A DNA stretch of 64,000 nucleotides, taken from Verrucomicrobiota bacterium. Lineage in GTDB: Bacteria; Verrucomicrobiota; Verrucomicrobiia; Limisphaerales; UBA9464. Position numbers and translations under genes: made by a program. How positions within the stretch are numbered: position 1 is the stretch's first letter; every line of letters begins with the position of its first letter. Below are positions 1-64,000 of the stretch, in pieces. The notes beneath the pieces are model-generated. The model was not told the origin of the DNA. It made no database searches and worked only from the letters and a program-made list of their open reading frames with translations. The stretch is from contig JAFLEF010000035.1 of the NCBI GenBank assembly GCA_017309115.1, positions 7,843 through 71,842 of the forward strand. Reading direction: 5' to 3'.

Positions 1-2522
1 ATGGCCAGGTCGTCCACCCATTGGTTGGCGTTCAATCCGCCCGTGCGGGCGCCCAGTCCGAATCGCCAGCCACCCACCGGCGTGAAGCCCGGCAGCACGA
101 TATCATGGGCAATCACCTGATCCCGATAGGCCAGATCCACCGTGCCCGCGCTGGTCACCCGCACCAAGACCTCAACGAATTCGTCACCGGTGAACAGCAG
201 TTCCCGCGGAACCTTCACGTCGGCCAGGAACGTTCCCTTCCACTTCACTCCCAGAGCCGGAGCCTCGCCGCCCGCGTTGTCGTAGATGTCGAAGGTGATC
301 GATAGTCCGCTGCCCACGCCTTCCTCGGCATCACCGAACGAACCGTTCGGCAAATCCGACGCCCAGGCGAACACCGCGCCGTCAGCCGGCACCTCGCTCC
401 CGCCACCGACCCGGAACTTGAAGGCGGCCGTCCAGCTTTCGACGGCATTGCCGCCGTTGAGATCCTCAATCACGAACGAACCGCTGAGGCCGTTCTCGGC
501 ATCGGTCAGATGCAGAATGCCGTCACCCGGCACTGCGGCGCTGCCAAAGACCGCAGTTCCCGCCGGCACCGCACCCGCAAAGTCGAGATTCAAGGTGGGC
601 GTGGTCGGACGGACCAGGGTGACCACGGTAAGCACCACCGGATCACTGGTGACCGTGTTGGCCGGACCCGTGGCCCGCAAGCGAACCTCCGTGCCATTCA
701 TCGCCCCGGTCGTTGCCGCGGTCACATAGGTGGCGTCAGTCGCCCCGGCAATATCGGAGAACTCCACCGCTCCCGGCGCCTTTGACTGCCATTGATAAGT
801 CGTCGTCGTGGGATCATTGACCGCCGCCGTGAAGGTCGCGGTCCGGCCCACCAACACCGCCGCCGGGACTGGCGGCTGGGTGATCGCCACCGGGCCCACG
901 TACTCCTCCGTAGTGATTTCGACGTTGTCGACATAATGCGCTTGGTTCTCCCCGCCCGTTCGCGCCGCGAAGCCAAAGCGTCCGCCCGCCAATCCAGCGA
1001 AGCCCGGAAGAGCCAGGTTGGAATGGAGCACCTCACCGTTGTGGACCACATCCACCGTGCCGTCGGCTTCCACCCGGACAATCACTTCCACGAACGTTCC
1101 CGTGGATAGTTGGACCAGCGGCAGCTTCTTGCTCGCCACCACTTGGCCACCCCACTTCACGTCCACCGCAGGAGCCTCACCGCCGCCCCCGTTGTAGGTG
1201 TCAAACGAAACGGTCAATCCCGTGCCAGCGCCCTCCTCGGCGGCACCAATCACGTCGTCCGGCAGATCCTTCGCCCAGTTGAAACTGAGCCCGTCCGCCG
1301 GTAGGGCCGACCCAGGCCCCAGTTGCAAATCGAACCGCGCGGTCATCGCGCCGACCGCCTTCGCCGCATCACCATCAGGAAGCACAAACGCCCCTGACTC
1401 GCTGTTGGCCGCCTCCGTCAAGCGAAGGACGCCCGTCCCACCCACCCCGCCATCGAGGGTCAACGTCGCCGTACCAAACAGGCTCGTGCCGTCCGGCAGA
1501 ACGGCATCGTCAAAGGTGTACGAACGCTCGGGTGTGGGCAGAACCACCGGCACCACAGTCAGTGTGGCCGGTTCGCTGACCAATGTGTTGCCCGCACTCA
1601 CCACGGTCAGTTGAAACTGCGTGCCATCCTCCGCCGCCGTGAGCAACGGCGTCGTGTATTCCGGGGAAGTGGCTCCTGCAATGGCGGTGAACGTGGCGGC
1701 GCCGGGAGCCTTCCGAGCCCATTGATAGGAGACCACCAGGGACGGATCGTTAACTTCGCTGCGCAAAGTCACCTCCGAACCCAACCGTCCGATCAAATTC
1801 GCCGGAGCCCGACGGAACCCCACGTTCAAGGGGCCCGTGGTCGTGGTGATGGCCAGGTTGTCAAACCACTGGTTCTCGTTAGCTCCACCCGTGCGCCCGC
1901 CAATTCCCAAACGCGCTCCCAGGATCGGCTGAAATCCCGTGACGGCCAGATCCGTGTAAAGTGCCTGACCGTTGTAGGTCAGATCCAACGTTCCGTCCGG
2001 ATCGAGCTTGATCTGCACGTCGACAAACTCGGCGCCCGTGCGCAACTGCGTGATGGGCACGCGGCGTTCCGCCACCACGGCCCCCGCCCATTTGATGTCC
2101 ACCGAGGGTGCTTCGCCGCCCCCGTTGTCATAGATGTCGAAGGTAACCGACAGCCCGCTGCCCGTCCCTTCCTCACCCCAGGTGCCGTCCGGCAGATCGC
2201 TGGCGACGCAGAAGCTGAAACCATCGGCCGGATTGCTGGTTCCTCCTCCGAGCCGGAGTTTGAAGTTGGCCACAAATCCGTTGAGCCCATCCACCGCGGC
2301 CGGATCCAGATTCTCAATGACGAACCCGCCGGTTTGATCATTGGCAGCGACGGTCAGCTTAAGAACGCCCCCGTTAACGGTGGTGTTTCCCCACACGGCG
2401 GTACCGGGTGGAACGACATTGTCATCGAAGTTTGCGGTAAACGTCCCGGCGTGCAGCGCCGTCAGACTGGCCACTGAGGACCAGACTGCGAGGGAGTTCC
2501 TCCAGTTCTTTATCGATCTCAT
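1..2522 (-). CDS. Secreted lectin-like + Ig-like tandem-repeat protein (partial; 3' end runs off the left edge)
   Basis: Absent from the ORF track because no stop lies in the window. My reverse-complement translation from ATG 2522-2520 reads MRSIKNWRNSLAVWSSVASLTALHAGTFTANFDDN... (signal peptide) and stays open to position 1 (840 codons + 2 nt). There are three units of ~305 aa. Each has an L-type-lectin/LamG-like core (ADGFSFCVASDLP..GSGLSVTFDIYDN; ADGLSFNWAKDLP..GTGLTVSFDTYNG; ADGAVFAWASDLP..GSGLSITFDIYDN) followed by an Ig-like segment (..SYQWARKAPGAATF.., ..TYQWQSKAPGAVEF..). Antisense shadow ORFs at 286, 1198 and 2134 (MSKVIDSPLP / MSNETVNPVP / MSKVTDSPLP) expose the 912-936 bp period. 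Confidence 0.75.
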   Translation of the reverse strand, partial: MRSIKNWRNSLAVWSSVASLTALHAGTFTANFDDNVVPPGTAVWGNTTVNGGVLKLTVAANDQTGGFVIENLDPAAVDGLNGFVANFKLRLGGGTSNPADGFSFCVASDLPDGTWGEEGTGSGLSVTFDIYDNGGGEAPSVDIKWAGAVVAERRVPITQLRTGAEFVDVQIKLDPDGTLDLTYNGQALYTDLAVTGFQPILGARLGIGGRTGGANENQWFDNLAITTTTGPLNVGFRRAPANLIGRLGSEVTLRSEVNDPSLVVSYQWARKAPGAATFTAIAGATSPEYTTPLLTAAEDGTQFQLTVVSAGNTLVSEPATLTVVPVVLPTPERSYTFDDAVLPDGTSLFGTATLTLDGGVGGTGVLRLTEAANSESGAFVLPDGDAAKAVGAMTARFDLQLGPGSALPADGLSFNWAKDLPDDVIGAAEEGAGTGLTVSFDTYNGGGGEAPAVDVKWGGQVVASKKLPLVQLSTGTFVEVIVRVEADGTVDVVHNGEVLHSNLALPGFAGLAGGRFGFAARTGGENQAHYVDNVEITTEEYVGPVAITQPPVPAAVLVGRTATFTAAVNDPTTTTYQWQSKAPGAVEFSDIAGATDATYVTAATTGAMNGTEVRLRATGPANTVTSDPVVLTVVTLVRPTTPTLNLDFAGAVPAGTAVFGSAAVPGDGILHLTDAENGLSGSFVIEDLNGGNAVESWTAAFKFRVGGGSEVPADGAVFAWASDLPNGSFGDAEEGVGSGLSITFDIYDNAGGEAPALGVKWKGTFLADVKVPRELLFTGDEFVEVLVRVTSAGTVDLAYRDQVIAHDIVLPGFTPVGGWRFGLGARTGGLNANQWVDDLA

Positions 2523-2866
2523 AGAATTCATCAGTACTGCAGTTTCCAAATTGTTCCGGGCACGACCGGGCAAAACGCAGGGTGCTGCGCTGAATGCGAC
2601 CGTTCGACGGAAGTGTGGAAAATGACGCATGACGCGCGCCACGGTTACGCGTGAGCGAATCAATTCAGCAGATGTTCCGCCCGCTGATCGGTTCTATTCG
2701 CCAGCCTTTATCGGAACGACTAATCCAGTGGCTCGCTCCACCCCGCCGCGCTCACTTTCGGGGGCGAAGCGACTCCGGATGACTCCGGAGGACTTCGCGC
2801 CAACCCGTTCGCCGTCTTGACGCCTGACCTCCTGTTGCCTCTCATGCCGGGTCTTTCGAGACATAA

Positions 2867-4180
<1,314 letters not shown>

Positions 4181-4217
4181 ACGGTCGGGCCCTGCCCGTT
4201 CCACGTTCTGATTTCAA

Positions 4218-4252
4218 CCCCGGGAGCGATCCGCTCCCGGGGTTTTTGTTTT
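4218..4252 (+). terminator. Rho-independent terminator downstream of eno
   Basis: Perfect 11-bp stem CCCCGGGAGCG (4218-4228) / CGCTCCCGGGG (4232-4242), 3-nt loop, then TTTTTGTTTT (4243-4252). Confidence 0.85.
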
Positions 4253-4290
4253 CCGGAGGGAACGCCACCGCCCCTCCTCTGCTTTACCGC

Positions 4291-4339
4291 TTTACCCACC
4301 CCGACAGATCTTCAGATTCGCCGAAGTCATGAACAGATC
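4291..4339 (+). promoter_or_regulatory. Copy A of a 49-nt conserved promoter/5' leader block that includes the start codon (ATG AAC AGA TC)
   Basis: TTTACCCACCCCGACAGATCTTCAGATTCGCCGAAGTCATGAACAGATC matches 15953-16001 at 48 of 49 positions, in the same orientation. It ends 11 nt into the 4329 CDS (MNRS). Weaker similarity extends ~35 nt upstream and ~20 nt downstream. Confidence 0.6.
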
Positions 4340-7300
4340 GGAAACCCTGATTCGAACCCTCCTGCCTTTGATTCTTCGTTGGAGTCGCTTCGGGTGTCGC
4401 GGAGGCCGGGCGGTGTGGCTGTTAACGGGCTTCATTGCTTTGGCCCAACCCGACAACGACTCGTTTGCGGAGCGATTCGTCCTCCAGGGTAACTTCCTCA
4501 CGTTCTCCGGATTTACTTTGGGCGCGGAACTGGATCCGGCGGAAGCGACCCGGTTGCAAGTTCCGGCGGGAAGTGGAAAGGGAGCGGTCTGGTGGCAGTG
4601 GACGGCACCGGCTTCAGGCAGGTTGAAACTCTCAAACCCCGCTTACAACGGAGGCTGGGGAAAACGCTTCTTCTTCCGACTGATCGCCTTCGAAGGAAAG
4701 ACCTGGGATTCCCTCAGCTTGGCTGCGGAATTCAGCTCCAAAGAATCCATGGAGTTCTGGGTGAACGAAGGGGTCACCTATTGCTTCGCTATCATTGGAC
4801 CTTCGCGGCCCGAGTCCGTCTGGGATTTCACCCTCAACCTGGCGTTGCCGATGGCTCCGGCCAACGATTCCCCGGAGTCACCCCAGGAGTTGGTCGGGGA
4901 TTATCTCACCGCGGCGGGGACAACCCAATTCGCGAATCCCGATTCTGAGCTCCAGCCAAGCGTGTGGTGGACGTGGACTGCTCCGCGATCTGGTCAGGCG
5001 TTCCTCAAACTTCTCCCCTCGGATTCGACCGTCCGCTTCAAGGTTTGGAAACGCAGCACGTATCCGGCCGGGCCGGCCGTAGCATCCCAAATTCGCCTGA
5101 AGGATGACGCCACTCCAACGCTCTGGCCCACCCGGACCACTTGGTCAGCCGAGGCAGGTGAAATCTACCTCCTCTCGGCGATTCAGGACACCACCACAAC
5201 CCCGGGGACGTTCTCCTTTGAACTGTTGCTGTCGGAGTTCGGTTTGCGAGCCGATCAACCGTCCGTGCACGCCACCGATACGGTCGAGCTTCAACTGTTG
5301 GCGCCTACAAATTGGATCGGAGAGCGACACTTCACTCTGCACGATAGTGCGGCGCCCAGTCTCACCAATACGATCTCGGGTTTCCCGTGGGCGTGGTCCA
5401 ATGCCGTTCTTGGCACCCACCGCTTGGAAGCGGTTACCGTGGACTCTCTGGGCCGCCGTTGGCCCGCCACGAATTCAGTAGCGATTGGTGTCTTCGATCT
5501 ACAGTCCACCCCCACCAATGACTGGTTCGCCCAACGGACCGTCTTGACCACGGGCACGAATATTCTTTTATCCCTCGACTCCGCGAGCGCGGAACCCGGC
5601 GAACCTGGAAACGCCGATCACTCTGTTTGGTTCGAGTGGAAGGTGCCTACCGACGGCCGCCTGCAAATCTCCCGTTTCCCCTCCTCTCCATCGCCTCAGA
5701 TCGACGCTTATGTGGGTTCATCCTTGGGCGACCTGCGACCCCTCGTTGGAAATTCGCTCACCAATGGCGGAATTCTCGACCTCGTCTTCCCCGCCACCGC
5801 GAATCAACCGGTCCTGATCCGATTTTCCAGTCCCACCAATCATTATCGCTCGATCTCCCTGAGCATTGTGGGCGGACCAATTCCACCGAATGATGCCTGG
5901 ACCAATCGGACCATTCTTCCCTCTGGGAGTTTCCAAGTCGAAGGAAGTACTGGCTTGGCCAGCGTTGAGGCCCTGGATTCCGGGTTGGACTCACGAACGG
6001 TGTGGTTCGAGTGGACTCCTCCCGCAGAGGGAATTCTGGAACTCCCTAGCGCTCCCAGTGAAGGCAACAGAACGCTGTTATTCGCCGGTCCGGGATTTCC
6101 CAAGTCCGTTCTTCGCCCGCTGGAATTTGGCAGTCGGCTGCAATTCTTGGTTCATCCCACCACCAACTATTTTCTTGGTGTCCTGGGTCAGGGGTATTCC
6201 AGGTTCCCAGCCACGGGCGGTAGCTTTGCGTTCGCCGGAGTCTTCCACCCCCGACATTCCCACGATCGACTCACCAATGCCCATGTGCTTGCGGGAATCG
6301 ATATCGAACTGGCGGGAAGTTGGGCCGGCGCACTCTACGGCTACGCAACCTCCTTGCTGAACCCGTTTGATCGATACATCTGGTACGACTGGACGGCACC
6401 GGAATCTGGACAGGTCTGCTTGGCCTTCGAAACGCCCCATCCCACTTCAGTTGGCGTATTTCCACCCGGCGGTGATGGCAGCTACATCGCTACTCAACAA
6501 CAAGCGGGCCAGTGGGCTTTCACCGCCGTCGCGGGCAGCCGCTACCTGATCGCGATCGGTAGCTCATACCAAACACCCGACCTTTTCCGCGGCCGTCTCC
6601 AACGGCTCACGTCGCCGGAAAACGATCTATTCGAATTCAGCAAATCCATTCAAGGAACTCAGGCCCGACTCCGCGGAACATTTTTCTCGGGAGGCCGAGA
6701 GCCCGGCGAACCGGCTTTCCCACCGATCGCGAATTCCAACGCCTCCGTCTGGTGGACCTGGACCGCTCCCCATTCGGGTTGGGTTTCCCTGCGGCATTCC
6801 GCTCAGGTGGGTCTCCGGGTGTTTACCGGAACAGACGTGAGGCAGTTAGCCCCGGTTCCCACCGAGGGACCAGAGCCCTTCGAATTCGAGCAGGAGACAC
6901 GATTTGAAGTTGAAACCGGAATTTCATACCGAATCGCGGCGTACGGCTCGAATCTCCAACCTTTCCTGTTCGACGTAGATCTCAATCTTTCCACCTTTCG
7001 CGTAGCCCGGCCCGATGACCAAGCCGTTTTCAACTGGGGTGACCCCATCGAAGTCCAAGCCGCTGTCCCCGATCCGGTGGTGGATGGAGTGTTAAGCGGA
7101 CCGGTACACGTGGTGCCCGGGAACTTTCCCAGCCTCGATTTATTCAACGAATTCGGCACGATTCCCGGTCCGCCTGGCAGTGGCCTCATCCACCAATTCT
7201 CCCCGCCCTCCGTGACCTTCCGACTCTGGGCCACCAACACGGAAGGTTCGCTGCGCTACACGCCTCCAGTCCGCATCGAGGTTCGGGCCGCCCACGATGC

Positions 7301-9530
7301 CTTCGCCCGGGCGAAAGTGCTGACCGGGACTAATTGGACGGAAACTCTTTCTCTGACCGGCGCCACCTTCGAACCCGGCGAACCCTTCACCCAGGAGCCG
7401 AATCAAGGATCTGTTTGGGTCCAATGGCGGGCTCCCCATACCGGACACGCCCTGCTTTCACTTTTCGGAAACTCGGCCTCCGTCAAAGCGTACCAAGGAA
7501 CCACCTGGGGTACTCTACAGGAAGTCCCGGCTGCTCTTTTTCCAGTCAACCGGGGAACCGAGTACCGCTTTCAAATCATCAGCACCGCGCCAAATGCCTC
7601 GGCCGAACTGCGCCTCGAGTCGTATCCCTATCGCGTGGAAGTCGTGGGCCCGGGCATTCCCCGACGAAGTGAGCTGGCCTTTGAGTTGGTCACGGACATT
7701 CCGGCTAGCGAGATCGCCTCGGTCGAATACGTAACCTCCTACTTCGTGTCGCCGCCGGCCTACTTTCCCCCTTACCGGGTATCCGCCGCCAACACCGAGT
7801 TCCAAGCCGGCCCCCAATGGGTCCGTCCCCTCATTGAGTTCAAAAACGGGACGGTCTGGGAGATTCCCAGCAGCTTTACCCACAGCTGGCGTCCCGACAA
7901 TGACGACCTCGCCGACGCCTTCCGGATGGATTCGTTCTGGTGGGGTTGGGTGGGCACTGGAGGCGCGACCCTGGAACCTGGAGAGCCCGCTACCGCGAAC
8001 GGCCAAGGGTCCATTTGGTGGACCTTCGAAGCGCCGGAGGATGGCTATCTGAGCGTCTCCACCGGACACGCCAATCTCGCATTCGAAATCTTCTCCAACC
8101 CCGACAAGACCGGTTGGGCGAGGGCTATCCGGCTGGGACCACCCGCGCGGTCCCAAATCGTGGAGGTCCGCAAGCAGCAACGAATCCAGATTCGTTTGCT
8201 CGCGCCTCCCGGTGTTTTTGATGTCGAGCTCCGCTTCTCCCACGTCAGCACGAACACCATCGCGGAATCCGCCCCGGAACTGCCACCCAACGGCTCCGTG
8301 GCGGCGGGGTTTGGTCCCAGCCAGGGGCAATACCTGCACTGGTGGTTTCAACCGGAGCGTTCCGGACATCTGATCTTCGAGCCGGACTTTGGAGTCAGAG
8401 GTAACTTCCGGTGGCACGCTCTGAAAAATGGTGTCGATACTGGCGTTCCACTCTTCCAGGAATCACAGCAGGCGGTTCAGGCGGGCCAGCGGTATCTTTT
8501 GAAGATGTGGCTGGCGCCTCCCGATATTGGAACGGTGAACGGCCGTTTCCGCATCGTGGAACCGCGCCAAAATTACTCCTTCACCCGGCGTCTCACTCTG
8601 CCTCCGGAAGGTGTGAACGACTACTTCGTGACCAGTCCGTTTGCGAGCAATCTCCAGGAACCGGGTCTCGATCCTGGGGCTGATCTCACCCGCCTTCGGT
8701 CCTTTTGGTTCTCCTGGACCAGCCCGGTGCGCCAGTGGGTTGACCTCAGTGCCAGTGCCGTTGCCACGCTTGGGGTGTTCGAAGGGTCCGCTCTAGACAA
8801 CCTCCGGGTTCTCCATCTCTCCAACGAGTCCTACCTCAGCTTTCTGGCTCAAGCTGGCCAGACCTACCAGATTCTGGTGCGCGTCTACAGTCTGCCCGGC
8901 TACAATCCCACAGGTCAGTTGATCCCGGTCTATCTCGGTGCCCTCGCACCTCCCGCCAACGACGATTTTTCCCAGCGAACTCCGATTCCTGGTTCCTCCG
9001 CCGTCCTGACTGTCGCCAATCAGAATGCCACCCGTGAAGCCTTCGAACCGTGGCATCAAGGCCGTCTCTCCTTGGCCACATCCTGGTGGACGTGGACCGC
9101 TCCCTCCTCGGGCCAGCTGAAACTTCAGTTTCGCGGCCGATCCCCCCAGAACTGGATCACGCTCTACCAAGGAAACTCTCTCGATACGCTCACCGAACTC
9201 CCCTCCGTTCCCCTCGTCCCCTCCCGCCCCGGCGGTTGGTGGTCGGTTCAAGCGGATGAGGTTTACCAACTCGCCATCGCCAGCGACTACCATATGCCTA
9301 GTTCGGAACTCCTCTTTGAGTTCCTTCCCGACCCCGGCCCGCTGCAAGTCCACGTCGTGAATGATGAGCTCGAACTGACTTGGCCGCCGGATTTGGCGGC
9401 CGGCGTACTGGAGTCCTCGACCGGCTTCGCCACTGGTGATTGGGAAGAGATTCCGACCGGCGGTGCTACGACCCTCCGTCTTCCGATCTCCACTGCGGCC
9501 ACCCGCTTCTTCCGCCTGCGGCTGCCGTAG
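4329..9530 (+). CDS. Giant secreted repeat protein (1733 aa) with about 11 ND-F...EPGEP...WWxWTAPxSG modules and a C-terminal ...RFFRLRLP domain
   Basis: Long uninterrupted ORF. Signal peptide MNRSETLIRTLLPLILRWSRFGCRGGRAVWLLTGFIALAQP. Recurrent ~150-aa modules, e.g. NDWFAQRTVL..SAEPGEPGNADHSVWFEWKVPTDGRLQIS; ENDLFEFSKSI..GREPGEPAFPP..SVWWTWTAPHSGWVSLR; DNDDLADAF..TLEPGEPATANGQGSIWWTFEAPEDGYLSVS. No enzymatic motif recognised. Confidence 0.85.
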   Translation: MNRSETLIRTLLPLILRWSRFGCRGGRAVWLLTGFIALAQPDNDSFAERFVLQGNFLTFSGFTLGAELDPAEATRLQVPAGSGKGAVWWQWTAPASGRLKLSNPAYNGGWGKRFFFRLIAFEGKTWDSLSLAAEFSSKESMEFWVNEGVTYCFAIIGPSRPESVWDFTLNLALPMAPANDSPESPQELVGDYLTAAGTTQFANPDSELQPSVWWTWTAPRSGQAFLKLLPSDSTVRFKVWKRSTYPAGPAVASQIRLKDDATPTLWPTRTTWSAEAGEIYLLSAIQDTTTTPGTFSFELLLSEFGLRADQPSVHATDTVELQLLAPTNWIGERHFTLHDSAAPSLTNTISGFPWAWSNAVLGTHRLEAVTVDSLGRRWPATNSVAIGVFDLQSTPTNDWFAQRTVLTTGTNILLSLDSASAEPGEPGNADHSVWFEWKVPTDGRLQISRFPSSPSPQIDAYVGSSLGDLRPLVGNSLTNGGILDLVFPATANQPVLIRFSSPTNHYRSISLSIVGGPIPPNDAWTNRTILPSGSFQVEGSTGLASVEALDSGLDSRTVWFEWTPPAEGILELPSAPSEGNRTLLFAGPGFPKSVLRPLEFGSRLQFLVHPTTNYFLGVLGQGYSRFPATGGSFAFAGVFHPRHSHDRLTNAHVLAGIDIELAGSWAGALYGYATSLLNPFDRYIWYDWTAPESGQVCLAFETPHPTSVGVFPPGGDGSYIATQQQAGQWAFTAVAGSRYLIAIGSSYQTPDLFRGRLQRLTSPENDLFEFSKSIQGTQARLRGTFFSGGREPGEPAFPPIANSNASVWWTWTAPHSGWVSLRHSAQVGLRVFTGTDVRQLAPVPTEGPEPFEFEQETRFEVETGISYRIAAYGSNLQPFLFDVDLNLSTFRVARPDDQAVFNWGDPIEVQAAVPDPVVDGVLSGPVHVVPGNFPSLDLFNEFGTIPGPPGSGLIHQFSPPSVTFRLWATNTEGSLRYTPPVRIEVRAAHDAFARAKVLTGTNWTETLSLTGATFEPGEPFTQEPNQGSVWVQWRAPHTGHALLSLFGNSASVKAYQGTTWGTLQEVPAALFPVNRGTEYRFQIISTAPNASAELRLESYPYRVEVVGPGIPRRSELAFELVTDIPASEIASVEYVTSYFVSPPAYFPPYRVSAANTEFQAGPQWVRPLIEFKNGTVWEIPSSFTHSWRPDNDDLADAFRMDSFWWGWVGTGGATLEPGEPATANGQGSIWWTFEAPEDGYLSVSTGHANLAFEIFSNPDKTGWARAIRLGPPARSQIVEVRKQQRIQIRLLAPPGVFDVELRFSHVSTNTIAESAPELPPNGSVAAGFGPSQGQYLHWWFQPERSGHLIFEPDFGVRGNFRWHALKNGVDTGVPLFQESQQAVQAGQRYLLKMWLAPPDIGTVNGRFRIVEPRQNYSFTRRLTLPPEGVNDYFVTSPFASNLQEPGLDPGADLTRLRSFWFSWTSPVRQWVDLSASAVATLGVFEGSALDNLRVLHLSNESYLSFLAQAGQTYQILVRVYSLPGYNPTGQLIPVYLGALAPPANDDFSQRTPIPGSSAVLTVANQNATREAFEPWHQGRLSLATSWWTWTAPSSGQLKLQFRGRSPQNWITLYQGNSLDTLTELPSVPLVPSRPGGWWSVQADEVYQLAIASDYHMPSSELLFEFLPDPGPLQVHVVNDELELTWPPDLAAGVLESSTGFATGDWEEIPTGGATTLRLPISTAATRFFRLRLP

Positions 9531-9550
9531 GGACGCGGATGCACCCGGAG

Positions 9551-12500
9551 CTACCGGAGGGCTTCCAGTCGGTAGAAACGGACGGGAGGAACCTCGGGAG
9601 AAATATCCCGCCATTCCGCCCGACCGGTGCCGCCCAAACGGACCGACTCCACCGGGAACCAAGTCTCCAAGTCCTCGGAGGCCTGAACCACCACGACTTC
9701 TCCCGGCGCCCCGGCGAGCGTGAGTTGGGGCACGTTGTCCCAGGTTGCCTGCAGGATGGCCGGTGGCGGCACCACTGGCGCTTGCAGCGATAACCGGACC
9801 ACTCCCGTCTCTCCACCCGCTCCGCCCACCTGAATCTGATACACCTCGCCGGCCTGCGCCGTAAACTGAACAGCGCTGGAGAGCAGTATCCCCAGTTGTG
9901 CATCAGACGGTTCGTCATCACTGCTGGCCACAGTACTCAATTGAATCAGGGCCGTGCCGCGAAAGACGGACAGTTGAGTGTCAAACTGACTTCCGGTCGT
10001 CCTGACCGTGACCTCTCCAGAGGCGGGCGCCCGCCAAGTCCACCACAGCGTGGCACCGGTGGATGACCCAATGGGTCGAGGTTCGTCCACCTCCAGGGAT
10101 GCCCCGGTGCTGATGACGTAATCGACCAAACTGGAGCCGACCAGGGCACGGCGGTTTACAAAGTCATCATTTTTCGGTGGCTGAACCGGCTCCAGGACGA
10201 ACTCAAATCGACTCCGCGGGCTGTCCGGAACCTCCATGGCCAAGTAATAGGTGGCTCCAGCTTCCGCAAGAAACGTGAGCTCGGGAGCCGGACCGGTGGC
10301 TTCGCCGTTGCTCTTCAGCCGAGTCAATCCCAAGAGAGATTCACCCGCATAAACCGCCATGGCCGGAATCGTCCAATCGTTTATCGGGTCCTCAATCCGC
10401 CACCGCATGGTGGTCGTATGGGGTGATGTCCACCTCCACCAGCGCGACGTCTGCGCGACGGAACCGAAATGACCGGGCTCCCCGGGTTCGGCCGTTGCTC
10501 CCATCCCCGCCACCCAGGAGGTGGGCGCCGAACCGGTCAGTAGCTGCGCCTGGGCGAAGTTGTCGTTCGCCGGGGTCGGCAGCTGATACAACTGCACGGC
10601 AAACTTGAAGGCATCCAGCGAGAGGGTGTCCACCGCCAGCTGGAGTTTTTCTCCCGCTCGCGCTTCGAACCAACCGAATCCTCCGTCGGGAGAAACGTGT
10701 CGCGGAACGACTGTGAGTTTGGACAGATCGGTCCCGCGATAGATCCCCAGCGACAAGTCGAGACCCCGGCTCCACAGCGCGGACACCCACCAGCGACCAG
10801 ACTTCGGGACCGTCCATTCCCACCAAAGTGAACCTCGGCCCAACACACCTCCGTGAATGGGTTCACCCACTTCCCGTGTCGCCGCGGAGTTGTCCCCGGC
10901 CAATACCGGTGCCGAGCCCGCGATCGCGGTGCGGGCGACAAACGAATCATTGGCACCAAGGTCCGACAACAGGGTCAGCGTTAAGCCAAACTCCAACTCC
11001 TTGGGGAACCACCCGAAGTCTGACCTCTGGGCGAAAATTCGGACCCACCACGTTTCGCCCGCAGTAACAGGGGCACTCCAGCGACCCAAGGCCCCATCGG
11101 ACTGCACCGGCAGGAACAGTCCGTCCGGGGTCAGCGCAATGACCTCCAAACCGGTAAAAACCTCGCCGTTTTCTTCGAGGGGAGTTCGCCCAATGACCAC
11201 CCGACCCGACTCCGGCGCGGTCCACTGCACCCAGCGGCTGTCTCCGCGGCGGACGATTCCTTCATACGAAGGTGAAACCCCCACCAACTCCCGGGCGGTA
11301 TCGGCACTTGTGTTCTCGGCTCCAGGATCAATCGCGAACTGCAAAAAGTACTGCAAGTACGCATCCGGTCGGGAGCCGTCGATCGCCGGATAAACGGCAA
11401 TCTGATACGTCGTTCCAGCTTCCGCATAAAACGTCGCCACGCCGGAATCGCCAGTCGCCCTCACCAACACCAAATCACGCAACTGATCGCCCCGGAAAAC
11501 CGCCGCCGTCAGCGCCGGGACCGTCTGCCAAACGCCCAGTGGGAACTCGGGTTGATCACCAGGTGTCAGATCATAGTAGCCCGATCGCGGGGCTCTCCAG
11601 GACCACCACAAGGAAGGTGAGGCTCCGCCCACCGTCGGTTCGCCTGCTTCCCGAGAGGAGTTCTCTGCTCGAACCTGAACGCGGGGACGCTCTCCTGTGA
11701 GGCGCAGACGATCCACAAACTGATCGTTCGTCGGGACCGGCAACGCTTCAAACTCAAGCGCCGCCGCCGGAAACCATTCGTCGGCTCCATAGACACCGAT
11801 CAGATACGTTTGCCCCGCCTGCGCCAGGAAGTCGGGTCGACCATTGGGTGCGGAACTCGCCACCAAGAACGGGGTCGGACCTTCCAACCACACCGCCCAG
11901 TTGAAAGGGGCTCGGATCTGGTTTCGAATCATTGCGCGGAGGTCCCGGGGTGCGGTCCACCGCCACCACCGATCCACCCCTGGGAACGGCGCAGCCAAAT
12001 CCGCCGTTCGCGTCGCCCCCAGCAAGGAACCGGAAAGCACCGCCGATTCGCCCGAAACCAGAGCAGCGGTGGCCCAAGTGTCGCCGGCCACCGCCAGGGC
12101 CAAGTCCAGGACGATTCCCCCCTCTTCCGCCGGCGAATCCGGACTACCGTCTCCCGAGATCCAGTAGGCCGCACCCGCGACGGCCGAAAACTCCAATTCC
12201 CGGGTGAACGGATCCCCCGGCGTCCGCTCCGCCACTTCCGGTAACGAAACGAAAGCGCCCTCGGCCGTCAACGTCCACACCCCCATCCGGGGCGTCGAGG
12301 GGCTAGCCTCCAAGCCCGCAGGCAAGGAGGCGAGCGGAACCAAAGGCGAGCCACTGACCGTGCGCATCCGGAGTCGGGCGCGCCCCGCGTCGGGAGCGAT
12401 CCAGAGCCACCAAATGGACCGGGTGGCCGGTTGCGACGCAGCGTCCACTTCCCCGGGAGCAGCCGTCGCCGCTCGATGACTGGCAGCCACAGAGACCGCG

Positions 12501-15500
12501 AACCCTTCCAGCAGGGTCGCCCGATCCCAGTCATCATTCACCGGCGGTAGACCATCAGGAATCGTAGTCACCGAAAGCGTGAACAAGCTGTCGCGGCCCC
12601 CGATGGAGTCGATTACCAGTGGATACTCGACGCCGGGTTCAACGTGAAAGCGGATGACGTTCGACGTGTTCGTTCCTTGGCGGTACATGACCGTTCGGAG
12701 TTCACCGGAAGGCGTGCGTCGGAACTGCTCCAGATAAACCGGCGTGGAGCCGACCACGCTCACCTCGACCACCGCCGCTTCCGTGGGACGAATTGTCCAC
12801 CACCGGGTATGGCCCGAGAGACCGATCCCGTTGAGCCGTTCGCCAGGTTCCGCAGTGGCGGCATGGGTCTGACTTTCCACCGAAGCGGCGCTGCCCAATT
12901 CCGTGCGACCGGCAAACGAGTCATTCTGCCAGGGCTCATCGAGCCAGAGACGCAGCGGACCCACGCCCAATCCGGCGACCAAGATCTGAAGTTTCTCCCC
13001 GGCGGTCACCAGCAGGGCCCCGGGCCGATAGTGGGAGTTACCGACGGCCAGCAGAGACAGACCGCCGTCGTTCCCCATCCGGTAGACGGCCACATCATTT
13101 CCCTGAATCTCATAGTTCAATTTTCCCGAAGCCGGCGCGGTCCATTCCCACCAAATGCTAGACACCGGCCGCCAGGCAAACGGCAACACCGGATCACTGG
13201 GATCGCGGGTCGCCCGTGTCAGATCGCAGGCGAGGATCCGATCTCTTTCATTAATTCGAAAGCGGGCGGCAAAGAGATCATTTTCCGGAGGGGCAAAGGG
13301 CTTCAGCGTGATTTGACAGGGTGTCGGAGACAAAACCGCTCCGCTAGTTCCCCCGCTGAGGGCGAGGTGATACTCGTGGCCCGCCTGGACTTCCCAATCG
13401 AACCCCCCGGCGGCAAACACGGGCGACATCCGATACTGGAGTCGCTCCGGCGAATCGCCCTCGAAGACGGCCGCCTGGAGCAAGAGATTGGTCGAGTTTC
13501 CCAGAAGTCGGAAGGAAGCCACTCCGGAACTCGGCGCGATCCAGGAATACCACAGGGATCCAGGCAAGGACTCGGGCTCACCCGGCTCCCGCGATCCCAA
13601 CAGCTGGGGAATCGTCCACTCGGGAGTTGCGCCCGGGAGCATCGTTCGGTTGGCGAAGCGATCGTTCGCCGGCAGGTAGCCCAGCAAGAAGGGCGAAGGT
13701 TCATACGGGTACGTGAGAAACTCCGGAATGTCCGACCACACCAGCGCCAGCTGATACCGGGTGCCCGCCACCGCTTCGAACATGCTCCACCCGTCCGTTG
13801 TTTCGGTCTTGGCCACCGGGATCAAGGAAGCCAGTGAATCGCCTCGGAAGATCTCCAGGCGCGCGCCGCCGAACACGGTGACCATCCCTGACGCGGGGGC
13901 CGTCCATTCCCACCAAGTCCCATAGCCGCGAACCGAAGCGGGACCGGATGGATCTGTCGGCCCCGGCATCAGCGCCGGCCAGACACCGGACGCGCCGTTT
14001 AGCCGCCGGCGATCCGCGAAGCGATACGCGGGGTCCGCCGGAAGTAGTTTCAGATCGAACTGAAAACTTCCCAACGCCTGCCACCCAGAATGCACAACTC
14101 CGTAGTGCGGCTCCCCGGCCACAACCGGAAGAATTCCCGTCTGAACAACGCCTCCGACGTAGCTCAGGCTGCCCAGCTGAGTCCCCCGAAACAGACTCAA
14201 ATTGAAGAGCCCTTCATTCGTCCCTCGGGGAATGGTCACAAAACCCGAGCTGGGGGGAGTCCAGGTAAACCAGACCGAAGAGGCGCCCTCCAACCAGGGG
14301 GCCGCCGCAACATTGGTCTCACCGGTTGCTCCCACATTGTGGCCCCGCAGGGAAACCGAGTCACCCGTCAACCGGGTGGCGGAAGCGAACAGGTCATTGG
14401 TTTGACGTGGATAAAAACGCACGACCAATTCCCCGTCCACAAACTGCCGACGATCAAAGAGAGCCGAGCCCACGGCGACTTGCAGTGTCTCGTCCGCCTC
14501 TACCGGAAGAATCAATTCAAGCGATTCTGCATACTCAGAGATTCCGGAACGAACCTGAGCCTTGGTAATCAGGGCATCGATACGGGTTCCCTGAAAGACT
14601 CGAAGCTCCCGAGTCGCCACGTTTCTCCAATCCACCGGCGTGTGCACGAGGCGAAGAAATCCCGGCCCCGGGGCCGTCCAGGTCCACCAAACCGAGCCTT
14701 GAATGCCCGCTCCCCAATTGGGTTCGCCGACTTCCAAGGATGACCCTCCTAAGTCGCTCGGAACCTGTTCCGAGACCAACAATCGACGTCGGAAAGCAAA
14801 CTGGTCATGGGCCGCTCCCGACGAGTACTCAAGATCTCGGCGAACCATGATTCCCTGCGAATCCGTTAGGACAACAGCCAACCGAACCCACGAATCCGCC
14901 CACTTTCGGACGTCCAGTCTCCACGGAAACTGAGTTGAGGTCGCCTCGGGAACTTGTCCCGGCTCAATCATGCCCGTCAGAGGATCCACGAGAAATACAT
15001 CTGCCCGACGCCCGTTCGCGTCCTCAGTATCCACCTCGATCTGCACCGTTCCGTCGCTCCCCCGTACGACCTGAAATCCGGGAGACACCATCGGCACGGC
15101 AGCTCCCCGAAAAGCGGCGACCACTGAGGCGCGTTCATCAATCGTTCGCACATTGTTCGCCTGCCCCGGTACTCCCAATGGCTCCCGGTACACTTGAACC
15201 GAGGGATTCGAGAACGCCGGCAGGGTGTCACCTCCGGCCATCAGGGTGGACATTCCATTAGTCCGCCGATAGGCATGGGAATCGGGATATAGTCCCGGCT
15301 GCACGACTCGATTACCGGGCTCGGCGTCCACCGCCAACGGTCCGCAGCCCAACATGCGTCCGATGATCCGCGCAAACTCCCGAGGGCTCAGTTCCGTGGT
15401 GACGGCAAAGGCATTCGAAGAACCCACGGCCAACGGCGCAAAGGTGCCGATCGGACCCCACGTCGTTCGGTGCAACAGGACGACCAAATCCGCGGCCGAT

Positions 15501-15961
15501 CGGTCCCGGATCTCATGGGCCTCATCCAGATATCCGTCGTTGGCATTCACCAATCGTTGGTGCGTGTACTCCAGCGATTCGCCGAACATGAACAGCGATT
15601 TGGGCCAATAGGCCAGTCGTCCAGTGTGAACCAGCTGCACCCGAGTCCGCGACCCACTGTTCAGGAGGATCTGGTTGGCACCATCGACCAACAACTGGGC
15701 CTGCCCTGGCCCGCCTTCAGGGTCCGTCGGCCAGATCGGAAAAGTGGATAAGACGGCAACGTCCACCACCTGAATCGGCTCGTCTCCGACCGTCCGAGTC
15801 CAAGTCAAAGATATCGAGGACAGCCACAGGATGAGATACAGTCGGAGGGCTGGAATCCAACGGTCTGAGTTCGCGGATTTCACAAAGCCGGACCCTGACA
15901 ACGTCACAGCCGCAATGCAAACAGGAGGAAGCCCGAATTCCCGCTTTGCCAATTTACCCAC
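9551..15961 (-). CDS. Giant secreted protein (2136 aa): N-terminal reprolysin-like (M12B-like) domain with a substituted zinc site, about 13 EPGEP/WWxWTAP modules, C-terminal ...RFYRLEALR domain
   Basis: Long ORF convergent with 4329-9530 (20-nt gap between stops). Modules include SREPGEPESLPGSLWYSWIAPSSGVASF, ATAEPGEPGHFGSVAQTSRWWRWTSP and SLEVDEPRPIGSSTGATLWWTWRAPASGEVTV. The start is uncertain. ATG 15961 lies inside the duplicated leader block. GTG 15883 would give MKSANSDRWIPALRLYLILWLSSISLTWT, a better signal peptide. Confidence 0.85.
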   Translation of the reverse strand: MGKLAKREFGLPPVCIAAVTLSGSGFVKSANSDRWIPALRLYLILWLSSISLTWTRTVGDEPIQVVDVAVLSTFPIWPTDPEGGPGQAQLLVDGANQILLNSGSRTRVQLVHTGRLAYWPKSLFMFGESLEYTHQRLVNANDGYLDEAHEIRDRSAADLVVLLHRTTWGPIGTFAPLAVGSSNAFAVTTELSPREFARIIGRMLGCGPLAVDAEPGNRVVQPGLYPDSHAYRRTNGMSTLMAGGDTLPAFSNPSVQVYREPLGVPGQANNVRTIDERASVVAAFRGAAVPMVSPGFQVVRGSDGTVQIEVDTEDANGRRADVFLVDPLTGMIEPGQVPEATSTQFPWRLDVRKWADSWVRLAVVLTDSQGIMVRRDLEYSSGAAHDQFAFRRRLLVSEQVPSDLGGSSLEVGEPNWGAGIQGSVWWTWTAPGPGFLRLVHTPVDWRNVATRELRVFQGTRIDALITKAQVRSGISEYAESLELILPVEADETLQVAVGSALFDRRQFVDGELVVRFYPRQTNDLFASATRLTGDSVSLRGHNVGATGETNVAAAPWLEGASSVWFTWTPPSSGFVTIPRGTNEGLFNLSLFRGTQLGSLSYVGGVVQTGILPVVAGEPHYGVVHSGWQALGSFQFDLKLLPADPAYRFADRRRLNGASGVWPALMPGPTDPSGPASVRGYGTWWEWTAPASGMVTVFGGARLEIFRGDSLASLIPVAKTETTDGWSMFEAVAGTRYQLALVWSDIPEFLTYPYEPSPFLLGYLPANDRFANRTMLPGATPEWTIPQLLGSREPGEPESLPGSLWYSWIAPSSGVASFRLLGNSTNLLLQAAVFEGDSPERLQYRMSPVFAAGGFDWEVQAGHEYHLALSGGTSGAVLSPTPCQITLKPFAPPENDLFAARFRINERDRILACDLTRATRDPSDPVLPFAWRPVSSIWWEWTAPASGKLNYEIQGNDVAVYRMGNDGGLSLLAVGNSHYRPGALLVTAGEKLQILVAGLGVGPLRLWLDEPWQNDSFAGRTELGSAASVESQTHAATAEPGERLNGIGLSGHTRWWTIRPTEAAVVEVSVVGSTPVYLEQFRRTPSGELRTVMYRQGTNTSNVIRFHVEPGVEYPLVIDSIGGRDSLFTLSVTTIPDGLPPVNDDWDRATLLEGFAVSVAASHRAATAAPGEVDAASQPATRSIWWLWIAPDAGRARLRMRTVSGSPLVPLASLPAGLEASPSTPRMGVWTLTAEGAFVSLPEVAERTPGDPFTRELEFSAVAGAAYWISGDGSPDSPAEEGGIVLDLALAVAGDTWATAALVSGESAVLSGSLLGATRTADLAAPFPGVDRWWRWTAPRDLRAMIRNQIRAPFNWAVWLEGPTPFLVASSAPNGRPDFLAQAGQTYLIGVYGADEWFPAAALEFEALPVPTNDQFVDRLRLTGERPRVQVRAENSSREAGEPTVGGASPSLWWSWRAPRSGYYDLTPGDQPEFPLGVWQTVPALTAAVFRGDQLRDLVLVRATGDSGVATFYAEAGTTYQIAVYPAIDGSRPDAYLQYFLQFAIDPGAENTSADTARELVGVSPSYEGIVRRGDSRWVQWTAPESGRVVIGRTPLEENGEVFTGLEVIALTPDGLFLPVQSDGALGRWSAPVTAGETWWVRIFAQRSDFGWFPKELEFGLTLTLLSDLGANDSFVARTAIAGSAPVLAGDNSAATREVGEPIHGGVLGRGSLWWEWTVPKSGRWWVSALWSRGLDLSLGIYRGTDLSKLTVVPRHVSPDGGFGWFEARAGEKLQLAVDTLSLDAFKFAVQLYQLPTPANDNFAQAQLLTGSAPTSWVAGMGATAEPGEPGHFGSVAQTSRWWRWTSPHTTTMRWRIEDPINDWTIPAMAVYAGESLLGLTRLKSNGEATGPAPELTFLAEAGATYYLAMEVPDSPRSRFEFVLEPVQPPKNDDFVNRRALVGSSLVDYVISTGASLEVDEPRPIGSSTGATLWWTWRAPASGEVTVRTTGSQFDTQLSVFRGTALIQLSTVASSDDEPSDAQLGILLSSAVQFTAQAGEVYQIQVGGAGGETGVVRLSLQAPVVPPPAILQATWDNVPQLTLAGAPGEVVVVQASEDLETWFPVESVRLGGTGRAEWRDISPEVPPVRFYRLEALR

Positions 15962-16001
15962 CCCGACAGATCTTCAAATTCGCCGAAGTCATGAACAGAT
16001 C
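15953..16001 (+). promoter_or_regulatory. Copy B of the 49-nt conserved promoter/5' leader/start-codon block
   Basis: TTTACCCACCCCGACAGATCTTCAAATTCGCCGAAGTCATGAACAGATC has a single mismatch to 4291-4339. It contains the ATG (15991) of the cytochrome P460-like gene, which also begins MNRS. Confidence 0.6.
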
Positions 16002-16638
16002 AGCCAACCCTGGCCGCACCTCAAATCCTCGAAGGCGGGCTCTCCCGATCAGTCGCATTAACCCGGTTCTTTTCCTGCTGACCGTCGCGATGGTCTTCGC
16101 CGGTTGCGAGAAGTCCGCGGCTCCGGAAACAGTCGGCGAGCCTGATTCGCCCAGGATTTCCGAACTCGCCGTTACGTACACCAACTTGGTTCTAATGACG
16201 CAGGAAGAGGTTTTTGTTAATCCGGAGCTGGCTAGGTTGTGCCGGGGAATTTATCAGGAGGAGGTCGAAGCAGCTCGGACCCAATTCGGTCCGCACGCCA
16301 ATACCAGCATTCGGGTTTTCATGAACCCACCCGCCGCGGATGCCCTGAAGAGCAACCTGATCCCCTATCCCGTGGGATCCGTGATCGTGAAGCAGAAGAT
16401 GTCGCTGGGGTATCAACGGAGTGACGGAACTGACGTCGGTGCTGGAACGGCGGGAGTCGGCGGGATGGTGAAACGCCGCCCCGGATACGATCCCACGCAC
16501 GGCGACTGGGAATACTTCTATGAGGAAGGGAAAGGACCCCTGGAAAGCGGACGCCTTTCCACCTGCGTGACCTGCCATTCCTCAGCCCGGGACCGCGACC
16601 ACGTGTTCGGAACCTGGAGACACCGATCTTCACCCTGA
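15991..16638 (+). CDS. Cytochrome P460-like heme-binding lipoprotein
   Basis: The first ATG of the track ORF 15946-16638 (which starts at TTG) is at 15991. MNRSANPGRTSNPRRRALPISRINPVLFLLTVAMVFAGCEKS gives a signal peptide plus lipobox (FAGC). The C-terminal region ..YPVGSVIVKQK..HGDWEYFYEEG..STCVTCHSSARDRDHVF has the single CxxCH and surrounding pattern of the P460 family. Confidence 0.65.
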   Translation: MNRSANPGRTSNPRRRALPISRINPVLFLLTVAMVFAGCEKSAAPETVGEPDSPRISELAVTYTNLVLMTQEEVFVNPELARLCRGIYQEEVEAARTQFGPHANTSIRVFMNPPAADALKSNLIPYPVGSVIVKQKMSLGYQRSDGTDVGAGTAGVGGMVKRRPGYDPTHGDWEYFYEEGKGPLESGRLSTCVTCHSSARDRDHVFGTWRHRSSP

Positions 16639-17015
16639 GTCACCCGTGGCAATTCCTCGAACTGAGTGCTGCGTTCTGAACGCCGGGCCAGGCGCCTGGG
16701 CTTTCGAGCCCCTGGCTAATCAGCTCGCTGTTAGTCGATGGTTTTCTGATGGCCGGCGTGTATCGGGGTCTGCGCCGACAGGATCCCAGTCACTGGTGGC
16801 AAGGGGCCTCTCGGAAAACGTGGCTCTCCGCCGCGGCGGTGATTTTCTTCTTCAGTATCGCCGGACTGGCACTTCAAGTCGCCGTTCCCGAGGCCCATTC
16901 CATCGGAGCGGTCGTCCGACATTGGTGAAAGTCTCGGACGAGCGACCGGCCGTCCCCTACCTGTGGTCTGCCAAACCAAACCACGGATCGTTGATTCCCT
17001 CGGGTACCCCCGAAC

Positions 17016-18743
17016 TCACTTCGGCAGCCAAGGCTTGATCAACTCCAACTCGGCGCCCTTTAGCTTGGAGGTGTCGACCTTCTGGGCCATCAATCGCGCA
17101 GCTTCCCGTTGCTGATTGGCGCCCAGGATCGCCGCGTACACGGCAATCCAGCGCGGTTCCTGGGTCTCCCAATCGGTCTTGACGCTCTCGATCAAGGTCA
17201 ACGCCTCGGCATTGTTCCCCGCCTTGAGTTGCCCCAAGGCCATCACCAATGGATACAACTGTTCGTCGGGTGCCTTCTTGGCGCGGCGAGCCAGCGTCGC
17301 CCGGACCTCCGGCGTGCTCTCTCCAATCAGAAAACTGGCGTAGGCTGCGCCCAGATACAGGCTGTCATCTTGAGGCATGAAGGCCGAGAGCTTCTTGAGC
17401 GTGTCACGGATGGTGAAGATGTCGTCCTGAGGCCCGACCAACCGCATGATTTGTCGTCCGGCGGGAACTGTCAGAGGGGGGTATTGCATGAGCCGCTGGT
17501 AGGCGGCCACCGCCGCCATCGGCTGGCCCATTTTTTCGGCATAGGCGGCAATCGCGAGAACCTTGCGATAGTCATTTCCCGCCGCCGCCAGCGCGCTGTC
17601 AAAATGGGTGCGAACGAGGAAATTCTTGTTCTGCTTCTCGGCCGCCAACGCATTCAAGCAATGCTGCAGGTACGGCTCCACCGGCGGATCCTGCATCTGG
17701 AGATACGGCAGGACCTCGTTGACGCGGTCGGCCAGAATCAGCGCTTCAAGACGGGCGGTCAGGAGCGGCGGATTGCCCAGCACGCGTTCCTCAGTGAGCA
17801 GATCGGGTATGCGCATCACTTCGCCATTGTCCCGCAACCAGGTGGCATACCGCAGCAACTCCTGCGTGTTGGTGGTGCCCTGTATGAGGCCGACGATTTC
17901 CTCAATGATTTTGGGGCGATCCCCAGGTTCCAACCGCAGACGCAAGTTGGCCATCTCAGTTTGGGAGTTGGTCCGCTCGGCCAGAGCCTTGAGCAACAGC
18001 TGAGTCTCACCTCGGGGTAGATCCGGCATTCGGGCCAGGGCATCTACGGCTTCATTCCGTTGCGGAGACTTACCCACTGCCAACGCCATTAACAACCGCT
18101 GCGCCCGGTCGCGATACCCCGGATCCTGCGAACCCGCCAGCAACATGCCCAAGGTCAATTCCGCCTCCGGCTTGGTCGGCTCCTTCTGCAGCCATTCTCC
18201 CGCCACCATGATGGCTTTGTCCGGATCCCCCAACGCTTGAAAGTGACGTACCATCAGCCGCAGGAACGCCGGATCCGTCCGATTGGTTTTGAAGATGTTC
18301 GCTATCTCCGCACCCGACAAATCGACACGATTGAAGTCCAACGCCATTTGGATGTAGTCCAACCGATCCTGCCACGTGGCCGCTCCGCTGCGAACGAGCG
18401 CCTGCATGGTAATCAGGCCGTTGGCGCTGCCCGACTTGGCGTTCAAGCGACTGGAGATGCGCAGGACCTTCGGATGCGTTGGGGCCAGGCCCGACGCGGT
18501 GCGCAGCATCTTCGCCGCCTCGGCATACTTGCCTTTATCAGCCAATGCCTGGGCGTCTTCTATCAGCATGACCGCCCGCTTTTCCTTAATCCGTTTATAC
18601 GCCGGACGCCCCACGAACCAGCCCACCACCCCCAGGATCACCAACCCGACCACGAGGTAGGCAAACCGATGGGACGTCCCCGGCCCCCGCTGACGCACGC
18701 GGGCCTTGAAGAGAGCGGTATCGGAAGAGGGAGTCGGTTCCAT
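17016..18743 (-). CDS. Membrane-anchored TPR-like repeat protein (paralog of 32191-33939)
   Basis: 575-aa ORF with an N-terminal TM helix (FAYLVVGLVILGVVGWFV) and an all-helical Ala/Leu-rich repeat body. It is colinear with the 582-aa protein at 32191-33939, including the shared C-terminal ...L(I/V)(K/D)PWLP(K/N) ending. Confidence 0.8.
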   Translation of the reverse strand: MEPTPSSDTALFKARVRQRGPGTSHRFAYLVVGLVILGVVGWFVGRPAYKRIKEKRAVMLIEDAQALADKGKYAEAAKMLRTASGLAPTHPKVLRISSRLNAKSGSANGLITMQALVRSGAATWQDRLDYIQMALDFNRVDLSGAEIANIFKTNRTDPAFLRLMVRHFQALGDPDKAIMVAGEWLQKEPTKPEAELTLGMLLAGSQDPGYRDRAQRLLMALAVGKSPQRNEAVDALARMPDLPRGETQLLLKALAERTNSQTEMANLRLRLEPGDRPKIIEEIVGLIQGTTNTQELLRYATWLRDNGEVMRIPDLLTEERVLGNPPLLTARLEALILADRVNEVLPYLQMQDPPVEPYLQHCLNALAAEKQNKNFLVRTHFDSALAAAGNDYRKVLAIAAYAEKMGQPMAAVAAYQRLMQYPPLTVPAGRQIMRLVGPQDDIFTIRDTLKKLSAFMPQDDSLYLGAAYASFLIGESTPEVRATLARRAKKAPDEQLYPLVMALGQLKAGNNAEALTLIESVKTDWETQEPRWIAVYAAILGANQQREAARLMAQKVDTSKLKGAELELIKPWLPK

Positions 18744-18807
18744 AAGCGTTCAGGCGAGATTCACTATTGCAGCTCGAATTGAAATTGGCCACTGCGGAGA
18801 CCTACCG

Positions 18808-20040
18808 TCAGCCGGGCGGAGCGGCGACGGAATCACAGTCGCTCCCCACCCCGTTCCAACGAATCACCGACACCGAAGCTCCCTGGGGCAAGGTCTGCCG
18901 CGGGGGAACGTCCACCAGTCCGTCGGCGAGCGCGAGTGAACCCAACCGATGAGACGCCTGCACTCCCGCCAGCGAAACCCGCCCGGCTTCCGTCCGCACC
19001 CGGACAAAATGCCGCCGCCGATCTCCGTTGATCAACGGTTCCGCCAGCAGGGCCGGAGTCCAGGGAGGCAGGACCGAGCTTCGCCCTGCCAGTCGCCGCA
19101 CCGCCGGAAGGACCAACAGCACCGCCGTCACAAAGGCCGAGACCGGATTCCCCGGGAGCCCGGTTAAAAGCCGCCCCGACCGCATTCCCCAGAAGAACGG
19201 CTTGCCCGGCTTGAGCGCGACTTCCCCGTCAAAAATGGTCCCACCTAACCGGCGGCCGATCGATCGAACCAAATCCGGTTCCCCCACCGAGGCGCCCCCT
19301 GAAGTCACCAGCAGGTCCACCCGCGCCCACGCCGGATCAAGCGCGGCCGCCAAGGCATCCTCCCGGTCTGGAACCGCCGGCATTACTTCCACTTCAACCC
19401 CCTCGGCGAGCAACAACTCCCGCAGCATGAGGCTATTGCTTTCGTAAATCTGACCCGGCTTCAGAGGTTGTCCCGGAATCACCAATTCACTCCCGGTGAC
19501 TAGAATGCCAACCCGGGGACGTCGGCTCACCCGCACCGTCGAAACCCCCGCCGCCGCCAGCAAACCCAGCTTGGCGGGTCCAAGACGTCCCCCCACGGCC
19601 AGTAAAGGTCGACCCAACGCCACATCTTCGCCCCGAAACCGCACGCTCTCCCAGGGTTTGACGCCTTCAAGTATGGTCACCTCGCCCGTCGGCGGGGTCA
19701 CCAGTTCCGTGTCCTCCTGCATCACCACGGCATCGGCTCCGGGCGGCAACGGAGCTCCGGTGAACACCCGAACGGTCTGACCCGGCCCCAGGATCCCGGA
19801 AAAGGTTTCCCCGGGAGCGACTCGACCAATGACCTGCAGGCGAACCGGAGTGGATCGGGTATCGGCCGCGCGCACCGCGTAGCCATCCATGGCGACAGTA
19901 TCCACAGGTGGGATCGCGGTGGTGGAACTGGGAGCTGACGCCAGGACACGACCGGCCGCATGGTTGAGAATGACCTCCTCGGAATCGAGGGGTTGAAGCG
20001 CCGAGAGCAACTCCGCGCGAACTTCCTCCAGCGCCCGCAT
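18808..20040 (-). CDS. moeA: Molybdopterin molybdenumtransferase MoeA
   Basis: 410 aa, with the VAMDGYAVRAAD motif, the MoeA domain order and ..SGGASVGEPDLV.. in the MoCF-binding domain. Confidence 0.9.
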   Translation of the reverse strand: MRALEEVRAELLSALQPLDSEEVILNHAAGRVLASAPSSTTAIPPVDTVAMDGYAVRAADTRSTPVRLQVIGRVAPGETFSGILGPGQTVRVFTGAPLPPGADAVVMQEDTELVTPPTGEVTILEGVKPWESVRFRGEDVALGRPLLAVGGRLGPAKLGLLAAAGVSTVRVSRRPRVGILVTGSELVIPGQPLKPGQIYESNSLMLRELLLAEGVEVEVMPAVPDREDALAAALDPAWARVDLLVTSGGASVGEPDLVRSIGRRLGGTIFDGEVALKPGKPFFWGMRSGRLLTGLPGNPVSAFVTAVLLVLPAVRRLAGRSSVLPPWTPALLAEPLINGDRRRHFVRVRTEAGRVSLAGVQASHRLGSLALADGLVDVPPRQTLPQGASVSVIRWNGVGSDCDSVAAPPG

Positions 20041-20046
20041 GAAGAA

Positions 20047-21231
20047 TCAAGCGGCGCCGCCGCCGCCTTTGGTGACCGAACTCACGATGGGCACGGTTGG
20101 CACTGAATCGCCAGCCGCCTTCTTGGCCGCGACCGCCGTAATCCGTTCCTCGCTGGCAATGAAGAAGTGCCGCAAGCGGACGCGCCACATCACCGTGAAG
20201 CCCACTGCCAGGGCCGCAAACAAGGCGCTCAAAAACAACTGACCGCCCTTGTCCATCAACGACAGCGTGATCGAGAGCAAACCCGTCACAATCGCCACCG
20301 CATACAGCGTCCAAGCCGCCTGCCGGTGGCTCAAGCCCATGGCCAGTAGACGATGGTGCACATGGTTTTTATCCGCCTGGAAAATCGAGACGTTGCGCCG
20401 CCAGCGGTGATACATGACCCGGGTCGTGTCGAACAACGGAAGGGCGAAGAGCAGCAGCGGAACGGTGAGCAGGGAACTAGCCCCTTGCACGCCTTGGGAC
20501 CGGTCATTGAACAGGGAAATGATGGCGATGCACGACAACAGCATGCCAATCGTCAACGAACCTGAATCGCCGAGGAAGATGCGGGCCGGCGCGTGGTTGT
20601 GGGGCAAAAACCCGAGGCAGGCCCCGGCCAGGGCGAGGTTGAGCAGCGAAACGATGACGTTGTGGGACAGAATGTTGATCACCGCCAGCGAAAGGGCCAT
20701 GCAGGCCGTGACCCCGGCCACCAAGCCGTCAATGCCATCCAACAAGTTCACCGCATTGGTCACGCCAACAATCCAAAGTACCGTAAACGGGAGGCTCAGC
20801 AGATCGAGTCCGATGGGTTCGCCAAATGGATTCATGATCGCGTCGATCCTGAATCCGCCGAACCACAGCCCCGTAGCGATCGCCACCTGGGCCAGAAACT
20901 TCTTGGAGGCATCGGCGCCCTTCATGTCGTCGTAGACCCCGAGAGCCAACATGGCGAGCGAGCCCAGGAGGAGCGGAATGAACAAATTCGCGACGTTGCG
21001 AAACTCATCGGCAATGGAGTTTTGCAACAAGGGCACGGCCGCCAGGGAAAGCAGGAAGCCCAGGTAAACGGCCACTCCACCCAAGCGCGGCATGGCATGG
21101 GAGTGAACCTTGCGCTCGTTGGGCAGATCCACCGCCCCAACCTTGAAAGCCAGCCAACCCGCCACCGGGGTCAGCCAAAAGGCCGCCAAGGCGGACATGA
21201 CCAGGATTCCCAGGTAGGTGTTGTATCTCAT
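20047..21231 (-). CDS. Polyprenyl-phosphate N-acetylhexosamine-1-phosphate transferase (MraY/WecA family)
   Basis: 394 aa, polytopic membrane protein. Motifs DLPNERKVHSHAMPRLGG, VYDDMKG, NAVNLLDGIDGL and NHVHHRLL are typical of the WecA/MraY superfamily. ATGA overlap with the upstream GT gene. Confidence 0.9.
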   Translation of the reverse strand: MRYNTYLGILVMSALAAFWLTPVAGWLAFKVGAVDLPNERKVHSHAMPRLGGVAVYLGFLLSLAAVPLLQNSIADEFRNVANLFIPLLLGSLAMLALGVYDDMKGADASKKFLAQVAIATGLWFGGFRIDAIMNPFGEPIGLDLLSLPFTVLWIVGVTNAVNLLDGIDGLVAGVTACMALSLAVINILSHNVIVSLLNLALAGACLGFLPHNHAPARIFLGDSGSLTIGMLLSCIAIISLFNDRSQGVQGASSLLTVPLLLFALPLFDTTRVMYHRWRRNVSIFQADKNHVHHRLLAMGLSHRQAAWTLYAVAIVTGLLSITLSLMDKGGQLFLSALFAALAVGFTVMWRVRLRHFFIASEERITAVAAKKAAGDSVPTVPIVSSVTKGGGGAA

Positions 21232-22379
21232 GCCGGCAGCGCGCCCGGTAGGCGCAGCGAAGAAAACAGATTCCAGTAACGTTGGACCATGACCGAACTC
21301 GAGAATTCCGTATCAGACCGGACCCGACCGGCTTCGCCCAGTTGGCGTTGTAAGGATGGAGAGACCACGAGTCGATTCAGCGCCGCCGCAAGTGCCAGCG
21401 AATCGCTGGGGGGAACTACCAAGCCGTTCAAACCGTCGGCGCAGACGTATGGCACGCCCGATCGAAGGTTACAAGCTACGATCGGTTTACCGCACGCCAT
21501 CGCCTCGACCTGCACCAACCCAAAGGCTTCGTTGGGGGTCACCGAGGGAAACACAAAAATGTCACAGGCATTGAAGTAGGCCGGAAGATCCGCATCCGCG
21601 ACGTCCCCACAAAACCGCACCCGGTCCGTCACGCCCACCTGTGCCGCGGTTTCTCTCAATTCCGCTTCCAAGGGTCCCGTGCCCACCAACCACAACTCCG
21701 CCCCGGGAACCTCCCGCAAGGCCTCGATGGCGAACCTTTGCCCCTTGTAACCGACTAAACGGCCTACATTTAGGAGAATGGTTCGCCCCTGCGCCTGCGC
21801 TCGCAGTTCTGCGACCTTACTCATACCAAGGTCGGAAAGCCGGAATCGTTCCAACTCCAATCCAAACGGAATCACCACCACTTTGTGTCGGAATTCCGGA
21901 AGCCAGGGCGAGTATTCCAGATGATGCGGCGTCGCCACGACAATGCGATCTGCCCGACGCAACAGCGCTCGTTGCAACGGCAGATACGCCCGCAGGACGG
22001 CCTTTTGCCGAACAATATCGCTGTGCCAACTCAGCACCACCGGGATTTTCCGCGGGGCCAGCACCACGGCCAGATCCGCCAACGGATTGGGAAAATGCGC
22101 GTGAATGAGGTCCGCCCGCCAGTTCCACGCCGCCACCGGATACGCCGGACAAGCCGAAGTGCTGAACACTTCCCCGAAGCTCGGTAACCGATGAACCCGC
22201 ACTCCCGCCACCGTCTCATGCAACGTCCGCCAGCGAACTCCCGGACTCTTGGGTCCGTTGGCCACCACGCACTCCACCGTGCCGCCCAACCGAACAAATC
22301 CTTCCGACCACAGACGCAGGAGCGTCTCGATACCACCACGCTCCGGAGGATAAAACTTTCCCAGTTCCAGAATCTTCAC
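21228..22379 (-). CDS. Glycosyltransferase family 4 (GT-B fold)
   Basis: C-terminal FVFPSVTPNEAFGLVQVEAMACGKPIVA is the EX7E region. The track ORF extends to 22412 but would overlap the upstream gene by 37 nt. GTG at 22379 forms a GTGA start/stop overlap and gives the typical N-terminus (M)KILELGKFYPPERGG. Confidence 0.88.
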   Translation of the reverse strand: MKILELGKFYPPERGGIETLLRLWSEGFVRLGGTVECVVANGPKSPGVRWRTLHETVAGVRVHRLPSFGEVFSTSACPAYPVAAWNWRADLIHAHFPNPLADLAVVLAPRKIPVVLSWHSDIVRQKAVLRAYLPLQRALLRRADRIVVATPHHLEYSPWLPEFRHKVVVIPFGLELERFRLSDLGMSKVAELRAQAQGRTILLNVGRLVGYKGQRFAIEALREVPGAELWLVGTGPLEAELRETAAQVGVTDRVRFCGDVADADLPAYFNACDIFVFPSVTPNEAFGLVQVEAMACGKPIVACNLRSGVPYVCADGLNGLVVPPSDSLALAAALNRLVVSPSLQRQLGEAGRVRSDTEFSSSVMVQRYWNLFSSLRLPGALPA

Positions 22380-23581
22380 GTTACCCCCTCCGGCCATCCT
22401 GACACCGCCCACCGACTATGCGCCCGTTCGATGGCGTCCGCCGGCCGATCCCACCGAAACGCCGTCCGCGCATAGGCCGCACAGGTTTCCCGCTCGGGCA
22501 ACCGCAGGGATCCGTCCAGCACCCGACCCAGAATCACGGCAAGCGACTCGACATCGCCGGGTTCGAACATGAGGTCGGGATTGAGCGGCTGGACCAGTTC
22601 CGGATTGGCCCCGGCCCGGGAAGCGAGAACGGGAGTTCCACACGCCAGGGCTTCCGCCGTGGCCAAACCAAACCCTTCCAAATCCAAGGAAGGCATGATG
22701 ACGCAATCCGCCGCCGCATACCACCGGGGCAGTTCGTCTTCGGAAACAAACCCGAGCAGTTGGGCCCGCTCGGACAATCCGGCGGCATTGATCCGCGCCT
22801 GCAATTCCTCCCGCTGAGCCCCCTTCCCCGCAATGGCCAGTCGGGCCCGGGGATGGGCCTTCGCCACCCGGGCGAACGCTTCGACCAACTGCAGCAACCC
22901 CATCCGGGGGTCCAGGCGTCGCACCGCCAGGAACAGAAAATCATTGGGCGCCAATTGACGTTGAGTCCGTACTCCCGCGCGATCGGCCGCCGGCTGGAAT
23001 CGCACGAGATCGGCGCCACCACCAATGACTTCGGTTTCGGGGGACAGTCCGCGATGCCATTCCGCGAGGCGTTTCCGGGAATATTCGCTGGCGACGAACA
23101 CCAGTTTGGCCGCGGCCACCGACTGGCGTTCCACTCGATGCATGACCCGGCAGGCCACTTCATCGACCACCCGGCGCAGAAGACCTCGGGGACGGGCTTG
23201 CAGGGAAAACCGATGCTCCAACGCCCACGGTCCCTGCAGCACCATCACAAACGGCAGATCCCGCAGCGCCGGGCTGAGATAAGCGTGATGAGAGAACAAG
23301 AGGGTTGGGGTGCGCTCCGCGAGCAGAGTGCGCAGGACTTGCCGGGTGCCGTCATTGGCCGAATTCCAGCGGGCGCGGAACCCGGATCCGGTTCGGGCGA
23401 TCCGATGCAAGTGGACGCCCGACCGAAGTTCCTGCGCCGGCAGGGTTTCTCCGGGATTGGGAAACACCGCATGAACCTCGTGCCCGCGCCGCGCCAGCAA
23501 TTCCGCCACCTCAGTGGCATACCGATAGCCCCCGCCGTCGAGATCAGGAGTGTAGCCGAGGGTTAGGAAAACAAACCGCAT
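22376..23581 (-). CDS. Glycosyltransferase family 4 (GT-B fold)
   Basis: 401 aa. MRFVFLTLGYTPDLDGGGYRYATEVAELLARRGHEVH at the N-terminus and IMPSLDLEGFGLATAEALACGTPVLAS in the C-terminal half. Confidence 0.9.
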   Translation of the reverse strand: MRFVFLTLGYTPDLDGGGYRYATEVAELLARRGHEVHAVFPNPGETLPAQELRSGVHLHRIARTGSGFRARWNSANDGTRQVLRTLLAERTPTLLFSHHAYLSPALRDLPFVMVLQGPWALEHRFSLQARPRGLLRRVVDEVACRVMHRVERQSVAAAKLVFVASEYSRKRLAEWHRGLSPETEVIGGGADLVRFQPAADRAGVRTQRQLAPNDFLFLAVRRLDPRMGLLQLVEAFARVAKAHPRARLAIAGKGAQREELQARINAAGLSERAQLLGFVSEDELPRWYAAADCVIMPSLDLEGFGLATAEALACGTPVLASRAGANPELVQPLNPDLMFEPGDVESLAVILGRVLDGSLRLPERETCAAYARTAFRWDRPADAIERAHSRWAVSGWPEGVT

Positions 23582-23721
23582 CGAGAGGATCCGCCACCGT
23601 GCGGACCCGGGTTGCTAACAAACCGAACGGGTGGGCGGCAATGCGGATGTTGTCCCGCCGGAAACGATTTTCCCGGAGTCGGATGCTTGAGTCGATTCCG
23701 CCGCCCTTTCACACTGAGCCC

Positions 23722-26289
23722 ATGTTCGCCGTGCTGACTCGTCGCCGTGAATTGCTTTCCTCCCGCCTCGTCGCGCTGGCCCTGGGACTTTTGACCGTCA
23801 GTCCGGGCCTGGCGCAGGATAGTTTCGCCGGGGCCGCCACCCCTATCGAGACCCTCAAGGTGGCCAAGGATTTTAAGGTGGAACTGCTCCACACCGTGCC
23901 CAAGGACCAGCAAGGCTCGTGGGTCGCGCTGTGCGCCGATCCCAAAGGTCGCCTGATCGTATCCGACCAGTACGGATCCCTCTATCGCCTGACGCCGCCG
24001 CCGCTGGGCACCACCACCGGACTGAAAATTGAGAAGATCGACCTTCCCATCGGCCAAGCGCAGGGCCTGCTCTACGCCTTCGACAGCCTGTATGTGATGG
24101 TCGCCAACGAGGCGTACCAGGGCCGCGGACTGTATCGCGTTCGCGACACCAACGGCGATGACCAGTTCGACGACGTCAAACTGCTCCGCAAATTGGAAGG
24201 CGGCGGCGAGCACGGACCCCACGCCATTGTGCTCACGCCGGACAAAAAGGGCCTCTTCATCGTGGTGGGAAACCAAACCAAGATCACCGCCCTGAACGGA
24301 TCCCGGGTGCCGCCGAATTGGAGCGAAGATTTGCTCCTGCCGCGCCTCTGGGATGGCAATGGCTTCATGAAGGGTGTGCTCGGACCCGGCGGCTGGGTCG
24401 CGAAGACGGATCCCGATGCCCAAAACTGGGAACTGCACACCGTCGGCTTCCGCAATCAGTACGATGCCGCCGTTCACAAGGACGGGGACCTGTTCACTTT
24501 CGACGCCGACATGGAGTGGGACATGAACACCCCGTGGTACCGGCCAACGCGCGTCTGTTTTGTCGCGAGCGGTGCTGATTTCGGCTGGCGTTCTGGTGGG
24601 TCCAAATGGCCCAGCTACTACCCGGACACCCTGCCCCCGGTCGTGGATATCGGCCCGGGATCCCCCACCGGCGTCACGTTCGGCTACGGCGCCAAGTTCC
24701 CGGCGAAGTACCAGAATGCCTATTACGCTGCGGATTGGAGTTACGGCAAACTGTACGCCGTCCACATCGAACCGGATGGCGCCGGCTACAAAGGAGTCGC
24801 CGAGGAATTCATCACCGGACAACCGCTGCCGCTCACCGAAGTCATCATCCACCCGCAGGATGGTGCCATGTACTTCACCATCGGCGGGCGCAAGACGCAG
24901 TCGGCTCTCTACCGGGTGACCTACGTGGGCAAAGAATCCACGGCTCCCTCCACCCAGAAGCTGGCCGGCGGTTCCGCCCGGGAACTGCGCCGCAAATTGG
25001 AGAGTTTCCACGGACATCAGGATCCCAAGGCGGTCAAAGCGGCCTGGCCCTTCCTCAGCCACAAAGATCGCTACCTCAATACCGCCGCCCGGGTGGCCTT
25101 GGAATGGCAGCCGGCTGAATCCTGGCGGGACCAGGCTCTGGCCGAAAAGAATCCCACCGGGGCCATCAACGCCCTGATCGCTCTGATTCGCGTCAGCGCC
25201 CGTGACGAGTTTCATCGCAAGCCGACGGCAGACCCGGTTCCCGACCCAACGCTGCAACCGGCAATCCTGGCGTCCCTCGACCGGCTGAAGTGGGACTCGC
25301 TCTCCGAGTTCCAAAAGCTGGGAGTCTTGCGAACCTATGGCTTGGCCTTCATCCGACTGGGACGTCCCGAGGAAGCCACCCGGCAACGCTTGGGCACGCT
25401 ATTCGAAAGCCGATTCCCCACCACGTCACAGCCGCTCAATCTCCAACTGGGCGAACTGATGGTTTATCTGGCTTCACCCAACGCCGCGACCGAACTCGTG
25501 GCTGCCCTGCAGAAAGCGCCGAGCCAGGAAGAGCAGCTCGCCTACGCCAAAATGCTCCGCGTGCTGCGCACCGGTTGGACCCCGGCTCTGCGCGAAGCGT
25601 ACTTCAGCTGGTTTCTGAAGGCGGCCAACTTCCGCGGCGGCGCCAGTCTGTCGGGCTTCCTGCGGGACATGAAGAACGACGCCATCGCCACGCTGAGCGA
25701 CTCCGAGAAAGCGTCCCTCCAAGCGCTCCTCGACACCAAGCCGCCGAAACGTTCCGCCCTCGACAACCTGTTGGCCGATCGCAAACAGGTGAAGGAATGG
25801 ACGCTGACGGATTTGCGGCCTGCGTTGAACGACGGTCTGCGCCGACGCAATTACGAACGCGGTCGCGAACTCTTCGGCGCCGTCGGTTGCTACAACTGCC
25901 ATCGGTTTGCCACGGAAGGCGGTGCCGTCGGACCCGATCTCACCGGCGTCTCCGGACGCTTCAGTCCGCCCGACCTGCTCGAGTCCCTCATCGATCCGAG
26001 CAAGGAAATCAGCGATCAGTACCAAGCCATCCTCGTCACCAAGAAGGACGGCGAGACCGTCATCGGCCGGGTCGCGAATCTGAATGACGAGACCCTGATG
26101 ATCGCCACGGACATGACTGATCCCAACGCCTTCGCGAACGTGAAGCGCACGGACGTGGAATCGATCGAACCCTCCAAAATTTCGCCGATGCCCGAGGGAT
26201 TGCTCAACACGCTCCAGCAGGAGGAGATCCTGGATCTGATGGCCTTCCTCCTGTCCGGCGGCAACCGCGACGCCAAGTACTTCAAGTAA
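23722..26289 (+). CDS. PVC-type heme-binding protein (membrane-bound dehydrogenase-like beta-propeller + HEAT-like repeats + C-terminal cytochrome c)
   Basis: The track ORF starts at 23305 inside the neighbouring gene. The plausible start is ATG 23722 (MFAVLTRRRELLSSRLVALALGLLTVSPGLAQD, signal peptide), with ATG 23641 as an alternative. The N-terminus LKVAKDFKVELLHTVPKDQQGSWVAL and the C-terminus GRELFGAVGCYNCHRFATEGGAVGPDLTGV (CxxCH) match the Pirellula/Verrucomicrobium-type heme-binding architecture. Confidence 0.85.
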   Translation: MFAVLTRRRELLSSRLVALALGLLTVSPGLAQDSFAGAATPIETLKVAKDFKVELLHTVPKDQQGSWVALCADPKGRLIVSDQYGSLYRLTPPPLGTTTGLKIEKIDLPIGQAQGLLYAFDSLYVMVANEAYQGRGLYRVRDTNGDDQFDDVKLLRKLEGGGEHGPHAIVLTPDKKGLFIVVGNQTKITALNGSRVPPNWSEDLLLPRLWDGNGFMKGVLGPGGWVAKTDPDAQNWELHTVGFRNQYDAAVHKDGDLFTFDADMEWDMNTPWYRPTRVCFVASGADFGWRSGGSKWPSYYPDTLPPVVDIGPGSPTGVTFGYGAKFPAKYQNAYYAADWSYGKLYAVHIEPDGAGYKGVAEEFITGQPLPLTEVIIHPQDGAMYFTIGGRKTQSALYRVTYVGKESTAPSTQKLAGGSARELRRKLESFHGHQDPKAVKAAWPFLSHKDRYLNTAARVALEWQPAESWRDQALAEKNPTGAINALIALIRVSARDEFHRKPTADPVPDPTLQPAILASLDRLKWDSLSEFQKLGVLRTYGLAFIRLGRPEEATRQRLGTLFESRFPTTSQPLNLQLGELMVYLASPNAATELVAALQKAPSQEEQLAYAKMLRVLRTGWTPALREAYFSWFLKAANFRGGASLSGFLRDMKNDAIATLSDSEKASLQALLDTKPPKRSALDNLLADRKQVKEWTLTDLRPALNDGLRRRNYERGRELFGAVGCYNCHRFATEGGAVGPDLTGVSGRFSPPDLLESLIDPSKEISDQYQAILVTKKDGETVIGRVANLNDETLMIATDMTDPNAFANVKRTDVESIEPSKISPMPEGLLNTLQQEEILDLMAFLLSGGNRDAKYFK

Positions 26290-26490
26290 GCCCGCTGTGG
26301 TAGGTCGAAGCTTCCGCTGAGCCGTTCACGCCGTGACGAGCCATGCGGCGTAGCCGCCGACGGAAGGAGGCGCCATTCAGTCTCGTGACGCGTTGATCGG
26401 AAACCGACGCGTGGGGTTTTCCAGACCAGTCAGCGCCTCGTTCCCTCGGCGTCTACTCTTCCTCCGCGGGAGACATTCCCTTACGCCAAT

Positions 26491-26590
26491 GATGGTAGGG
26501 CGAAGCTTCCGCTGAGCCGCTCACGTCAGAAGTAGTCACGCGTCGTTTCGCCATTACGCGAACGGCTCCGCAGAGCGTCGCCCTACCATC
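26491..26590. repeat. Module-A hairpin repeat (inverted orientation relative to the 57073 copy)
   Basis: 100-nt element with perfect 13-nt inverted termini GATGGTAGGGCGA ... TCGCCCTACCATC and inner arms GCTGAGCCG / CGGCTCCGCAGAGC. A partial left-arm copy lies at about 26297-26345 (GTGGTAGGTCGAAGCTTCCGCTGAGCCGTTCACG). Confidence 0.75.
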
Positions 26591-26607
26591 CTTCCCCAGT
26601 TCCGGGC

Positions 26608-29600
26608 TCAGGGAACCAACGGCGCGTGCCACAGGCCCAGCTGACCCCGCGGAATCCACAGCCCGGACTCCGCTGACACCGCCACGTGAGTCCAGTCGAA
26701 GCTTAATCCGCAGGGCCGTTCCGCCGTCGCCGCCTTCCGCAGGATTTCCGGATCCGCATCCACATAGAGCTGGAACTCGCTGCCGGCACTGACCACCAGT
26801 CCCGCCTCGGACTCGTTCAAGCCTTCCGCCGGCGCCGACAACGGAATCGTCCCGTACCGTTCGAACGTTCCCGCGACACTCACCGCCCAGACTTCGAGCG
26901 CCGAAGCCGCGTTGGTGGACGCCCGACCCAGGAACACCTGCCCGTCCGACGTCACCAGGAACGGCGCCGGCTGAAGTTCCGGCAGCGGCAAGGCCCCGAC
27001 CCAACTGGCCTGAAGCCCATCGTACGCGAGCGCATGAACGAATGATCCCGTCGTGGACTCATCCACCGGACCGCCCTGGGCGTAGACCAGCGAACCCGCA
27101 TGGGAAACCCCCTCCAATCGACCCGGCAAGGCGACCGGAGTCCGCACCACGGGTTCCGTCAGATCCGCGAAGTCCAGCACGTCGAGCGCGTAGTCATGTT
27201 CATAGATACTGAAATCCGGTCCCGGCGCGGGAAGTCCAGCCTTCACGAGGCGGGAGGTTCGATGGCTCAGGAACACCTTGCCGTCCGCGACAAACGCCCG
27301 ACTAAAGCTGTTCCATTGGTTCGTCCCCCCCAACTGCACCTGAGACGCCCAGACCGGCAACTCCGGTGCGCTGACGTCGAAGGCCAGAAAGTTTCGCGTC
27401 TCCTGCCACCACCACGGCCCCCACCAGATCAAACCGGGAACCGCAAGGTCGGTCACGCGCGGCAAGGCGACTCCCGGACCAAATGTCACCAGCCCTCCGC
27501 CCGAGACTCGCAACGAAGTCCAATCCATCCATCCACTTGTGCCCGGCGCTTCCGTCCAAACCACCTGCGAATCCCCCACCCACAGCGGCACCATCGGCGC
27601 GGCAATGAAGTTGGTCGGCGAGTCCCAGCTCTGTCGTCCACGCACCTGGATCTGATCTCCAGCAAACTCCACCACACTGAGTTGCACGGCGCCCGGCACC
27701 CGACGAGGCACCCAGGTGGTGTACGTGTGCACGTTGGTCACGAGTACCGGCGGCTGGGCCACCCACTCCCACCACTCCACCAGGTTCGTTTGCCAACTGT
27801 CCGGTTCCGGCACGAACTCCGGACGAATCCACGTCAGGCGATAGACACTGGGCGTCGGATCCAGGGGCGATGGTGGGCGCACCTTTTCCGTGGTGGTGGA
27901 AACGAGATTGGTGGCTTGCGGACGCGGTACTTCGCGCGACTGCACGACCACATTGGTGAGAGAACGCTGTCCGTCTTCTTCATGGATGAAAATGTTGGTG
28001 ATGACTCGGGTGACGAGCGGAGGTGGACTCAGCACCACTTCCACACGGGTGCGGCGCTCGCGAATCGGCGGACGCCCCTCCTCAGAAACCAGCACGTTGG
28101 TGATCGTGACCAAGTCGGATGTCCAAATGCTGGCCCGACCCTGCAGAACCACCAAATGATCCTCCCGCAGATCTGCTCCCAAGAGCGGCAGTGACTCCAA
28201 GGCCAGGGTCACCCGTGCCCGTTCGGGTTCCGCCGCGGTTGCCAGAGCGACCTCGAGCGCTTGACCCGCCGGCTGCCGCAATTGCACCAACTGCCCCCCG
28301 CGCACAAACACCCGGTCCACCTGCGGTGACAAGGGCAGTTCACCCGTCACTCGGGGTTGATCCCGGTCCGTGGCATCCACCGTCAGCAATTCCTGTGCAG
28401 ACACCGACACGATGCGCTCATCGATCCAAGTGGCGCGGCGCGCTTGCAAGGCATGATCAACCACGCCACGGGCCTCGAGTCGGCCGGCTTTCAAATCCAC
28501 GTCAATCAGCTGCACCCCCTGAAACCAACTGCCCGCAGTCCGCCCGGGCAGTTCGCCCTGCCACGGGACCAAGGCCAGACCCAATTCCGGAAATACCTGG
28601 AAGGCCTTTTCATCGGCGTTTCCTTCGCTCCAGGACCAACCCGCGCCCAGCAACACCTTGCTCAGGAGCGTGGGCCGATCGGCATCCGCCACATCAAACA
28701 ACTGAACCGTGGTACGGCTGCCATCCACTCCCAGGGCCAGTAAGCGCGTGTTGTCGGCCAGCGGTTGCAGATACGTCGAGTAACCCGGGATCTGTAGTTC
28801 GCCCCGGATCACCGGCTGCGTCGGTTGGCTCAGATCCACAATCCACAGCGGATCCACCACGCGGAACGTCACCACATACGCCCGGTTTCCGGAGAAGCGT
28901 GTTCCAAACAGGGTTTCATTGGTCACCAACGTGAGTTGGCCCACCGGTGCCGACTGGGCGAAGTCGCTCAGCGAATAGGTCTCCAAGACGGTCTTCGGCG
29001 GCGTCCATTCCCAAGTCAGCAGATTGCCCGTCGGATCCCGTGGATCCGTCACCATCCGGCCCTCCCCATCCACTTGGGAAACGGCCGCCAGCCAGTTCCC
29101 TCCGTCCCCGAAAGTTCCCAGTTTGAATTTGTCGAAGACCCGTCCGGCGGTCCGGAAGTAACCCAACTGCTTCACCGTTCCCGCCGGGTCGCTGAGGTCG
29201 AACACCAGGACTCCGTGATTGCCCAACAGCGCCCATTCCGCCAGTCGTTCGAATGGAAGCGGAGTTCGACTGCCTGACGCGGCCACGAACAGGAAGCGAT
29301 CCGTGGCCGACAGCGCCAGCGGATGCACGGGAAGATCCACCACCGGTTGCGGGACCGGTGCCGCGGGATTGGCGAGGTTGAAGGTGCTGATCACCGTACG
29401 GCTTTCGTAAGCGACGGGCAGGAGGGTCCCGTCCAGTGCGATCTCGGCGGTTCCCGGAACCCAGTCGTTGCTGGCGACGTACAACACGTCACCCACCAAC
29501 CGTGTCTCGCGAATCTGCCCCCGCACCGGCAAGCGCAAGGCCAACCGCGGCGTTCCGGCGGTGACCTCGACCAACAGCACTTCGCTGCCCGATCCCGTGC

Positions 29601-30330
29601 AACCCTGTTGCGCCAACAACGCCAGCCACGTGGAACCCGACGCAGCCGAAGCGGGCAGCCGGTACAATTGCTCGCCCCAAACCGCGAGAGGCAACTGGCC
29701 GAGCATCCGAGGTTCGTCCAATAGGGTCAGATCAATCACTTGAAGTCCCCGTTGTTGATTGAAGAAGTACGCCGTCCGGCCCTCGACCTTCCAAATATCC
29801 GACTCCACTACCGCCCGGGTTTCACCTCCGGTCACCTGGGAAACGGTTCCATTCGGAGTCGCATCGAAATTCATATTGGCCACGATGCCGCCCACGACTC
29901 CGACTCCAGACCCTGCCTTTTGGAGAGACGGGCGAAACGCCTTGCGACCCCGGAAGAAGTTCGCGGGCAGACCCACTTCCTGATCCACCTCATCGCGAAC
30001 CCGCAGCATTTCCATCCCGTCTCCCAAAGGCAGGGTGAAAGTCAGTTCGGTCGTCACCGACCGGTCGCTCCATTGGACGTCCCGCGGCGTCCACGTGCCG
30101 CGCAACAGGCGGCTCCGGCTTTCCAGAGTCAGCCGGCGTTGCCCCGGCGGCACGGCCACGATGACGTGAAGTTCCGTTCCCACGGCGCGCAACGACACAA
30201 TCTGCGCTGCGGACGGGTCGTCGGCCGTCACTCGAACGAGCCCGACCCCGGCCAACCAGGCCAGCAACAGGAAACCAAAAAGACGGCGCGCGAACGGAAC
30301 TCGATCCACGACGGGAGTGATGGGATTCAT
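26608..30330 (-). CDS. Large secreted beta-propeller domain protein (COG4880 / Beta_propel family)
   Basis: The track ORF runs to 30564, but ATG 30330 gives MNPITPVVDRVPFARRLFGFLLLAWLAGVGLVRVTADD (signal anchor) and sits 8 nt after the anti-sigma stop. The family signature is AYVVTFRVVDPLWIVDLSQPTQPVIRGELQIPGYSTYLQPL. Confidence 0.82.
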   Translation of the reverse strand: MNPITPVVDRVPFARRLFGFLLLAWLAGVGLVRVTADDPSAAQIVSLRAVGTELHVIVAVPPGQRRLTLESRSRLLRGTWTPRDVQWSDRSVTTELTFTLPLGDGMEMLRVRDEVDQEVGLPANFFRGRKAFRPSLQKAGSGVGVVGGIVANMNFDATPNGTVSQVTGGETRAVVESDIWKVEGRTAYFFNQQRGLQVIDLTLLDEPRMLGQLPLAVWGEQLYRLPASAASGSTWLALLAQQGCTGSGSEVLLVEVTAGTPRLALRLPVRGQIRETRLVGDVLYVASNDWVPGTAEIALDGTLLPVAYESRTVISTFNLANPAAPVPQPVVDLPVHPLALSATDRFLFVAASGSRTPLPFERLAEWALLGNHGVLVFDLSDPAGTVKQLGYFRTAGRVFDKFKLGTFGDGGNWLAAVSQVDGEGRMVTDPRDPTGNLLTWEWTPPKTVLETYSLSDFAQSAPVGQLTLVTNETLFGTRFSGNRAYVVTFRVVDPLWIVDLSQPTQPVIRGELQIPGYSTYLQPLADNTRLLALGVDGSRTTVQLFDVADADRPTLLSKVLLGAGWSWSEGNADEKAFQVFPELGLALVPWQGELPGRTAGSWFQGVQLIDVDLKAGRLEARGVVDHALQARRATWIDERIVSVSAQELLTVDATDRDQPRVTGELPLSPQVDRVFVRGGQLVQLRQPAGQALEVALATAAEPERARVTLALESLPLLGADLREDHLVVLQGRASIWTSDLVTITNVLVSEEGRPPIRERRTRVEVVLSPPPLVTRVITNIFIHEEDGQRSLTNVVVQSREVPRPQATNLVSTTTEKVRPPSPLDPTPSVYRLTWIRPEFVPEPDSWQTNLVEWWEWVAQPPVLVTNVHTYTTWVPRRVPGAVQLSVVEFAGDQIQVRGRQSWDSPTNFIAAPMVPLWVGDSQVVWTEAPGTSGWMDWTSLRVSGGGLVTFGPGVALPRVTDLAVPGLIWWGPWWWQETRNFLAFDVSAPELPVWASQVQLGGTNQWNSFSRAFVADGKVFLSHRTSRLVKAGLPAPGPDFSIYEHDYALDVLDFADLTEPVVRTPVALPGRLEGVSHAGSLVYAQGGPVDESTTGSFVHALAYDGLQASWVGALPLPELQPAPFLVTSDGQVFLGRASTNAASALEVWAVSVAGTFERYGTIPLSAPAEGLNESEAGLVVSAGSEFQLYVDADPEILRKAATAERPCGLSFDWTHVAVSAESGLWIPRGQLGLWHAPLVP

Positions 30331-30340
30331 CTGGGGGGAC

Positions 30341-31501
30341 TCAGGGTTTGGCAGCGGGCGGAAGGGCGACCACAGGTCCTCTGGGCGCCGAGAGGGAACC
30401 GATGGACTCCACCGGTTCGAGGGTGACCATGAAACTGGGCGCACCTCCACTGGAGGCCGAGGCGGTGAAGGAAATGACAGCGGTGGAACGGTCGGCACTG
30501 GCGGCTCCGACCGGCGTGTACACCAGGGAACCATCGGCAGCGGTCGATTGCGACCACACCACAAAGTTCTGTTCGGCCGAGGGCGAATCGTTCACCAGGG
30601 CCACCGCCCCCCGACCGGTCTCCGGATCGAAGAAGGCAATGGGCTGACCCTCGTTCAGTGGCAGGTCAGTCGGGGCATCCGTCGCCGCCAAGGTTGCGGA
30701 GCCTTCCGCCGGCGGCCCCACCAAGGCACCCCGATTGCCGGCCGCCAGTGCAGCCAAGGCATCGGGAAGTGAGTTCAGGTCCGACGCATGGCGGACGCCT
30801 TCCGGGGTATTGGTGTTGGCCAACCGAAACACCTGGAGCCGACTTACCCCCGGCGGCAAAACCACCGGCAAAGGCGACGGTGCTGGTTGTTGCTGAAGCA
30901 CCCGATTCAGGGCCGCCACCTGCGACGACCACATTCGGTCCCGATCCCGCAGTCGCTGATTTTCCCGCGCCAAGGCCAATTCAGCGGGGGTCGGCTGCGG
31001 CGGCGGAGTCGCCACCACCGGCGAGGACCCGTCCCGGGGAGGCGTCGTCACCACGGGAACCGGCAAACGACTCGAAGCGGCAGCGTGAACGTCGACGACG
31101 GGTGAGGAAACCGGGTCCCCGGAAGCGACCGAAGGACTCGAGGGAGTTCGTCCGGTCCATTGTACGCCGAGAAATACCCCCGCCGCGAGGCAGGCAGCGG
31201 CCGCGAGTACCAGCCGCCCCCAGGTCCAAAACTGTCCGGGAAACCGTTGAATGCGGTCCTCGTCCTCCTTGACCTCGGCCGCAATCCGACCCCAAACGTG
31301 CAACGGGGCCGCACGTTTCGGCTGCGCCAGAACCAAGGTGTCCAGGCCTCCCTGCAGGTCGCGAACGAACTCCCGCAACGACGCCTCGTCGGCCAGGCGC
31401 GCCGCAAACTGCCGCTGTTCCTCCGCGGTCAGGAGATCCAGCACATACAGGCTGGCGGCCTCCTCCGTCGCGGCGTCGAACGTTCTCACCAGATCACTCA
31501 T
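30341..31501 (-). CDS. Anti-sigma factor, RskA-like (single TM, Pro-rich extracytoplasmic region)
   Basis: 386 aa. The N-terminal MSDLVRTFDAATEEAASLYVLDLLTAEEQRQFAARLADEASLREFVRDLQ is an anti-sigma-binding helix bundle. TM helix LVLAAAACLAAGVFLGVQW. Its start overlaps the sigma gene stop (ATGAGTGA). Confidence 0.8.
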   Translation of the reverse strand: MSDLVRTFDAATEEAASLYVLDLLTAEEQRQFAARLADEASLREFVRDLQGGLDTLVLAQPKRAAPLHVWGRIAAEVKEDEDRIQRFPGQFWTWGRLVLAAAACLAAGVFLGVQWTGRTPSSPSVASGDPVSSPVVDVHAAASSRLPVPVVTTPPRDGSSPVVATPPPQPTPAELALARENQRLRDRDRMWSSQVAALNRVLQQQPAPSPLPVVLPPGVSRLQVFRLANTNTPEGVRHASDLNSLPDALAALAAGNRGALVGPPAEGSATLAATDAPTDLPLNEGQPIAFFDPETGRGAVALVNDSPSAEQNFVVWSQSTAADGSLVYTPVGAASADRSTAVISFTASASSGGAPSFMVTLEPVESIGSLSAPRGPVVALPPAAKP

Positions 31502-32120
31502 GACGATCCTTCAATTTAGTCCGCAGGGCCATCATCGCCCGGCGCAGACGCGCCTTCACAGTTCCCAACGGCGAACCCGTCACCCGGGCAATCTCCTCCT
31601 GCGTACACCCCCGCCAAAAAGCCAGTTCCAGAGCCTCCCGCTGCTCCCCGGGCAACCCCGCCACCGCGTGGGACACCCGCTCGGAGGTCTCTGCCTCACC
31701 AACCGGAGGAAACGAGACGTCCGCGTCGGGCAGTCGCGACGCCCGATACTCATCCAATACCGTCGAGAGCCGATTGCGCCGGCGTAGCCGGTCTAGCGCC
31801 AGTCCCCGCGCAATCATGACCATCCAGGTGAGCGGACCCGACTTGGCCGGATTGTACTGATCCGCCTTGCGCCACAATTGGATGAAGGTGTCCTGCAACA
31901 CTTCTTCCGCTTCCCGGTCGTCGCCTAGAATCCGGATCAACAGCGACAGCAATACGCCGCCGCGCCGTCGGTACAGTTCGGCCAAGGCCCCGGCCTGACC
32001 CTGCGCCAATTCGGCCAGCAACCGAATGTCCGTACCGTCGTCCGCGGCCGCCTCGGCGCGACGCTCCACCCCGGGGAACGGGATGGGTTCTGACGCCATT
32101 CTGGAGGGACTCGACGACAC
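31494..32120 (-). CDS. ECF (sigma-70 family) RNA polymerase sigma factor
   Basis: Region 2 EEVLQDTFIQLWRKADQYNP..PLTWMVMIARGLALDRLRR and region 4 LPGEQREALELAFWRGCTQEEIARVTGSPLGTVKARLRRAM. The start is GTG 32120 or ATG 32099. Confidence 0.92.
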   Translation of the reverse strand: MSSSPSRMASEPIPFPGVERRAEAAADDGTDIRLLAELAQGQAGALAELYRRRGGVLLSLLIRILGDDREAEEVLQDTFIQLWRKADQYNPAKSGPLTWMVMIARGLALDRLRRRNRLSTVLDEYRASRLPDADVSFPPVGEAETSERVSHAVAGLPGEQREALELAFWRGCTQEEIARVTGSPLGTVKARLRRAMMALRTKLKDRHE

Positions 32121-32190
32121 CGGTTTGGCTTCTTATCCGCACCCCGGCCCGTTTTGGATGCAAAAATTTTGGCTCCGCCGTCCGCCGAAC

Positions 32191-33939
32191 TCACCGGTTG
32201 GGCAACCACGGGTCGACCAACGCACGTTCCGGCGCGGACAACTCCGCTACCTCCAGACCCTCCGCCAATTCCCGGGCTTCCACTCGGCGTCCCACCCGAC
32301 CCAACTGCGCCACGCGCACCACCTGCCACAAGACCGGCACCCGCGACCAATCGACGGTCAGCACATCCAATTCTTTCGCGGCCAAATCCGGATCGTTCTG
32401 GCGCAGGGCCACCAGGGCACGGACTACCGCCAACTGGTTGGTGTCGCCCGCTTTGGCCCCGGAGCGGGAAAGCAAACTCTGCGTCCGGGTTAGGTCCTGG
32501 TTCAACAAGGCATCGTAGAGGGCATAGGTGATGCGTTGCGCATGGGAGATGGCGCCGAGTTGATCGAGACGTCTCAAGGCATCCCGAGTGGCGGACAAGT
32601 TCCGGGAGATCGACGCCAGTCTCAACACCTCCGCAGCGGCCCGGGGCGCCACCCGGGGATCCCCTAGAAGCGGTCGCCAGGCATCGAGAGCCACCTGGGT
32701 GTACCCGCGGACTTCGGCCAACCGAGCGATGGACAGCAGCATGGCGCGATCGGTGTCGGCCAAGGTGAGCGCCTGTTGCCAGTGCCCCAGGCTTTCGTTG
32801 GTGCGTCCGGCCGCATGCGCCGCGGACGCCCGAAGAATCTGCTGCAACAGTGGCATCTCAGGCGCTTTCGGATTGGCCAGCAAGCTTTCCACTTCGCTCC
32901 ACCGTTCCAGTTCCCCCAGGGCTCCAGCCCGATTGAGATACAGCCGACTGTCGGTCAAGGCCTGTTCCTCCGGCACCAAGATCAGGACGTCCTGATATTC
33001 CCCGAGTTGGCCGAACCAACTCACCGCCGCCAAGAGATTGGACCGACCCTCGGGATTCCACAGCGGCTGGGCCAGGGCCTGCACGCGCGCCACCCGGCCG
33101 GAGGGATCACTCAAGTTCTCCAGACCCAAACGAGCCAATCGTTCCTCGAAGGTCGCCTCCGGCCGTTCCGGCAACAATCGCAGGAGCAGGTTCACATCCG
33201 CAGCGGGCAGCGGTCGGGAAGACAGCAGCAACTGCACCGCCTTGATACGTTCGGGACTGCTCCCCGCGGCCATGGCCATCAAGCGCTGGCGTCCGCTGGA
33301 CTGGACATTGGGATCGGGGTGACGCAGTTGCAGATTCGCCAGCAGCCAGAGATTCGTGGTGTTGGCCGGATCCCGATTCAGCGCCTCGTTGGCCAGACGG
33401 ACTGCGGCGTCTGGATCGCCCCGACGCTGGGCAATTTCCGCCGCCAGCGGCAACACCCCCGGACTGCTGGGGGAATTGGTGATCAACTGGAGCATCAGGG
33501 GAACCGCGATATCGAATCGGTCGAGTTCCAGAGCCACCCGGGCATAAGCCAACTGATCCTCCAACGTGAGCGGAGACACCGCGCCAAGTTCCCGCCACAA
33601 GTTGAGCGCTTCGGGAAGTCCGCTCCGCGAATAAAAGTGCGCGACTTCCCGCGCCACCGGCGGGTAATTGGGCGCGAGAAAGAAAGCGGATCGCAGCGCG
33701 GCGGAAGCGGCATCCAATTTGCCCGCCTGATCAGCCTCCCGGAATTGAATCAGGAACGTCTCCGCGCGCCGCTGTTTGCTCCAGGTCCAGATCGGCTTCG
33801 CACCCACAATTCCGGCGACGAGCAGAAGGAGCACCACGACCCCTCCCACCCACACCCAGACCGAGTGGTCCCGAAAGCGGTTGGATTCCACGGCGTCAAC
33901 GATGAGTAGGCGACGCCATTTTGCAACGCCGAGACCCAA
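32191..33939 (-). CDS. Membrane-anchored TPR-like repeat protein (paralog of 17016-18743)
   Basis: 582 aa with TM helix VWVWVGGVVVLLLLVAGIVGA and a helical repeat body. It ends ..ALVDPWLPNR like its paralog. It lies 70 nt upstream of the ECF sigma gene on the same strand. Confidence 0.8.
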   Translation of the reverse strand: MGLGVAKWRRLLIVDAVESNRFRDHSVWVWVGGVVVLLLLVAGIVGAKPIWTWSKQRRAETFLIQFREADQAGKLDAASAALRSAFFLAPNYPPVAREVAHFYSRSGLPEALNLWRELGAVSPLTLEDQLAYARVALELDRFDIAVPLMLQLITNSPSSPGVLPLAAEIAQRRGDPDAAVRLANEALNRDPANTTNLWLLANLQLRHPDPNVQSSGRQRLMAMAAGSSPERIKAVQLLLSSRPLPAADVNLLLRLLPERPEATFEERLARLGLENLSDPSGRVARVQALAQPLWNPEGRSNLLAAVSWFGQLGEYQDVLILVPEEQALTDSRLYLNRAGALGELERWSEVESLLANPKAPEMPLLQQILRASAAHAAGRTNESLGHWQQALTLADTDRAMLLSIARLAEVRGYTQVALDAWRPLLGDPRVAPRAAAEVLRLASISRNLSATRDALRRLDQLGAISHAQRITYALYDALLNQDLTRTQSLLSRSGAKAGDTNQLAVVRALVALRQNDPDLAAKELDVLTVDWSRVPVLWQVVRVAQLGRVGRRVEARELAEGLEVAELSAPERALVDPWLPNR

Positions 33940-33955
33940 CTTCCACGGACTTCGG

Positions 33956-35497
33956 TCACTCCCACTCGATCGTACCGGGCGGCTTGCTGGTCAGATCCAG
34001 AACCACCCGATTGATCCCGCGCACTTCATTGGTGATGCGGGTGGAAATCTTCTCCAGCAAATCGTACGGCAAGCGAACCCAATCCGCCGTCATGCCGTCC
34101 TGGGATTCCACCGCCCGAATGGCCACGGTGAAGTCGTACGTACGCTCGTCTCCCTGCACACCCACGCTGCGCACTGGCAGGAGCACGGCAAAGGTCTGCC
34201 ACGTCTTGTAGTACAATCCGGCATCCTTCATTTCCGCGACCACGATGCTGTCGGCCAGACGAAGGATATCGAGCTTCTGCGCCGTGATTTCTCCCAGGCA
34301 CCGCACCGCGAGGCCAGGTCCCGGGAAGGGCTGCCGATAAACAATCTCCTTCGGCAATCCCAGCTCAAGACCCAACTGACGCACCTCGTCCTTGAAGAGG
34401 CAGCGCAGCGGTTCCACCAAGGCGAACTTCATCCGCTTGGGCAGTCCGCCCACGTTGTGGTGAGACTTGATCATGTGCGCCGGATTTCCGGCGATCGGCA
34501 CTGACTCAATGACGTCGGGGTAGAGTGTTCCCTGGGCGAGGAACTTGGCCTTGCCCGCCCGTTTGGTGGCCTTCTCGAACACGTCGATGAAGGTTTTGCC
34601 GATGATCTTCCGCTTACGTTCCGGGTCCGTGACGCCCTTGAGCGGCTTGAGAAAGGCCCGGGTGGCCTCCTCGTATTGCAGGTGAATCTTGAAATGCTTC
34701 TCGAACACATCACGAACCACCTCCGCCTCCCGGGCCCGGAGCAGACCGTTGTTCACGAAGATACAGGTGAGTTGGGGACCAATCGCTTTGTGCAACAGCG
34801 CGGCCGCCACACTGGAATCGACCCCACCGCTCAGCCCGAGAATGACCCGTTCGGAGCCCACCTGCGCCCGGATCTGTTCCACCGATTGCTCGATGTAATT
34901 CCGCATCGTCCAGTTGCTGCCACAGCCGCAAATTTGGTGAACGAAGTTGGCCAGGATCTCCTTGCCCCGGGGCGTGTGAACCACTTCGGGATGGAACTGA
35001 ATACCGAAGAGTTTGCGCGCCGGATGCTCGATGGCCGCGTAGTCGGAATTCTCCGTGGTCCCCACCACCACGAAGTCCTTGGGCAGCCGGGTCAGTTTAT
35101 CGCCGTGGCTGTTCCACACCTGCAAGGACTCGGGAAGCCCGGCGAAGAGCGCGCAGGCGGGATCGGCCACGGTCAGGGTGCCCTTGCCGTACTCGCGTTT
35201 CTGACCCCGCTCGACCTTGCCGCCAAGGAACTGGGCGAAGACCTGCACGCCGTAGCAGATTCCCAGGACCGGCACGCCGAGCTTGAAAATGGCCTTGTCC
35301 GGCAGAGGCGCACCGGGTGTGTAGACCGAATTGGGCCCGCCCGAAAGAATGATTCCCTTGGGAGCGAGTTTGGCGATCTCCGCGGCCGGGGTGTCGAAGC
35401 GCAAGATCGTGGAGTACACGCTGCACTCACGGATTCGGCGGGCAATGACCTGGGTGTATTGGCTACCGAAGTCGAGGATGACAATCTGCTCGTTCAT
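33956..35497 (-). CDS. guaA: GMP synthase (glutamine-hydrolysing)
   Basis: From ATG 35497: [29 protein letters not shown] (GATase), [18 protein letters not shown] (PP-loop), C-terminal ..KPPGTIEWE. The track start at 35680 adds 61 residues that lie in repeat/intergenic sequence. Confidence 0.97.
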
Positions 35498-35607
35498 GTC
35501 GTTTGAGCGAAAAGGAAGTGTGTGCCGCCGATGCCCGGCCTTTTCCAGCCATTTTTTGGAGTCCACCGCATTTGGGGGCATTTTGCGGTTGGAAGGGTCT
35601 CCCGCCC

Positions 35608-35813
35608 GGTGGGGCGACGCTCCGCGGAGCCGTTCCCTCGTGGACTCCGGACGCCTCACTCGCCGAGGCGCGAACAGCACGGTGTAACCTCGCCCTACCT
35701 ATGGAGTGCGGTGGCGCAGCCTGCGTAGCTACCGCTTTTCGTCCCGGCTGCTGACGCGTCGAACCACTCCACACCCTCACCCGCCTTCCATGCGCCCCAA
35801 AAGCGGCGGAGGG
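35608..35813 (+). repeat. Composite intergenic repeat, modules A (35608-35699), B (35702-35771) and truncated C (35772-35813)
   Basis: GGTGGGGCGACGCTCCGCGGAGCCGTTCCCTCGTGGACTCC...CGGTGTAACCTCGCCCTACC, then TGGAGTGCGGTGGCGCAGCCTGCGTAGCTACCGC...GACGCGTCGAACCACTCCA, then CACCCTCACCCGCCTTCCATGCGCCCCAAAAGCGG. Colinear with the copies at 57073 and 59781. Confidence 0.85.
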
Positions 35814-35924
35814 ATTAATCTGGAAAACAGGAAAACAGGAGAAAGACAGAAAGTTGAGTGCGCTCACTTAGGGAATGCGGTCGGCAGCAGACCATGCGTC
35901 GGACAAGTCCACATGCCCTCCTGC

Positions 35925-36049
35925 CACTCACGCGCCCCAAAGCGCCAGAGGGCTGGCGCAGTCCAAACGCTCCGCGCCTTCCTTGCCGCTTGCCGCTTCC
36001 CGCTTGCCGCTTCCCGCTTCCCGCTTTGCCTCTCAGCTCTCAGCTTCCC
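35925..36049 (+). repeat. Composite intergenic repeat, modules C and D, including a 6 x 7-bp tandem array (35985-36026)
   Basis: CACTCACGCGCCCCAAAGCGCCAGAGGGCTGGCGCAGTCCAAACGCTCCGCG, then GCCGCTT GCCGCTT CCCGCTT GCCGCTT CCCGCTT CCCGCTT, then TGCC TCTCAGC TCTCAGC TTCCC. The same C-D order is seen at 45500-45686 and 57237-57345. Confidence 0.85.
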
Positions 36050-36055
36050 TAGCCT

Positions 36056-38758
36056 CTATCGTTGGCCTTGGCCCGACCCATAAACCCGCCGCCGCTCCCG
36101 GAACAAGGACGTCCCCTCCGTCACTGCCCGATAGAACCTCAGCTCCGGTCCGCCCATCGGCACCGCATACGTCGGGGGCACGGCTCCTACCACCGGACTC
36201 CACGGACCCGCCGGGGTCGTTGCCGCTTCCAAGGTGCCCGTGAAGGTGATGATCACCTGCTGTCCGTCGGCCGATTCCGCAATCGTCGCCGTCGGAACCG
36301 TCGGGGTCGGCGTAAAGGTCAAAAACACCACGCCATTGGTCTCGCCTCCGCTCATCGCAAATTCTCCCGCGGCGAAACTGAAGTTCATCTCCTCAAAGTA
36401 GAACGTATAGGCGTCGTCGAACTCCCACACCGTCCAGGTGTGCGGCGATTCCCAAAACGGATCCCCACTGTCCGGATCGGTCTCGTCGGTGAAGTTCAGA
36501 TAGACGTCCGTTGTCTTCATCCAGAGCGGTCCCTCAAACCGCATCTGACTCCAGGCGTTGGTCCCGGGATCGGCATTGTCCTTCAACTCCGCCAACGTCC
36601 AGAAGTACTCCGTCGACTCGGCGAACACCGTTCGCCCCGCCCAGGTCAGAGTGCCCAATCCGCCACGAACAACTCCGGCCACCTGATTGGTCATCCTGAC
36701 CGTGTCATTCGGCCCGTTGGTTCCGATCACGCCCCACCCCTCCACTACCGAACCCGAGGTTGCCGTCAATGGCCCGGCGACCCGGCCCCCGTTCAGTCGG
36801 GCCGTCGCGCCGGTGCCCGTGAGAACCAAATCGCCGGCCAACACCGCGTTGGTTCCCGTCACGGCAAGCGTGGCGTCCTCGGCCACGACGGCGCTCGGAA
36901 GTGTCACTCGGTTATTGAAGACCACGGTGCCTCCCGCCACCGCCAGCGGAGCCGTCCATTGATTGGATCCGGAAAGAACCAAGGTTCCGGAACCAAACGT
37001 CGTCAGACTTCCCTGCCACCGCAGCGAACTTCGAATTTCATTGGTGGCGCCATTCACCGCCACAAAAGCCCGCGCGGATCCGAAATCAAGCAGGTCCACT
37101 TCGACGGTTCCCGAGTTCAACAGCACGCCCGCCAAATCCCCCTCCGGCGACGAACCCACCTGAATCGCCGAGCCCGGCCCACCGCTGCCCACCGTCTGCT
37201 GATTGACCACCAGTGCCCTCACCGCGGCGGTGGTTCCCGCCGCCACAGTCTGGGGCGTGTCCGCGGAGTACCGAACGACCGAGGTGCTCTGATCGAGGGG
37301 CAGGACGGCCGAGGACGTTACGGTCGCCAACTGAAAACCCGTGGTCTCGTCGTAGTTCAGGAATTGCAGCGAACCGCCGGCATCGGAATCCCGACCCACG
37401 ATCGCCGCCGTCATCTGGCCTGCCGTGGTCGCCGGCAGATTGGAACTCGTTCCGTTGACCAGCAGACGTTCCACCGTACCCAACCCCGTCAAACCACCGG
37501 CCGGGGCCAGAACCAGGGCGGCCGGGGGCTCGACGAGGAGGTTCGCCGTGGTCCCGTTGGTGTGGCCGCCCACCCGCAGCGTCAGCGACGTATTGGTGCC
37601 CCGGTCCCAGCGCAGCACGCCCGCTCCGTTGGTCATCGCCAGGTAGTGGCCCGGGCCGCTGGCCAGTTCAAGGCTCAGGTCCGTGGGAACCTCGTTCCGC
37701 GGGGCCACGAGCAATTCGGCGTCGCCGGACAACGTGATCGGTCCCGGTCCGAAGGGCGCCCCATGAAACCAGGAACTCGCCAGGACGCCGTCGGTCACGC
37801 GCTGCCATCCGGTGGACAGATTGGTGGTCTGGAACTGCAGGATGCCCTCGCCCGACTTCACGAATCCATAGTCCCCGCGGACCGGCGCCAGCACCTCCAA
37901 TTCCCCGCCGTTGCTGTTCACGATCTGCGTGGCCGTCAACTCCCACCACTGCGGCGCATAGCCCGGGCTTCCCGTCAGGGCGTTGGTGGAAAGGGTCCAG
38001 GAATCCCCACCCCACAAGACCGCCACGGTTCCCGCGTTCGGCCCCAACTCCGAGGTGAGGACCTGGGTGGACTTCAGCGAAGGATCAATATCAGGCAGCG
38101 TCCAGTCCGCCGGAACCGGCGCCAGATGGACGGTTTGCGGATTGGACCCGGGAACATTGGGAACGGGCAGGAAGGTGTCGGGAGCCGCGTTGTTCAGGGT
38201 CACCGTACCGGCCTGGGGATCGACGGCGAGCAAGGCCAGAACGTGTCCGCCAGTGTTGACGTAATTGGTCGTCTGACCCGGGGTGGCTGGCACGAACCAT
38301 CCAACGCTGAAGTTAACGACGCTTTGGTTGAAATTGTTGGTCGCCAGCCAGGCCACATCCGGGTTGGGCGAGAACACGCGCACCACCTGGTCCGGGCTGA
38401 TGCCGCGGGCGTTCAGATAGGTCATGAATCCCGAGTAATACCCATCCTCGTCCGTTCCGCCGGAAGCGGTGGTGCCCATCAATCCCCCGAGAACCCGGTC
38501 CAGATTGAGCGCGTCACTGCCTGCCGGATCTCCCAGTTGAGTGAACCCATTTCGGGCGAGCCACAACAGGGACATGGTGGCCGAGGTAGGACCACAGTAC
38601 GTCTCGCCATCGCCGGGCAGATATTCGCCATAGGGTCCAAAGTCGGTCTGAATCAGCGACGGCGTGTCCGTCACCTTGTCGGTCCATTGGGCGTGAACCG
38701 AAACACTGAGCAGCACCAGACACCCCAGCAGTCGCCGGTTGAAGAGGGTTTGCAACAT
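36056..38758 (-). CDS. Secreted protein: N-terminal C39-like (papain-fold) peptidase domain + autotransporter-associated beta-strand (PATR) repeats + C-terminal ..RFYRAV domain
   Basis: 900 aa with signal peptide MLQTLFNRRLLGCLVLLSVSVHAQ. GETYCGPTSATMSLLWLARNGF (candidate catalytic Cys) and NTGGHVLALLAVD (candidate His) resemble Peptidase_C39_2. The central region has repeated G(S/T)GTLVLSGSNQWTAPLAVAGGTVVFNN-type PATR units. The equal-length + strand ORF 36062-38764 is an antisense shadow. Confidence 0.8.
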   Translation of the reverse strand: MLQTLFNRRLLGCLVLLSVSVHAQWTDKVTDTPSLIQTDFGPYGEYLPGDGETYCGPTSATMSLLWLARNGFTQLGDPAGSDALNLDRVLGGLMGTTASGGTDEDGYYSGFMTYLNARGISPDQVVRVFSPNPDVAWLATNNFNQSVVNFSVGWFVPATPGQTTNYVNTGGHVLALLAVDPQAGTVTLNNAAPDTFLPVPNVPGSNPQTVHLAPVPADWTLPDIDPSLKSTQVLTSELGPNAGTVAVLWGGDSWTLSTNALTGSPGYAPQWWELTATQIVNSNGGELEVLAPVRGDYGFVKSGEGILQFQTTNLSTGWQRVTDGVLASSWFHGAPFGPGPITLSGDAELLVAPRNEVPTDLSLELASGPGHYLAMTNGAGVLRWDRGTNTSLTLRVGGHTNGTTANLLVEPPAALVLAPAGGLTGLGTVERLLVNGTSSNLPATTAGQMTAAIVGRDSDAGGSLQFLNYDETTGFQLATVTSSAVLPLDQSTSVVRYSADTPQTVAAGTTAAVRALVVNQQTVGSGGPGSAIQVGSSPEGDLAGVLLNSGTVEVDLLDFGSARAFVAVNGATNEIRSSLRWQGSLTTFGSGTLVLSGSNQWTAPLAVAGGTVVFNNRVTLPSAVVAEDATLAVTGTNAVLAGDLVLTGTGATARLNGGRVAGPLTATSGSVVEGWGVIGTNGPNDTVRMTNQVAGVVRGGLGTLTWAGRTVFAESTEYFWTLAELKDNADPGTNAWSQMRFEGPLWMKTTDVYLNFTDETDPDSGDPFWESPHTWTVWEFDDAYTFYFEEMNFSFAAGEFAMSGGETNGVVFLTFTPTPTVPTATIAESADGQQVIITFTGTLEAATTPAGPWSPVVGAVPPTYAVPMGGPELRFYRAVTEGTSLFRERRRVYGSGQGQR

Positions 38759-38907
38759 TCCTGAACCTCCCGCCGAATTCGGAACCCGGTCAAGCGCAGT
38801 CAGCTGCCGAATCTGCGGTTAAAACCTCCTCTCCCTTGAAGTCGGCAGGCACGCACTAATTAAAGAAAACGCTGCAGCCGAGCTGGCGGCGAAACCTCGC
38901 CCTACCC

Positions 38908-38985
38908 GGAGCGCTCGCGTCTCGCCGGCCAGTTTCCGAAGATGGTAGGAACATAAGAAACACGCCGGCGAGACGCCAGCGCTCC
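38908..38985. repeat. Long hairpin (22-nt arms, 1 mismatch) downstream of the PEP-CTERM gene; repeat-family relative and probable terminator/REP-like element
   Basis: GGAGCGCTCGCGTCTCGCCGGC (38908-38929) pairs with GCCGGCGAGACGCCAGCGCTCC (38964-38985). The 34-nt loop contains GATGGTAGG, the terminus of module A. It is preceded by a half module A, GAAACCTCGCCCTACC (38891-38906). Confidence 0.7.
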
Positions 38986-39010
38986 CACTCGACCGCGCCC
39001 CCTCGCCGAC

Positions 39011-39802
39011 TCACGGCCGACGACGCGAAACCCATCCGAGTGCCACTGCTCCCAACCCGAGAAGTGCCCAGGTGGCCGGCTCGGGTATGGCGGGCAGCGG
39101 ACTGAACGATAGATCGTCCAAGATGTGGCTTTGGGCGTCGGGTTGGCCGGGAAGCCTAGGAAAATCCCCGAAGTCATCGTAGCCCCGGCTGCGGAACTCG
39201 AAGCGGAGTTCGACGGTCTGGCCCGCGAACGGGCTCACATCCACTGCCAGGTAGCGAAATAAGGGAATCTCCGGATCACCAGTGGGAACATCCGGCAGGG
39301 CGACAAGGGAACGGAGTTCTCCTCCCACAAACACCTGCAGATCATCGCCGTGATTAAGGGGTCCTTGGTGGAGAAACTGGAGCGACCGGGCATCCGCCGG
39401 AATGTCGCCCGTCTGCCAGAGGACATAGGGATCGTAGACTCCGCCGGTGACCGTCAGGGAAAGGGGCCAGATTCCCAACGAGTAGTTGCCCACCACCGGA
39501 ACTCGGGCGTTACTGCCAAAATGGCTATCTCGGAAGTCACGATCCAGAAGGCTGGCCCACCCTGAAAAACGCTGACTATAGTTGTAGCCAACAGCGGACT
39601 GGTTTTGCGGCCCGGTATTCCAACCAGGGCGTACCCATTCACCGGGCGAACTCGCAAAGGGAGAGCCCGGGATTCGCGGGGGCACCCAATCCGGAAACAC
39701 CGGAGTATCGAATCCCAAGTTGATGAACGCCGCTGCTAAAACCTCGCTCCCAAGAGCGAAACAACAGGCGACAAGGCTTATCGAATGGCGGATCGAACTC
39801 AT
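39011..39802 (-). CDS. PEP-CTERM sorting-domain protein
   Basis: 263 aa with signal peptide MSSIRHSISLVACCFALGSEVLAAA. The C-terminus ..LPAIPEPATWALLGLGAVALGWVSRRRP has the PEP motif, a TM helix and a basic tail. Its ATG overlaps the stop of the upstream giant gene (ATGA at 39799-39802). Confidence 0.88.
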   Translation of the reverse strand: MSSIRHSISLVACCFALGSEVLAAAFINLGFDTPVFPDWVPPRIPGSPFASSPGEWVRPGWNTGPQNQSAVGYNYSQRFSGWASLLDRDFRDSHFGSNARVPVVGNYSLGIWPLSLTVTGGVYDPYVLWQTGDIPADARSLQFLHQGPLNHGDDLQVFVGGELRSLVALPDVPTGDPEIPLFRYLAVDVSPFAGQTVELRFEFRSRGYDDFGDFPRLPGQPDAQSHILDDLSFSPLPAIPEPATWALLGLGAVALGWVSRRRP

Positions 39803-42800
39803 GGCACGTTGATGAAGGCACTTTGGCTAAGGTTCCAGTAAGAGCCGCTCCCAGTAACCTGCAGGCGGGTGGCTTTAACTTGGTACATCGCTCCTGCCAC
39901 TGCGCTGCCATCAATGAATGACAGAGATGTGGTGGGGGAACTGTTCAGAAGAATCCAAGGGCCACCCAAGCCCGCAATACTGCGATAGATGTAGTAACCG
40001 CAACCCGGGTCCAAAGACGAATTCCAATTTAGGGTCGCGCTGGACCCGACACGGCTTCCTGTCAGGTAGGTTACGGGGCTTACCCGATGAAGCCGCAGAG
40101 TGGGATCACCCAAGATACTCTGAAAACGCCCCACGAAATCAATGTATCCTTCGTTGCGCCATCCCCGCTGCATGAGGTTCGCCAGCGGCGCGCCGGCTCC
40201 CAGTGGAGAAAAATCCCAAAGCGTTCCTCCCATGGTGGCCAGCCCATGGTTGGGCCAGCCAAGTGAAGCGCGGAGCCAGTTATCACTGATGGTAAACTCA
40301 CCGAGTGAATTCAGTCTCGCCCAATCTATCGCATACGAAAACCACACGTTTCGAAAGGTGACTGGCACCTCTTGGTTTGGATCGGCAAAACTAGCCGAGG
40401 TAAACTTGTCCGCAGTAAACCCATCCCACACATAATCATCATAACCGCCACTAAAATGAACTCCAAGGTCGGCGGGGACCTTGTCTCGCAAATTCGAGCC
40501 GGAGAAAAGCGTGGCTCGCGAAGCTCCAAAGGCGGCTCCGGCAAAACTTCGCCCTGCAATAAACCCATTATCGCCCCCTGAACCGGCATAGACTGAGACA
40601 CGACCAAAGGTGGGAATTTGATGGGCTCGATATCGGAAGTCTTTCGCCAGATACCGCTTGATTAAGTCGACTTCGGTTAAGCCTACAAAGACCGGCAAGC
40701 GGGCAAAATCTACCCGCCCAACACCACAATCGGCCGGGCCCGGCAAGAAGTCTAAGTCGAACGTGCCATCGTTCGCCGCATCGGTCCATGGAGCCTTGTT
40801 CAAGTATCCGTAAAAGGCATCGCAAACCCAAGCCCCAACGTGGTCACCATGGTTGTCCTGAGCATATGTCCCACTGTAGGGAATCGTGACGTGGCCGATT
40901 AGGAAAATGACGTTGGTAGTACCGGCTACACGGTTACTGGCGATCCAGTCAACAATATTGGTCAGATTTGGTCGGTTGGCGGCAAAGGTAAGATCATTAT
41001 GTCGAGGCGCATCGTATCGCGACACAACAGTCCACCCGTCCCCCACGAGGTTTGTGCGAAGTTGGGCCAGTTCTTGCGTCAAGCTCGGAGCAAGGGTCTC
41101 ATCCACCAGGAGCAGCACATTTCCTCGTTGATGCTGGGGCGGCATTTCGATACCGGCGACAAGGTGACGCGGGAGGAATTCACCAGGGAACCTCGCTTCA
41201 TACTCATAAGTAACTCCCTCGGATACATCAGGGTCGATCCATGTCTCCTGGTTTGTGTAGGCCGTAATCGGGCTACTCCAGGTAGTGGAACCCAGCGTTC
41301 GTCGCTTAAGCTGAAGAATGGTAGTTGGTTTTAAGACGTGGCTGATTGCTGCTACTGTTTCCGGATTTGCGCCCTGGTAATTTCGTGTAAACTGAATCTG
41401 CCGCACACCCGAATTGGTCACGATACTGAGAGTCAACTCTTGGTGGCGGTGGGACTCCACCGCGCCAAGCGGGTAGTTGAAGGTTTCAATACTATCAATC
41501 GTACCCTTGGCGGTCAGGGCGCCATCCCGACTAGCCCCGAAATGCATGCCTTCCGCGAGCCCACTGCTTGTCGGCATTTGAGCCGAATTAATTGCAGTGC
41601 CATGATTAACATAATAGCCACCGCGCCTCAACTCGGTTTTATATGGCCCATAAATCATCGTAAACTCATGCCAATTTGGCGGATTTGCCCACTGGGAAAT
41701 AGTCAATTCACTGTCGAACGTAGAGAATGGAAAGTTACCGCCGCCGTTCTGGCTAAACTTGATCCAAAAACGACCAGTAGCGTCGAAGTGCATGAACCAA
41801 GCCCACCAGCCTAGAGCAGCGTTGGTGTATTCTCCAACGTCGATCAGCGGAGCATTCCAAGCCGGCGGATTATTGGTCAGACTCCAGTTCGGCTTAAACC
41901 ACAGCCGGACAGTTCCCTGATCAAGGCGCAAGTTCAGCCGACCGGTCGAATCAGAAACGGGGTATCGGAGGGGGTTGTTGAGTAGATCTGGATGGCTCAC
42001 CACTGACACCCCATTTCCCACCATCCCAGACGCTGGGGTCTCTGGCCGGGGGCTCAGGACGATAGGTTGCTGACCGCGATCTCCTTGCATCCACGTTCCA
42101 CCGGCGCCATCCCACCACCAGGCGGCGAGGCGCTTGGGAATCCAACTGGCCTTGTCCTTGGGATTCGCCGAACCGGCGACTTCTTCCCCGTCCATAGCCC
42201 CGTCCCCATCGGTATCGGCATTCGTCCAGTTCGTTTCGCCTGCATCCACAACGCCGTCACCATCGCTGTCCTCCACGACGTCCGGCAGTCCGTCCTGGTC
42301 CGAGTCGGCCCAGGCGGACCCCGTCACGGCTGGGTAGTGGAAGCCGATGTCAACTTTGGTGGGATCATCGAGACCATCCTTGGTCTGGTCAGGAAGGGTG
42401 GTGGCGTGGAACAGCTGGGCCGCATTGGCACTTTGGCTCCCGGCGTTTCGCAAAGCCGCCAGAGTGGTGAGTCCGCCGGTGGAGGGGTAGTAGTAATTCC
42501 CCAGCGGCCCGGACTGGTAGACCGCCGCGATCGAAACTTTGTTGAAGGAACCTCCAAACCACGGGGTAGAATCGCTGTAGGCGTTGTAGCCCACAGTCAT
42601 TCCAGGCGAAAGCCAGCCACTGAACGAAGAGCCATCAAACAGATTCTCTCGAATGGTCCAACCTGAACCGCTCAGCGGCACGCCAACCGTCACGGATCCG
42701 CCCAAGAATAGATTGTTGCGGAAGGACAGCGTGCGAGCGTCGGTCGTCAGGGAACTAATGTTCACGCTCGAACGTGAGAAGAAGCAGTTCCGGCAGTTCA

Positions 42801-44916
42801 GTATTTGGGGAACACTGATGTCGGCAAAGGTCAGTCCGACACCATAGAACTGGCAATCTTGGAGAATGAAACTCGCCACAGGACGGGTATTGACTTCGGA
42901 ATAAAGACTCCGCCGATTCGCCACGTCCGCATTGGAATCGGCGCGCAGAAAACGGAGATCGATCGAGGGAGCGACGGATGCGCCGGAACTGGGCACTGCC
43001 AGAAATGATCGGGTCGGTGGGTTAGGAACTCCCAGGGGCAATTCTTGAACGATAGAGGCCCAAGCGAACCGATTGGGAGAATCGGGCCTCCCACGACTTG
43101 TCACCTTTGCACCAGATCCGAGGTTGAACAACGCATTGCCCGTTCCTGCCACGACAACACCATTGGTCAGGTAAACCGTGGCCCCAGTCACCATGGCTCC
43201 GCTGCTGAGAAAATGGATCGGCCAATAGTGGTAACCAATCCGGATCTCCGGGGAGGTCAGGGTGGGATCCGGCCCTCCCGACAGACTCAGGTCAAAACTG
43301 ACTGCGGAAGGCAACAATACGGGTGCCATGACCGTGGACTTCGCCAGTTCGGTCACCATCTCGGTATTCGGCGGTTGCAGACTGGTCGGGCGGGCATCCA
43401 ACCAACCCCGGACCGTCGGATTCATCAAGTTGAGGTAATGGGCTCCGCTTCCGGCGGTCACAAAGGGGTTGGCGGGCGGAACTCCGGAGTTCAAGAGACT
43501 CACTCCGGCGGTATTCACCACGTTGTAGATGAGTGAGTTCGCCAGACTCACCGTGGAGTAGTTGGGACTGTAGATGGATTGCTGAAGGGAACCGAGGGCA
43601 TTGAAGGTCAGGAACTCGGCGGAGACTTTGGCATAGTACAAATCGCGCCAGGCGGTGCTACCTGGGTTCGTGGAGTAGATCAGGCAATTCTGCACCTCGT
43701 AGGTGCTGCTTCCCGTGAAACCCAATTGAAATCGGAACGCTCCGTTGCAGTGCACGAACTGCCCGTGTCGAAGGGTCAGAATACTGTTGGCCGCACTAAA
43801 ATAGGTGGCTGCTACCCCCACGTCCGCATGGCGGATGCAAAGATTGGTCAGGATCAGCGGACTCGTTCGGCCAGTGCCGTCCAACTCGAGCGCCTTGGTG
43901 GCATAGGTTCCAGCGGGAGAGCCGGTCGAACTCGGTAAGGCTTCTCCCACCGAATTGTCGTCATATCCGGTCAGAACTACCGGGCGATACGGGGCTCCGA
44001 GCCACGTGATCGCCGTCCCGGCGAGGACCTTGAGGCTGGGCGAATTGGTTTTGGCGTACTTGATCACGGTGCCCGCTCGAAACGTGACACTCGAACTCAG
44101 GTTGACCAGACCGGAGACATAGTACGTGGTCAGACTGTCAAACGTCTGATTCGCCGACGAATTGACCAAGGTGTAGTCCAAGACCACGCCCGGAGCCGAA
44201 GGGCGGTTTTGCGCTACCCCGGCGCGGGGCGAGGACGTGGCGTTCATCGCCACCAGTCGACCCGCCTCCGTCCGACGCCAACTCGGGGCCACTCCGTTTC
44301 TGGAGGGAATCGAAAGCTGGGCGGTTCGCTGAACGTTCCGGATCCGTTGCCGATTCGGCGCGGTCGGCGCAGAGGCTTCGGGCAATTCCCGCAGAAGCGG
44401 CTCAAGGTCTCGATAAGCCGTTCGTTCGATGAGGAACTCCCGTCCTTCCCGTTGTTCCCAGCTCTTGCGCACGGGGACTTCCCGGGAATCCCGCTCACCC
44501 GGCAGGACAAACGCGCGGCCCCGATCCATCACCATCGGGCCAAAGGTGATTTGGGCATCCACCGCCGACTCCCGCTCTCCCACCGGCACTTCGCGAACCT
44601 CGACCGCCGTGGGTCGGCTGCCGAAGAACTCCGTGTAGACCTCGACATCCGTGGTGTCGGGGTTCATTCCATACTGCGCCGGGTCCGGCAGCGGTTCCCT
44701 CAGGATCAGGTCGCACTCGAAGCCCGCAGCCGTGTACACCGTCCGCAGATCGGCCGGAACGGAATCCAGCACGTTGGCATACAGCACGGTTCCAGGCTCA
44801 ATCTGTTCGGCACGCGACGACTGAACTTCCGCCAGTAGAACACTTTCGCCGCTGACGCGATCCGTGAAGGCCAGCAGCGCCGGCGAACTCCGCAAGGTCT
44901 GGCCGTCGGCCGGCAC
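39799..44916 (-). CDS. Giant surface protein (1705 aa as drawn): parallel beta-helix regions, TSP3-type Ca-binding Asp repeats, LamG-like domain, FN3-like domains, C25 (gingipain)-like domain
   Basis: Long ORF beginning at a GTG with no signal peptide of its own (see 44798-45307). Recognisable pieces are DSDQDGLPDVVEDSDGDGVVDAGETNWTNADTDGDGAMDGEE (TSP3-like); LRLDQGTVRLWFKPNW...WHEFTMIY (LamG-like); VIFLIGHVTIPYSG...PADCGVGRVDFARLPVF..EVDLIKRYLAKDFRYR (C25-like His and vGRl pattern, low confidence); and repeated N-rich beta-helix turns (NCLIYS, NSLIYN, RNNLFLGG, RENLFDG). Confidence 0.85.
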   Translation of the reverse strand: MPADGQTLRSSPALLAFTDRVSGESVLLAEVQSSRAEQIEPGTVLYANVLDSVPADLRTVYTAAGFECDLILREPLPDPAQYGMNPDTTDVEVYTEFFGSRPTAVEVREVPVGERESAVDAQITFGPMVMDRGRAFVLPGERDSREVPVRKSWEQREGREFLIERTAYRDLEPLLRELPEASAPTAPNRQRIRNVQRTAQLSIPSRNGVAPSWRRTEAGRLVAMNATSSPRAGVAQNRPSAPGVVLDYTLVNSSANQTFDSLTTYYVSGLVNLSSSVTFRAGTVIKYAKTNSPSLKVLAGTAITWLGAPYRPVVLTGYDDNSVGEALPSSTGSPAGTYATKALELDGTGRTSPLILTNLCIRHADVGVAATYFSAANSILTLRHGQFVHCNGAFRFQLGFTGSSTYEVQNCLIYSTNPGSTAWRDLYYAKVSAEFLTFNALGSLQQSIYSPNYSTVSLANSLIYNVVNTAGVSLLNSGVPPANPFVTAGSGAHYLNLMNPTVRGWLDARPTSLQPPNTEMVTELAKSTVMAPVLLPSAVSFDLSLSGGPDPTLTSPEIRIGYHYWPIHFLSSGAMVTGATVYLTNGVVVAGTGNALFNLGSGAKVTSRGRPDSPNRFAWASIVQELPLGVPNPPTRSFLAVPSSGASVAPSIDLRFLRADSNADVANRRSLYSEVNTRPVASFILQDCQFYGVGLTFADISVPQILNCRNCFFSRSSVNISSLTTDARTLSFRNNLFLGGSVTVGVPLSGSGWTIRENLFDGSSFSGWLSPGMTVGYNAYSDSTPWFGGSFNKVSIAAVYQSGPLGNYYYPSTGGLTTLAALRNAGSQSANAAQLFHATTLPDQTKDGLDDPTKVDIGFHYPAVTGSAWADSDQDGLPDVVEDSDGDGVVDAGETNWTNADTDGDGAMDGEEVAGSANPKDKASWIPKRLAAWWWDGAGGTWMQGDRGQQPIVLSPRPETPASGMVGNGVSVVSHPDLLNNPLRYPVSDSTGRLNLRLDQGTVRLWFKPNWSLTNNPPAWNAPLIDVGEYTNAALGWWAWFMHFDATGRFWIKFSQNGGGNFPFSTFDSELTISQWANPPNWHEFTMIYGPYKTELRRGGYYVNHGTAINSAQMPTSSGLAEGMHFGASRDGALTAKGTIDSIETFNYPLGAVESHRHQELTLSIVTNSGVRQIQFTRNYQGANPETVAAISHVLKPTTILQLKRRTLGSTTWSSPITAYTNQETWIDPDVSEGVTYEYEARFPGEFLPRHLVAGIEMPPQHQRGNVLLLVDETLAPSLTQELAQLRTNLVGDGWTVVSRYDAPRHNDLTFAANRPNLTNIVDWIASNRVAGTTNVIFLIGHVTIPYSGTYAQDNHGDHVGAWVCDAFYGYLNKAPWTDAANDGTFDLDFLPGPADCGVGRVDFARLPVFVGLTEVDLIKRYLAKDFRYRAHQIPTFGRVSVYAGSGGDNGFIAGRSFAGAAFGASRATLFSGSNLRDKVPADLGVHFSGGYDDYVWDGFTADKFTSASFADPNQEVPVTFRNVWFSYAIDWARLNSLGEFTISDNWLRASLGWPNHGLATMGGTLWDFSPLGAGAPLANLMQRGWRNEGYIDFVGRFQSILGDPTLRLHRVSPVTYLTGSRVGSSATLNWNSSLDPGCGYYIYRSIAGLGGPWILLNSSPTTSLSFIDGSAVAGAMYQVKATRLQVTGSGSYWNLSQSAFINVP

Positions 44917-45307
44917 CTGGAACCGTCAATTCCGTGGACAGCGCCACCTGATGCGGGCCGCGCGCCGCGACAAACCCATCTGGAACCGCCACAAACTCGG
45001 CCACGGTTTCCTGCAACTGGCCCTGCTCATCCCGGTAATGAAGGCCAGTCGCCACTTCGGTGTACCGGTTGGTGACCGATTGAGTCTCCCCGCTCTCGTC
45101 AGTCGTGGCGGTCACCCATTCCACCACCCGAAAATCCCCGCCCCGTTCCACCGTCACGGGAGCCGATTCGATCACCCGCGCGGGCTCCTTCGCAGGAGCA
45201 ACTCCCTGACCTTGAACCAGCAATCCCCACGGAAGGAAGAGGGTCAACAGACGGAGAAGAAGCGAAAGTCCGAATCGGGGGGGGGTAGAGCGAAATTGCA
45301 AGCCCAT
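44798..45307 (-). pseudogene. N-terminal (signal-peptide) fragment of the giant gene, separated from 39799-44916 by a 1-nt frame change
   Basis: 169-aa ORF MGLQFRSTPPRFGLSLLLRLLTLFLPWGLLVQGQG... reads sensibly up to ..HQVALSTELTVP. It then turns into Arg/Gly-rich out-of-frame sequence exactly where the other frame begins (V)PADGQTLRSSPALLAFTDRVSG. The two ORFs overlap by 119 nt. Confidence 0.6.
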
Positions 45308-45427
45308 AGTGACTTAAGGATTAAAAATCTGAACCTGAAACTAATTAATATTGGGACGGGTTTAAGGTCAATGAAAACTTCCCGTCAGGTACTTGGAAAT
45401 TGGAAACGAAACGGTGACGACGTGCTT

Positions 45428-45686
45428 TGGGCTGCGGTCGTGCCGCGCAGCGGAACTGATGCGTTTCGTTCCGGCTGCTGAGGCGCCAGTGCATCCACAA
45501 CCCTCACCCGCCATCAACGCGCCCCAAAGCGCCAGAGGGCGGGCGCAGTCCAAACGCTCCGCATTCGCTACACCGCGGGTAATCTCCAGACCTCCAGTCC
45601 TATTCACCCGAACGGCTCGGTGGAACCTCGCCCTACCGCTTCCCGCTTCCCGCTTCCCGCTTACCGCTTGCCTCTCAACTCTCAGC
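45428..45686 (+). repeat. Composite intergenic repeat: B-like (45428-45499), C (45500-45563), half A (45609-45637), D with a 5 x 7-bp array (45635-45669) and TCTCAAC TCTCAGC
   Basis: ..CGGCTGCTGAGGCGCCAGTGCATCCACA ACCCTCACCCGCCATCAACGCGCCCCAAAGCGCCAGAGGGCGGGCGCAGTCCAAACGCTCCGC ... CGAACGGCTCGGTGGAACCTCGCCCTACC GCTT CCCGCTT CCCGCTT CCCGCTT ACCGCTT GCC. The last 5 nt overlap the P450 stop codon region. Confidence 0.8.
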
Positions 45687-46902
45687 TAACTCCCCACACC
45701 ACCGGCAGTCGCGCCAGGGTGCGAAAGCGATCATGGGGAATCCACGTCAATTCGCGTTCCGGGATGGCCAGTCGCAGGCTGGGAAATCCCTGCACCAGGG
45801 CCTGCAGGGCCAATTGCCCCTCCACCCGCGCCAACGTCGCGCCCAGACAGAAATGCTCGCCGCCGCTGAAGGCCAAATGCCGGTTCGGATGTCGCGTGAT
45901 GTCGAAGCGCTCCGGATCCGGAAACGCCGCCGGATCCCGATTCACCGCCCCAATGATCACCGAAACCACGTCCCCCCGCCGAATCTGTTTCCCACCCACT
46001 TCGACGTCCGCCAGCGCCGCCAGCGGATTCGGCGCCTGCGTCGGCGGATCAAATCGCAGTCCCTCCTCCACCGCTGAGGGCACCCACTCCGGATGGCTTC
46101 GAAGCCGATCCCACTCCTCCGGATGCCGCAACAGCGCCAGCAGCGTGTTGGCCAGCAGGGCAATTCCCGGTCCGTGACCCGCCGCAAACACCGCGATGAA
46201 CAAACTGATCAGATCGTCATCACTCATCAGCCCTCCACTGGCCGCCGCCGCCTGCACGAAGCTGGAAACCAAATCATCCTGCGGATCCGCCCGACGCCGG
46301 GCGATCAATTCGCGAAAGTACTGGGTGAACTGATCTGCCGCCCGATTCGCTGCGGCGGTTGATTCCGGATCCCGGGCCACTCCCCGACCCGCCACCAGCG
46401 GGAAGATCCACTCAACGATCTGGGCCCGCTCAGACTCCGGCACGCCCAACCACATGGCCGCTACCTGCGTGGGATAGGTCCGGGCAAAATCCCCGATTAC
46501 ATCCATCTCCCCCCGCGACCGCAACGCACCCAACTGACGCTCGATGAACTCCTGAACCTGAGGTTGCAGCGCCTGCATCGACTTCGGGGTCAACACTGAC
46601 GTGATCAGCACCCGCAGCTCGTGGTGGCGCGGATTGTCCGTGAACACCAATTCGTGCCGTTGCATGCGAACGATCGGTTGGTCGCCCAAGCGCGCCTGCA
46701 CCTGATCCAAAAACGCCTGGCGACTGAATTGATCACTCTTCAACACGACCTCGGCATCGGCATACCGGGTGATCGCCCACAACTTCGCGCCGGGGCACCA
46801 GTGCACGGGATCGGTTTCGCGGACGGTGCGATAGATCGGGTAAGGATCGGGCACGCCGGGTAGCGTGGGATTGGCGTCAAACTCGGCCGTCATGGGATCC
46901 AT
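45682..46902 (-). CDS. Cytochrome P450
   Basis: 406 aa with the heme-thiolate loop FSGGEHFCLGATLARVE and ExxR in VEEGLRFDPP. The I-helix reads FAAGHGPGIALL and so lacks the usual acid-alcohol pair. Confidence 0.93.
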   Translation of the reverse strand: MDPMTAEFDANPTLPGVPDPYPIYRTVRETDPVHWCPGAKLWAITRYADAEVVLKSDQFSRQAFLDQVQARLGDQPIVRMQRHELVFTDNPRHHELRVLITSVLTPKSMQALQPQVQEFIERQLGALRSRGEMDVIGDFARTYPTQVAAMWLGVPESERAQIVEWIFPLVAGRGVARDPESTAAANRAADQFTQYFRELIARRRADPQDDLVSSFVQAAAASGGLMSDDDLISLFIAVFAAGHGPGIALLANTLLALLRHPEEWDRLRSHPEWVPSAVEEGLRFDPPTQAPNPLAALADVEVGGKQIRRGDVVSVIIGAVNRDPAAFPDPERFDITRHPNRHLAFSGGEHFCLGATLARVEGQLALQALVQGFPSLRLAIPERELTWIPHDRFRTLARLPVVWGVS

Positions 46903-46969
46903 TTAATTGGCGAACCCCTGAAGTTGGAACCGAGAACTGACGGGAATGCTGGTTCCGCATCGTTTTGGC

Positions 46970-48880
46970 TCACAAACCCGCGCGAGCCTTGGGCGAGATC
47001 AGCAGGCGCAGACTGTTGAGCACCACAATCACCGTGCTGCCCTCATGGGCCGCCACGCCGGCCCACAGCGGCAGATCGGTCACCAACAGCGTGGTCAGCG
47101 CCATGCCAGACATCGTGCCCAGCGAGATCACCAGATTCTGCCGGATGACCGTCCGGGACCGCAGGCTCAGCCGACGCGCGAAGAGAAAATTCTCCAGGCG
47201 ATCGTTCATGAGCACGACATCCGCCTGTTCCAAGGCGGCATCGGAACCCCGCGCTCCCATGGCGATGCCCACATCCGCCACCGCAATCACCGGCGCGTCG
47301 TTCACGCCGTCCCCAATCATCGCCACCCGCTTGCCTTCGTCCCGCAAGGAGCGAACCGCCTCCACCTTTTGCTCGGGCTTCAACTGGAAGCGGACCTCCC
47401 CGACCCCGACTTCGGTGGCCATTCGTTGAGCCGACGCTTCCCGGTCGCCAGTCAACATCACCGTGCGCAAACCGGCTTGATGCAGTTCGGCGATGAGGCC
47501 GCGGGATTCCGGACGCAACTGGTCGCGCAGCCAGAGCCGGCCGAGCACCCCCGGCCCGTACAGCCACGTTTCGTTGGTGCCCTCCGGCACCGGGGCCAAG
47601 CGGTGAATCAAGTCCAAGGAAACGCGGTCCCCGAGAAAAGCCCGGTTGCCGAGACCGAACTCCCCTTGAGGGCCTCGCGCCCGGATTCCCTGGCCGGCCA
47701 CGGTTTCCGAACCGGTCAGTTCCATCTCGGTGAGACCGCGCCGCCGCGCTTCCCGGGCGATGGACCGCGAAATGGGATGATTGGAGAGCCCGGCCAAACT
47801 TCCCGCCGCCGCCAAGACCTCCGCCTCCGTTCCTTCGAAGACCTCGACCTGCGCCAACTGGAGCGCCCCTTCGGTCAACGTCCCGGTCTTGTCCATCGCC
47901 ACGATGGACACCTCCGCCAGCGTCTCGACCGCCGCCCCACCGCGGAACAGCACGCCATGACGGGCGCCACAAGCAATGGCGGACAGAATGGCCGACGGCA
48001 CCGACAGCACGAGCGCACACGGCGACAGCACCACCAACAACGTCATGGCCCGATATACCGCGGCTGATTGGTCGGCCGTGCTTTGAAAGGCGGGATGACC
48101 TCGAACGAGCCAGTTGAAAAGGAACCAGCCCAGACAAGCGGCAATCACTCCGGCCGTGTAGCGCGTTCCAAACCGATCCGTGAATCGTTGGACCGGAGCC
48201 TTCTGCTGTTGCGCCTCTTGAATCAGCCGGATGATCCGTTGCAGCGCGCTGTCTCCCGCCGCCCGCAACACCCGGCCCTCCAGCACTCCCCACAAATTCA
48301 GCGTCCCAGCGAACAGCGTGTCGCCGACTCCCTTGTTAACGGACTCGGCTTCACCGGTCAGCGTGGATTCGTCGCAGGCGCTTTCTCCGCGGGTGACCGC
48401 GAGGTCCACGGGAACCTGTTCATTGGCCGTCACCCGAATCAGTTGTCCGGGCGCCAGGCTCTCCACCGTCACCTCGCGTTCCTGTCCGTTCTCCAGCAGG
48501 CGGGCGGTCTTGGGCGCTCCTTTGAGTAGGGAATTGATCTCGCGTCGGGTGCGTTCGGAGGCGAATTCCTCCATGGCGGCCGACGCCGAGAACAGCACCA
48601 ACAACAAGGCCCCTTCGCGCCAGGAACCAATGGCCGCCGCCCCAAAGGCCACCAGCAGCATCAGGAATTCGGTGTTGAACTTGAGTTCCCGGACATCCGC
48701 CCAGACATGTCGCGCCAGATCCCAGACGCCGCTGCCATAGGCGACCGCAAAGGCGATACGCGCCACTTCCGCTCGAGACCCTTCCAAGCCCCAGCCGACA
48801 CTGGTCGCCACGAAACAGACCGCCGCCCGCGCCGCCATCGGTCGCCAGTCCACCGATTCGGTGTCCGGCGTGGCGGTCAC
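46970..48880 (-). CDS. Heavy-metal translocating P-type ATPase, P1B-4-like (SPC motif, no N-terminal metal-binding domain)
   Basis: 636 aa. DKTGTLTEG phosphorylation site, TGDREASAQ, MIGDGVNDAPV hinge, TM4 VVLSPCALVLSVP, TM6 HEGSTVIVVLNSLRLL. No CxxC ferredoxin-like N-terminal domain. The GTG start overlaps the araC-family stop (GTGA). Confidence 0.92.
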   Translation of the reverse strand: MTATPDTESVDWRPMAARAAVCFVATSVGWGLEGSRAEVARIAFAVAYGSGVWDLARHVWADVRELKFNTEFLMLLVAFGAAAIGSWREGALLLVLFSASAAMEEFASERTRREINSLLKGAPKTARLLENGQEREVTVESLAPGQLIRVTANEQVPVDLAVTRGESACDESTLTGEAESVNKGVGDTLFAGTLNLWGVLEGRVLRAAGDSALQRIIRLIQEAQQQKAPVQRFTDRFGTRYTAGVIAACLGWFLFNWLVRGHPAFQSTADQSAAVYRAMTLLVVLSPCALVLSVPSAILSAIACGARHGVLFRGGAAVETLAEVSIVAMDKTGTLTEGALQLAQVEVFEGTEAEVLAAAGSLAGLSNHPISRSIAREARRRGLTEMELTGSETVAGQGIRARGPQGEFGLGNRAFLGDRVSLDLIHRLAPVPEGTNETWLYGPGVLGRLWLRDQLRPESRGLIAELHQAGLRTVMLTGDREASAQRMATEVGVGEVRFQLKPEQKVEAVRSLRDEGKRVAMIGDGVNDAPVIAVADVGIAMGARGSDAALEQADVVLMNDRLENFLFARRLSLRSRTVIRQNLVISLGTMSGMALTTLLVTDLPLWAGVAAHEGSTVIVVLNSLRLLISPKARAGL

Positions 48881-49860
48881 CGGGTACGACCCCCAGGCAG
48901 ACGACGGCGATAGTCGGTCGGCGATTCTCCCACCACTTTGCGGAACACCCGGTTGAAATGGGTCAGCGACTGGAAGCCCACCTCAAAGGCCACTTCGCTG
49001 ATGCGCGTATTCGGATTCAGCAACAGGTTCTTGGCCTTCTCAATCCGCACCCGCGAGACGTAATCCGTGAAATTCAGCCCAGTGGCCTTCTTGAACAGCT
49101 TGCAGAAATAGAAGGAGCTGGTGTTGACCGCCTTGGCCACCTGACCCAGCGACAGTTGCTCGTCCTGATGGTCGGCAATGTACTGCTTGGCGCGAACGAC
49201 TGCCGGCGGTTCGGCATTTCGTTCCTGAACCAGGATTTGATTGCCCACCACCGCCAAATGCTGAGCGAAGATGTTCACCAACCGCACCATCGCGTCGTAC
49301 TGCTCCTTGCTGAGCACCTTGGTGTGGAACCAAGCCTCCTCCATCCGGGTCAGATCCGTCTTCATGCCCCAGTCCAGGAGCTGACGGGACGTCTTGGCGA
49401 ACCGTTCGGCATCCGGGCCCGTGCCGACAAACACCTGACCGGTTTGCAAATAACCAATGAGCTGATGACCAAACCGCAACGGGATCGCCGTTTCACTAAA
49501 GCCGGCAAAGCAGGTGATCGTCCGGGGATTCGTCCCGGGATTCTCGGCCATTTTCTCCTGCATTTCGAGGCAGGCCGCGCAGGACTTGCTGGTCTTGGCA
49601 ATGAGCGCGCAGAAGGGGTTCTCGTGCGGTGCCTCCCGCAGGCCCGGCTGCCACGTCTCGACGGGCCGCAGCGACAGGGGCATTCCCGTCGCTTCGCTGA
49701 ACGCCTTCTGGTAGTCGCCAAAAATGCGCGACTTCGAAAGCTCCTCCAGCAGTTGCTTATTTTCGGCTCCGTTCACTCGCCAACCTTTAGGGATTTGAGC
49801 CCGCTTCTGCAAGCTCACTGGCAGCTGCTGATTCGGCCGCTCGTTCGTCATCTCCACCAT
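48877..49860 (-). CDS. AraC-family transcriptional regulator with N-terminal PocR-type sensor domain
   Basis: The C-terminal HTH region is [83 protein letters not shown]. The N-terminal region has the Cys-rich ..[22 protein letters not shown].. typical of PocR. The annotated start overlaps the RND gene by 74 nt; an alternative is GTG 49776. Confidence 0.85.
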
Positions 49861-52800
49861 GGACCAAATGGTACAGGACAGGCACCGCCATCCGGCTGAT
49901 CAACAGCGAGGCAATCTCACCCGCCATGAGGGAAAGGGCCAAGCCCTGAAATATGGGATCTGCCAGGATCACCGCCGCGCCCACCACCACCGCCATGGCC
50001 GTGAGCAACATTGGACGGAACCGCACCGCGCCCGCGTCCACCACCGCCGCGGTGAGCGGGGCCCCTTCCCGCCGGCGTTGTTCGATGAAATCCACCAGGA
50101 TGATGGAATTCCGCACCACAATGCCCGCGCCCGCCATGAAACCGATCATCGAGGTGGCCGTGAAAAATGCTCCCATCAGACCATGAGCCGGCAGGATTCC
50201 CACCAGCGAGAACGGAATGGCCGCCATGACAATCAGGGGCGTCATGAAGGATCGAAACCAGCCCACCATTAGAACGTAAATGAGCACCAGCACTGCCGCG
50301 AAGGCGAGGCCCAGGTCCCGGAACACTTCCAACGTGATGTGCCATTCGCCGTCCCACTTGATCGCCGGCTGAGCGTCGGAGAAGGGCATGGAGGCGTTGT
50401 AAATCGTCAGGGGTTCTGCGGTCCCCGGAAGAGGAAGGGCGCGCAGCTTTTGATTCATGTCCTGAATGGCATACACCGGACTCTCCACCACGCCTGCCAC
50501 ATCGCCGATGACGTAGGTCACAGGCATCAGATTCTTCCGATGCCGACTCTTGTCGGCCACGGTGTTCTCGACCCGGACCAGTTCCCGAAGCGGCACCAGC
50601 GGCGCCTCGGCGGTGGCCGCTCCCGGTTCCGGCAACGCATTGCCATCGCCCGAACGAACCCGTAGAGCGAGCAGTTCCTCCGGCGTGGTCCGTTGGGAGC
50701 GCGGGAGTTGCAGGACCAGATTCACGTCCTCCTTTTCGCCGGGGACGTGCAACAAATCCACCGACTCCCCACCCACCGCGATCTTCAAGGTCTGCGAGAT
50801 GGTCTCGGCGCTGATGCCGTGCAGTGACGCCTTCTCCTTGTCGATCACCAACCGGGTCTTGGGCTGGTCGTCCTCCACATACCAGTCCACATCCACCACG
50901 CCGGGGGTCGATCGGAATACGTCCCGTACCTGGCGGGCCAACTGGGAACGGGCGGCTTCGTCGGGGCCATACACTTCGGCGACGAGGGTCTGCAACACGG
51001 GCGGTCCGGGCGGAACTTCCGCCACCGCCAACCGGGCCCCGTACTTCTCCGCGATGGCCGCTAACTGCGGACGCACCCGCTTGGCGATGTCATGGCTCTG
51101 ATCGGAACGCTCGTGCTTGTCGACCAGGTTGATCTGGAGATCGGCGACGTTGGCGCCCTGACGCAGAAAGTAATGCCGCACCAACCCGTTGAAATTGAAG
51201 GGTGCCGCCACCCCCACGTAGACCTCGTAGTCGGTCACTTCCGGCTCCCGGGCCACGGCCGCCGCCATCTCGCGCGCGACCTGGGCCGTGCGCTCGAGGG
51301 AGCTGCCTTCCGGCAAATTCACGATGACCTGAAACTCCGATTTATTGTCGAAGGGCAGCATCTTCACCTTCACCCAACCCACGCCCACCGTGGCCATCGA
51401 ACCCAGCAACAGCATGGTGATTCCCGCGAGGAATCCCCACCGCCACGCCGGATGATTCAGCAACGGCCCCATCATCCGCCGATAACCCCGGGTAAAGAAA
51501 TCCTCCTCACCCACGGCGCCCGCATGATGCTGTTCCAATCGGGCGACGCCGTTGCGCCAGCGCAGCAATCGGATCGAAGCCCACGGGGTCACCACGAAGG
51601 CAATCAACAGCGACCACGCCATCGCCGCGCTCGCTCCAATTGGAATGGGCCGCATGTAGGGACCCATCAGCCCGCCCACGAACGCCATGGGCAGGACCGC
51701 TCCAATCACCGCAAAGGTCGCCAGAATGGTGGGATTGCCAACTTCTCCCACCGCTTCCACGGCAATCTCCGCCCACGGCCGACCGCGATTGACGGTCAGG
51801 TGAAAGTGTCGCACGATATTCTCCACCACCACGATCGCGTCATCGACCAGAATGCCGATGCTGAAAATCAGCGCGAAGAGGGTGATTCGGTTGAGCGTGA
51901 AGCCCGCGAGATAGAACACGAGCAGCGTCAGCGCGAGGGTGGAGGGAATGGCCAACGCCACGATGCCCGCCTCCCGCCAGCCCAGGGTGATCCAGATGAG
52001 CAGCGTCACACTCACCACCGCCAGCCCCATGTGGAGCAGGAGTTCGTTGGATTTTTCAGCCGCCGTCCGGCCGTAGTGCCGGGTGATCGCCACCCCGACG
52101 TCGGCCGGAATGATCGTGCCCTTCAGCAGCTCCACCTTCCGCAAGACTTCCTCAGCGACCGCAATGGCATTGGCTCCAGGTCGCTTCGCCACGGCCAGAG
52201 TCACCGCCGCTTCCTCGGCTCCCAATGCCCCCGATTCACCAGCGAACCGCGCGCCCCGACCAAAAAAGACGTAGTTGGAAGGCTCCGCCGCCCCGTCCTC
52301 CACGTCCGCGACATCGCGGAGATACACCGGCCGCCCATCCTGCGTTCCCACCACCACCGACTTCACTTCCTCAGCGGTCTGCAGAAAGGCCCCCGTCTCA
52401 ATCACGATCGCCTGATTTCGCGAGGTGAGTTCTCCGGAATGATACTGCCGGTTCGCCTGCCGCAGCAGCGGGATGATTCCGGCGGCGCTGAGTCCCCGCG
52501 ACGCCAGACGCGCCGGATCCAACAACACCCGCAGTTCCCGGCGAGCGCCGCCAATCAGGGTGGTCTCCGCCACCAACGGCACCTGCTTGATCGCGTCATC
52601 CAACTGCGCCGCCAACCGGCGGAGCGTCAGCGCATCGTAACGCGAACTGTGAAAGGTCAGCGCCAGAATGGGCACGTCGTCGATCGACTTGGGCTTGATC
52701 AGCGGGAAAGCCACTCCGTGCGGCAGGCGATCCAAGTTCGCGCGCAACTTCTCGGCGACTTGCAGCAGACTCTTCTCCGGATCCGACCCCACTTGAAAGC

Positions 52801-53125
52801 GCACAATCACCATCGACTGACCTTCGCGCGACGTGGAGTAGAGGTACTCCACCCCCGGAATCTCCCAGAGTAGCTTCTCCATCGGACGCGTCGCCCGCTC
52901 CTCCACTTCCGCCGCCGAGAAACCCGGCATCGCCGCCAACACATCGATCATGGGCACCTTGATCTGCGGCTCCTCCTCGCGGGGAAGCTGGATCAAGGCA
53001 AAGGCGCCGAGCAACAACGACGCGACCACGAGCAGGGGCGTCAGCTTGGATTGGATAAACGCGTGAGCCACCCAACCCGCCGGGCCGAGGGACGGCGACG
53101 ATTCAACCGGAGTGGACGACTTCAT
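49787..53125 (-). CDS. RND efflux transporter permease (AcrB/HAE-like)
   Basis: 1112 aa with a 12-TM layout. TM4 [25 protein letters not shown] matches the HAE/AcrB-type pattern rather than the CzcA-type DFGIIVDGAVV. ATGA overlap with the MFP gene. Confidence 0.95.
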
Positions 53126-54189
53126 GGGGCCTCCACCGGTTGTCCTTCCCGATGCACCAGCGCTCCGTCGATCACGACATATTCACCCGGAGAAATTCCA
53201 GACAACACCTCCGCCCGATCTCCCGCGACCTTTCCAGTACGGACGATCCGCAGCAGGGTGCGTCCCTCCTGAACAATCCAGACGTATTCCATCTGACCCC
53301 GCCGAGCAATGGCACTGGCGGGAACCTGAGGCACCGGGATGCCCCCGGTGGGCACCGCCACCCGACCAAATTGACCCGCCCGCAACCCAGGCTGCGCGGC
53401 TAGGTCCAGTTTGACCCGAAAGGTCCGACTCACGGAATCCGCCACCGGCGCGACTTCACTCACCGTGGCCATCAGCACATTCGTGCGGGAATCCAGCCGA
53501 ACCGGAAAGCTGCCCCCCATCTCCAAGCGTTCCAGCAGGGCTTCTGGAACATCGGTTTCGAACCGCAACGCCAGAGGATCCTCGATTTCCAACAGCGGCC
53601 GACCCGGCGTCGCGAGATCTCCAACGTCGGCCAACTTCCGCGTGATCACTCCCTTGAACGGCGCCAAGACCCGGGTGTGGCCCAAAAACGTTTCTGCCTC
53701 GGACACCGACGCCAGGGCCACCCGATGTCGAGCTTCGGTGGCATCGAGATCGGCCTGGGTTACGGCTCCGTCCTTCACCAACTTGGAGATTCGTTCGAGA
53801 TCCCGGGCCGTTTGTTCGCGAACCGCAATCGCGGAATCCAACCGGGCTTGCGCTTCCCGCGCATCCAAGGTGAGCAACAGTTCGCCGGCATTCACGGTCT
53901 GCCCCGGATTCACCCGCAACGTTTCAATCCGTCCGGGAACCTTGGCCTCCACCGCCGCGCGCAACCGCGCCCGGACGGTTCCCACCACTTCCTCGGTCGC
54001 CCCGGAGGCCCGAAGTTCAACCGGCGCCACCCGAGCCTTGACCGCCGGCAGCGCTGCCGGCGCGGTGCTTGTCGGGGCGTGCGGACGACATCCCGCGGCC
54101 AACAGAGCCAGACCGAGAGCCGCCCCTACCGGACGCAGCCAGAGCCGGACCGGGCGTCCCGGGGACAGAAGGAAAGAAGTTCGTGTCAT
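53122..54189 (-). CDS. RND efflux periplasmic adaptor (membrane fusion protein)
   Basis: 355 aa with a signal/lipoprotein-like N-terminus ([13 protein letters not shown]). Shows the biotinyl-lipoyl-like hairpin pattern ([31 protein letters not shown]...[17 protein letters not shown]) and a coiled-coil segment. Confidence 0.9.
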
Positions 54190-54255
54190 GGGCTTCAGGG
54201 AAACAGAGCAACCTCACCGCCTCGCGGACCACTCGGGGCTCCTCCGTTTCTGCTT

Positions 54256-54284
54256 TTGCTTTAATGAGTATATGCGCATATATA
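54256..54284 (+). promoter_or_regulatory. Candidate sigma70-type promoter of arsR with an overlapping perfect 14-bp palindromic operator
   Basis: An AT-rich island in GC-rich DNA. TTGCTT (54256-54261), 17-nt spacer, TATATA (54279-54284). The perfect palindrome TATATGCGCATATA (54269-54282) spans the spacer and -10. It sits between the divergent MFP-RND operon (start 54189) and arsR (start 54318). Confidence 0.5.
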
Positions 54285-54317
54285 GACGTGCAAGCCGAAA
54301 TGTGCTCTCTTGGATGC

Positions 54318-54653
54318 ATGTCGAAACGGTTGCCGATGCCGACGGATGCCGCACTGGAGTTGATCGCCGCCCGCTTCCGGGTCCTGGGCGAGCCCAGCCG
54401 GCTCAAGTTGATTCGCGCCCTGGAGTCCGGGGAAAAGCCCGTGAATGAGCTGATGACGGCCACCGGACTCACCCAGGCCAATACCTCCCGTCATCTGCAG
54501 ACTCTGACCCAGGCGGGAATCCTGGGTCGCCGCCGCGAAGGATTGAACGTCATCTACTTCATTGCCGATTCCTCGATCTTCGAACTCTGTGCGCACGTTT
54601 GCGGTTCCATGCAGCGCCAGGCCGTGAATCAGGCCAAGATCATCGGCAGCTGA
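54318..54653 (+). CDS. ArsR/SmtB-family metalloregulatory transcriptional repressor
   Basis: From ATG 54318 (alternative in-frame ATG at 54300): MSKRLPMPTDAALELIAARFRVLGEPSRLKLIRALESGEKPVNELMTATGLTQANTSRHLQTLTQAGILGRRREGLNVIYF is a winged HTH of the ArsR family. The track start at 54069 lies inside the divergent gene. Confidence 0.9.
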   Translation: MSKRLPMPTDAALELIAARFRVLGEPSRLKLIRALESGEKPVNELMTATGLTQANTSRHLQTLTQAGILGRRREGLNVIYFIADSSIFELCAHVCGSMQRQAVNQAKIIGS

Positions 54654-54757
54654 TTCCGCTCCTGGTGGGGGGACAACAAGTCCGGGGTGTTCTTCGGCAA
54701 TTCTGGTGAAGCCGATTCGGGTGGCGCTGCCTCAGGCTGAACCCAGGAATCGAAACC

Positions 54758-55069
54758 ATGAAGACCACCTCCAAAGCCCCCGCTCCGCAGCGGATCCGTT
54801 TTCGACTTCCGTTTCTCCCCGCGCAACGGGTCAATCTGGCTGGCTCCTTTAACAATTGGGATCCCGATCAATTGGCCTTGCTCGACGTCGGCGGCAAACA
54901 TTGGGAAATCGAGATTCCCCTGCCGGCGGGAACGCATGAATACCGGTTTGTGGTGGATGGCCGGTGGATGACGGATCCCGCCAATCCCCAGACCGTCCCG
55001 AATGGATTCGGACACTTTAACTCGGTGATCACTGTTCCTGCATCCCGTTCCCGGAAAGCCAAATCATGA
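54758..55069 (+). CDS. Glycogen-binding CBM48 / AMPK-beta-like early-set domain protein
   Basis: 103 aa: RFRLPFLPAQRVNLAGSFNNWDPDQLALLDVGGKHWEIEIPLPAGTHEYRFVVDGRWMTDPANP matches the AMPK1_CBM pattern. Confidence 0.75.
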   Translation: MKTTSKAPAPQRIRFRLPFLPAQRVNLAGSFNNWDPDQLALLDVGGKHWEIEIPLPAGTHEYRFVVDGRWMTDPANPQTVPNGFGHFNSVITVPASRSRKAKS

Positions 55070-55653
55070 AAACCACTCCCAAGTCGGCCCGGTCTGCCCG
55101 GAATGCTACCCGGCCCAAATCCAAAGCCCGCGTGGTGCTCACGGATCAGCAAGGGCGCCGGGTCGCCTCCGCTCCCATCATCGAGCTGGCTCCGGTCCGC
55201 TTTCACATCCGACGAATCTTGGTTCCCGTCGATTTTTCCGCCAACTCCCGGGAATCCCTCCGGTATGCCTGCCGTTTTGCCGAACAATTCGGCGCCGAAA
55301 TCTGCCTGCTGCATGTCATCGAACCGATGATGCTGGGTGGCGATTTCGGCTACACCCCAGTTCCCTCTGGCGACTTGGATGAACAACGGATGGAGAGCGC
55401 CCGCCGCGAACTCAAGACCATCGCCGGCGAATTGGGCGCCGGAGTTCCCGTGGAATCCCTGGTGCGCCTAGGCCGAGCTTGGAAGGAAATTACCGAAACC
55501 GCCCGCCTCAAACCGGCCGATCTCCTGATTGTCTCCACCCACGGCTACACCGGTTTCAAATACGCCTTACTCGGCAGCGTCGCCGAAAAAATTGTACGCC
55601 ACTCGCCCTGCCCGGTCCTGGTCGTCCGCCCCGGGGAACACGACTTTCTCTGA
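55066..55653 (+). CDS. Universal stress protein (UspA family)
   Basis: ILVPVDFSANSRESLRYACRFAEQFGAEICLLHVIEP ... LIVSTHGYTGFKYALLGSVAEKIVRHSPCPVLVVRP. ATGA overlap with the CBM48 gene. Confidence 0.9.
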   Translation: MKTTPKSARSARNATRPKSKARVVLTDQQGRRVASAPIIELAPVRFHIRRILVPVDFSANSRESLRYACRFAEQFGAEICLLHVIEPMMLGGDFGYTPVPSGDLDEQRMESARRELKTIAGELGAGVPVESLVRLGRAWKEITETARLKPADLLIVSTHGYTGFKYALLGSVAEKIVRHSPCPVLVVRPGEHDFL

Positions 55654-55723
55654 CGTCAGCGGGGACGGCCCCTACTTTCCTCAGATTTCCGGTGTAAGGG
55701 ACGCCGGAAACCATCGACCCACT

Positions 55724-55755
55724 GCGGGGAACCGATCCCCGCTCGATAGCTTTTT
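55724..55755 (+). terminator. Weak candidate intrinsic terminator after usp
   Basis: GCGGGGA (55724-55730) / TCCCCGC (55736-55742) stem with a 5-nt loop. The TTTTT run at 55751-55755 lies 8 nt from the stem, which is suboptimal. Confidence 0.3.
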
Positions 55756-56070
55756 CAACGGAACATTCGCCTTCTTGGCCCCGCCAGCTGCGGTCCACGC
55801 TGCTGCCCACCTGTCATGAGGTTAGCCATCGGCACTCGCACTCCCTCGACCGACACCTGAGTTGGGCGGAGCGTTGCGGCTGGACGCTGCACTTGGCCTT
55901 CTGCGGTCTGTGCCGCCGCTGGCGACGGCAAATCCGGTTCCTCCACCAATTGACCCGCCGGCCGGAAGCCGGTCATCCCCCCTTCTTCCGCCTTCCCCCT
56001 GAAGCCCGCCAACGGCTCCTTCGCCGACTTCGCGAAGCCGTTCAACCCCCTCAGTCCGCGGGCCAATCCC

Positions 56071-56745
56071 ATGAACATCGCCAAGACTGACAAGCCAGCC
56101 CCGCCAGGAGACACTCGCCCGGACTCCGTCCGCCCCGGCATGACCTCCACTCCGACCCTGGACCCCGAACGTTGGGTCGATGATCACGGTGATTATCTGT
56201 TCCACTACGCGCTGTCGCGACTCCGGGATCCCGTGCAGGCGGAGGACTTCGTTCAGGAAGCGCTTCTGGCGGCACTCCGCAGTGCCGACCGCTATCAGGG
56301 ACGATCCACCGAGCGCACCTGGCTGGCCGGAATCCTGAAGCACAAGATCCTCGATCACTTCCGTAAGTCCGGTCGGGAAACATCGTTCACCGATCTCGAG
56401 TTCTACGCCGGCGAAGAGGAAAACACCTTCCGCAACGAACTCTATCCGGAGCACTGGAACCGGGAAATGGCCCCCCAGGAGTGGGCCGACGCTGGCGCCG
56501 CGCTGGATCGCGAGGAGTTCTGGCGCGTCTTTCACCGGTGTTCTGGAAAGCTACCCGACCGGGTGGCGCGCGTATTCCTGTTGCGGGAAGTCGACAATGT
56601 TTCCAGCGAAGATATCTGCGCCACTCTGGGTATCTCGCCCAACAATCTTTGGGTCATGCTCCACCGGGCCCGCCTCGCTTTGCGGCGATGTTTGGAGGTG
56701 AACTGGTTCGGAGCAGATTCCCCATCGGAGGAAGGAAAACCATGA
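56071..56745 (+). CDS. ECF (sigma-70 family) RNA polymerase sigma factor
   Basis: DFVQEALLAALRSADRYQGRSTERTWLAGILKHKILDHFRK (region 2) and LPDRVARVFLLREVDNVSSEDICATLGISPNNLWVMLHRARLALRRCLE (region 4). The start may be ATG 56071 or ATG 56140. Confidence 0.9.
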   Translation: MNIAKTDKPAPPGDTRPDSVRPGMTSTPTLDPERWVDDHGDYLFHYALSRLRDPVQAEDFVQEALLAALRSADRYQGRSTERTWLAGILKHKILDHFRKSGRETSFTDLEFYAGEEENTFRNELYPEHWNREMAPQEWADAGAALDREEFWRVFHRCSGKLPDRVARVFLLREVDNVSSEDICATLGISPNNLWVMLHRARLALRRCLEVNWFGADSPSEEGKP

Positions 56746-57050
56746 GTGCTCGACCTGGAGGCTGGCGGCGGCGCTGGATACTTCTGCTCGCCTTTCTGAC
56801 GCCCCCCTGCCGACGCATCGTGGCTCTGGGTTCCCGCGAACTGGATGGCGCGGCGGCTCCGTGGGACCGCTGGCGGATCCGGGTCCATCGCAGCATCTGC
56901 ACCGGATGTCGTCGCTATCTTCAGCAACTGGAAATCCTCCGCGAAGCCGCCCATGGTTCCACGGATCGCCCCCCACCGACCACCCGGCTCAGTACCGAAT
57001 CCCGCGACCGACTCAAGCGCCGCCTCCGTTGCGAGCCCGCCAAGAGCTAA
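56742..57050 (+). CDS. Putative zf-HC2 anti-sigma factor (small, no obvious TM after the zinc finger)
   Basis: The ATG overlaps the sigma stop (ATGA at 56742-56745). MSARPGGWRRRWILLLAFLTPPCRRIVALGSRELDGAAAPWDRWRIRVHRSICTGCRRYLQQLEILREA carries the C...H-x3-C-x2-C pattern. Confidence 0.65.
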   Translation: MSARPGGWRRRWILLLAFLTPPCRRIVALGSRELDGAAAPWDRWRIRVHRSICTGCRRYLQQLEILREAAHGSTDRPPPTTRLSTESRDRLKRRLRCEPAKS

Positions 57051-57072
57051 CCTCATCTGTCCACTACCACCC

Positions 57073-57345
57073 GGTAGAGCGACGCTCCGCGGAGCCGTTC
57101 CCTCGTGGACTCCTGACGCGTCACTCGCCGAGACGCGAACGGCTCGGTGTAACCTCGCCCTACCTTTGGAGTGCGGTAGCGAAGCCCGCGTAGCTACTGC
57201 TTTTCGACTCGGCTGCTGACGCGTCGAGTCACTCCAACCCTCACCCGCCTCCCACGCGCCCCAAAGCGCTGGTGCACTCCAAACTCTCGCTTCCCGCTTG
57301 CCGCTTACCGCTTACCGGTTTTGCCTCTCAGCTCTCAGCTTCCCC
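57073..57345 (+). repeat. Most complete composite intergenic repeat: A (57073-57164), B (57167-57236), C (57237-57289), D (57290-57345)
   Basis: A: GGTAGAGCGACGCTCCGCGGAGCCGTTC...GAACGGCTCGGTGTAACCTCGCCCTACC (inverted arms). B: TGGAGTG CGGTAGC..GCTACTG...GACGCGTCGAGT CACTCCA. C: ACCCTCACCCGCCTCCCACGCGCCCCAAAGCGC.. D: CTTCCCGCTTGCCGCTTACCGCTTACCGG..TCTCAGCTCTCAGCTTCCC. Confidence 0.88.
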
Positions 57346-57485
57346 CTACCGATCCACCGCCGGACCAGCCTGTGGCCGGCCGCAGAGGAAATGACGCCAA
57401 ACCGGCCCTTTCGGTCCAACCCCGGACCAAATCCGACGCAAAATCCACCTGGCATTCCGGCTGCAAAGGACCCGGCGTGAATCGT

Positions 57486-58601
57486 ATGACATCTCGTTTC
57501 TTGTCCTCCAAAACCGTCCTCTCCACCGCGCTTTCGCTCGCCGCTTGGGTTCCCGGGTTGGCCTTCGCCGCCACTTATCAAGTCACTGACCTGGGTGCGC
57601 TCCCCGGCTACGCCACCAGCACCGCCACCTCGATCAATGAGCGGGGCGACGTCGTCGGCTACTGCTCGCCCACCCGCGAGGACATGAACCAACGCGCCTT
57701 TGTCTGGCGTCAGGGTTCGCTCACCGATCTCGGTGCCCTGCCCGGCGGCAACTACAGCCTGCCTACCTCAATCAACGCTCAAGGCGTGATCGTCGGAGAC
57801 GGCGACACCGGCAATTTCCGGCCCCAAAGCTGGGTCACTCGCGCCGGGGGCCTGTTCCAGTTTTTCCCCAACAACGGCGGCAATACTCACGCGTTGTTCG
57901 TGAGCGATTCCGGCTGGATCGGCGGATACTACACCAAGAGCCTCGGCGGCTGGACGTCGTCGTGGAAGGGCGCCATCTGGAGCGCCGATCCCAAGAAGCC
58001 CGATCGCTTGCGCGTGATCGACCTGCCCGTGCTGCCCGGCGGAATCAATCGCAAAGCCACCGCCTCCTTTCCCGCCGCGTTCAATCAGAAGGGCCAAGCC
58101 GCCGGTTACGCGCAAACCGATGTGATCGGCCAGCACGCCTGTTTCTGGAACAACAACGCCACTCATTCCATTGTCGATCTGGGGGTGTTCCCTGGTGACT
58201 CGAGCAGTGTGGCCGAGGCGATCAACGACCACGGTCAGGTCGCCGGCACCAGCCATCCCGCCTTCGGCAGCCGCGCCGTGATTTGGAACAACGATGCCAA
58301 CCACACAGTTGCGGAACTGGCGCTCCTGCCGGGCGACAACTACGGCGGCGCCTACGCACTCAACAATCTCGGTCACGCTCTCGGCTACAGTGCCTACGGC
58401 GTCCCAGGCACCTGGGATATCGGCCCGGCGCAAATCGTGATCTGGCGCGACGGCAGCGTTTTCCCACTTCAATCGCTGGTCGATGCCAACTCCGGATGGG
58501 TCATCACCCAGGCTGCCGCCCTGAATCATCAGGGCCAAATCGTCGGTCAAGGCACCCGGAACGGACAGACCCACGCGCTCCTCCTCACTCCGCAGCCCTG
58601 A
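57486..58601 (+). CDS. HAF-family extracellular repeat protein
   Basis: From ATG 57486: MTSRFLSSKTVLSTALSLAAWVPGLAFA (signal peptide). This is followed by repeated ..A(T/Y)(S/A)IN(E/A/D)(R/Q/H)G(D/V/Q)(V/I)(V/A)G.. units (INERGDVVGY, INAQGVIVGD, INDHGQVAGT, LNNLGHALGY, LNHQGQIVGQG). The track start at 57321 lies in the repeat element. Confidence 0.8.
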   Translation: MTSRFLSSKTVLSTALSLAAWVPGLAFAATYQVTDLGALPGYATSTATSINERGDVVGYCSPTREDMNQRAFVWRQGSLTDLGALPGGNYSLPTSINAQGVIVGDGDTGNFRPQSWVTRAGGLFQFFPNNGGNTHALFVSDSGWIGGYYTKSLGGWTSSWKGAIWSADPKKPDRLRVIDLPVLPGGINRKATASFPAAFNQKGQAAGYAQTDVIGQHACFWNNNATHSIVDLGVFPGDSSSVAEAINDHGQVAGTSHPAFGSRAVIWNNDANHTVAELALLPGDNYGGAYALNNLGHALGYSAYGVPGTWDIGPAQIVIWRDGSVFPLQSLVDANSGWVITQAAALNHQGQIVGQGTRNGQTHALLLTPQP

Positions 58602-58734
58602 ACAACGACCTCGAACGCCGCCCGAACCTGGAATGGTGGCTCCATGGAATCACCCATCTGGCGGTTCCACGAGCCAGCAGGTCCTCGGGTGCGTTCTCTG
58701 AACACTTATCTGATTCACCTCTTTGCGTCGCTCC

Positions 58735-59697
58735 ATGAAATCCATCCTTAACGCTCTCACCCTCGCCGCCGCCGTTCTCCTTCCGGTCTCCGCGGCCCAG
58801 GCTCAGACGATTATCGACTTCGAGGATCTCGGAACCACCCAGTTCGGCACCCATATGCCGGACGTCTACGAAAACCTCTCCTGGCGGACCAGCGACTGGC
58901 ACTTTCTCACCTCACCGACGAATCCGTCGAACAACTACCTCGCCCTTTCGGGAACCGCCACGGCCGTGGTGCGCCCGGGCGGTGCAGACTTCTACTTCGA
59001 GGGTGCCACGTTCTGGAGCCGGCGCGGACTCGACGCCAATGGCAGCTTCTATTTTATCCTCTATCGAGATGGCGCCACCGTTTACGACGGCCGACTCGAT
59101 CCGGACGGCCGACGCTTGTTCACCGCCGCTCCCACGGTCCACGTACCCAACTACACCGGCCCGATCGACGGTTGGGCCGTGGTCTTCCGGCAAGGCGGTG
59201 ACGACTGGAATCACCTCGCCATGGACGACGTCCAAACTCGGGCCATTCCCACTGAACCTGCCGACCTCCCCTTGGTGACCGCGCCCTACACGTTCTCGGG
59301 TCAGCAAAGCTCCACCGCCGTGGACGCCACCGGTCGGCGCTCCGCCACCTACAGCGGAAGCATCCAAAGCTCGGCCGCCGGACGCATCCGGGGCACCCTG
59401 ACCTTCACCGTCCAATACCGCGTAGTGGACGGCACGGGGATATCGGTGGGCGGACGTTGGTCGTTGACCACCTCCAGCAAGAACAGCGCGCCCTTCACGA
59501 CCACGGGCGAGATTGCCACGGGCTCGGTCCTTCCGATCACCTCTGCGGGGTCTTTGGCCGGTGGTACCCTACCGCTGACCTTTCTCTCCGGCGATCCGGC
59601 CTGGCCCATTTCCGCCGACTTCAACAGCGCCCTCGACAGCAGCCGCCGACCCAAACTCAAAGGTGGCTTTAACCTAACCTATCCGGTCGTTCCCTGA
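58735..59697 (+). CDS. Secreted hypothetical protein
   Basis: ATG 58735 gives MKSILNALTLAAAVLLPVSAAQAQ (signal peptide). Coding-like composition throughout. No recognisable catalytic motif and no PEP-CTERM tail. Confidence 0.65.
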   Translation: MKSILNALTLAAAVLLPVSAAQAQTIIDFEDLGTTQFGTHMPDVYENLSWRTSDWHFLTSPTNPSNNYLALSGTATAVVRPGGADFYFEGATFWSRRGLDANGSFYFILYRDGATVYDGRLDPDGRRLFTAAPTVHVPNYTGPIDGWAVVFRQGGDDWNHLAMDDVQTRAIPTEPADLPLVTAPYTFSGQQSSTAVDATGRRSATYSGSIQSSAAGRIRGTLTFTVQYRVVDGTGISVGGRWSLTTSSKNSAPFTTTGEIATGSVLPITSAGSLAGGTLPLTFLSGDPAWPISADFNSALDSSRRPKLKGGFNLTYPVVP

Positions 59698-59780
59698 CCT
59701 CCGGAGCCTCCTCTCTCAAGCCACCGTCGGAGTCCTTCCCTGGCGGTGGCTCTTTTGTCCTTCTTTCCCGTCTCAACTCC

Positions 59781-60080
59781 GATAGAGCGACGCTCCGCGG
59801 AGCCGTTCGCGTCCCGGCGAAATGACGCGTCACGACACCACCCCCGCACGGCCCCGCTGAGCGTCGCCCCACCAAATTTGGGGTGCGGCAGCGAAGCCTG
59901 CGTAGCTTCCGCTTTCCGTCTCGGCTGCTGACGCGTCGAACCACTCCAACCCTCACCCGCCCTCCACGCGCCCCAAAGCGCCAAAGCGCCAAAGCGCCAG
60001 AGGGCTAGAGGGCTAGAGCACCTCAAACGCTTCGCGCTCCCCTGTTCTTCCTTCGCCCTTACCGCTTACCCCTTACCCGC
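59781..60080 (+). repeat. Composite intergenic repeat: A (59781-59873), B (59877-59949), expanded C with internal tandem 8-mers (59950-60038), degenerate D (60055-60080)
   Basis: GATAGAGCGACGCTCCGCGGAGCCG ... CGGCCCCGCTGAGCGTCGCCCCACC (25-nt inverted arms); TTTGGGGTGCGGCAGCGAAGCCTGCGTAGCTTCCGC..GACGCGTCGAACCACTCCAA; CCCTCACCCGCCCTCCACGCGCCCCAAAGCGCCAAAGCGCCAAAGCGCCAGAGGGCTAGAGGGCTAGAGC; CCCTTACCGCTTACCCCTTACCCGC. Confidence 0.85.
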
Positions 60081-60195
60081 ATTTCCCGTGTCTCTTTTTT
60101 CTCAGAGTGGGCGAATGACAGCGAAAACGCGGATCTCGCAAGTTGGACTTCTCACCCACCGTGGCAGTTGAAAGGCTTGGCGCCTGTTTTGTTCC

Positions 60196-61314
60196 ATGCG
60201 TCTAAAACATCTTCACTTCTCTGCTCTCATTCTGTCGTCCCTGTGCGGTCTGCTGACCCAGGCTCACGAAGGAACCGATGGCCACTCCCACGAAGCCGCG
60301 CCGCTGGCGTTGCCCTTCATCACCGAGAAAAAAGGACCCATTCGCGCTCCGAAGGCGATCCGACTCGAACCCGGAACCAAGACAACCGGCCAGGGATTCT
60401 GGACCTTCGTCGCCGCCCCGGAACTGGTCCCCGTGCCACCCGCCGCCGAACCCTTCGTGAAGGGTGCCCACGGAACAGTGATCTACGATGAACCCCGCGA
60501 TATCGTGTATTGGGGCCTCAAAGGTGTTGGGTTCATCGGCTTCAGCAATCAGCTGAGCCAGTCGTGGATCGTGCCCAATCCCACCTTCGCTCGGGGCAAT
60601 ATCCATGGCGCCGATCTCATCCAACGCACCGGTCAACCGCCGCTGATCATCGCCGCCGACAATGAACAGGGCCAAGTCCACCTGACGGACACCACTTTCC
60701 AAAACGTCGCCAGCCTGGGGATTCCCCCGCTCGCGCCCTACGCCGACGGCAAAGGCTACGCCCCGACCGACGCCACGTTCGTCGGCCTCGACCAAATCTG
60801 GGTCACCGACGGCTACGGCAAAGCCTTCTTCATGCCCGCCACCGTTTCGCCGCTGCAATTCACCGGCGAATTCTTCGGCGGCAAGGCGATGTCCGGCACG
60901 CCGCACGGCCTCACCTACGATCCTCGCACCAAGTCGCTCCTCATCTCCGCGCGTCCGGAAGGTCGGGTACTGCAATGGGGCTTGAAGGACAAAAAGCTCG
61001 CCGCGATCGATGGTCTTCCTCCTGGCAGCACGGTGTGTGACGTCGATGTCTGGGGCGATTACGCCCTCGCCCCGTGCCTCAATGACACCGACAAAACCAA
61101 GGCCGGTCCGATCTTCATCATCAACCTCAAGAAGCGCGCGGTGGTGGCCACGCTCCGCCCCAAGGATGACCTGACCTACCGCACCGCCCAAAGCATTCAC
61201 GACGCCTGCTGGTATGTGACTGGCAAGGGTCGGCAGAAGGAAGTCTATGTCGTCTTCACCGCCTGGAATCCCGGCGGCATCGGCGCGCTGAAGCTCGTCA
61301 ACGTCGCCCAATAA
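60196..61314 (+). CDS. Secreted hypothetical protein (possibly beta-propeller fold)
   Basis: 372 aa with signal peptide MRLKHLHFSALILSSLCGLLTQAHE and a His-rich stretch GTDGHSHEA. Coding-like throughout. The fold assignment is a guess from alternating beta-strand-like segments. The antisense ORF 60202-61311 is a shadow. Confidence 0.7.
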   Translation: MRLKHLHFSALILSSLCGLLTQAHEGTDGHSHEAAPLALPFITEKKGPIRAPKAIRLEPGTKTTGQGFWTFVAAPELVPVPPAAEPFVKGAHGTVIYDEPRDIVYWGLKGVGFIGFSNQLSQSWIVPNPTFARGNIHGADLIQRTGQPPLIIAADNEQGQVHLTDTTFQNVASLGIPPLAPYADGKGYAPTDATFVGLDQIWVTDGYGKAFFMPATVSPLQFTGEFFGGKAMSGTPHGLTYDPRTKSLLISARPEGRVLQWGLKDKKLAAIDGLPPGSTVCDVDVWGDYALAPCLNDTDKTKAGPIFIINLKKRAVVATLRPKDDLTYRTAQSIHDACWYVTGKGRQKEVYVVFTAWNPGGIGALKLVNVAQ

Positions 61315-61329
61315 CCCGTTCCTTCGTAT

Positions 61330-61362
61330 CGGCCCGCCCTCGGCTTTGTCCGGAGGCGGGCC
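61330..61362. terminator. Hairpin between convergent genes (candidate bidirectional terminator)
   Basis: CGGCCCGCCCTCGG (61330-61343) / CCGGAGGCGGGCCG (61349-61362). GC-rich imperfect stem with a CTTTGT loop and no clear U-tract. Confidence 0.45.
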
Positions 61363-61368
61363 GTTACC

Positions 61369-64000
61369 TTACGGATTAACCGTCAGACGGACCGGAGTGC
61401 TCGTGACGGTGTGCCCCAAGGAATCCACCTGCACCGCAAACTCGGCGCCTTGGTCCGTCAGTGCGGCATTGGCGAGCGTGTATCGGCTCCCAGTGGCTCC
61501 GGGGATGGGCTGACCGTTGCGGAGCCACTGAAACTTCAGCGGTGCCAGGCCGTTGACCTCGGCCTCCCACCCGGCCGTTTGTCCCACGTTCACGGTGACC
61601 GGTTCGGGCACGCGCACGAACTGCAGCGCCACCGCCGAACCGCGCAGGGCCAGAGTCCCTTCCCGCAACGGTTCCTGTTCCCGACCCGGCTGCAGTTGCC
61701 CCGGCACGTGCCAGGTGAAACCTACAAAATCGGGCCCGCCGACATCGACGGAACGCGCCTCGTACCAATACCGCCGGCCCGCTTCGAGCCGAATGGGAAC
61801 CGACCGATTCTCCGGCGCTGTCAGGTCCCGACGCTCCCGTCCGCTCCAATCGCGATAGCCATTGAACAGCGGCTCCCGCGCCACCAACTGCGCTCCTTCC
61901 GGCCGGTCATCGGAGCTCAACCAGAGTTCGCCCTGATCGTCCGAAGCCAAGTGAAACACATAGTCGCCGGTCAACGGCGGCACCACGCAGCCGGTCAGAC
62001 GCTGACCAAAGCGATCAAAGGAATTCGCCGTCTCCGTGAGGGTCCAGAGCGAGGCCTTATCCGGGGATGCAGGATACTTCGAATTTGACGTCAGCTGATC
62101 GACGGAACCATTGGCAAGACTGGGCAGATTGTAGATTTCCCACTGCGTGAGACCGGCGCCATCGGGAGCGTGGTACGTCGCGAGGAACTTCCCAGCGATC
62201 ACTCCCGCCGCCGTGCCCACCGGCCGATCCCAAAAGGTCACTCCGTCGGCCACTGCGTCGGCTGGAACAAACACCAGGTGATTCATTCCCAACATCAGGG
62301 AAAAACTTCCCGCACCACTGATTCGCACCGTCGCTTCGCCACCCAATTCGACTTCCACCGGCGCCCCGTTCGTCGCCGTGAGCGGCACCATGGCCCAGGG
62401 CGTGTTAACGAAGGTCCGCGGCAAAACGAATTCGCCCCAGGGCGCCACGACTTGATTCGAAGTTCCCGCGCCGGCAATGACCTGGCCCAAGGCTGCCCGC
62501 GATTCGGCATCCCGGGACGGGGTCATCCGCGCGAACACCCGATAGCGTCCCGACGGAAAGGTCCGAGTGTAGTTTCGCCATTCGTTCGTTCCGATTAGGG
62601 CCCGCAACGCGAAGTCCTGGGTCACGCTCCAATCCCCGCGCAGCGGATCGTTCACGACATCGAAGTTCAGGAATCCCCCGCCGAACGGACGATATTTCAC
62701 GCTCGGATCAGGCTGACCCCGCTGAGCCCAGTCGATGCCGCGAACGCTGTTGAGATTCGAATACCCGCCGCCGAAGTACGGCATCACACTGGCTGCCGAA
62801 AGCGTCTTCCCGCCGTCGAAGTCCCAATCCTCCGCCTCGATCACAAAGTTGTCCCGACCCAGCAACGACCAACTGAAGGCGAAGTGCTCGTCGCTGCCGA
62901 AGAACTTGTGGCGCGCTTCCACGAAGTACCGCTTCCCCGCCTCCAGGCGAATCGCCCCCGGGCTGCCGGCGTTCTGCCAGATGTAGCGGGAGATCTGACC
63001 CTGCGCCGTTCGAGCCACCGGCCGGAGGTTCTCCGGAGAGTCATCCGTGCTGACGAGCAGTTCCCCTTCCCGACCCGCTTCCACCCAAAACAGATAGTCG
63101 CCCGTTACCGGCGGCACGATCCAGCCCACCAAGCGCTGACCGGAACTGAAGAAGGCGTTGTAGAACTGCCGCACGCCTTCAACCGGCACTTCGCCCGTTG
63201 TCACGAAGTCCACCATCTCCGGACGCCGCGGATAGCGCGGATCCGCCAGGAAGTTGGCCAGTGTCGAATTGGGAACGCCGCCCGCACCCAGATAAACCTC
63301 GCGCCGCAACCAACCCACGCCACTGCGCAAGCTGTAGAACGTGGCACCCGATCCGGGCGCCAATTCGTTCCGCTCCCGGGAGGCATCGCGAACGCCGGAC
63401 ACCGTCAGCCGATACTCCGTGGCCTCCGCCAGACGCGTCGTTTCCAGTAATACTTCGTCGCCCGACGGCTGCAGTTCCGCCCGCAACACCCGGGCGCCCC
63501 GATCGAGCTGATAATTGGCGGCGACTTCCGCGCTCAGTTCTTCGACCGCTTCCGAGAACTTCACCCGCACGTGACGGAACGACGGTTCCGCACTGGGCAA
63601 CAGCAGGAAGGGCCGCACCGAATCACGATACGGACGCCACGCCGTCGCCGGAATAACCTGCTTCGCCACTCCCGGTCCGGACCAGCGCAAGGCCAACTCG
63701 CCTCCGCCTCCTTCCGCGAAGGTCTGGAACTCCACCTGCACCTCGAGTTCGCCCGCCGCCAAGGTCAGTTCCGTACTTTCCTCCACCCGGGAATGATCGA
63801 CCCAATTCTCCAGGATCAACTGGCGATTCACCCACAGCCGCCCCCGCCCGGCGGAGGTTAGGGAGAACGTGAACGTTCCCGGCGTCTCCACTCGGAGTTG
63901 CCCGCGCCAGCGAATCGATCGCGCCGCTCCTGCGGGGAAACTCACCAACACCGTCGGATCCAACCGTTCTTCCAGCGGTCCACCAAATCCCAGACCCAGG
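61369..64000 (-). CDS. Large secreted protein with three PA14-like domains and a C-terminal Ig-like (I-set) domain (partial; 5' end beyond the right edge)
   Basis: The frame stays open from 63963 to 64000, and the track M at 63963 is a TTG. PA14-like segments are GTFTFSLTSAGRGRLWVNRQLILENW, GDYLFWVEAGREGELLVSTDDSPENLRPV and GDYVFHLASDDQGELWLSSDDRPEGAQLV. The C-terminal Ig-like segment is LKFQWLRNGQPIPGATGSRYTLANAALTDQGAEFAVQV. Confidence 0.85.
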   Translation of the reverse strand, partial: LGLGFGGPLEERLDPTVLVSFPAGAARSIRWRGQLRVETPGTFTFSLTSAGRGRLWVNRQLILENWVDHSRVEESTELTLAAGELEVQVEFQTFAEGGGGELALRWSGPGVAKQVIPATAWRPYRDSVRPFLLLPSAEPSFRHVRVKFSEAVEELSAEVAANYQLDRGARVLRAELQPSGDEVLLETTRLAEATEYRLTVSGVRDASRERNELAPGSGATFYSLRSGVGWLRREVYLGAGGVPNSTLANFLADPRYPRRPEMVDFVTTGEVPVEGVRQFYNAFFSSGQRLVGWIVPPVTGDYLFWVEAGREGELLVSTDDSPENLRPVARTAQGQISRYIWQNAGSPGAIRLEAGKRYFVEARHKFFGSDEHFAFSWSLLGRDNFVIEAEDWDFDGGKTLSAASVMPYFGGGYSNLNSVRGIDWAQRGQPDPSVKYRPFGGGFLNFDVVNDPLRGDWSVTQDFALRALIGTNEWRNYTRTFPSGRYRVFARMTPSRDAESRAALGQVIAGAGTSNQVVAPWGEFVLPRTFVNTPWAMVPLTATNGAPVEVELGGEATVRISGAGSFSLMLGMNHLVFVPADAVADGVTFWDRPVGTAAGVIAGKFLATYHAPDGAGLTQWEIYNLPSLANGSVDQLTSNSKYPASPDKASLWTLTETANSFDRFGQRLTGCVVPPLTGDYVFHLASDDQGELWLSSDDRPEGAQLVAREPLFNGYRDWSGRERRDLTAPENRSVPIRLEAGRRYWYEARSVDVGGPDFVGFTWHVPGQLQPGREQEPLREGTLALRGSAVALQFVRVPEPVTVNVGQTAGWEAEVNGLAPLKFQWLRNGQPIPGATGSRYTLANAALTDQGAEFAVQVDSLGHTVTSTPVRLTVNP

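Follow-up and report, generated by a model that had tools for sequence, protein, structure and literature searches.

Convergent giant array proteins of a verrucomicrobium belong to a very large family built from a predicted PPC/collagen-binding-like module

Introduction

Two giant genes, here called A and B, face each other in the genome of an environmental verrucomicrobium, and each encodes an array of similar repeats. The locus raises the question of whether the two proteins form a matched pair within an undescribed cell-surface system, as the original prediction proposed from the sequence alone, or whether they are separate members of a wider family with functions of their own. We addressed this by analyzing the repeat module, its relatives and the conservation of the locus. 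The window is the whole 64-kb stretch of DNA that was analyzed, and its relevant features are as follows.

4281-4339, + strand: direct repeat copy 1 (59 nt), gene A leader plus the initial 11 nt of its coding sequence, ATGAACAGATC
4329-9530, + strand: gene A, 1733 aa (ORF list)
9531-9550, no strand: 20 nt separating the stop codons of the convergent genes A and B
9551-15961, - strand: gene B, 2136 aa as longest ORF (ORF list)
15943-16001, + strand: direct repeat copy 2 (59 nt), 55/59 identical to copy 1

Results

Gene calls and protein layouts

Both ORFs proved to be as originally described in coordinates, strands and lengths, with stops exactly 20 nt apart; no terminator-like hairpin is present in this gap. 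The start of B is probably the GTG at 15883, 26 codons downstream of the longest-ORF start, because the gene call of a near relative begins at the corresponding position; the product would have about 2110 aa. NCBI lists a protein identical to A, annotated as hypothetical, from a Verrucomicrobia MAG. The second copy of the direct repeat, which sits in the divergent intergenic region between B and a cytochrome P460-family gene (15991-16638), spans the leader of the latter gene together with the initial 11 nt of its coding sequence.

Protein A consists of a signal-peptide-like N-terminus, 11 PPC-like modules, three inserts of ~90 aa and a C-terminal RFYR-type tail.

4329-4445, + strand: N-terminus (aa 1-39), basic N-region, then hydrophobic AVWLLTGFIALA, directly before the first ND motif
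4446-5243, + strand: modules 1-2 (aa 40-175 and 176-305)
5244-5507, + strand: insert 1 (aa 306-393), probably Ig-like (Big_7-like)
5508-6992, + strand: modules 3-6 (aa 394-888)
6993-7283, + strand: insert 2 (aa 889-985), beta-rich spacer
7284-7622, + strand: module 7 (aa 986-1098)
7623-7889, + strand: insert 3 (aa 1099-1187)
7890-9323, + strand: modules 8-11 (aa 1188-1665)
9324-9527, + strand: C-terminal tail (aa 1666-1733), ending RFFRLRLP; tail profile E 3e-11

Protein B carries a putative signal peptide, a dead metzincin head, an Ig-like spacer, 13 modules and the tail.

9554-9781, - strand: C-terminal tail (aa 2061-2136), ending RFYRLEALR; tail profile E 3e-21
9782-14818, - strand: modules 1-13 (aa 382-2060)
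14819-15091, - strand: spacer behind the head (aa ~291-381), Ig-like (Big_7-like)
15017-15805, - strand: head (aa ~53-315), adamalysin/reprolysin-like metzincin fold lacking a catalytic site

The spacer of B aligns with a region of its orthologue P0075 that gives a weak Big_7 match (score 86 versus a shuffled maximum of 48), and insert 1 of A shows borderline similarity to the Big_7 region of P0127 (50 versus 48). Big_7 is frequent among homologues. Insert 2 is not significantly similar to inserts 1 and 3, and Pfam searches with inserts 1 and 2 and with the tail of A returned no matches; by eye, inserts 1 and 2 have an Ig-like appearance.

The module and its fold

A 127-position profile built from the 24 cut modules (11 from A, 13 from B) recovers 11 and 13 non-overlapping copies in the two proteins at E values of 4e-16 to 1e-36 each, module 9 of A being the most degenerate (4e-16). 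This search is circular for the window itself, and three independent controls were added: inter-module Smith-Waterman scores average 72, compared with 30 +/- 6 for shuffled partners, and the profile detects 13 modules in a 38%-identical protein (L002) and 14 in the homologue P0011. The copy counts and the recurring motifs of the original prediction, (P)xND.F..A..L, EPGEP and [SV]WWxWTAPxSG, are thereby upheld; its unit size of 140-160 aa is not, as modules span 111-151 aa with a mean of about 127. Their identity to B13, taken as the reference module, is only 18-36%.

The module had been regarded as unassignable, a view that the following matches contradict. Gathering scores are passed by Pfam PPC (PF04151) on B, at 34.9 bits, and by GBD_T9SS_assoc (PF23759) on A, at 28 bits. 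Module B13 alone exceeds the PPC cut-off (26.3 versus 25.9 bits), and the module profile matches the PPC domain of the Vibrio metalloprotease vEP (2luw) at E 0.006; on the other side, only two of the 24 modules individually reach PPC at E <= 0.1. An AlphaFold model of B13 (pLDDT 89) finds the ColH/ColG collagen-binding domains as its best Foldseek matches (3jqw, 1nqj, 1nqd, 4hpk and 5sv5 on top), alongside the Bacillus anthracis collagenase PPC domain and subtilase C-terminal domains (5fax, 3afg, 1wmd), all with probability 1.0, TM 0.55-0.62 and 8-16% identity. Structural resemblance of this degree (TM about 0.55-0.6) is moderate and limits the assignment to the superfamily level. These matches and the model place the module in a predicted divergent subfamily of the PPC/collagen-binding-domain beta-sandwich, distinguished by ND.F..A..L at the N-terminus, an acidic loop insertion (EPGEP) and a WWxWTAPxSG strand. 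The module thus has Pfam and fold counterparts, but neither Pfam family is a clean match or function-tested for this subfamily, so that the notion of a module outside every characterized domain is only half overturned.

The beta-sandwich is that of PPC, ColG s3a/s3b and ColH s3, and the module opening (ND motif, small helix, strand) resembles the Ca2+-binding N-terminal linker of the ColG domain. As with PPC and collagen-binding domains, the family's modules follow secreted protease domains on the C-terminal side as tandem copies. They differ in their low identity to these domains, the inserted EPGEP loop, the replacement of the classical acidic D.D.Y.F strand of PPC by WWxWTAPxSG, arrays of 11-27 copies rather than 1-3, and the catalytic head, which is missing from A and inactive in B. 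It is unlikely that an environmental verrucomicrobium would have collagen as its ligand.

PF23759, a galactose-binding-domain-like family annotated on most homologues, covers the EPGEP...WF.W motif in A, and its match in P0011 (1886-1979) falls inside a module (1873-1998). It detects the arrays poorly, however, at 28-37 bits per whole protein versus 68-96 per copy for the module profile, and a literature search retrieved no functional data or publications on it. Pfam searches of A and B gave no match to a type IX secretion C-terminal domain; their tail is a different, unannotated domain. The subtilases KP-43, Tk-SP and SubHal, whose C-terminal beta-jelly-roll domains are among the fold matches of the module, offer a further parallel, as in many family members a Peptidase_S8 head precedes the same module arrays, whereas S8 is missing from A and B. 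The C-terminal domain of these subtilases is single and stabilizes the enzyme.

Conservation of individual modules

Compared with their orthologues in the near relative L001, A is 76% identical (dN/dS 0.28) and B 93% (dN/dS 0.20), ratios that point to real genes under purifying selection. Twelve of the 13 modules of B match best the same-ordinal module of P0075, which is 38% identical to B (mean score 189 on the diagonal versus 83 off it). Conservation of the 13-module order at this identity argues that the modules are individually specialized and not generic spacers.

This observation bears on the alternative that the arrays are mainly structural, forming a long, rigid, Ca2+-stiffened stalk or fiber that extends from the cell or makes up a matrix, or serving as a spacer for the tail or head, with modules lacking their own binding specificity. 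Residues conserved in all modules (ND, EPGEP, WWxWTAP) do resemble a core or junction more than a variable binding face, arrays reach 27 copies across the family, and Ig-like spacers are interspersed. Position-by-position conservation over deep divergence would, however, be unexpected for interchangeable spacers, and the nearest solved domains are binding domains; we consider a mainly structural role unlikely.

A and B as a gene pair

The original prediction saw A and B as a matched pair, and one could envisage a dedicated two-component system in which both are co-expressed and assemble into a single adhesin, ligand-capture or S-layer-like structure. Consistent with this, the convergent order and the 20-nt gap are retained in L001, the sole near relative available, the two proteins have tails of one kind, and profile searches of the 64-kb window revealed no further protein carrying the module or the tail. 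The synteny with L001 says little, however, because this locus is collinear throughout at about 87% nucleotide identity, only about 13% divergence. At the only more distant locus of a B orthologue (38% identity), which has the same head and 13 modules, the neighbors are PhoPQ-related and Mur ligase genes, and the ~4 kb upstream and 10 kb downstream contain no A-like gene. In 80 further array loci from GTDB species representatives, no convergent array partner was found within the flanks fetched (0/80); the few double-array loci among them are same-strand neighbors, probably split genes. Apart from L001, no A orthologue above 29% identity was found. The two genes have also diverged unequally from L001, overall dS in A being about three times that in B, and their modules lack positional collinearity, so that the proposed paralogy of A and B stands at the domain level only. 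An S-layer role finds no support, as Pfam detects no SLH or other S-layer anchoring domain in either protein. Taken together, these comparisons indicate that A and B do not form a conserved gene pair, and a two-component system seems improbable.

The protease-like head of B

Pfam gives no match to the head of B even at E <= 10, but its relationship to metzincins is apparent from other comparisons. The head matches that of P0127 (BLASTP E 2e-13), and the homologue P0011 matches Reprolysin_5 at 67 bits. Its AlphaFold model (pLDDT 76) has CpaA as the best Foldseek match (6o38, E 4.6e-12, TMq 0.60), followed by ADAM33, ADAM8, ADAMTS and snake-venom metalloproteinases. In alignments, ARIIGRMLGCGPL stands at the position of HELAHNFGCQHD in homologues, so that none of the three zinc-binding His is retained, nor is the catalytic Glu (H, E, H, H to R, I, R, P). 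The same loss is seen in B orthologues and in ~40 of 47 sampled heads. The "degenerate protease-like head" of the original prediction is therefore real, and the absence of an active catalytic domain from both proteins is borne out: judged by alignment and model, the head of B retains a predicted metzincin fold and is catalytically dead. It is nevertheless strongly conserved, with PV[VAT]LSFNFGCQLER common to many relatives, so a function beyond passive binding may exist.

The closest folds to the head are CpaA of Acinetobacter, an M72 metzincin glycoprotease in MEROPS (PDB 6O38), and the adamalysin/reprolysin family M12B. CpaA combines a metzincin domain, at its C-terminus, with tandem beta-sheet repeats resembling glycan-binding domains (PMC7542363). 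Protein B differs in its reversed domain order, with an N-terminal head, in lacking the HExxHxxGxxH zinc site, and in carrying 13 PPC-like repeats as opposed to four Ig-like ones.

That B, and A possibly through partners, is still an enzyme with a non-canonical active site whose arrays only target substrate, in the manner of collagenases, CpaA or subtilases, is very improbable: the adamalysin fold, the Met at the Met-turn position (STLMA versus TVMSY), many invariant residues common to B and P0075 (including H149, D153, H229 and C206) and the intact HExxHxxGxxH before the same downstream array in P0011, P0146, P0162, P0168 and P0253 are set against the widespread replacement of zinc ligands and general base, the missing Pfam match and an A that is entirely headless.

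Tail, export and family

A and B share an unannotated C-terminal 'RFYR' domain of ~70 aa, which Jackhmmer finds in 109 of 263 family proteins, at the extreme C-terminus in 105 of these 109. The same tail closes Calx-beta/DUF11, PATR, CBM6/CBM35 and P-domain/LTD proteins. Both N-termini are hydrophobic and signal-peptide-like, as judged by eye and hydropathy; residues 1-39 of A are probably a Sec signal peptide, considering sequence, hydropathy and conservation in L001.

The module profile matches 30,735 cluster representatives, which dispels the idea of an "undescribed system" in the sense of a rare one. The family is commonest in Verrucomicrobiota. Some members lack a head and others have one of subtilisin or reprolysin-like type; among homologues, PF23759, PF04151 and Big_7 occur together with S8 or reprolysin heads. 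Of 262 sampled proteins, 150 have no head, and the median number of modules is 11. Literature and database searches found no ligand, localization or expression data for family members.

Discussion

We favor, with moderate confidence, the view that A and B are two independent, putatively secreted, multivalent binding proteins. Their family seems to derive from secreted proteases with such domains behind a subtilisin or reprolysin-like catalytic domain, the domains serving to keep the enzyme attached to an insoluble or polymeric substrate. Since A is headless and B has lost its three zinc-binding His and catalytic Glu, only the binding function can remain. Both proteins would be exported by the Sec pathway and then either released or kept at the cell surface, possibly via the C-terminal tail, where they would serve as multivalent capture or adhesion arrays, each module presenting its own surface to putative ligands. 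By analogy with clostridial collagen-binding domains, the ND residues and acidic loop are probable Ca2+ ligands that would make the junctions between modules more rigid.

The extracellular binding or adhesin role originally suggested thus remains a plausible prediction, given the signal-peptide-like N-termini, the binding-domain fold and a tail found on proteins of extracellular type. What changes is its setting: A and B are ordinary members of a very large family of known kind, which in this verrucomicrobium would act as separate binding proteins.

Two convergent genes encode arrays of 24 modules

Genes A and B were found at the coordinates of the original prediction, with the same 20 bases between their stop codons:

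4329..9530, + strand, gene A, 1733 aa
9551..15961, − strand, gene B, 2136 aa (longest open reading frame)

A regular-expression scan recovered the motifs ND.F..A..L, EPGEP and [SV]WWxWTAPxSG in register in both proteins, the last of these positioned 34-45 residues past the ND. When aligned, the 11 modules of A and 13 of B measure 111-151 aa, which is shorter than the 140-160 aa first proposed. Their identity to B13 (module 13 of B, our reference) is 18-36%, and positions W46 and P52 are near-invariant. A profile built from these modules returns exactly 11 non-overlapping copies in A and 13 in B, bearing out the predicted count of about 24. Because this test is circular on A and B themselves, we gave weight to three independent controls. 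Smith-Waterman scores between modules average 72, against 30 +/- 6 with shuffled partners, and the profile detects 13 copies in an unrelated orthologue (locus L002; E 1e-10 to 3e-31) and 14 in P0011, a sampled protein of the wider family.

In addition to its modules, B has an N-terminal head, both proteins end in a tail of about 70 aa (...RFFRLRLP in A, ...RFYRLEALR in B), and A contains three inserts of about 90 aa each:

A, aa 306-393, first insert
A, aa 889-985, second insert
A, aa 1099-1187, third insert

NCBIfam gave zero matches on A and B. The inserts returned only noise from Pfam, and such noise from the head, inserts and tails consisted of DUF6380 and DUF3999 at E about 0.08.

Profile and structure searches place the module in the PPC/CBD superfamily

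Existing family models barely register the module. PF04151 (PPC) scores 34.9 bits over the whole of B, just over its gathering score (cut-off 25.9), and 26.3 bits on B13 alone; only 2 of the 24 modules match it singly at E <= 0.1, and A has no match to it. Conversely, PF23759 (GBD_T9SS_assoc) has no match in B and reaches 28.0 bits on A (cut-off 27) as a whole-protein score, with no single stretch passing alone; an NCBI protein identical to A bears this annotation precomputed. PF23759 spans the same unit as our module but detects it poorly, scoring 37 bits over all of P0011, in which each copy earns 68-96 bits from the module profile.

The module profile also matches the PPC domain of vEP, a Vibrio metalloprotease (2luw, E 0.006). 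An AlphaFold model of B13, computed from an alignment of the 24 modules, has nine strands (pLDDT 89.2, pTM 0.85) and forms a beta-sandwich that superposes on solved PPC/CBD domains. Its top Foldseek matches in the PDB are the ColH and ColG CBDs, the PPC domain of Bacillus anthracis collagenase and C-terminal domains of subtilases, with probability 1.0, TM 0.55-0.67 and rmsd 3.9-5 A for the ColH, ColG and B. anthracis domains; CBM6 and CBM35 rank lower. These scores, the vEP match and the modeled fold therefore place the module, which had originally been left without a named family, as a predicted divergent member of the PPC/CBD beta-sandwich superfamily.

The opening ND.F..A..L resembles the start of classical PPC/CBD domains such as those of ColG. 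ND is the consensus start and is found in most modules, and an acidic loop of the E.[GD]EP type occurs in about half; Ca2+ may be bound by these ND and acidic-loop residues. What sets the module subfamily apart from other PPC/CBD domains is its EPGEP loop and its WWxWTAP strand. Our literature search yielded no bacterial paper on PF23759/GBD_T9SS_assoc, on EPGEP or on PPC domains together with Verrucomicrobia.

A and B are ordinary members of a very large family

A hypothetical protein from a Verrucomicrobia metagenome-assembled genome (MAG) has exactly the sequence of A. Homologues are 1000-5000 aa long and combine PF23759, PF04151 and Big_7, many with a Peptidase_S8 or reprolysin-like head. 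Searching 1.84 billion cluster representatives with the module profile gave 30,735 matches at E <= 1e-3, of which 5,332 reached E <= 1e-30. Among 262 sampled proteins the median array has 11 modules; 150 are headless like A, their first module beginning within 100 residues of the N-terminus, and 82 are head-bearing like B, with the first module beginning at residues 300-600. Modules that follow a secreted peptidase's catalytic domain, as PPC domains do, occur in the family, which has S8 and reprolysin heads; B shows this order formally, its head being a dead metzincin, and headless A does not.

Array loci among GTDB species representatives are mostly from Verrucomicrobiota, with a minority from Planctomycetota, Actinomycetota, Desulfobacteraceae, Gammaproteobacteria and Lentisphaerae. 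Cultured relatives with family members include Luteolibacter and Opitutales ASA1. The A-B locus is an ordinary member of this family, which Pfam recognizes weakly. Five MAG contigs with arrays of verrucomicrobial type (L020, L043, L045, L017 and L039) go under the names Klebsiella pneumoniae, Bifidobacterium sp. or Akkermansia muciniphila in public records, probably through binning or labeling errors.

The head of B is a predicted pseudo-metzincin

By itself the head has no Pfam match at E <= 10 and no sequence match in the PDB, whether queried singly or in profile form. It aligns to the heads of family members (BLASTP to P0127, E 2e-13), among which P0011 reaches 67 bits with Reprolysin_5 and 57 with Reprolysin_4. 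Homology to reprolysins is shown through transitivity only (BLASTP to P0127, jackhmmer, and P0011 on Reprolysin_5). The columns of the zinc motif read RIIGRMLGCGPL in B, against HELAHNFGCQHD in P0011 and HEIGHNMGCLHN in P0146. The HExxHxxGxxH/D motif is absent from B, which has neither the catalytic Glu nor any of the three zinc ligands, and the same replacement is kept in the near-relative orthologue (locus L001) and in P0075, a more distant orthologue of B. The methionine of the Met-turn is retained: that of STLMA in B aligns with that of TVMSY/TVMAY in HExxH-bearing homologues.

An AlphaFold model of the head (pLDDT 75.7) has a metzincin catalytic-domain fold by Foldseek, with 119 PDB matches at E <= 1e-3. 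The best is CpaA of Acinetobacter (6o38, E 4.6e-12), followed by ADAM proteins (ADAM33, ADAM8), ADAMTS and snake-venom metalloproteinases. In CpaA, a secreted glycoprotease of the metzincin type, four beta repeats in tandem are akin to glycan-binding domains (PMC7542363). Given the lost zinc motif and the CpaA/ADAM fold match, the original description of a degenerate protease-like head was correct, and we classify the head, from alignment and model, as a putative pseudo-metzincin.

This state is common in the family. HExxHxxGxxH is retained in 5 of 47 sampled reprolysin-like heads, and most of the 47 have PV[VAT]LSFNFGCQLER in its place; bearers include P0127, P0004, P0034, P0039, P0122 and about 35 other family proteins. 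Judged by their sequences, array-linked heads with this motif make up a large clade of conserved putative pseudo-metzincins.

The arrays are constrained and positionally conserved

Comparison with L001, the near-relative locus carrying orthologues of A and B, shows that both are real genes under constraint, and that this constraint is relaxed. Relaxed constraint is usual in surface proteins.

Divergence from L001 (gene, amino-acid identity, dN/dS)
A, 76%, 0.28
B, 93%, 0.20
enolase, 98%, 0.045
TPR gene, 91%, 0.069

Between B and P0075, 12 of 13 modules find their best match at the same ordinal position (mean score 189 on the diagonal, 83 off it), from which it follows that the array is old and has been conserved position by position. 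Recent amplification within the array, or concerted evolution, is ruled out by this positional orthology and by the 18-36% identity to B13. A recent whole-gene duplication giving A and B is likewise ruled out, since their modules are not collinear.

Divergence along A is uneven. In its N-terminal half (window 5100-7000, residues about 260-900), dS to L001 is about 0.7-1.8 with 53-75% amino-acid identity; in its C-terminal half dS is 0.15-0.6, and for B and enolase it is about 0.19. Recombination with a divergent allele could account for this, as could misalignment of paralogous modules.

The pairing of A and B is lineage specific

L001 (an ENA scaffold) is collinear with our locus at 82-92% nucleotide identity (about 87%) and preserves the order enolase-A-B with the same 20-nt gap; an apparent loss of modules 1-2 there is a scaffold gap of Ns. 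The original prediction was of a matched pair; L001 is the only locus at which the convergent arrangement is kept. Around P0075, the sole more distant orthologue of B (37-39% identical, with the same head and 13 modules), about 4 kb of upstream and 10 kb of downstream sequence contain no array gene, and its gene is flanked by PhoPQ-related and Mur ligase genes. Nor was a convergent array neighbor found, within the flanks, at any of 80 other array loci, which were picked by module motifs (WWEWTAP and others), do not include the source genome or close relatives, and represent the family at large rather than orthologues of B. The few double-array loci among them have both genes abutting on the same strand. 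A has no orthologue above 29% identity besides that in L001. With partners absent from the flanks around P0075 and the 80 loci, A poor in orthologues and the modules not collinear, the pairing is a lineage-specific adjacency and not a conserved system. The S-layer-like role once suggested for the pair fares no better: neither protein has an SLH or other S-layer anchoring or assembly domain in Pfam or NCBIfam.

The gap at 9531-9550 is too short to hold a terminator hairpin, and prediction over the 250 nt to each side gave none; transcription from A and from B would therefore need to end inside the coding sequence of the opposite gene.

The gene upstream of A is that of enolase, followed by a clean intrinsic terminator (4216-4244). 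Beyond the start of B are a cytochrome P460-family lipoprotein gene, a TPR protein, MoeA and three glycosyltransferases; no secretion-system gene adjoins A or B. A 59-nt direct repeat brackets the pair exactly (start-to-start 11,662 nt):

4281-4339, first repeat copy, ahead of A
15943-16001, second repeat copy, ahead of the P460 gene
15991-16638, + strand, cytochrome P460-family lipoprotein gene

The copies are identical at 55 of 59 positions (48 of 49 in the inner 49 nt). Each spans the leader of a + strand gene together with 11 bases that open its coding sequence (ATGAACAGATC, encoding MNRS). The translation start region is therefore common to A and the P460 gene, as probably is promoter-proximal sequence. 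L001 keeps the first copy; at the second position similarity is only about 55%, and the place of the P460 gene is taken by other genes. Metagenome contigs scanned for the leader as an exact pattern gave 0 matches. Rfam returned nothing at gathering score for the whole window and only a chance JUMPstart match (E 0.44) for the leader. We reject a mobile island bounded by the repeats: the interval contains no integrase or transposase, a target-site duplication would be shorter than 59 nt, and in GC content the interval resembles its flanks.

Two further large open reading frames lie in the window:

39799-44916, − strand, 1705 aa, no Pfam match at E <= 1e-5, in the lowest-GC stretch (0.54-0.59, against about 0.63 elsewhere)
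26608-30564, − strand, 1318 aa, Beta_propel (PF09826, 149 bits), unrelated to the module family and probably another large secreted protein

Probable export signals and a conserved C-terminal tail

A begins with a basic stretch followed by AVWLLTGFIALA, directly ahead of the first ND. The start of B is most likely GTG 15883 (MKSANSDRWIPALRLYLILWLSS...), the site at which the matching gene call begins in the near relative, and P0075 has a classical signal peptide. From these N-termini we infer that A and B would be secreted.

The tails share the motif S-x-[DN]-L-x-x-W ... RFYR over about 70 aa:

9324-9527, + strand, tail of A
9554-9781, − strand, tail of B

This RFYR domain has no match in Pfam (even at E <= 10) or the PDB, where a profile search gave chance hits only. 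Despite the name of PF23759, we found no link to type IX secretion (T9SS): no family of T9SS C-terminal domains matches the tails in Pfam, even to E <= 10. The tail is present in 109 of 263 family proteins, often doubled, and lies within 15 residues of the C-terminus in 105 of these 109. Homologue searches with a tail profile returned only fragments of 54-135 aa, and passengers were sought instead among the open reading frames of the fetched loci. Five module-free proteins there also end in the tail. Four are of extracellular type (Calx-beta/DUF11; PATR; CBM6/CBM35 with DUF4832; P-domain with LTD), and the fifth has no Pfam match. The tail was also seen in loci L014, L032, L064 and L069. Because it is terminal in array-free proteins of extracellular type too, we offer it, as a lead, as a candidate C-terminal sorting or anchoring domain of Verrucomicrobiota.

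Discussion

We favor, as reasonably probable, the view that A and B are independent secreted proteins, each of which would bind its ligand multivalently. Their ancestors may have been protease-plus-PPC architectures of which A and B kept the binding parts only, and the tail would retain them at the surface. The fold, the family, the dead active site, the constraint and the positional conservation are shown, and from there we infer export, surface retention, Ca2+ at the ND and acidic loop, binding and a ligand.

That the arrays serve mainly as a structural stalk is unlikely: proteins with as many as 27 module copies among the cluster representatives speak for it, and the individual conservation of the positions in B and the binding domains, such as collagenase CBDs, nearest to the modeled module speak against it. 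A broader reading, distinctly unlikely as a whole, joins arrays, dead metzincin head and RFYR domain into an unrecognized verrucomicrobial class of "pseudo-protease" surface adhesins, in which RFYR would be a sorting or anchoring signal, A and B would cooperate in this lineage, and the 59-nt leader would place A in a single regulon with the neighboring P460 gene. If true, RFYR would be a signal specific to Verrucomicrobiota and their relatives, with a role analogous to that of the T9SS C-terminal domain or PEP-CTERM. A paired system of A and B is very unlikely: convergence, kept in L001, is absent from the flanks around P0075 and the 80 loci. It is most improbable that B, retaining its Met-turn methionine and none of the zinc ligands, is a residual, non-canonical enzyme.

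Returning to independent binding proteins, specialists in secreted bacterial repeat proteins will find nothing surprising here. What is gained is annotation: 11.6 kb of "hypothetical" sequence becomes two putatively secreted PPC/CBD-like arrays, one of them behind a dead adamalysin-like domain. The current PF04151 and PF23759 models detect very poorly a subfamily whose members number in the tens of thousands, the reprolysin-like heads on these arrays mostly lack a zinc site yet are conserved, and a conserved, unannotated C-terminal domain of about 70 aa marks many large verrucomicrobial proteins of extracellular type. Module, head and tail thus provide handles for learning the ligands of the abundant giant proteins of Verrucomicrobiota.

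Follow-up and report, generated by a model that had tools for sequence, protein, structure and literature searches.

Direct duplication of the 5′ expression unit of a P460-family gene as the probable frame of an 11.6-kb giant-gene insertion in an uncultured Verrucomicrobiota bacterium

In general bacterial genetics, short direct repeats are substrates for RecA-dependent deletion and for gene conversion. Campbell-type integration products and merodiploid duplications display a characteristic structure, in which direct copies of the homology flank the insert; the outer halves of the copies are chromosomal, and the inner halves belong to the insert. The empty site has a single copy, and recombination between the two copies restores it precisely. 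Other elements, such as the tRNA-targeting islands and the icd-integrating prophages e14 and phage 21, integrate with a replacement for the disrupted gene end. The tRNA- and icd-targeting elements duplicate the 3′ end of the target gene. The recA mobile element (RME) of Vibrio cholerae also supplies a replacement for the disrupted gene end, and it carries a phage integrase and XerS (PMC4405046). The minimal mobile elements of Neisseria are integrase-free cassettes located between conserved genes and exchanged by homologous recombination (PMC3787668, PMC1797815). The locus described here has features in common with all of these, and it is a clear but ordinary case of gene gain or loss by recombination at short repeats, which is a known process and not a new kind of system.

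We analyzed a stretch of 64,000 nt (the window) by pairwise comparison. The segments 4291–4339 and 15953–16001 are direct repeats with 48 of 49 positions identical, bracketing a giant-gene pair as the preliminary description had stated. The sole mismatch is G4315 in copy A versus A15977 in copy B. It is private to this strain, since copy B of L028 and L039, which are 99% identical assemblies, has G and matches copy A of the window at 49/49 positions. Shuffled windows gave no match equivalent to the 49-nt repeat. A search of the bacterium's own genome (7.53 Mb, 111 contigs) found two copies; all other hits were chance matches of 14–17 nt. Short repeat pairs number in the hundreds in this genome and lie mostly within repeat proteins, so a bare direct repeat is unremarkable. 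What is informative about this repeat is its position and the empty sites in relatives.

The ungapped identity of 4281–4339 with 15943–16001 is 55/59 in direct orientation, and the whole duplicated unit comprises around 89–95 nt (Table 1). On the left-hand side, the homology begins with GGAGG (4255 and 15924) and covers around 29–36 nt. When copy A was compared with copy B alone, the score of this part was reached by 507 of 2000 shuffles, which is not significant. The corresponding score for the left part of the L030 unit against copy B was reached by none of 2000 shuffles, and we counted the left-hand homology as real because of this result. On the right-hand side, the homology extends for only around 10 nt, ending with CCCTG at 4349 and 16012. 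Of the weaker flanking similarity noted earlier, the upstream part is thus real, while the downstream part shrinks from around 20 to around 10 nt. A 17-nt likeness further left (15858–15874 versus 4203–4216) yielded p values of only ~0.02–0.1 in a shuffle test, and we do not claim it as part of the unit.

Table 1. Positions of the genes, the insert, and the duplicated unit in the window.
Feature	Position	Strand	Evidence or context
Enolase gene (eno), left flank, conserved in all relatives	2888–4180	+	Pfam Enolase_N, Enolase_C, E 1e-60 to 1e-124
eno intrinsic terminator, 13-bp stem and T-run	4216–4252	+	terminator scan
Unit A, copy of the P460 5′ expression unit	4255–4349	+	alignment to L029, multiple alignment, shuffle tests
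Unit A, outer-left part	4255–4280		contiguous with eno
Unit A, core	4281–4339		
49-nt near-identical core, copy A	4291–4339	+	
Unit A, inner-right part	4340–4349		joined to giant gene 1
Giant gene 1, 1733 aa, secreted multi-module protein	4329–9530	+	ATG conserved in frame in L034; dN/dS
Inserted segment, 11,574 nt	4350–15923		BLAST break points versus L029, L030, L035
Giant gene 2, 2110 aa from GTG 15883, convergent with giant gene 1	9551–15883	-	start conserved
Unit B	15924–16012	+	alignment to L029, multiple alignment, L030 shuffle test
Unit B, inner-left part	15924–15942		joined to giant gene 2 upstream region
Unit B, core	15943–16001		
Unit B, outer-right part	16002–16012		contiguous with P460
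Cytochrome-P460-family lipoprotein gene, 215 aa	15991–16638	+	Pfam PF16694, E 1.4e-12

The empty site was detected in three metagenome contigs from two lineages, one represented by L029 (JGI 3300048583), the other by L030 (ENA ERZ27257534) and L035 (JGI Ga0075163). L035 is 99.7% identical to L030 and originates from another sample. These contigs are short (1.3–1.5 kb) and consist of the 3′ end of eno, the terminator, one unit, and P460. Window positions 3850–4349 aligned to L029 1–496 and positions 15924–16729 to L029 407–1205, that is, both segments overlap on around 90 nt of L029. The terminator hairpin of eno is conserved in L029, L030, and L034, and the duplicated unit starts right after it. 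The unit is everything from just after the eno terminator to codon 7 of P460. The amino-acid identity of eno to its relatives is 88–98%, and that of the P460 orthologues is 73–97%. P460 is the resident gene, and the duplicated segment is its 5′ end. Homologues of P460 at greater distance (≤58% amino-acid identity) lie in unrelated contexts, and the P460 of the window has no exact-protein record. The 12 same-genus genomes among the GTDB species representatives were useless as an outgroup, because none of them has a P460 orthologue (0/12) or shares a gene with the window downstream of eno.

The cassette is present in the independent assemblies L028, L031, L034, and L039, of which L028 and L039 belong to the same species as the window (99% identity). 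L031 covers the 5′ end of giant gene 2, copy B, and P460, and L034 covers eno, copy A, and both giant genes. In L034, the P460 gene is gone and copy B has decayed (ATG to AGG), with copy A intact. The earlier proposal of a duplication scar is supported by L029, L030, and L035, where eno is directly followed by P460 with one unit in between. In our judgment, the 49-mer is very probably the best-conserved stretch within a direct duplication of the P460 5′ expression unit that brackets an insertion.

The empty-site contigs could be assembly chimeras through the repeat, in which case the duplication and the insertion would be real, without a presence/absence polymorphism. An assembly path that enters at A-left, crosses the core, and leaves at B-right would mimic the single unit of L029 and L030; the contigs are short, and the L039 contig ends inside the core, which indicates that the repeats disturb assembly at this place. 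We consider such an artifact quite unlikely, as the three contigs, each from a different sample and together representing two lineages, are in agreement and one of them is a k141 contig, with k far above the 59-nt core. Moreover, assemblers normally break at such repeats, as in L039, instead of joining through them.

Inspection of the two halves of each copy revealed their affiliations. A-left matches the left part of the empty site, and B-right matches its right part. In L031 and L034, conservation of B-left and A-right accompanies that of the cassette. The sequence TTTACCGC occurs in A-left and at the empty sites, and copy A of L034 has TTTACCAC. B-left reads TTTGCCA in the window, L028, and L031, and the L034 copy keeps TTTGCC. 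In these alignments, the inner repeat halves travel with the cassette, with the outer halves collinear with the chromosome. A Campbell-type single crossover would yield the observed repeat–insert–repeat structure, and the fit is due to the outer repeat halves being continuous with the chromosome and the inner ones with the insert. The outcome of a template-switch duplication–insertion would be the same. As for known Campbell-type products, direct copies flank the insert, a single copy is present at the empty site, and recombination between the copies would restore it precisely. Differently from these, the homology is only around 90 nt long, and we found no donor or circular form of the cassette and no plasmid or phage. 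Furthermore, the homology consists of a putative promoter and a start codon, and the incoming gene is fused in frame to the first codons of the resident. The nearest other homologue of giant gene 2 (38% identity, non-orthologous) is a lone gene in a different context.

The insert contains only two ORFs, the convergent giant secreted-protein genes. Searches of the insert found no recombinase domain (Pfam and NCBIfam) and no transposase domain (Pfam). The genome has 20 tyrosine-recombinase matches (PF00589), none of which lies on contig C41, the contig of the insert. Window positions 1–20000 contain no tRNA or tmRNA, and the ends of the insert lack terminal inverted repeats. The GC content of the insert matches that of the flanks, with no compositional anomaly. 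A transposon or insertion sequence was rejected, since inverted repeats and a transposase are missing and the duplication is around 90 nt, compared with target duplications of 2–14 bp.

The copies could also be read as attL and attR of a site-specific integrative element, with the core as the crossover site and the recombinase elsewhere or lost. The diverged arms would then be an element-borne replacement of the target gene end, similar to the elements of icd, recA, and the tRNA genes. With these elements, the locus shares a target gene kept functional via a second copy of the disrupted part and an identical core beside diverged arms. The identical 49–59-nt core between homologous but diverged arms, the inner arms traveling with the insert, and the AGATCT palindrome and direct ACAGATC repeats in the core would all be in line with attachment sites. 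Gene-end-replacing elements, however, encode an integrase, whereas here the two ORFs fill the insert, leave no room for a recombinase, and contain no recombinase domain. In addition, it is the 5′ end that is duplicated, and the cargo would use the copied start codon. The lack of tyrosine-recombinase matches on this contig, the lack of a tRNA, the native composition, and the conservation of the core as a gene 5′ end in the empty-site lineages further argue against attachment sites, and we regard this origin as improbable.

The P460 tree has the topology (L031 occupied, (L030 empty, (L029 empty, window))), and L029 is the partner of the window in the eno tree (support 89/83). Occupied and empty lineages are intermixed in the trees. 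For the window versus L034, the dS of giant gene 2 is 0.18, as compared with 0.66–0.74 for the flanking genes, and parts of giant gene 1 reach a dS of up to 2.3. Between the window and L031, the 5′ edge of giant gene 2 is 88% identical and the adjacent P460 78%. The identity profile is mosaic, with recombination tracts crossing the locus. Because the dS of the cassette differs from that of the flanking genes, the cassette must have been exchanged between lineages, and repeated gain is therefore plausible. In that scenario, the empty site would be ancestral, and the cassette would have entered the lineages of the window, L034, and L031 separately with its own unit copy through homologous recombination with the DNA of relatives, either by two crossovers, one in eno and one in P460, or by one crossover that integrates a circle at the unit. 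This scenario requires no deletions, and the cassette being more alike between lineages than the flanks, at both giant gene 2 comparisons, as well as the mosaic profile, would be expected. The available trees, however, demand three gains versus two losses. The decayed copy B in L034 implies that L034 once had the complete A–cassette–B–P460 arrangement, and the divergence of B-left between the window and L031 equals that of the surrounding DNA, which suggests long residence. We therefore lean modestly toward an occupied ancestor with recurrent precise loss, and hold separate gains to be possible, though the less favored order. Presence in some lineages, absence in others, and mosaic divergence are also found for the Neisseria minimal mobile elements, which differ in not being defined by flanking direct repeats or a duplicated promoter–start unit; the present carriers are uncultured Verrucomicrobiota-like bacteria.

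For precise loss, homologous recombination between the 49–59-nt cores would remove both giant genes and leave eno, one unit, and P460, as seen in two related lineages. The arrangement in L029, L030, and L035 matches the outcome predicted in the preliminary description. An identical direct repeat of 49–59 nt, with the copies 11.7 kb apart, would be an adequate substrate for RecA-dependent deletion, which predicts both precise loss and homogenized repeats; according to the sequence comparisons, the data fit with both. Both copies of the window have GCCGAAGTC, and every relative has a GCGGCAGTC-like sequence at that place. Two bases are common to both window copies and occur in no relative. These shared private bases suggest that the copies have undergone gene conversion or a recent crossover with each other. 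Such events would keep the cores of a genome identical, and selection for expression of the downstream genes would conserve them between species. The locus illustrates, base by base, a probable route by which 11.6 kb of giant surface-protein genes were gained, or can be lost, by an uncultured bacterium of soil or freshwater with no mobile-element machinery. For population genomics, it can be flagged as a flexible, recombining locus at which short-read assemblies break.

The signals named previously were all located in the unit. Copy A contains TTTACC (4291–4296), AGATCT (4306–4311), and ACAGATC twice (4304–4310 and 4333–4339, 29 nt start to start), and both copies contain an ATG with the MNRS codons (4329 and 15991). 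The multiple alignment yielded the conserved core blocks TTTACCCACC, GATCT.CAGATTCGC, and GTCATGAACAGATC; these three sub-blocks are invariant in seven copies from five lineages. A scan of the unit for a sigma-70 consensus promoter returned no match. TTTACC as a candidate −35 and CAGATT (4313–4318) as a candidate −10, separated by 16 nt upstream of ATG 4329, match the sigma-70 hexamers at 7/12 positions. Because all DNA between the eno terminator and the ATG lies in the unit, the unit must hold whatever promoter P460 has, together with a short leader and the start codon. Its promoter activity is thus suggested by position and conservation.

The invariant sub-blocks, together with a predicted hairpin (RNAalifold) that could sequester the AUG, might be taken to mean that the block is an independent shared regulatory motif (operator, leader, or riboswitch) with no history of duplication and insertion. 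We find this scarcely credible. The block has two copies only in 7.5 Mb, one copy is present at the empty site of the relatives, and the homology continues beyond the core with a Campbell-type topology. The Rfam search of the unit gave no relevant match at E ≤ 1, and covariation was found in 0/12 predicted pairs; a known structured RNA leader or riboswitch was dismissed on these grounds. Exact-pattern scans for the core in two public collections (genome and metagenome) returned 0 matches. A dispersed regulatory or REP-like motif family was ruled out by these scans and the two copies in the own genome, and so was a generic motif upstream of many genes, which the preliminary description had named as the observation that would contradict it. 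Co-regulation through a shared leader, considered there as an alternative to the duplication, would instead be a consequence of it, since the whole sequence from the eno terminator to the ATG lies within the unit. The genome is rich in GATC (observed/expected 1.8), and the PF02086 methylase is not present in it; Dam/GATC phase variation was dropped for these reasons.

According to the proposed history, copy A, still joined to eno, would now drive giant gene 1, and copy B would keep P460 supplied with the same signals. Duplication of the promoter and start codon would let the incoming gene take over the expression signals of the resident, which is still served. As a more speculative extension, which we consider unlikely, the unit may be a dual-purpose adapter, that is, a compact, nearly leaderless promoter–start module that is at the same time the recombination site of a self-contained, integrase-free cassette. 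An excised circle would leave giant gene 1 with a complete promoter–ATG unit, and after re-integration into any relative that has an eno–unit–P460 site, the cargo would be expressed immediately, with the resident gene not silenced. Frequency-dependent selection acting on surface proteins, for instance through phage or predators, would then account for the presence/absence pattern and for the hypervariability of the N-terminal half of giant gene 1, instead of neutral gain and loss.

The duplication also affects the annotation of both giant genes, and the repeat should not be annotated as a regulatory motif family. The first 6–7 codons of giant gene 1 are copied from P460, and ATG 4329 is supplied by unit A. 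L034 keeps this ATG and the MNRS codons in frame, and the alternative TTG 4368 is CTG in L034. Giant gene 1, with dN/dS values of 0.18–0.36, most probably starts at the copied P460 ATG and would be translated as a short N-terminal fusion (MNRS...). For giant gene 2, the minus-strand codon at 15961, described earlier as ATG, is actually GTG. This codon and GTG 15907 are not conserved. GTG 15883, the downstream start favored in the same description, is kept in the window, L028, L031, and L034, and this conservation argues for annotating giant gene 2 from GTG 15883 as its conserved start.

The preliminary description reported a 49-nt block repeated in direct orientation at 4291-4339 and 15953-16001, and the comparison bore this out (48 of 49 positions identical, with no match in 100 shuffles of the window). 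The motifs ascribed to it (TTTACC, AGATCT, and two ACAGATC) were all found, while the minus-strand codon at 15961, given as ATG, reads GTG. BLAST and a contig search of the 7.53-Mb genome returned only these two copies, as expected for the proposed local duplication; the remaining matches were 14–17 nt long, at chance level. A search for the block in genome and metagenome contig collections found none. With the offset fixed at 11,662 nt, 55/59 positions matched across 4281-4339 (the core of the unit, the duplicated 5' segment of the P460 gene), and identity fell to background beyond. Copy A and the empty-site units carry an 8-nt tandem duplication (GCTTTACC-GCTTTACC, 4281-4297) right at the candidate –35, where copy B reads GCTTTGCCAATTTACC. 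The genome also holds hundreds of short repeat pairs (35–400 nt, at least 90% identity; e.g., C16:110226-110478, C102:89-18615, C19:48567-66555), including families of ~97–125 nt that recur both in tandem and dispersed.

Features of the locus (window positions) and related contigs with (occupied) or without (empty) the cassette
Feature or contig	Position or source	Strand	Description
eno	2888-4180		Pfam Enolase_N + Enolase_C
eno terminator	4216-4244 plus T-run		strong, intrinsic; 3' of eno
Unit, copy A	4255-4349		core 4281-4339
Giant gene 1	4329-9530	plus	1733 aa, secreted multi-module protein
Giant gene 2	9551-15883 or beyond	minus	secreted multi-module protein
Unit, copy B	15924-16012		core 15943-16001
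P460 gene	15991-16638		cytochrome-P460-family lipoprotein, PF16694
L028, L039	SRR10663364, SRR10663365		occupied; window's own species, 99%
L029	JGI 3300048583		empty: eno 3' end, terminator, one unit, P460
L030	ENA ERZ27257534		empty: eno 3' end, terminator, one unit, P460
L031			occupied: giant gene 2 5' end, copy B, P460
L034	62-kb ENA scaffold		occupied: eno, copy A, giant gene 1, giant gene 2
L035			empty, as L030; same species as L030 (99.7% identity), other sample and assembler

Public assemblies contained close homologues of the P460 protein (97, 87, 81, and 73% identity), and their contigs were retrieved for locus comparison. In L029, L030, and L035, eno, a single unit, and P460 are contiguous, which upholds the suggestion that the cassette was inserted between the unit and P460. 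Positions 1-496 of L029 gave a 92% alignment with window 3850-4349, and positions 407-1205 a 91% alignment with 15924-16729; the two overlap, so ~90 nt of L029 match both copies. Both window junctions recur in independent assemblies, and the arrangement is thus no assembly artefact. The empty-site contigs are short, and they could be read as chimeric assembly paths through the repeat. Short-read contig L039 (1-60) stops within the core at ...GTCATGAACAG, so the repeat does break assemblies here and short contigs call for caution. Chimerism is nevertheless unlikely, since the three empty-site contigs represent two lineages and three samples.

Multiple alignment placed the left border of the unit at GGAGG (4255, 15924), directly 3' of the terminator T-run, and the right border at CCCTG (4349, 16012), in codon 7. 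The insert therefore spans 4350-15923 (11,574 nt). The parts of copies A and B flanking the core (A-left, A-right, B-left, B-right) fall into two sets: A-left and B-right align collinearly with the empty site, whereas B-left and A-right accompany the cassette in other lineages. In the window, L028, and L031, B-left reads TTTGCCA (TTTGCC kept in the L034 copy), where A-left and the empty sites have TTTACCGC and L034 copy A has TTTACCAC; A-right is common to the window and L034. Compared alone, A-left and B-left showed no significant similarity; the match of L030 to B-left was significant (reached in 0 of 2000 shuffles). Topology and anatomy are those of a Campbell-type integration product. The insertion structure and the presence/absence polymorphism are well supported. 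A 14/17 match between 15858-15874 and 4203-4216 (TCCAACGGTCTGAGTTC vs TCCAAGGTTCTGATTTC in relatives; p ~0.02–0.1) joins the signal-peptide coding region of giant gene 2 to a site just past the eno stop codon; it could be chance or the trace of an original duplication extending further left.

The insert is filled by two ORFs, the convergent giant genes 1 and 2, with weak Pfam matches to GBD_T9SS_assoc and PPC and repeated WW.WTAP-coding modules, and its GC content is the same as in the flanks. Domain searches found no recombinase or transposase domain in the insert, the 20 tyrosine-recombinase matches of the genome are all on other contigs, the insert has no terminal inverted repeats, and no tRNA was found at the locus. 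By membership testing, the locus belongs neither to integrase islands or transposons nor to dispersed motif families or Rfam leaders. Its effect is similar to that of integrative elements supplying a substitute for the gene end they interrupt. One of these, the recA mobile element of Vibrio cholerae, encodes an integrase (PMC4405046), whereas the window insert has no recombinase domain; Neisseria minimal mobile elements are likewise integrase-free, with flank-defined presence/absence (PMC3787668, PMC1797815). The process itself is known, and the locus adds a new, well-documented case of it. Only one feature is less common: what has been duplicated is a putative promoter together with a start codon, and the cargo gene uses this start in frame.

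At empty sites, the unit takes up the entire stretch from the eno terminator to the P460 ATG; the predicted P460 promoter must therefore lie within it, unless P460 relies on read-through. After the duplication, giant gene 1 and P460 stand behind the same signals. The blocks TTTACCCACC, GATCT.CAGATTCGC, and GTCATGAACAGATC are invariant in seven copies from five lineages, the last including synonymous positions of codons 2–4, and the sequence on either side of the core diverges fast. A candidate sigma-70-like promoter, plausible but weak, consists of TTTACC (4291-4296), a 16-nt spacer, and CAGATT (4313-4318), with the ATG 10 nt downstream; the mRNA would then be nearly leaderless. A sigma-70 consensus scan of the unit gave no match. 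In L034, which has lost P460, copy B is degraded (its ATG changed to AGG, with many substitutions) and copy A is intact; conservation of each copy thus tracks the gene it serves. There (20655-21001, window 15915-16642), ~310 nt of unrelated sequence replace P460 beside the decayed unit. A further ~630 nt of L034 (21090-21717, belonging to a called ORF of 234 aa without a Pfam match) are missing from the window at ~16730.

Giant gene 1 starts at the copied ATG: L034 keeps ATG-AAC-AGA-TCG in frame with its ORF, whereas it has CTG in place of the alternative TTG at 4368. For giant gene 2, the GTG at 15883 favored earlier proved to be the sole start-capable codon conserved across four lineages, so copy B does not overlap the coding sequence. 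Gene callers placed this start at 15883 (L034), 15907 (L028), or 15961 (ORF list). The minus-strand frame 5' of this GTG (15883-15961) is open in all four lineages, with apparent amino acid-level conservation.

The P460 protein tree was (L031 occupied, (L030 empty, (L029 empty, (window, L028)))), with support of 100/99 for the clade of five, 98/96 for window plus L029, and 80/70 for the node joining L030. The eno 3' tree also paired the window with L029 (89/83), within a clade with L030 and L034 (81/94). Occupied and empty lineages are interleaved, which requires at least two losses or at least three gains; the decayed copy B of L034 shows that the full arrangement was once present there. We consider recurrent precise deletion somewhat probable, and repeated gain a less probable but substantial alternative.

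The window and L034 diverge in a mosaic pattern, which argues against simple vertical descent. The dS values were 0.66–0.74 for flanking housekeeping genes, 0.18 for giant gene 2, and 0.6–2.3 and 0.15–0.5 for the N- and C-terminal halves of giant gene 1, with dN/dS of 0.18–0.36 throughout. At the nucleotide level (window 4929-15900), the N-terminal half of giant gene 1 was 64–77% identical, and its C-terminal half and the whole of giant gene 2 were 90–97% identical, above the flanking genes. This pattern suggests that alleles were replaced and that lineages recombined within the cassette; the cassette is functional and was exchanged by recombination between lineages.

Orthologous copies of the 49-mer differ at 3–7 positions between lineages, and the window copies at one, a private SNP that L028 and L039 do not share. 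Both window copies have GCCGAAGTC, where all relatives are GCGGCAGTC-like. These window-only bases and the single difference indicate that copies A and B recently exchanged sequence; gene conversion may account for this, as may a recent crossover at the core. At same-genus loci (L021-L027), synteny stops directly after eno in every representative examined, with neither P460 nor the giant genes 3' of it; across the genus, the 3' flank of eno thus seems to be a variable site.

Follow-up and report, generated by a model that had tools for sequence, protein, structure and literature searches.

Intergenic repeat mosaics with replication-strand polarity, probably built from REP/REPIN/BIME-type units, in a Verrucomicrobiota genome

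Introduction

What are the hairpin-rich, modular sequences that recur between the genes of this bacterium, and how might they have come to stand there? The question is raised by a stretch of 64,000 nt (the window) on contig JAFLEF010000035.1 of a 7.53-Mb Verrucomicrobiota MAG. An earlier note on this DNA described four modules, A to D, at six intergenic sites, and proposed that they might be structured ncRNAs, MITE-like selfish elements or transcript-end elements. Each of the six sites and each of the four modules proved to be present as described (Table 1). Here we analyze their anatomy, their distribution over the whole genome, their relatives in other genomes and the explanations that have to be weighed for them.

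Results

Mosaics of optional modules, in the window and genome-wide

The copy at 35608 is longer than the other ones and contains an insert of ~105 nt. Its first module C is cut after AGAGGG, and the same insert junction recurs in other C copies. In the copy at 59781, module A consists of two like arms (L-L) and obtains its best nhmmer score in the reverse orientation, module C contains internal duplications (AAAGCGCC three times, AGAGGGCT twice), and (CCCTTAC) x3.3 occupies the position of module D.

Table 1. Module sites in the window, with the parts of the copy at 35608
Feature	Position	Strand	Evidence and remarks
A-B-(cut C)-insert-C-D composite	35608-36049	+ (module A part:.)	
35608 composite, module A, REP doublet (REPIN)	35608..35699	.	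nhmmer 61 bits, full length; arm L GGTGGGGCGACGCTCCGCGGAGCCG, ~40-nt spacer, inverted arm R ...CGGTGTAACCTCGCCCTACC
35608 composite, module B	35702..35766	+	nhmmer 67.6 bits; left half TGGAGTGCGG-hairpin-CCGCTTTT
35608 composite, first module C	35771..35814	+	ends early after ...CCCCAAAAGCGGCGGAGGG; weak nhmmer match (L006 3325-3355) and direct reading
35608 composite, foreign insert within C	35815..35919	+	starts with ATTAATCTGGAAAACAGGAAAACAGG, a GGAAAACA-word arm
35608 composite, second module C	35920..35975	+	nhmmer 55.7 bits; hairpin GCGCCAG-AGGG-CTGGCGC, then AGTCC^AAACGCTCCGC (^, group II intron insertion point in other copies)
35608 composite, module D	35976..36049	+	TRF; nhmmer 51 bits; (CCGCTTN) x5.9 at 35986-36026, then (TCTCAGC) x2.3 at 36030-36045
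Module A with degenerate arm	26298..26586	.	full module A 26495-26586; degenerate arm 26298-26351, 195 nt upstream
End of A arm adjoining unrelated hairpin	38891..38985	.	arm end GCGAAACCTCGCCCTACC; 29-nt arms, 90% complementary
B-C-(single A arm)-D composite	45430..45687	+	B 45430-45488, C 45511-45561, single R-type REP arm ~45610-45637, D 45634-45687
Compact A-B-C-D copy	57073..57345	+	module C shortened
A-B-C-D copy	59781..60080	+	L-L type module A

Iterated nhmmer searches over the whole genome revealed 435 loci of module A, 164 of B, 143 of C and 314 of D, which form 668 composite sites and make up ~1% of the DNA. Between 83 and 93% of the module matches are fully intergenic (85.5% for A), in a genome of which 16.6% is non-coding, and convergent gene pairs, 18% of all gene pairs, hold 31% of the oriented composite sites. 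The modules follow the colinear order A-B-C-D and each of them is optional: AD occurs 47 times (DA 6), BC 29, ABCD 8 and BCD 7, and 69 B, 38 C and 125 D modules stand alone. A module lies within 400 nt of 72 of the 222 contig ends, where ~10 would be expected. About one third to one half of the breaks between contigs of this MAG are due to the repeats together with the group II intron described below. The repeats also yield spurious ORFs.

Module A is a doublet of REPs

Module A is a REPIN, or "HH dimer", a form described previously (PMC3733652, PMC3333891), and consists of two unlike REPs of ~30 nt in inverted order. Arm L reads GT(A/G)G-GGCGACGCTCCGCGGAGCCG and arm R reads GTAG-GGCGAGGTTCCACCGAGCCG; 460 of the 472 arm heads (97%) are either GTAG (240) or GTGG (220), and in the consensus each arm contains a small stem-loop. 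The arms pair as L-R in 110 cases, L-L in 9 and R-R in 3, and 187 of the 210 head-out doublets are spaced 90-92 nt. REP singlets are present too, joined to B, to an inverted C or to D. Copies are 92% identical to their nearest neighbour, with an all-pair median of 78%. The consensus folds as a 92-nt DNA hairpin (-28.3 kcal/mol, z = -3.9 versus shuffles) in which mismatches are fixed at 10-81 (C.C), 12-79 (C.A) and 18-73 (G.G); in the REPs of E. coli, a stem mismatch is required for TnpA-REP binding (PMC3333891). The flanks of 236 full A copies contain no target-site duplication, in agreement with the earlier note, and the palindrome extends instead (CCCCG...CGGGG). The same note had judged the elements far larger and more structured than REP/BIME. 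That claim fails, since REPs in a fixed order with extra motifs are the definition of a BIME.

Modules B and C make up another inverted doublet, and module D consists of two heptamer arrays

Together, B and C constitute another inverted doublet, based on a hairpin unit that differs from the one in A and has the ends CGCGAAGCGTTTGGAGTGCGG...CGCAGTCCAAACGCTTCGCG. The left part of B is an inverted relative of the C hairpin unit, and its right part is exclusive to B. B had been pictured as an inner stem closed by an outer TGGAGTG/CACTCCA stem. The inner stem is indeed conserved, without covariation; the outer one is confined to a single subfamily. In the fold as proposed, 82.5% of cells pair, no better than with shuffled partners, and the pairing values are no higher than in 434-499 of 500 shuffles. 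The C hairpin is 96% Watson-Crick over 108 copies, and 35 of them carry a CG-to-GC swap that is probably a single subfamily event.

Module D had been read as a CCGCTTN array followed by TCTCAGC. It consists of two distinct heptanucleotide arrays, (CCGCTTN)n and then (TCTCAGC)n, that belong to genome-wide families. TRF revealed 452 arrays of TCTCAGC, 165 of CCGCTTA, 111 of CCCCTTA, 84 of CCCGCTT and 200 of TCTCAAC; the named heptamer words amount to 1,035 arrays with a median of 3-4 units. The G-rich strand of D reads (GGGAAGC)n or (GGTAAGC)n and contains AGCGG and GAAGCGG, which serve as Chi in B. subtilis and S. aureus. Arms of the GGAAAACA word, as in the insert of the 35608 copy, also flank a PDDEXK_3 gene elsewhere in the genome (C106:13215-13553). 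A link between PDDEXK_3 (GxxExxY) genes and module D was considered and dropped: both such genes in this genome are flanked by other words (GGAAAACA, GCAGATT) and not by D words.

Modules C and D follow the replication strand

The orientation of the modules was compared with the replication strand, using the skew of coding DNA with all repeats masked. The two agree at 173 of 215 independent sites (80%, p = 1e-18), and 30 of 31 contigs are concordant. Agreement amounts to 91% for sites with C only, 91% for BC, 94% for BCD and 81% for D only. B-only sites are without polarity (57%), and none was seen for module A genome-wide, so that the polarity is confined to C and D. With respect to the flanking genes, no module has a preferred orientation anywhere in the genome; between co-directional genes, C points either way in 24 and 27 cases and D in 53 and 61. 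The earlier note had observed that the three full copies in the window and the one at 45428 share the "+" orientation whatever the direction of the genes around them; this is the case because the orientation of C and D tracks the replication strand. Hundreds of the heptamer arrays are likewise ordered by the replication strand and not by genes, and we know of no report of replication polarity for known heptamer repeat families. The gene-strand bias (r = 0.34) points to the G-rich strand as the leading strand; the contig with dnaA has no skew switch, and the sign of the polarity therefore rests on that bias. Mobilisation of single strands at the replication fork would be expected to leave a polarity of this kind, as in IS200/IS605 elements, the transposition of which is tied to the template of the lagging strand (PMC3333891, PMC6006769). 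The polarity offers a simple genomic test of fork-coupled mobilisation in uncultured bacteria.

A group II intron homes to module C

A small group II intron homes to the C hairpin with the following AGTCC; it was found in module C at GCGCAGTCC^AAACGC, 5 nt past the hairpin, at no fewer than 26 contig ends. The intron starts with 5' GUGCG and is 1.85 kb long. Its domain V/VI matches RF00029 with 54.8-56.3 bits (gathering score 40 bits), and its protein contains RVT_1 and GIIM (reverse transcriptase and maturase) without a nuclease (endonuclease) domain. No strand polarity was seen for the intron, because it has entered the inverted left end of B as well. Group IIC introns are known to enter DNA just behind the stem-loops of terminators or behind other inverted repeats (PMC1702495). 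The intron that targets C resembles them in its GUGCG start, its domain V/VI, the lack of a nuclease domain and its site behind a hairpin; unlike them, it lands in a dispersed repeat and not in gene terminators. With a dispersed repeat as homing site, one selfish element can multiply the safe landing sites of another.

Relatives of the repeats and candidate partner enzymes

The 21-nt core of arm L (GGGCGACGCTCCGCGGAGCCG) occurs 519 times in this genome. In 12 congeners it occurs 39, 17 and 10 times and in the rest 0-5 times (control sequences 0-2), which is a 10- to 500-fold difference in copy number. Judged by these counts, 519 versus 0-39, the family is expanded in this lineage. The core is also letter-identical in MAGs of Verrucomicrobiota, Lentisphaeria, Kiritimatiellae, Victivallales and Phycisphaerae, and the A doublet is present in MAGs of Chthoniobacterales/"Spartobacteria". 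At 74 public loci with the A core from other lineages, neither modules B, C and D nor a Y1 gene were present, and a literature search with the core sequence gave no match.

No module A lies beside any of the 5 Y1_Tnp genes in this genome, whose assembly is broken at these repeats, or beside any of 30 Y1_Tnp loci (of 44 matches) in four congeners. The sole classical RAYT-like gene here, on contig C23, is flanked by a different repeat family, and the Y1 gene on contig C97, for a protein of 206 aa, lies within an ordinary operon; the candidate Y1 proteins of contigs C50, C22 and C33 have about 350-390 aa. In one congener (G002), C-like modules adjoin 2 of the examined copies of a multi-copy Y1-like gene, outside the repeated unit. 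The same 5 genes and 30 congener loci yielded no full-length element that combines the hairpin ends of B/C with a Y1 transposase. Upstream of guaA, the 12 congeners have no modules, but the neighbouring gene differs there. A 20-kb DNA comparison with relatives showed only 69-77% identity and a patchy synteny. The relatives compared, 70-75% identical in DNA and with a broken synteny at the examined sites, provided no pair of empty and filled sites, and an exact-protein look-up returned no record of strain variants.

Discussion

The element at 35608, one of about 670 such sites, is probably a local accumulation of REP/REPIN/BIME-like DNA repeats that neither code for protein nor move autonomously. 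Among the roles offered in the earlier note, the MITE-like selfish element comes closest: the repeats are high-copy and intergenic, break the assembly and are expanded in the lineage, as selfish DNA would be. According to this explanation, the units would multiply in the genome as DNA, settle where they do the least harm, between genes and most often convergent ones, and land beside or inside each other to build colinear mosaics. The motor would most likely be an HUH/Y1 enzyme that works in trans and is either of the RAYT (TnpA-REP) type or related to it; the substrates of such enzymes are hairpins in the single-stranded DNA of replication forks. Such a mechanism would account for the presence of the C/D G-rich strand on the G-rich strand (leading, that is, the lagging-strand template) at 80-94% of sites. 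The C hairpin with AGTCC would in turn have become the homing site of the intron. Two observations do not fit neatly. The exact conservation of the L core across PVC classes is atypical of REPINs, and strand polarity is absent from module A and from B-only sites. The identity of one REP arm across classes is hard to square with the speed at which REPINs usually turn over, and it suggests that a conserved partner protein exists.

Could C, D and the heptamer arrays instead be replication-oriented signals selected by the host, chromosome-architecture sequences similar to KOPS or Chi, or sites of a PVC DNA-binding protein, with the A core kept by selection? An orientation that follows replication strongly and transcription not at all would suit such signals, as would the AGCGG and GAAGCGG within D and a 21-nt core that is exact in MAGs of five PVC groups. 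Known polar signals, however, are scattered through coding DNA and not stacked in intergenic arrays, and outside the arrays the leading-strand skew of the heptamers is not unusual, with z = 2.6 for GCTGAGA, z = -2.1 for GGTAAGC and only the 96th percentile among 6,062 heptamer pairs for GAAGCGG. The idea of a Chi/KOPS-like signal was dropped on these grounds, and that of a G-quadruplex because the canonical motif occurs in only 30 of the 1,035 arrays. In addition, a copy number that varies 10- to 500-fold among congeners, and the absence of B, C and D from the other lineages with the A core, are unlike a signal that the host needs. We thus consider host selection unlikely. The same holds for its extended form, in which the L core would be the recognition site of a PVC-wide protein, C and D would be host chromosome signals on the single-stranded lagging-strand template, and the mosaic would have been domesticated.

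A role as RNA, either as structured ncRNAs or, like some REPs, as hairpins at 3' ends by which the transcripts next to them are stabilised or terminated, would draw on the stable hairpins of A and C, on the enrichment between convergent genes, that is, after gene ends, and on the compensated CG-to-GC swap in C. An inverted C also reads as a hairpin followed by TTTGGGG, and transcription of many REPs has been argued (PMC3733652). Against this, no Rfam family matched in the window at its gathering score; with the threshold relaxed to E<=1, nothing but a 16-bit chance match came up in 35500-36100. The check for compensatory changes that the earlier note had proposed gave none in A or B and one swapped pair in C: double changes in A number 44 versus 70 expected, with no covariation beyond conservation, and the pairing of B is equalled by shuffles. 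G:T pairs are near balance with A:C pairs (671 versus 531 in A, 9 versus 7 in C), no terminator-like site was detected in 35400-36250, and between co-directional genes the modules are oriented evenly. Neither the ncRNA nor the transcript-end role is therefore upheld, and we regard an action as RNA as quite unlikely. Very unlikely, in our view, is that the repeats are cut-and-paste MITEs whose terminal inverted repeats are served by a DDE transposase, encoded by a full-length insertion sequence at another place in the genome. The inverted ends of A and of the BC unit, the size of 90-200 nt and the high copy number are those of MITEs, but the 236 full A copies lack a target-site duplication, a strand polarity of 80-94% is unexpected for a double-strand cut-and-paste process, no longer element with shared ends was seen among the repeats, and the GTAG/GTGG heads indicate the REP class.

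Comparison with known repeat systems

REP, BIME and REPIN systems have been worked out almost wholly in Proteobacteria, and the strand polarity, the intron landing and the cross-class core of the repeats that we assign to this kind provide new handles on the spread of such repeats and on what makes use of them. Like the REPINs or HH dimers that accompany RAYT in Pseudomonas, E. coli and Opitutus terrae (PMC3116915, PMC3733652, PMC3333891), module A consists of inverted, imperfect palindromes of ~30 nt with the tag outwards, a conserved spacer and fixed stem mismatches, and it exists in hundreds of extragenic copies, as singlets, doublets and tandem clusters, whose number varies widely between relatives. 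In O. terrae, itself a verrucomicrobium, GTAG-tagged REPs form HH dimers with conserved spacers and show a GTAG-to-GTGG change (PMC3733652); GTGG heads, which module A has besides GTAG, are found in most of its GTAG-20 units. The sequence of module A is unrelated to the REP families of O. terrae, judged only from the peptides that these encode. In contrast to REPINs, which normally differ from species to species, several PVC classes share an identical core of the L arm, and no RAYT gene flanked by module A REPs was found among the 5 Y1_Tnp genes here, the 30 congener loci and the 74 public loci.

The composites resemble the BIMEs of E. coli, in which two REP types likewise occur together with conserved motifs that are not palindromic; in both, the order is fixed, single parts may be missing and tandem amplification occurs. 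Unlike in BIMEs, the extra motifs are high-copy, also occur alone, include heptamer arrays and are oriented with replication. With IS200/IS605 elements and their gene-less derivatives, the repeats share hairpin ends, the lack of target duplication and a strong fork-orientation bias; they differ in that this bias is borne by C and D and not by A, that no conserved tetra- or pentanucleotide target is evident and that no full-length element with B/C ends was found among the loci surveyed. Finally, module D is similar to the cyanobacterial STRR, to the GGGNATC repeats of Xanthomonas and Nostoc (PMC4692102) and to the TAACTGA repeats of Beggiatoaceae (PMC4679880), being composed of intergenic tandem heptamers in hundreds of arrays. 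In contrast to these known heptamer repeats, the D family uses other words (TCTCAGC, CCGCTTA, CCCCTTA, CCCGCTT, TCTCAAC), and its arrays mostly lack G-quadruplex capacity and are physically joined to REP-type hairpins.

Distribution of the modules across the genome

Direct reading of the sequence bore out the six window sites described in the earlier note, and a repeat finder run without any prior recovered the same families (D1-D3, D5, D7, D8, D11; inverted pairs I1-I5). Profile searches seeded with the window copies were iterated over the whole genome (7.53 Mb in 111 contigs, 61.5% G+C), and the resulting module loci were merged, across strands and overlaps, into 668 composite sites. Modules and heptamer arrays together occupy ∼82 kb, or 1.1% of the genome. 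Between 83 and 93% of module hits lay wholly outside called genes, compared to a non-coding share of 16.6%, and at least one unit was present in 18% of all intergenic gaps of at least 50 nt in the genome. Composites were colinear in module order (AD 47 versus DA 6; BC 29; ABCD 8; BCD 7; ABC 5), and each module was also found alone (A 197, D 125, B 69, C 38). Thus, the repeats first noted are genuine, and those in the window represent only a few members of a system that extends across the genome.

Modules, arrays and associated features (C + number, contigs of the studied genome; L + number, fetched loci)
Feature	Location	Number	Remarks
Module A	Genome-wide	435 loci	Iterated profile search
Module B	Genome-wide	164 loci	Iterated profile search
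Module C	Genome-wide	143 loci	Iterated profile search
Module D	Genome-wide	314 loci	Iterated profile search
TCTCAGC arrays	Genome-wide	452	TRF
TCTCAAC arrays	Genome-wide	200	TRF
CCGCTTA arrays	Genome-wide	165	TRF
CCCCTTA arrays	Genome-wide	111	TRF
CCCGCTT arrays	Genome-wide	84	TRF
Main copy	Window 35608-36049		Its insert contains a gene-less stuttered-word arm piece
Gene-less pieces of both stuttered-word arm types	Window 35815-35850, 38795-38830		In or beside repeat mosaics
PDDEXK_3 (GxxExxY) genes	C106:13215-13553, C100:1462-1797 (L128, L129)	2	Each framed by "stuttered-word" arms, (GGAAAACA)n and (GCAGATT)n
Composite units	C1:215878-216452	3	Exact 277-bp period (core-match list)
Tandem A copies with a D array	C66:14072-14700	5	∼1.3 kb upstream of a dnaA match (16032-16511)
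Deacetylase-like ORF	C97:10496-10900		Another repeat (translated ...RLKAGLRTGTPNEDFRKARSPGFSRWGCGVSWALWKFLRVSS..., twice) forms the called N-terminus; called start probably spurious
Region between guaA and distant genes	Window 35500-46970		PATR-repeat protein, 1,705-aa protein, cytochrome P450, three repeat sites
RAYT-like Y1 gene	C23:115840-117460 (L001)		Several copies of another repeat (…CCCAGGGCGTTGCCCTGGGCTATCGCCTGGCGCCCCGTTGGGGC…) on both sides
Y1-like unit of congener G002	L036, L040, L043, L045, L048, L051	At least 6 copies	∼1.15 kb, 93-95% identical, two in tandem
Intron copies at the ends of the window's contig	C41:1-114, C41:79694-79787 (outside the window)	2
Full intron copy, public metagenome contig	L053:553-2406	1	1,854 nt

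Architecture of the modules

Rather than one continuous palindrome, module A consists of two unlike units in inverted order. Read head-first, arm L is GT(G/A)G-GGCGACGCTCCGCGGAGCCG and the right arm, R, is GTAG-GGCGAGGTTCCACCGAGCCG; GTAG or GTGG stands at 460 of 472 arm heads. Pairings between L and R were seen 110 times, L-L 9 times and R-R 3 times, and in 187 of 210 doublets the heads were 90-92 nt apart. The differences between the arms leave the A hairpin with fixed mismatches and wobbles (10-81, 12-79, 18-73, 3-88, 16-75). Single A arms also occurred, joined to B, inverted C or D. Since A stands in either orientation relative to B-D within composites (68 versus 56), it is an independent insert.

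Module C (CAAAGCG-stem-loop-CGCAGTCCAAA) has an inverted relative in the left part of B (TTTGGAGTGCGG-stem-loop-CCGCTTTT), and one BC subfamily has ∼20-nt inverted repeats at its ends (CGCGAAGCGTTTGGA(C/G)TGCGG ... CGCAGTCCAAACGCTTCGCG). BC is therefore a hairpin doublet as well, but an asymmetric one. Module D comprises two heptamer arrays. Heptamer arrays have a median of 3-4 units by TRF, and (TCTCAGC)n supplies the commonest 16-mers of the genome. Further modules exist beyond the four initially recognized, for example a CCTTCACCGTCTCTCCAAGTCTCCCC block after C and arms built of GGAAAACA and GCAGATT words.

Module orientation follows GC skew

GC skew, calculated in 50-kb windows from coding DNA only and with all repeats masked, was bimodal (about -0.06 to -0.09 or about +0.07 to +0.09). 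Where the + strand was G-rich, module C lay in the "-" orientation in 57 of 63 cases; where it was C-rich, C was "+" in 33 of 37 (p = 5e-16). Module D and the TCTCAGC, CCGCTTA, CCCCTTA and CCCGCTT arrays behaved in the same manner. With each site counted once and a minimum spacing of 2 kb, 173 of 215 (80%) were concordant (p = 1e-18; C only 91%, BC 91%, BCD 94%, D only 81%), and the majority orientation was opposite in sign to the skew in 30 of the 31 contigs having at least three sites. No strand polarity was detected for A (p = 0.8), for B-only sites (57%) or for the palindromically arranged TCTCAAC arrays. The "+" orientation of all window copies is explained by the window skew of -0.08.

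The G-rich strands of modules and genome coincide. Since genes prefer this strand (r = 0.34), it is presumed to be the leading strand (lagging-strand template); no origin was located. The same heptamers showed no unusual skew outside arrays, and the polarity is therefore a property of the elements and not an oligomer bias of the genome.

Pairing as RNA or as DNA

On the question of whether the elements act as RNA or as DNA, the absence of a preferred direction relative to flanking co-directional genes is the most telling point (A 78 versus 91, B 30 versus 29, C 24 versus 27, D 53 versus 61). Rfam gave no match, and no promoter- or terminator-like sites were found in the element. Pairing in A was 73% Watson-Crick, with 44 doubly changed pairs versus 70 expected under independent columns, and G:T pairs (671) were barely above A:C pairs (531); this pairing is accounted for by conservation of both arms. 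The structure put forward for B failed under shuffling: 82.5% of its cells pair, a value equalled or exceeded by 434 of 500 partner shuffles, with one double change, and RNAalifold kept only a short invariant inner stem. The C hairpin was 96% paired, and in 35 of 107 copies one pair was swapped from CG to GC, which shows that this stem matters, be it in RNA or in DNA.

A group II intron enters module C

Many BC copies break off after GCGCAGTCC and continue as GTGCGTTTGTGAAACTGATGAG..., an intron 5′ end. Such ends were found 26 times, all but one ∼180 nt or less from a contig end, and the matching 3′ end (...GAGCCGGATGCGGGAGATCCGCACGTCCGGTTC...CCTACCTCTAT^AAACGCTTCG) lay at 24 or more contig ends (31 by pattern count) and scored 54.8 bits against Rfam RF00029 (gathering score 40 bits). 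At least 26 intron copies have their ends at contig ends of this genome, and the body of the intron is missing from the MAG. The full copy on the metagenome contig encodes RVT_1 and GIIM domains without a nuclease domain, and is positioned 5 nt after a hairpin then AGTCC, as at module C. Every intron copy has the insertion point CAGTCC^AAACGC, either in module C or in the inverted left end of B (3′ exons AAGACGCTTCGCGTGG); because the latter is also entered, the intron's own orientation shows no polarity. In this placement after a hairpin, the intron resembles group IIC introns (PMC1702495).

Signs of proliferation and the search for a partner enzyme

A module lay within 400 nt of 72 of the 222 contig ends, versus ∼10 expected. 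The 21-nt L core (up to 3 mismatches) occurred 519 times in this genome, compared to 39, 17, 10, 5 and 0-2 in 12 congeneric genomes and 0-2 in controls. Copies of A had a median identity of 78% and a nearest-neighbour identity of 92%, and 50 had a partner at 97% identity or more. Upstream of guaA no module was found in the 12 congeners, but the adjoining gene differs from that of the studied genome, and this comparison yielded no filled-and-empty site pair. In one congener (G001), guaA directly abuts genes that here are 11 kb away (window 46970-49860), so the intervening ∼11 kb is lineage-specific DNA.

Mobility of the units is inferred, as is an enzyme that would move them. None of the five Y1_Tnp (PF01797) genes in the genome had an A-D module within reach, and none of 30 Y1 loci from four congeners was flanked by A. 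One of these five, on C23 (150 aa), has another repeat around it (CCCAGGGCGTTGCCCTGGGCTATCGCC...), which probably represents a further REP family that has a REPtron itself. The congener G002 has a multi-copy Y1-like gene (328-354 aa), with a C-like module beside two of those inspected, but outside the repeated unit. Its protein has an N-terminal Y1_Tnp-like HUH motif, and the unit may be an active transposon that supplies a candidate trans-acting enzyme. The assembly of the studied genome is broken at these very repeats, so a partner gene may have escaped detection.

Spread of the A core and relation to known repeats

The exact 21-mer A core was present in at least 74 public loci, from Chthoniobacterales/"Spartobacteria" and other Verrucomicrobiota MAGs as well as from Lentisphaeria, Victivallales, Kiritimatiellae (L068) and Phycisphaerae MAGs; B, C and D were absent from these loci. 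Verrucomicrobiota loci carry the core as shorter GGTAGGGCGA...TCGCCCTACC doublets, the head is GGAG in Kiritimatiellae and Lentisphaeria, and the Lentisphaeria MAG JAFGRS01 (L054, L056, L125) has same-strand tandem arrays with periods of 32, 38 or 60 nt. REPINs are not usually conserved in this way, and this is the chief puzzle here.

The repeat system is of a known kind, the REP/REPIN/BIME class. GTAG-tagged REPs and "HH dimers" with conserved spacers have been described, with GTGG in place of GTAG in the majority of units in one REP family of the verrucomicrobium Opitutus terrae (PMC3733652), and module A fits that description; it also matches the REP + iREP pairs known as BIMEs or REPINs (PMC3333891, PMC6006769). 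Three features are new here: asymmetric modules and heptamer arrays oriented by replication, a homing site for an intron, and one arm conserved across classes.
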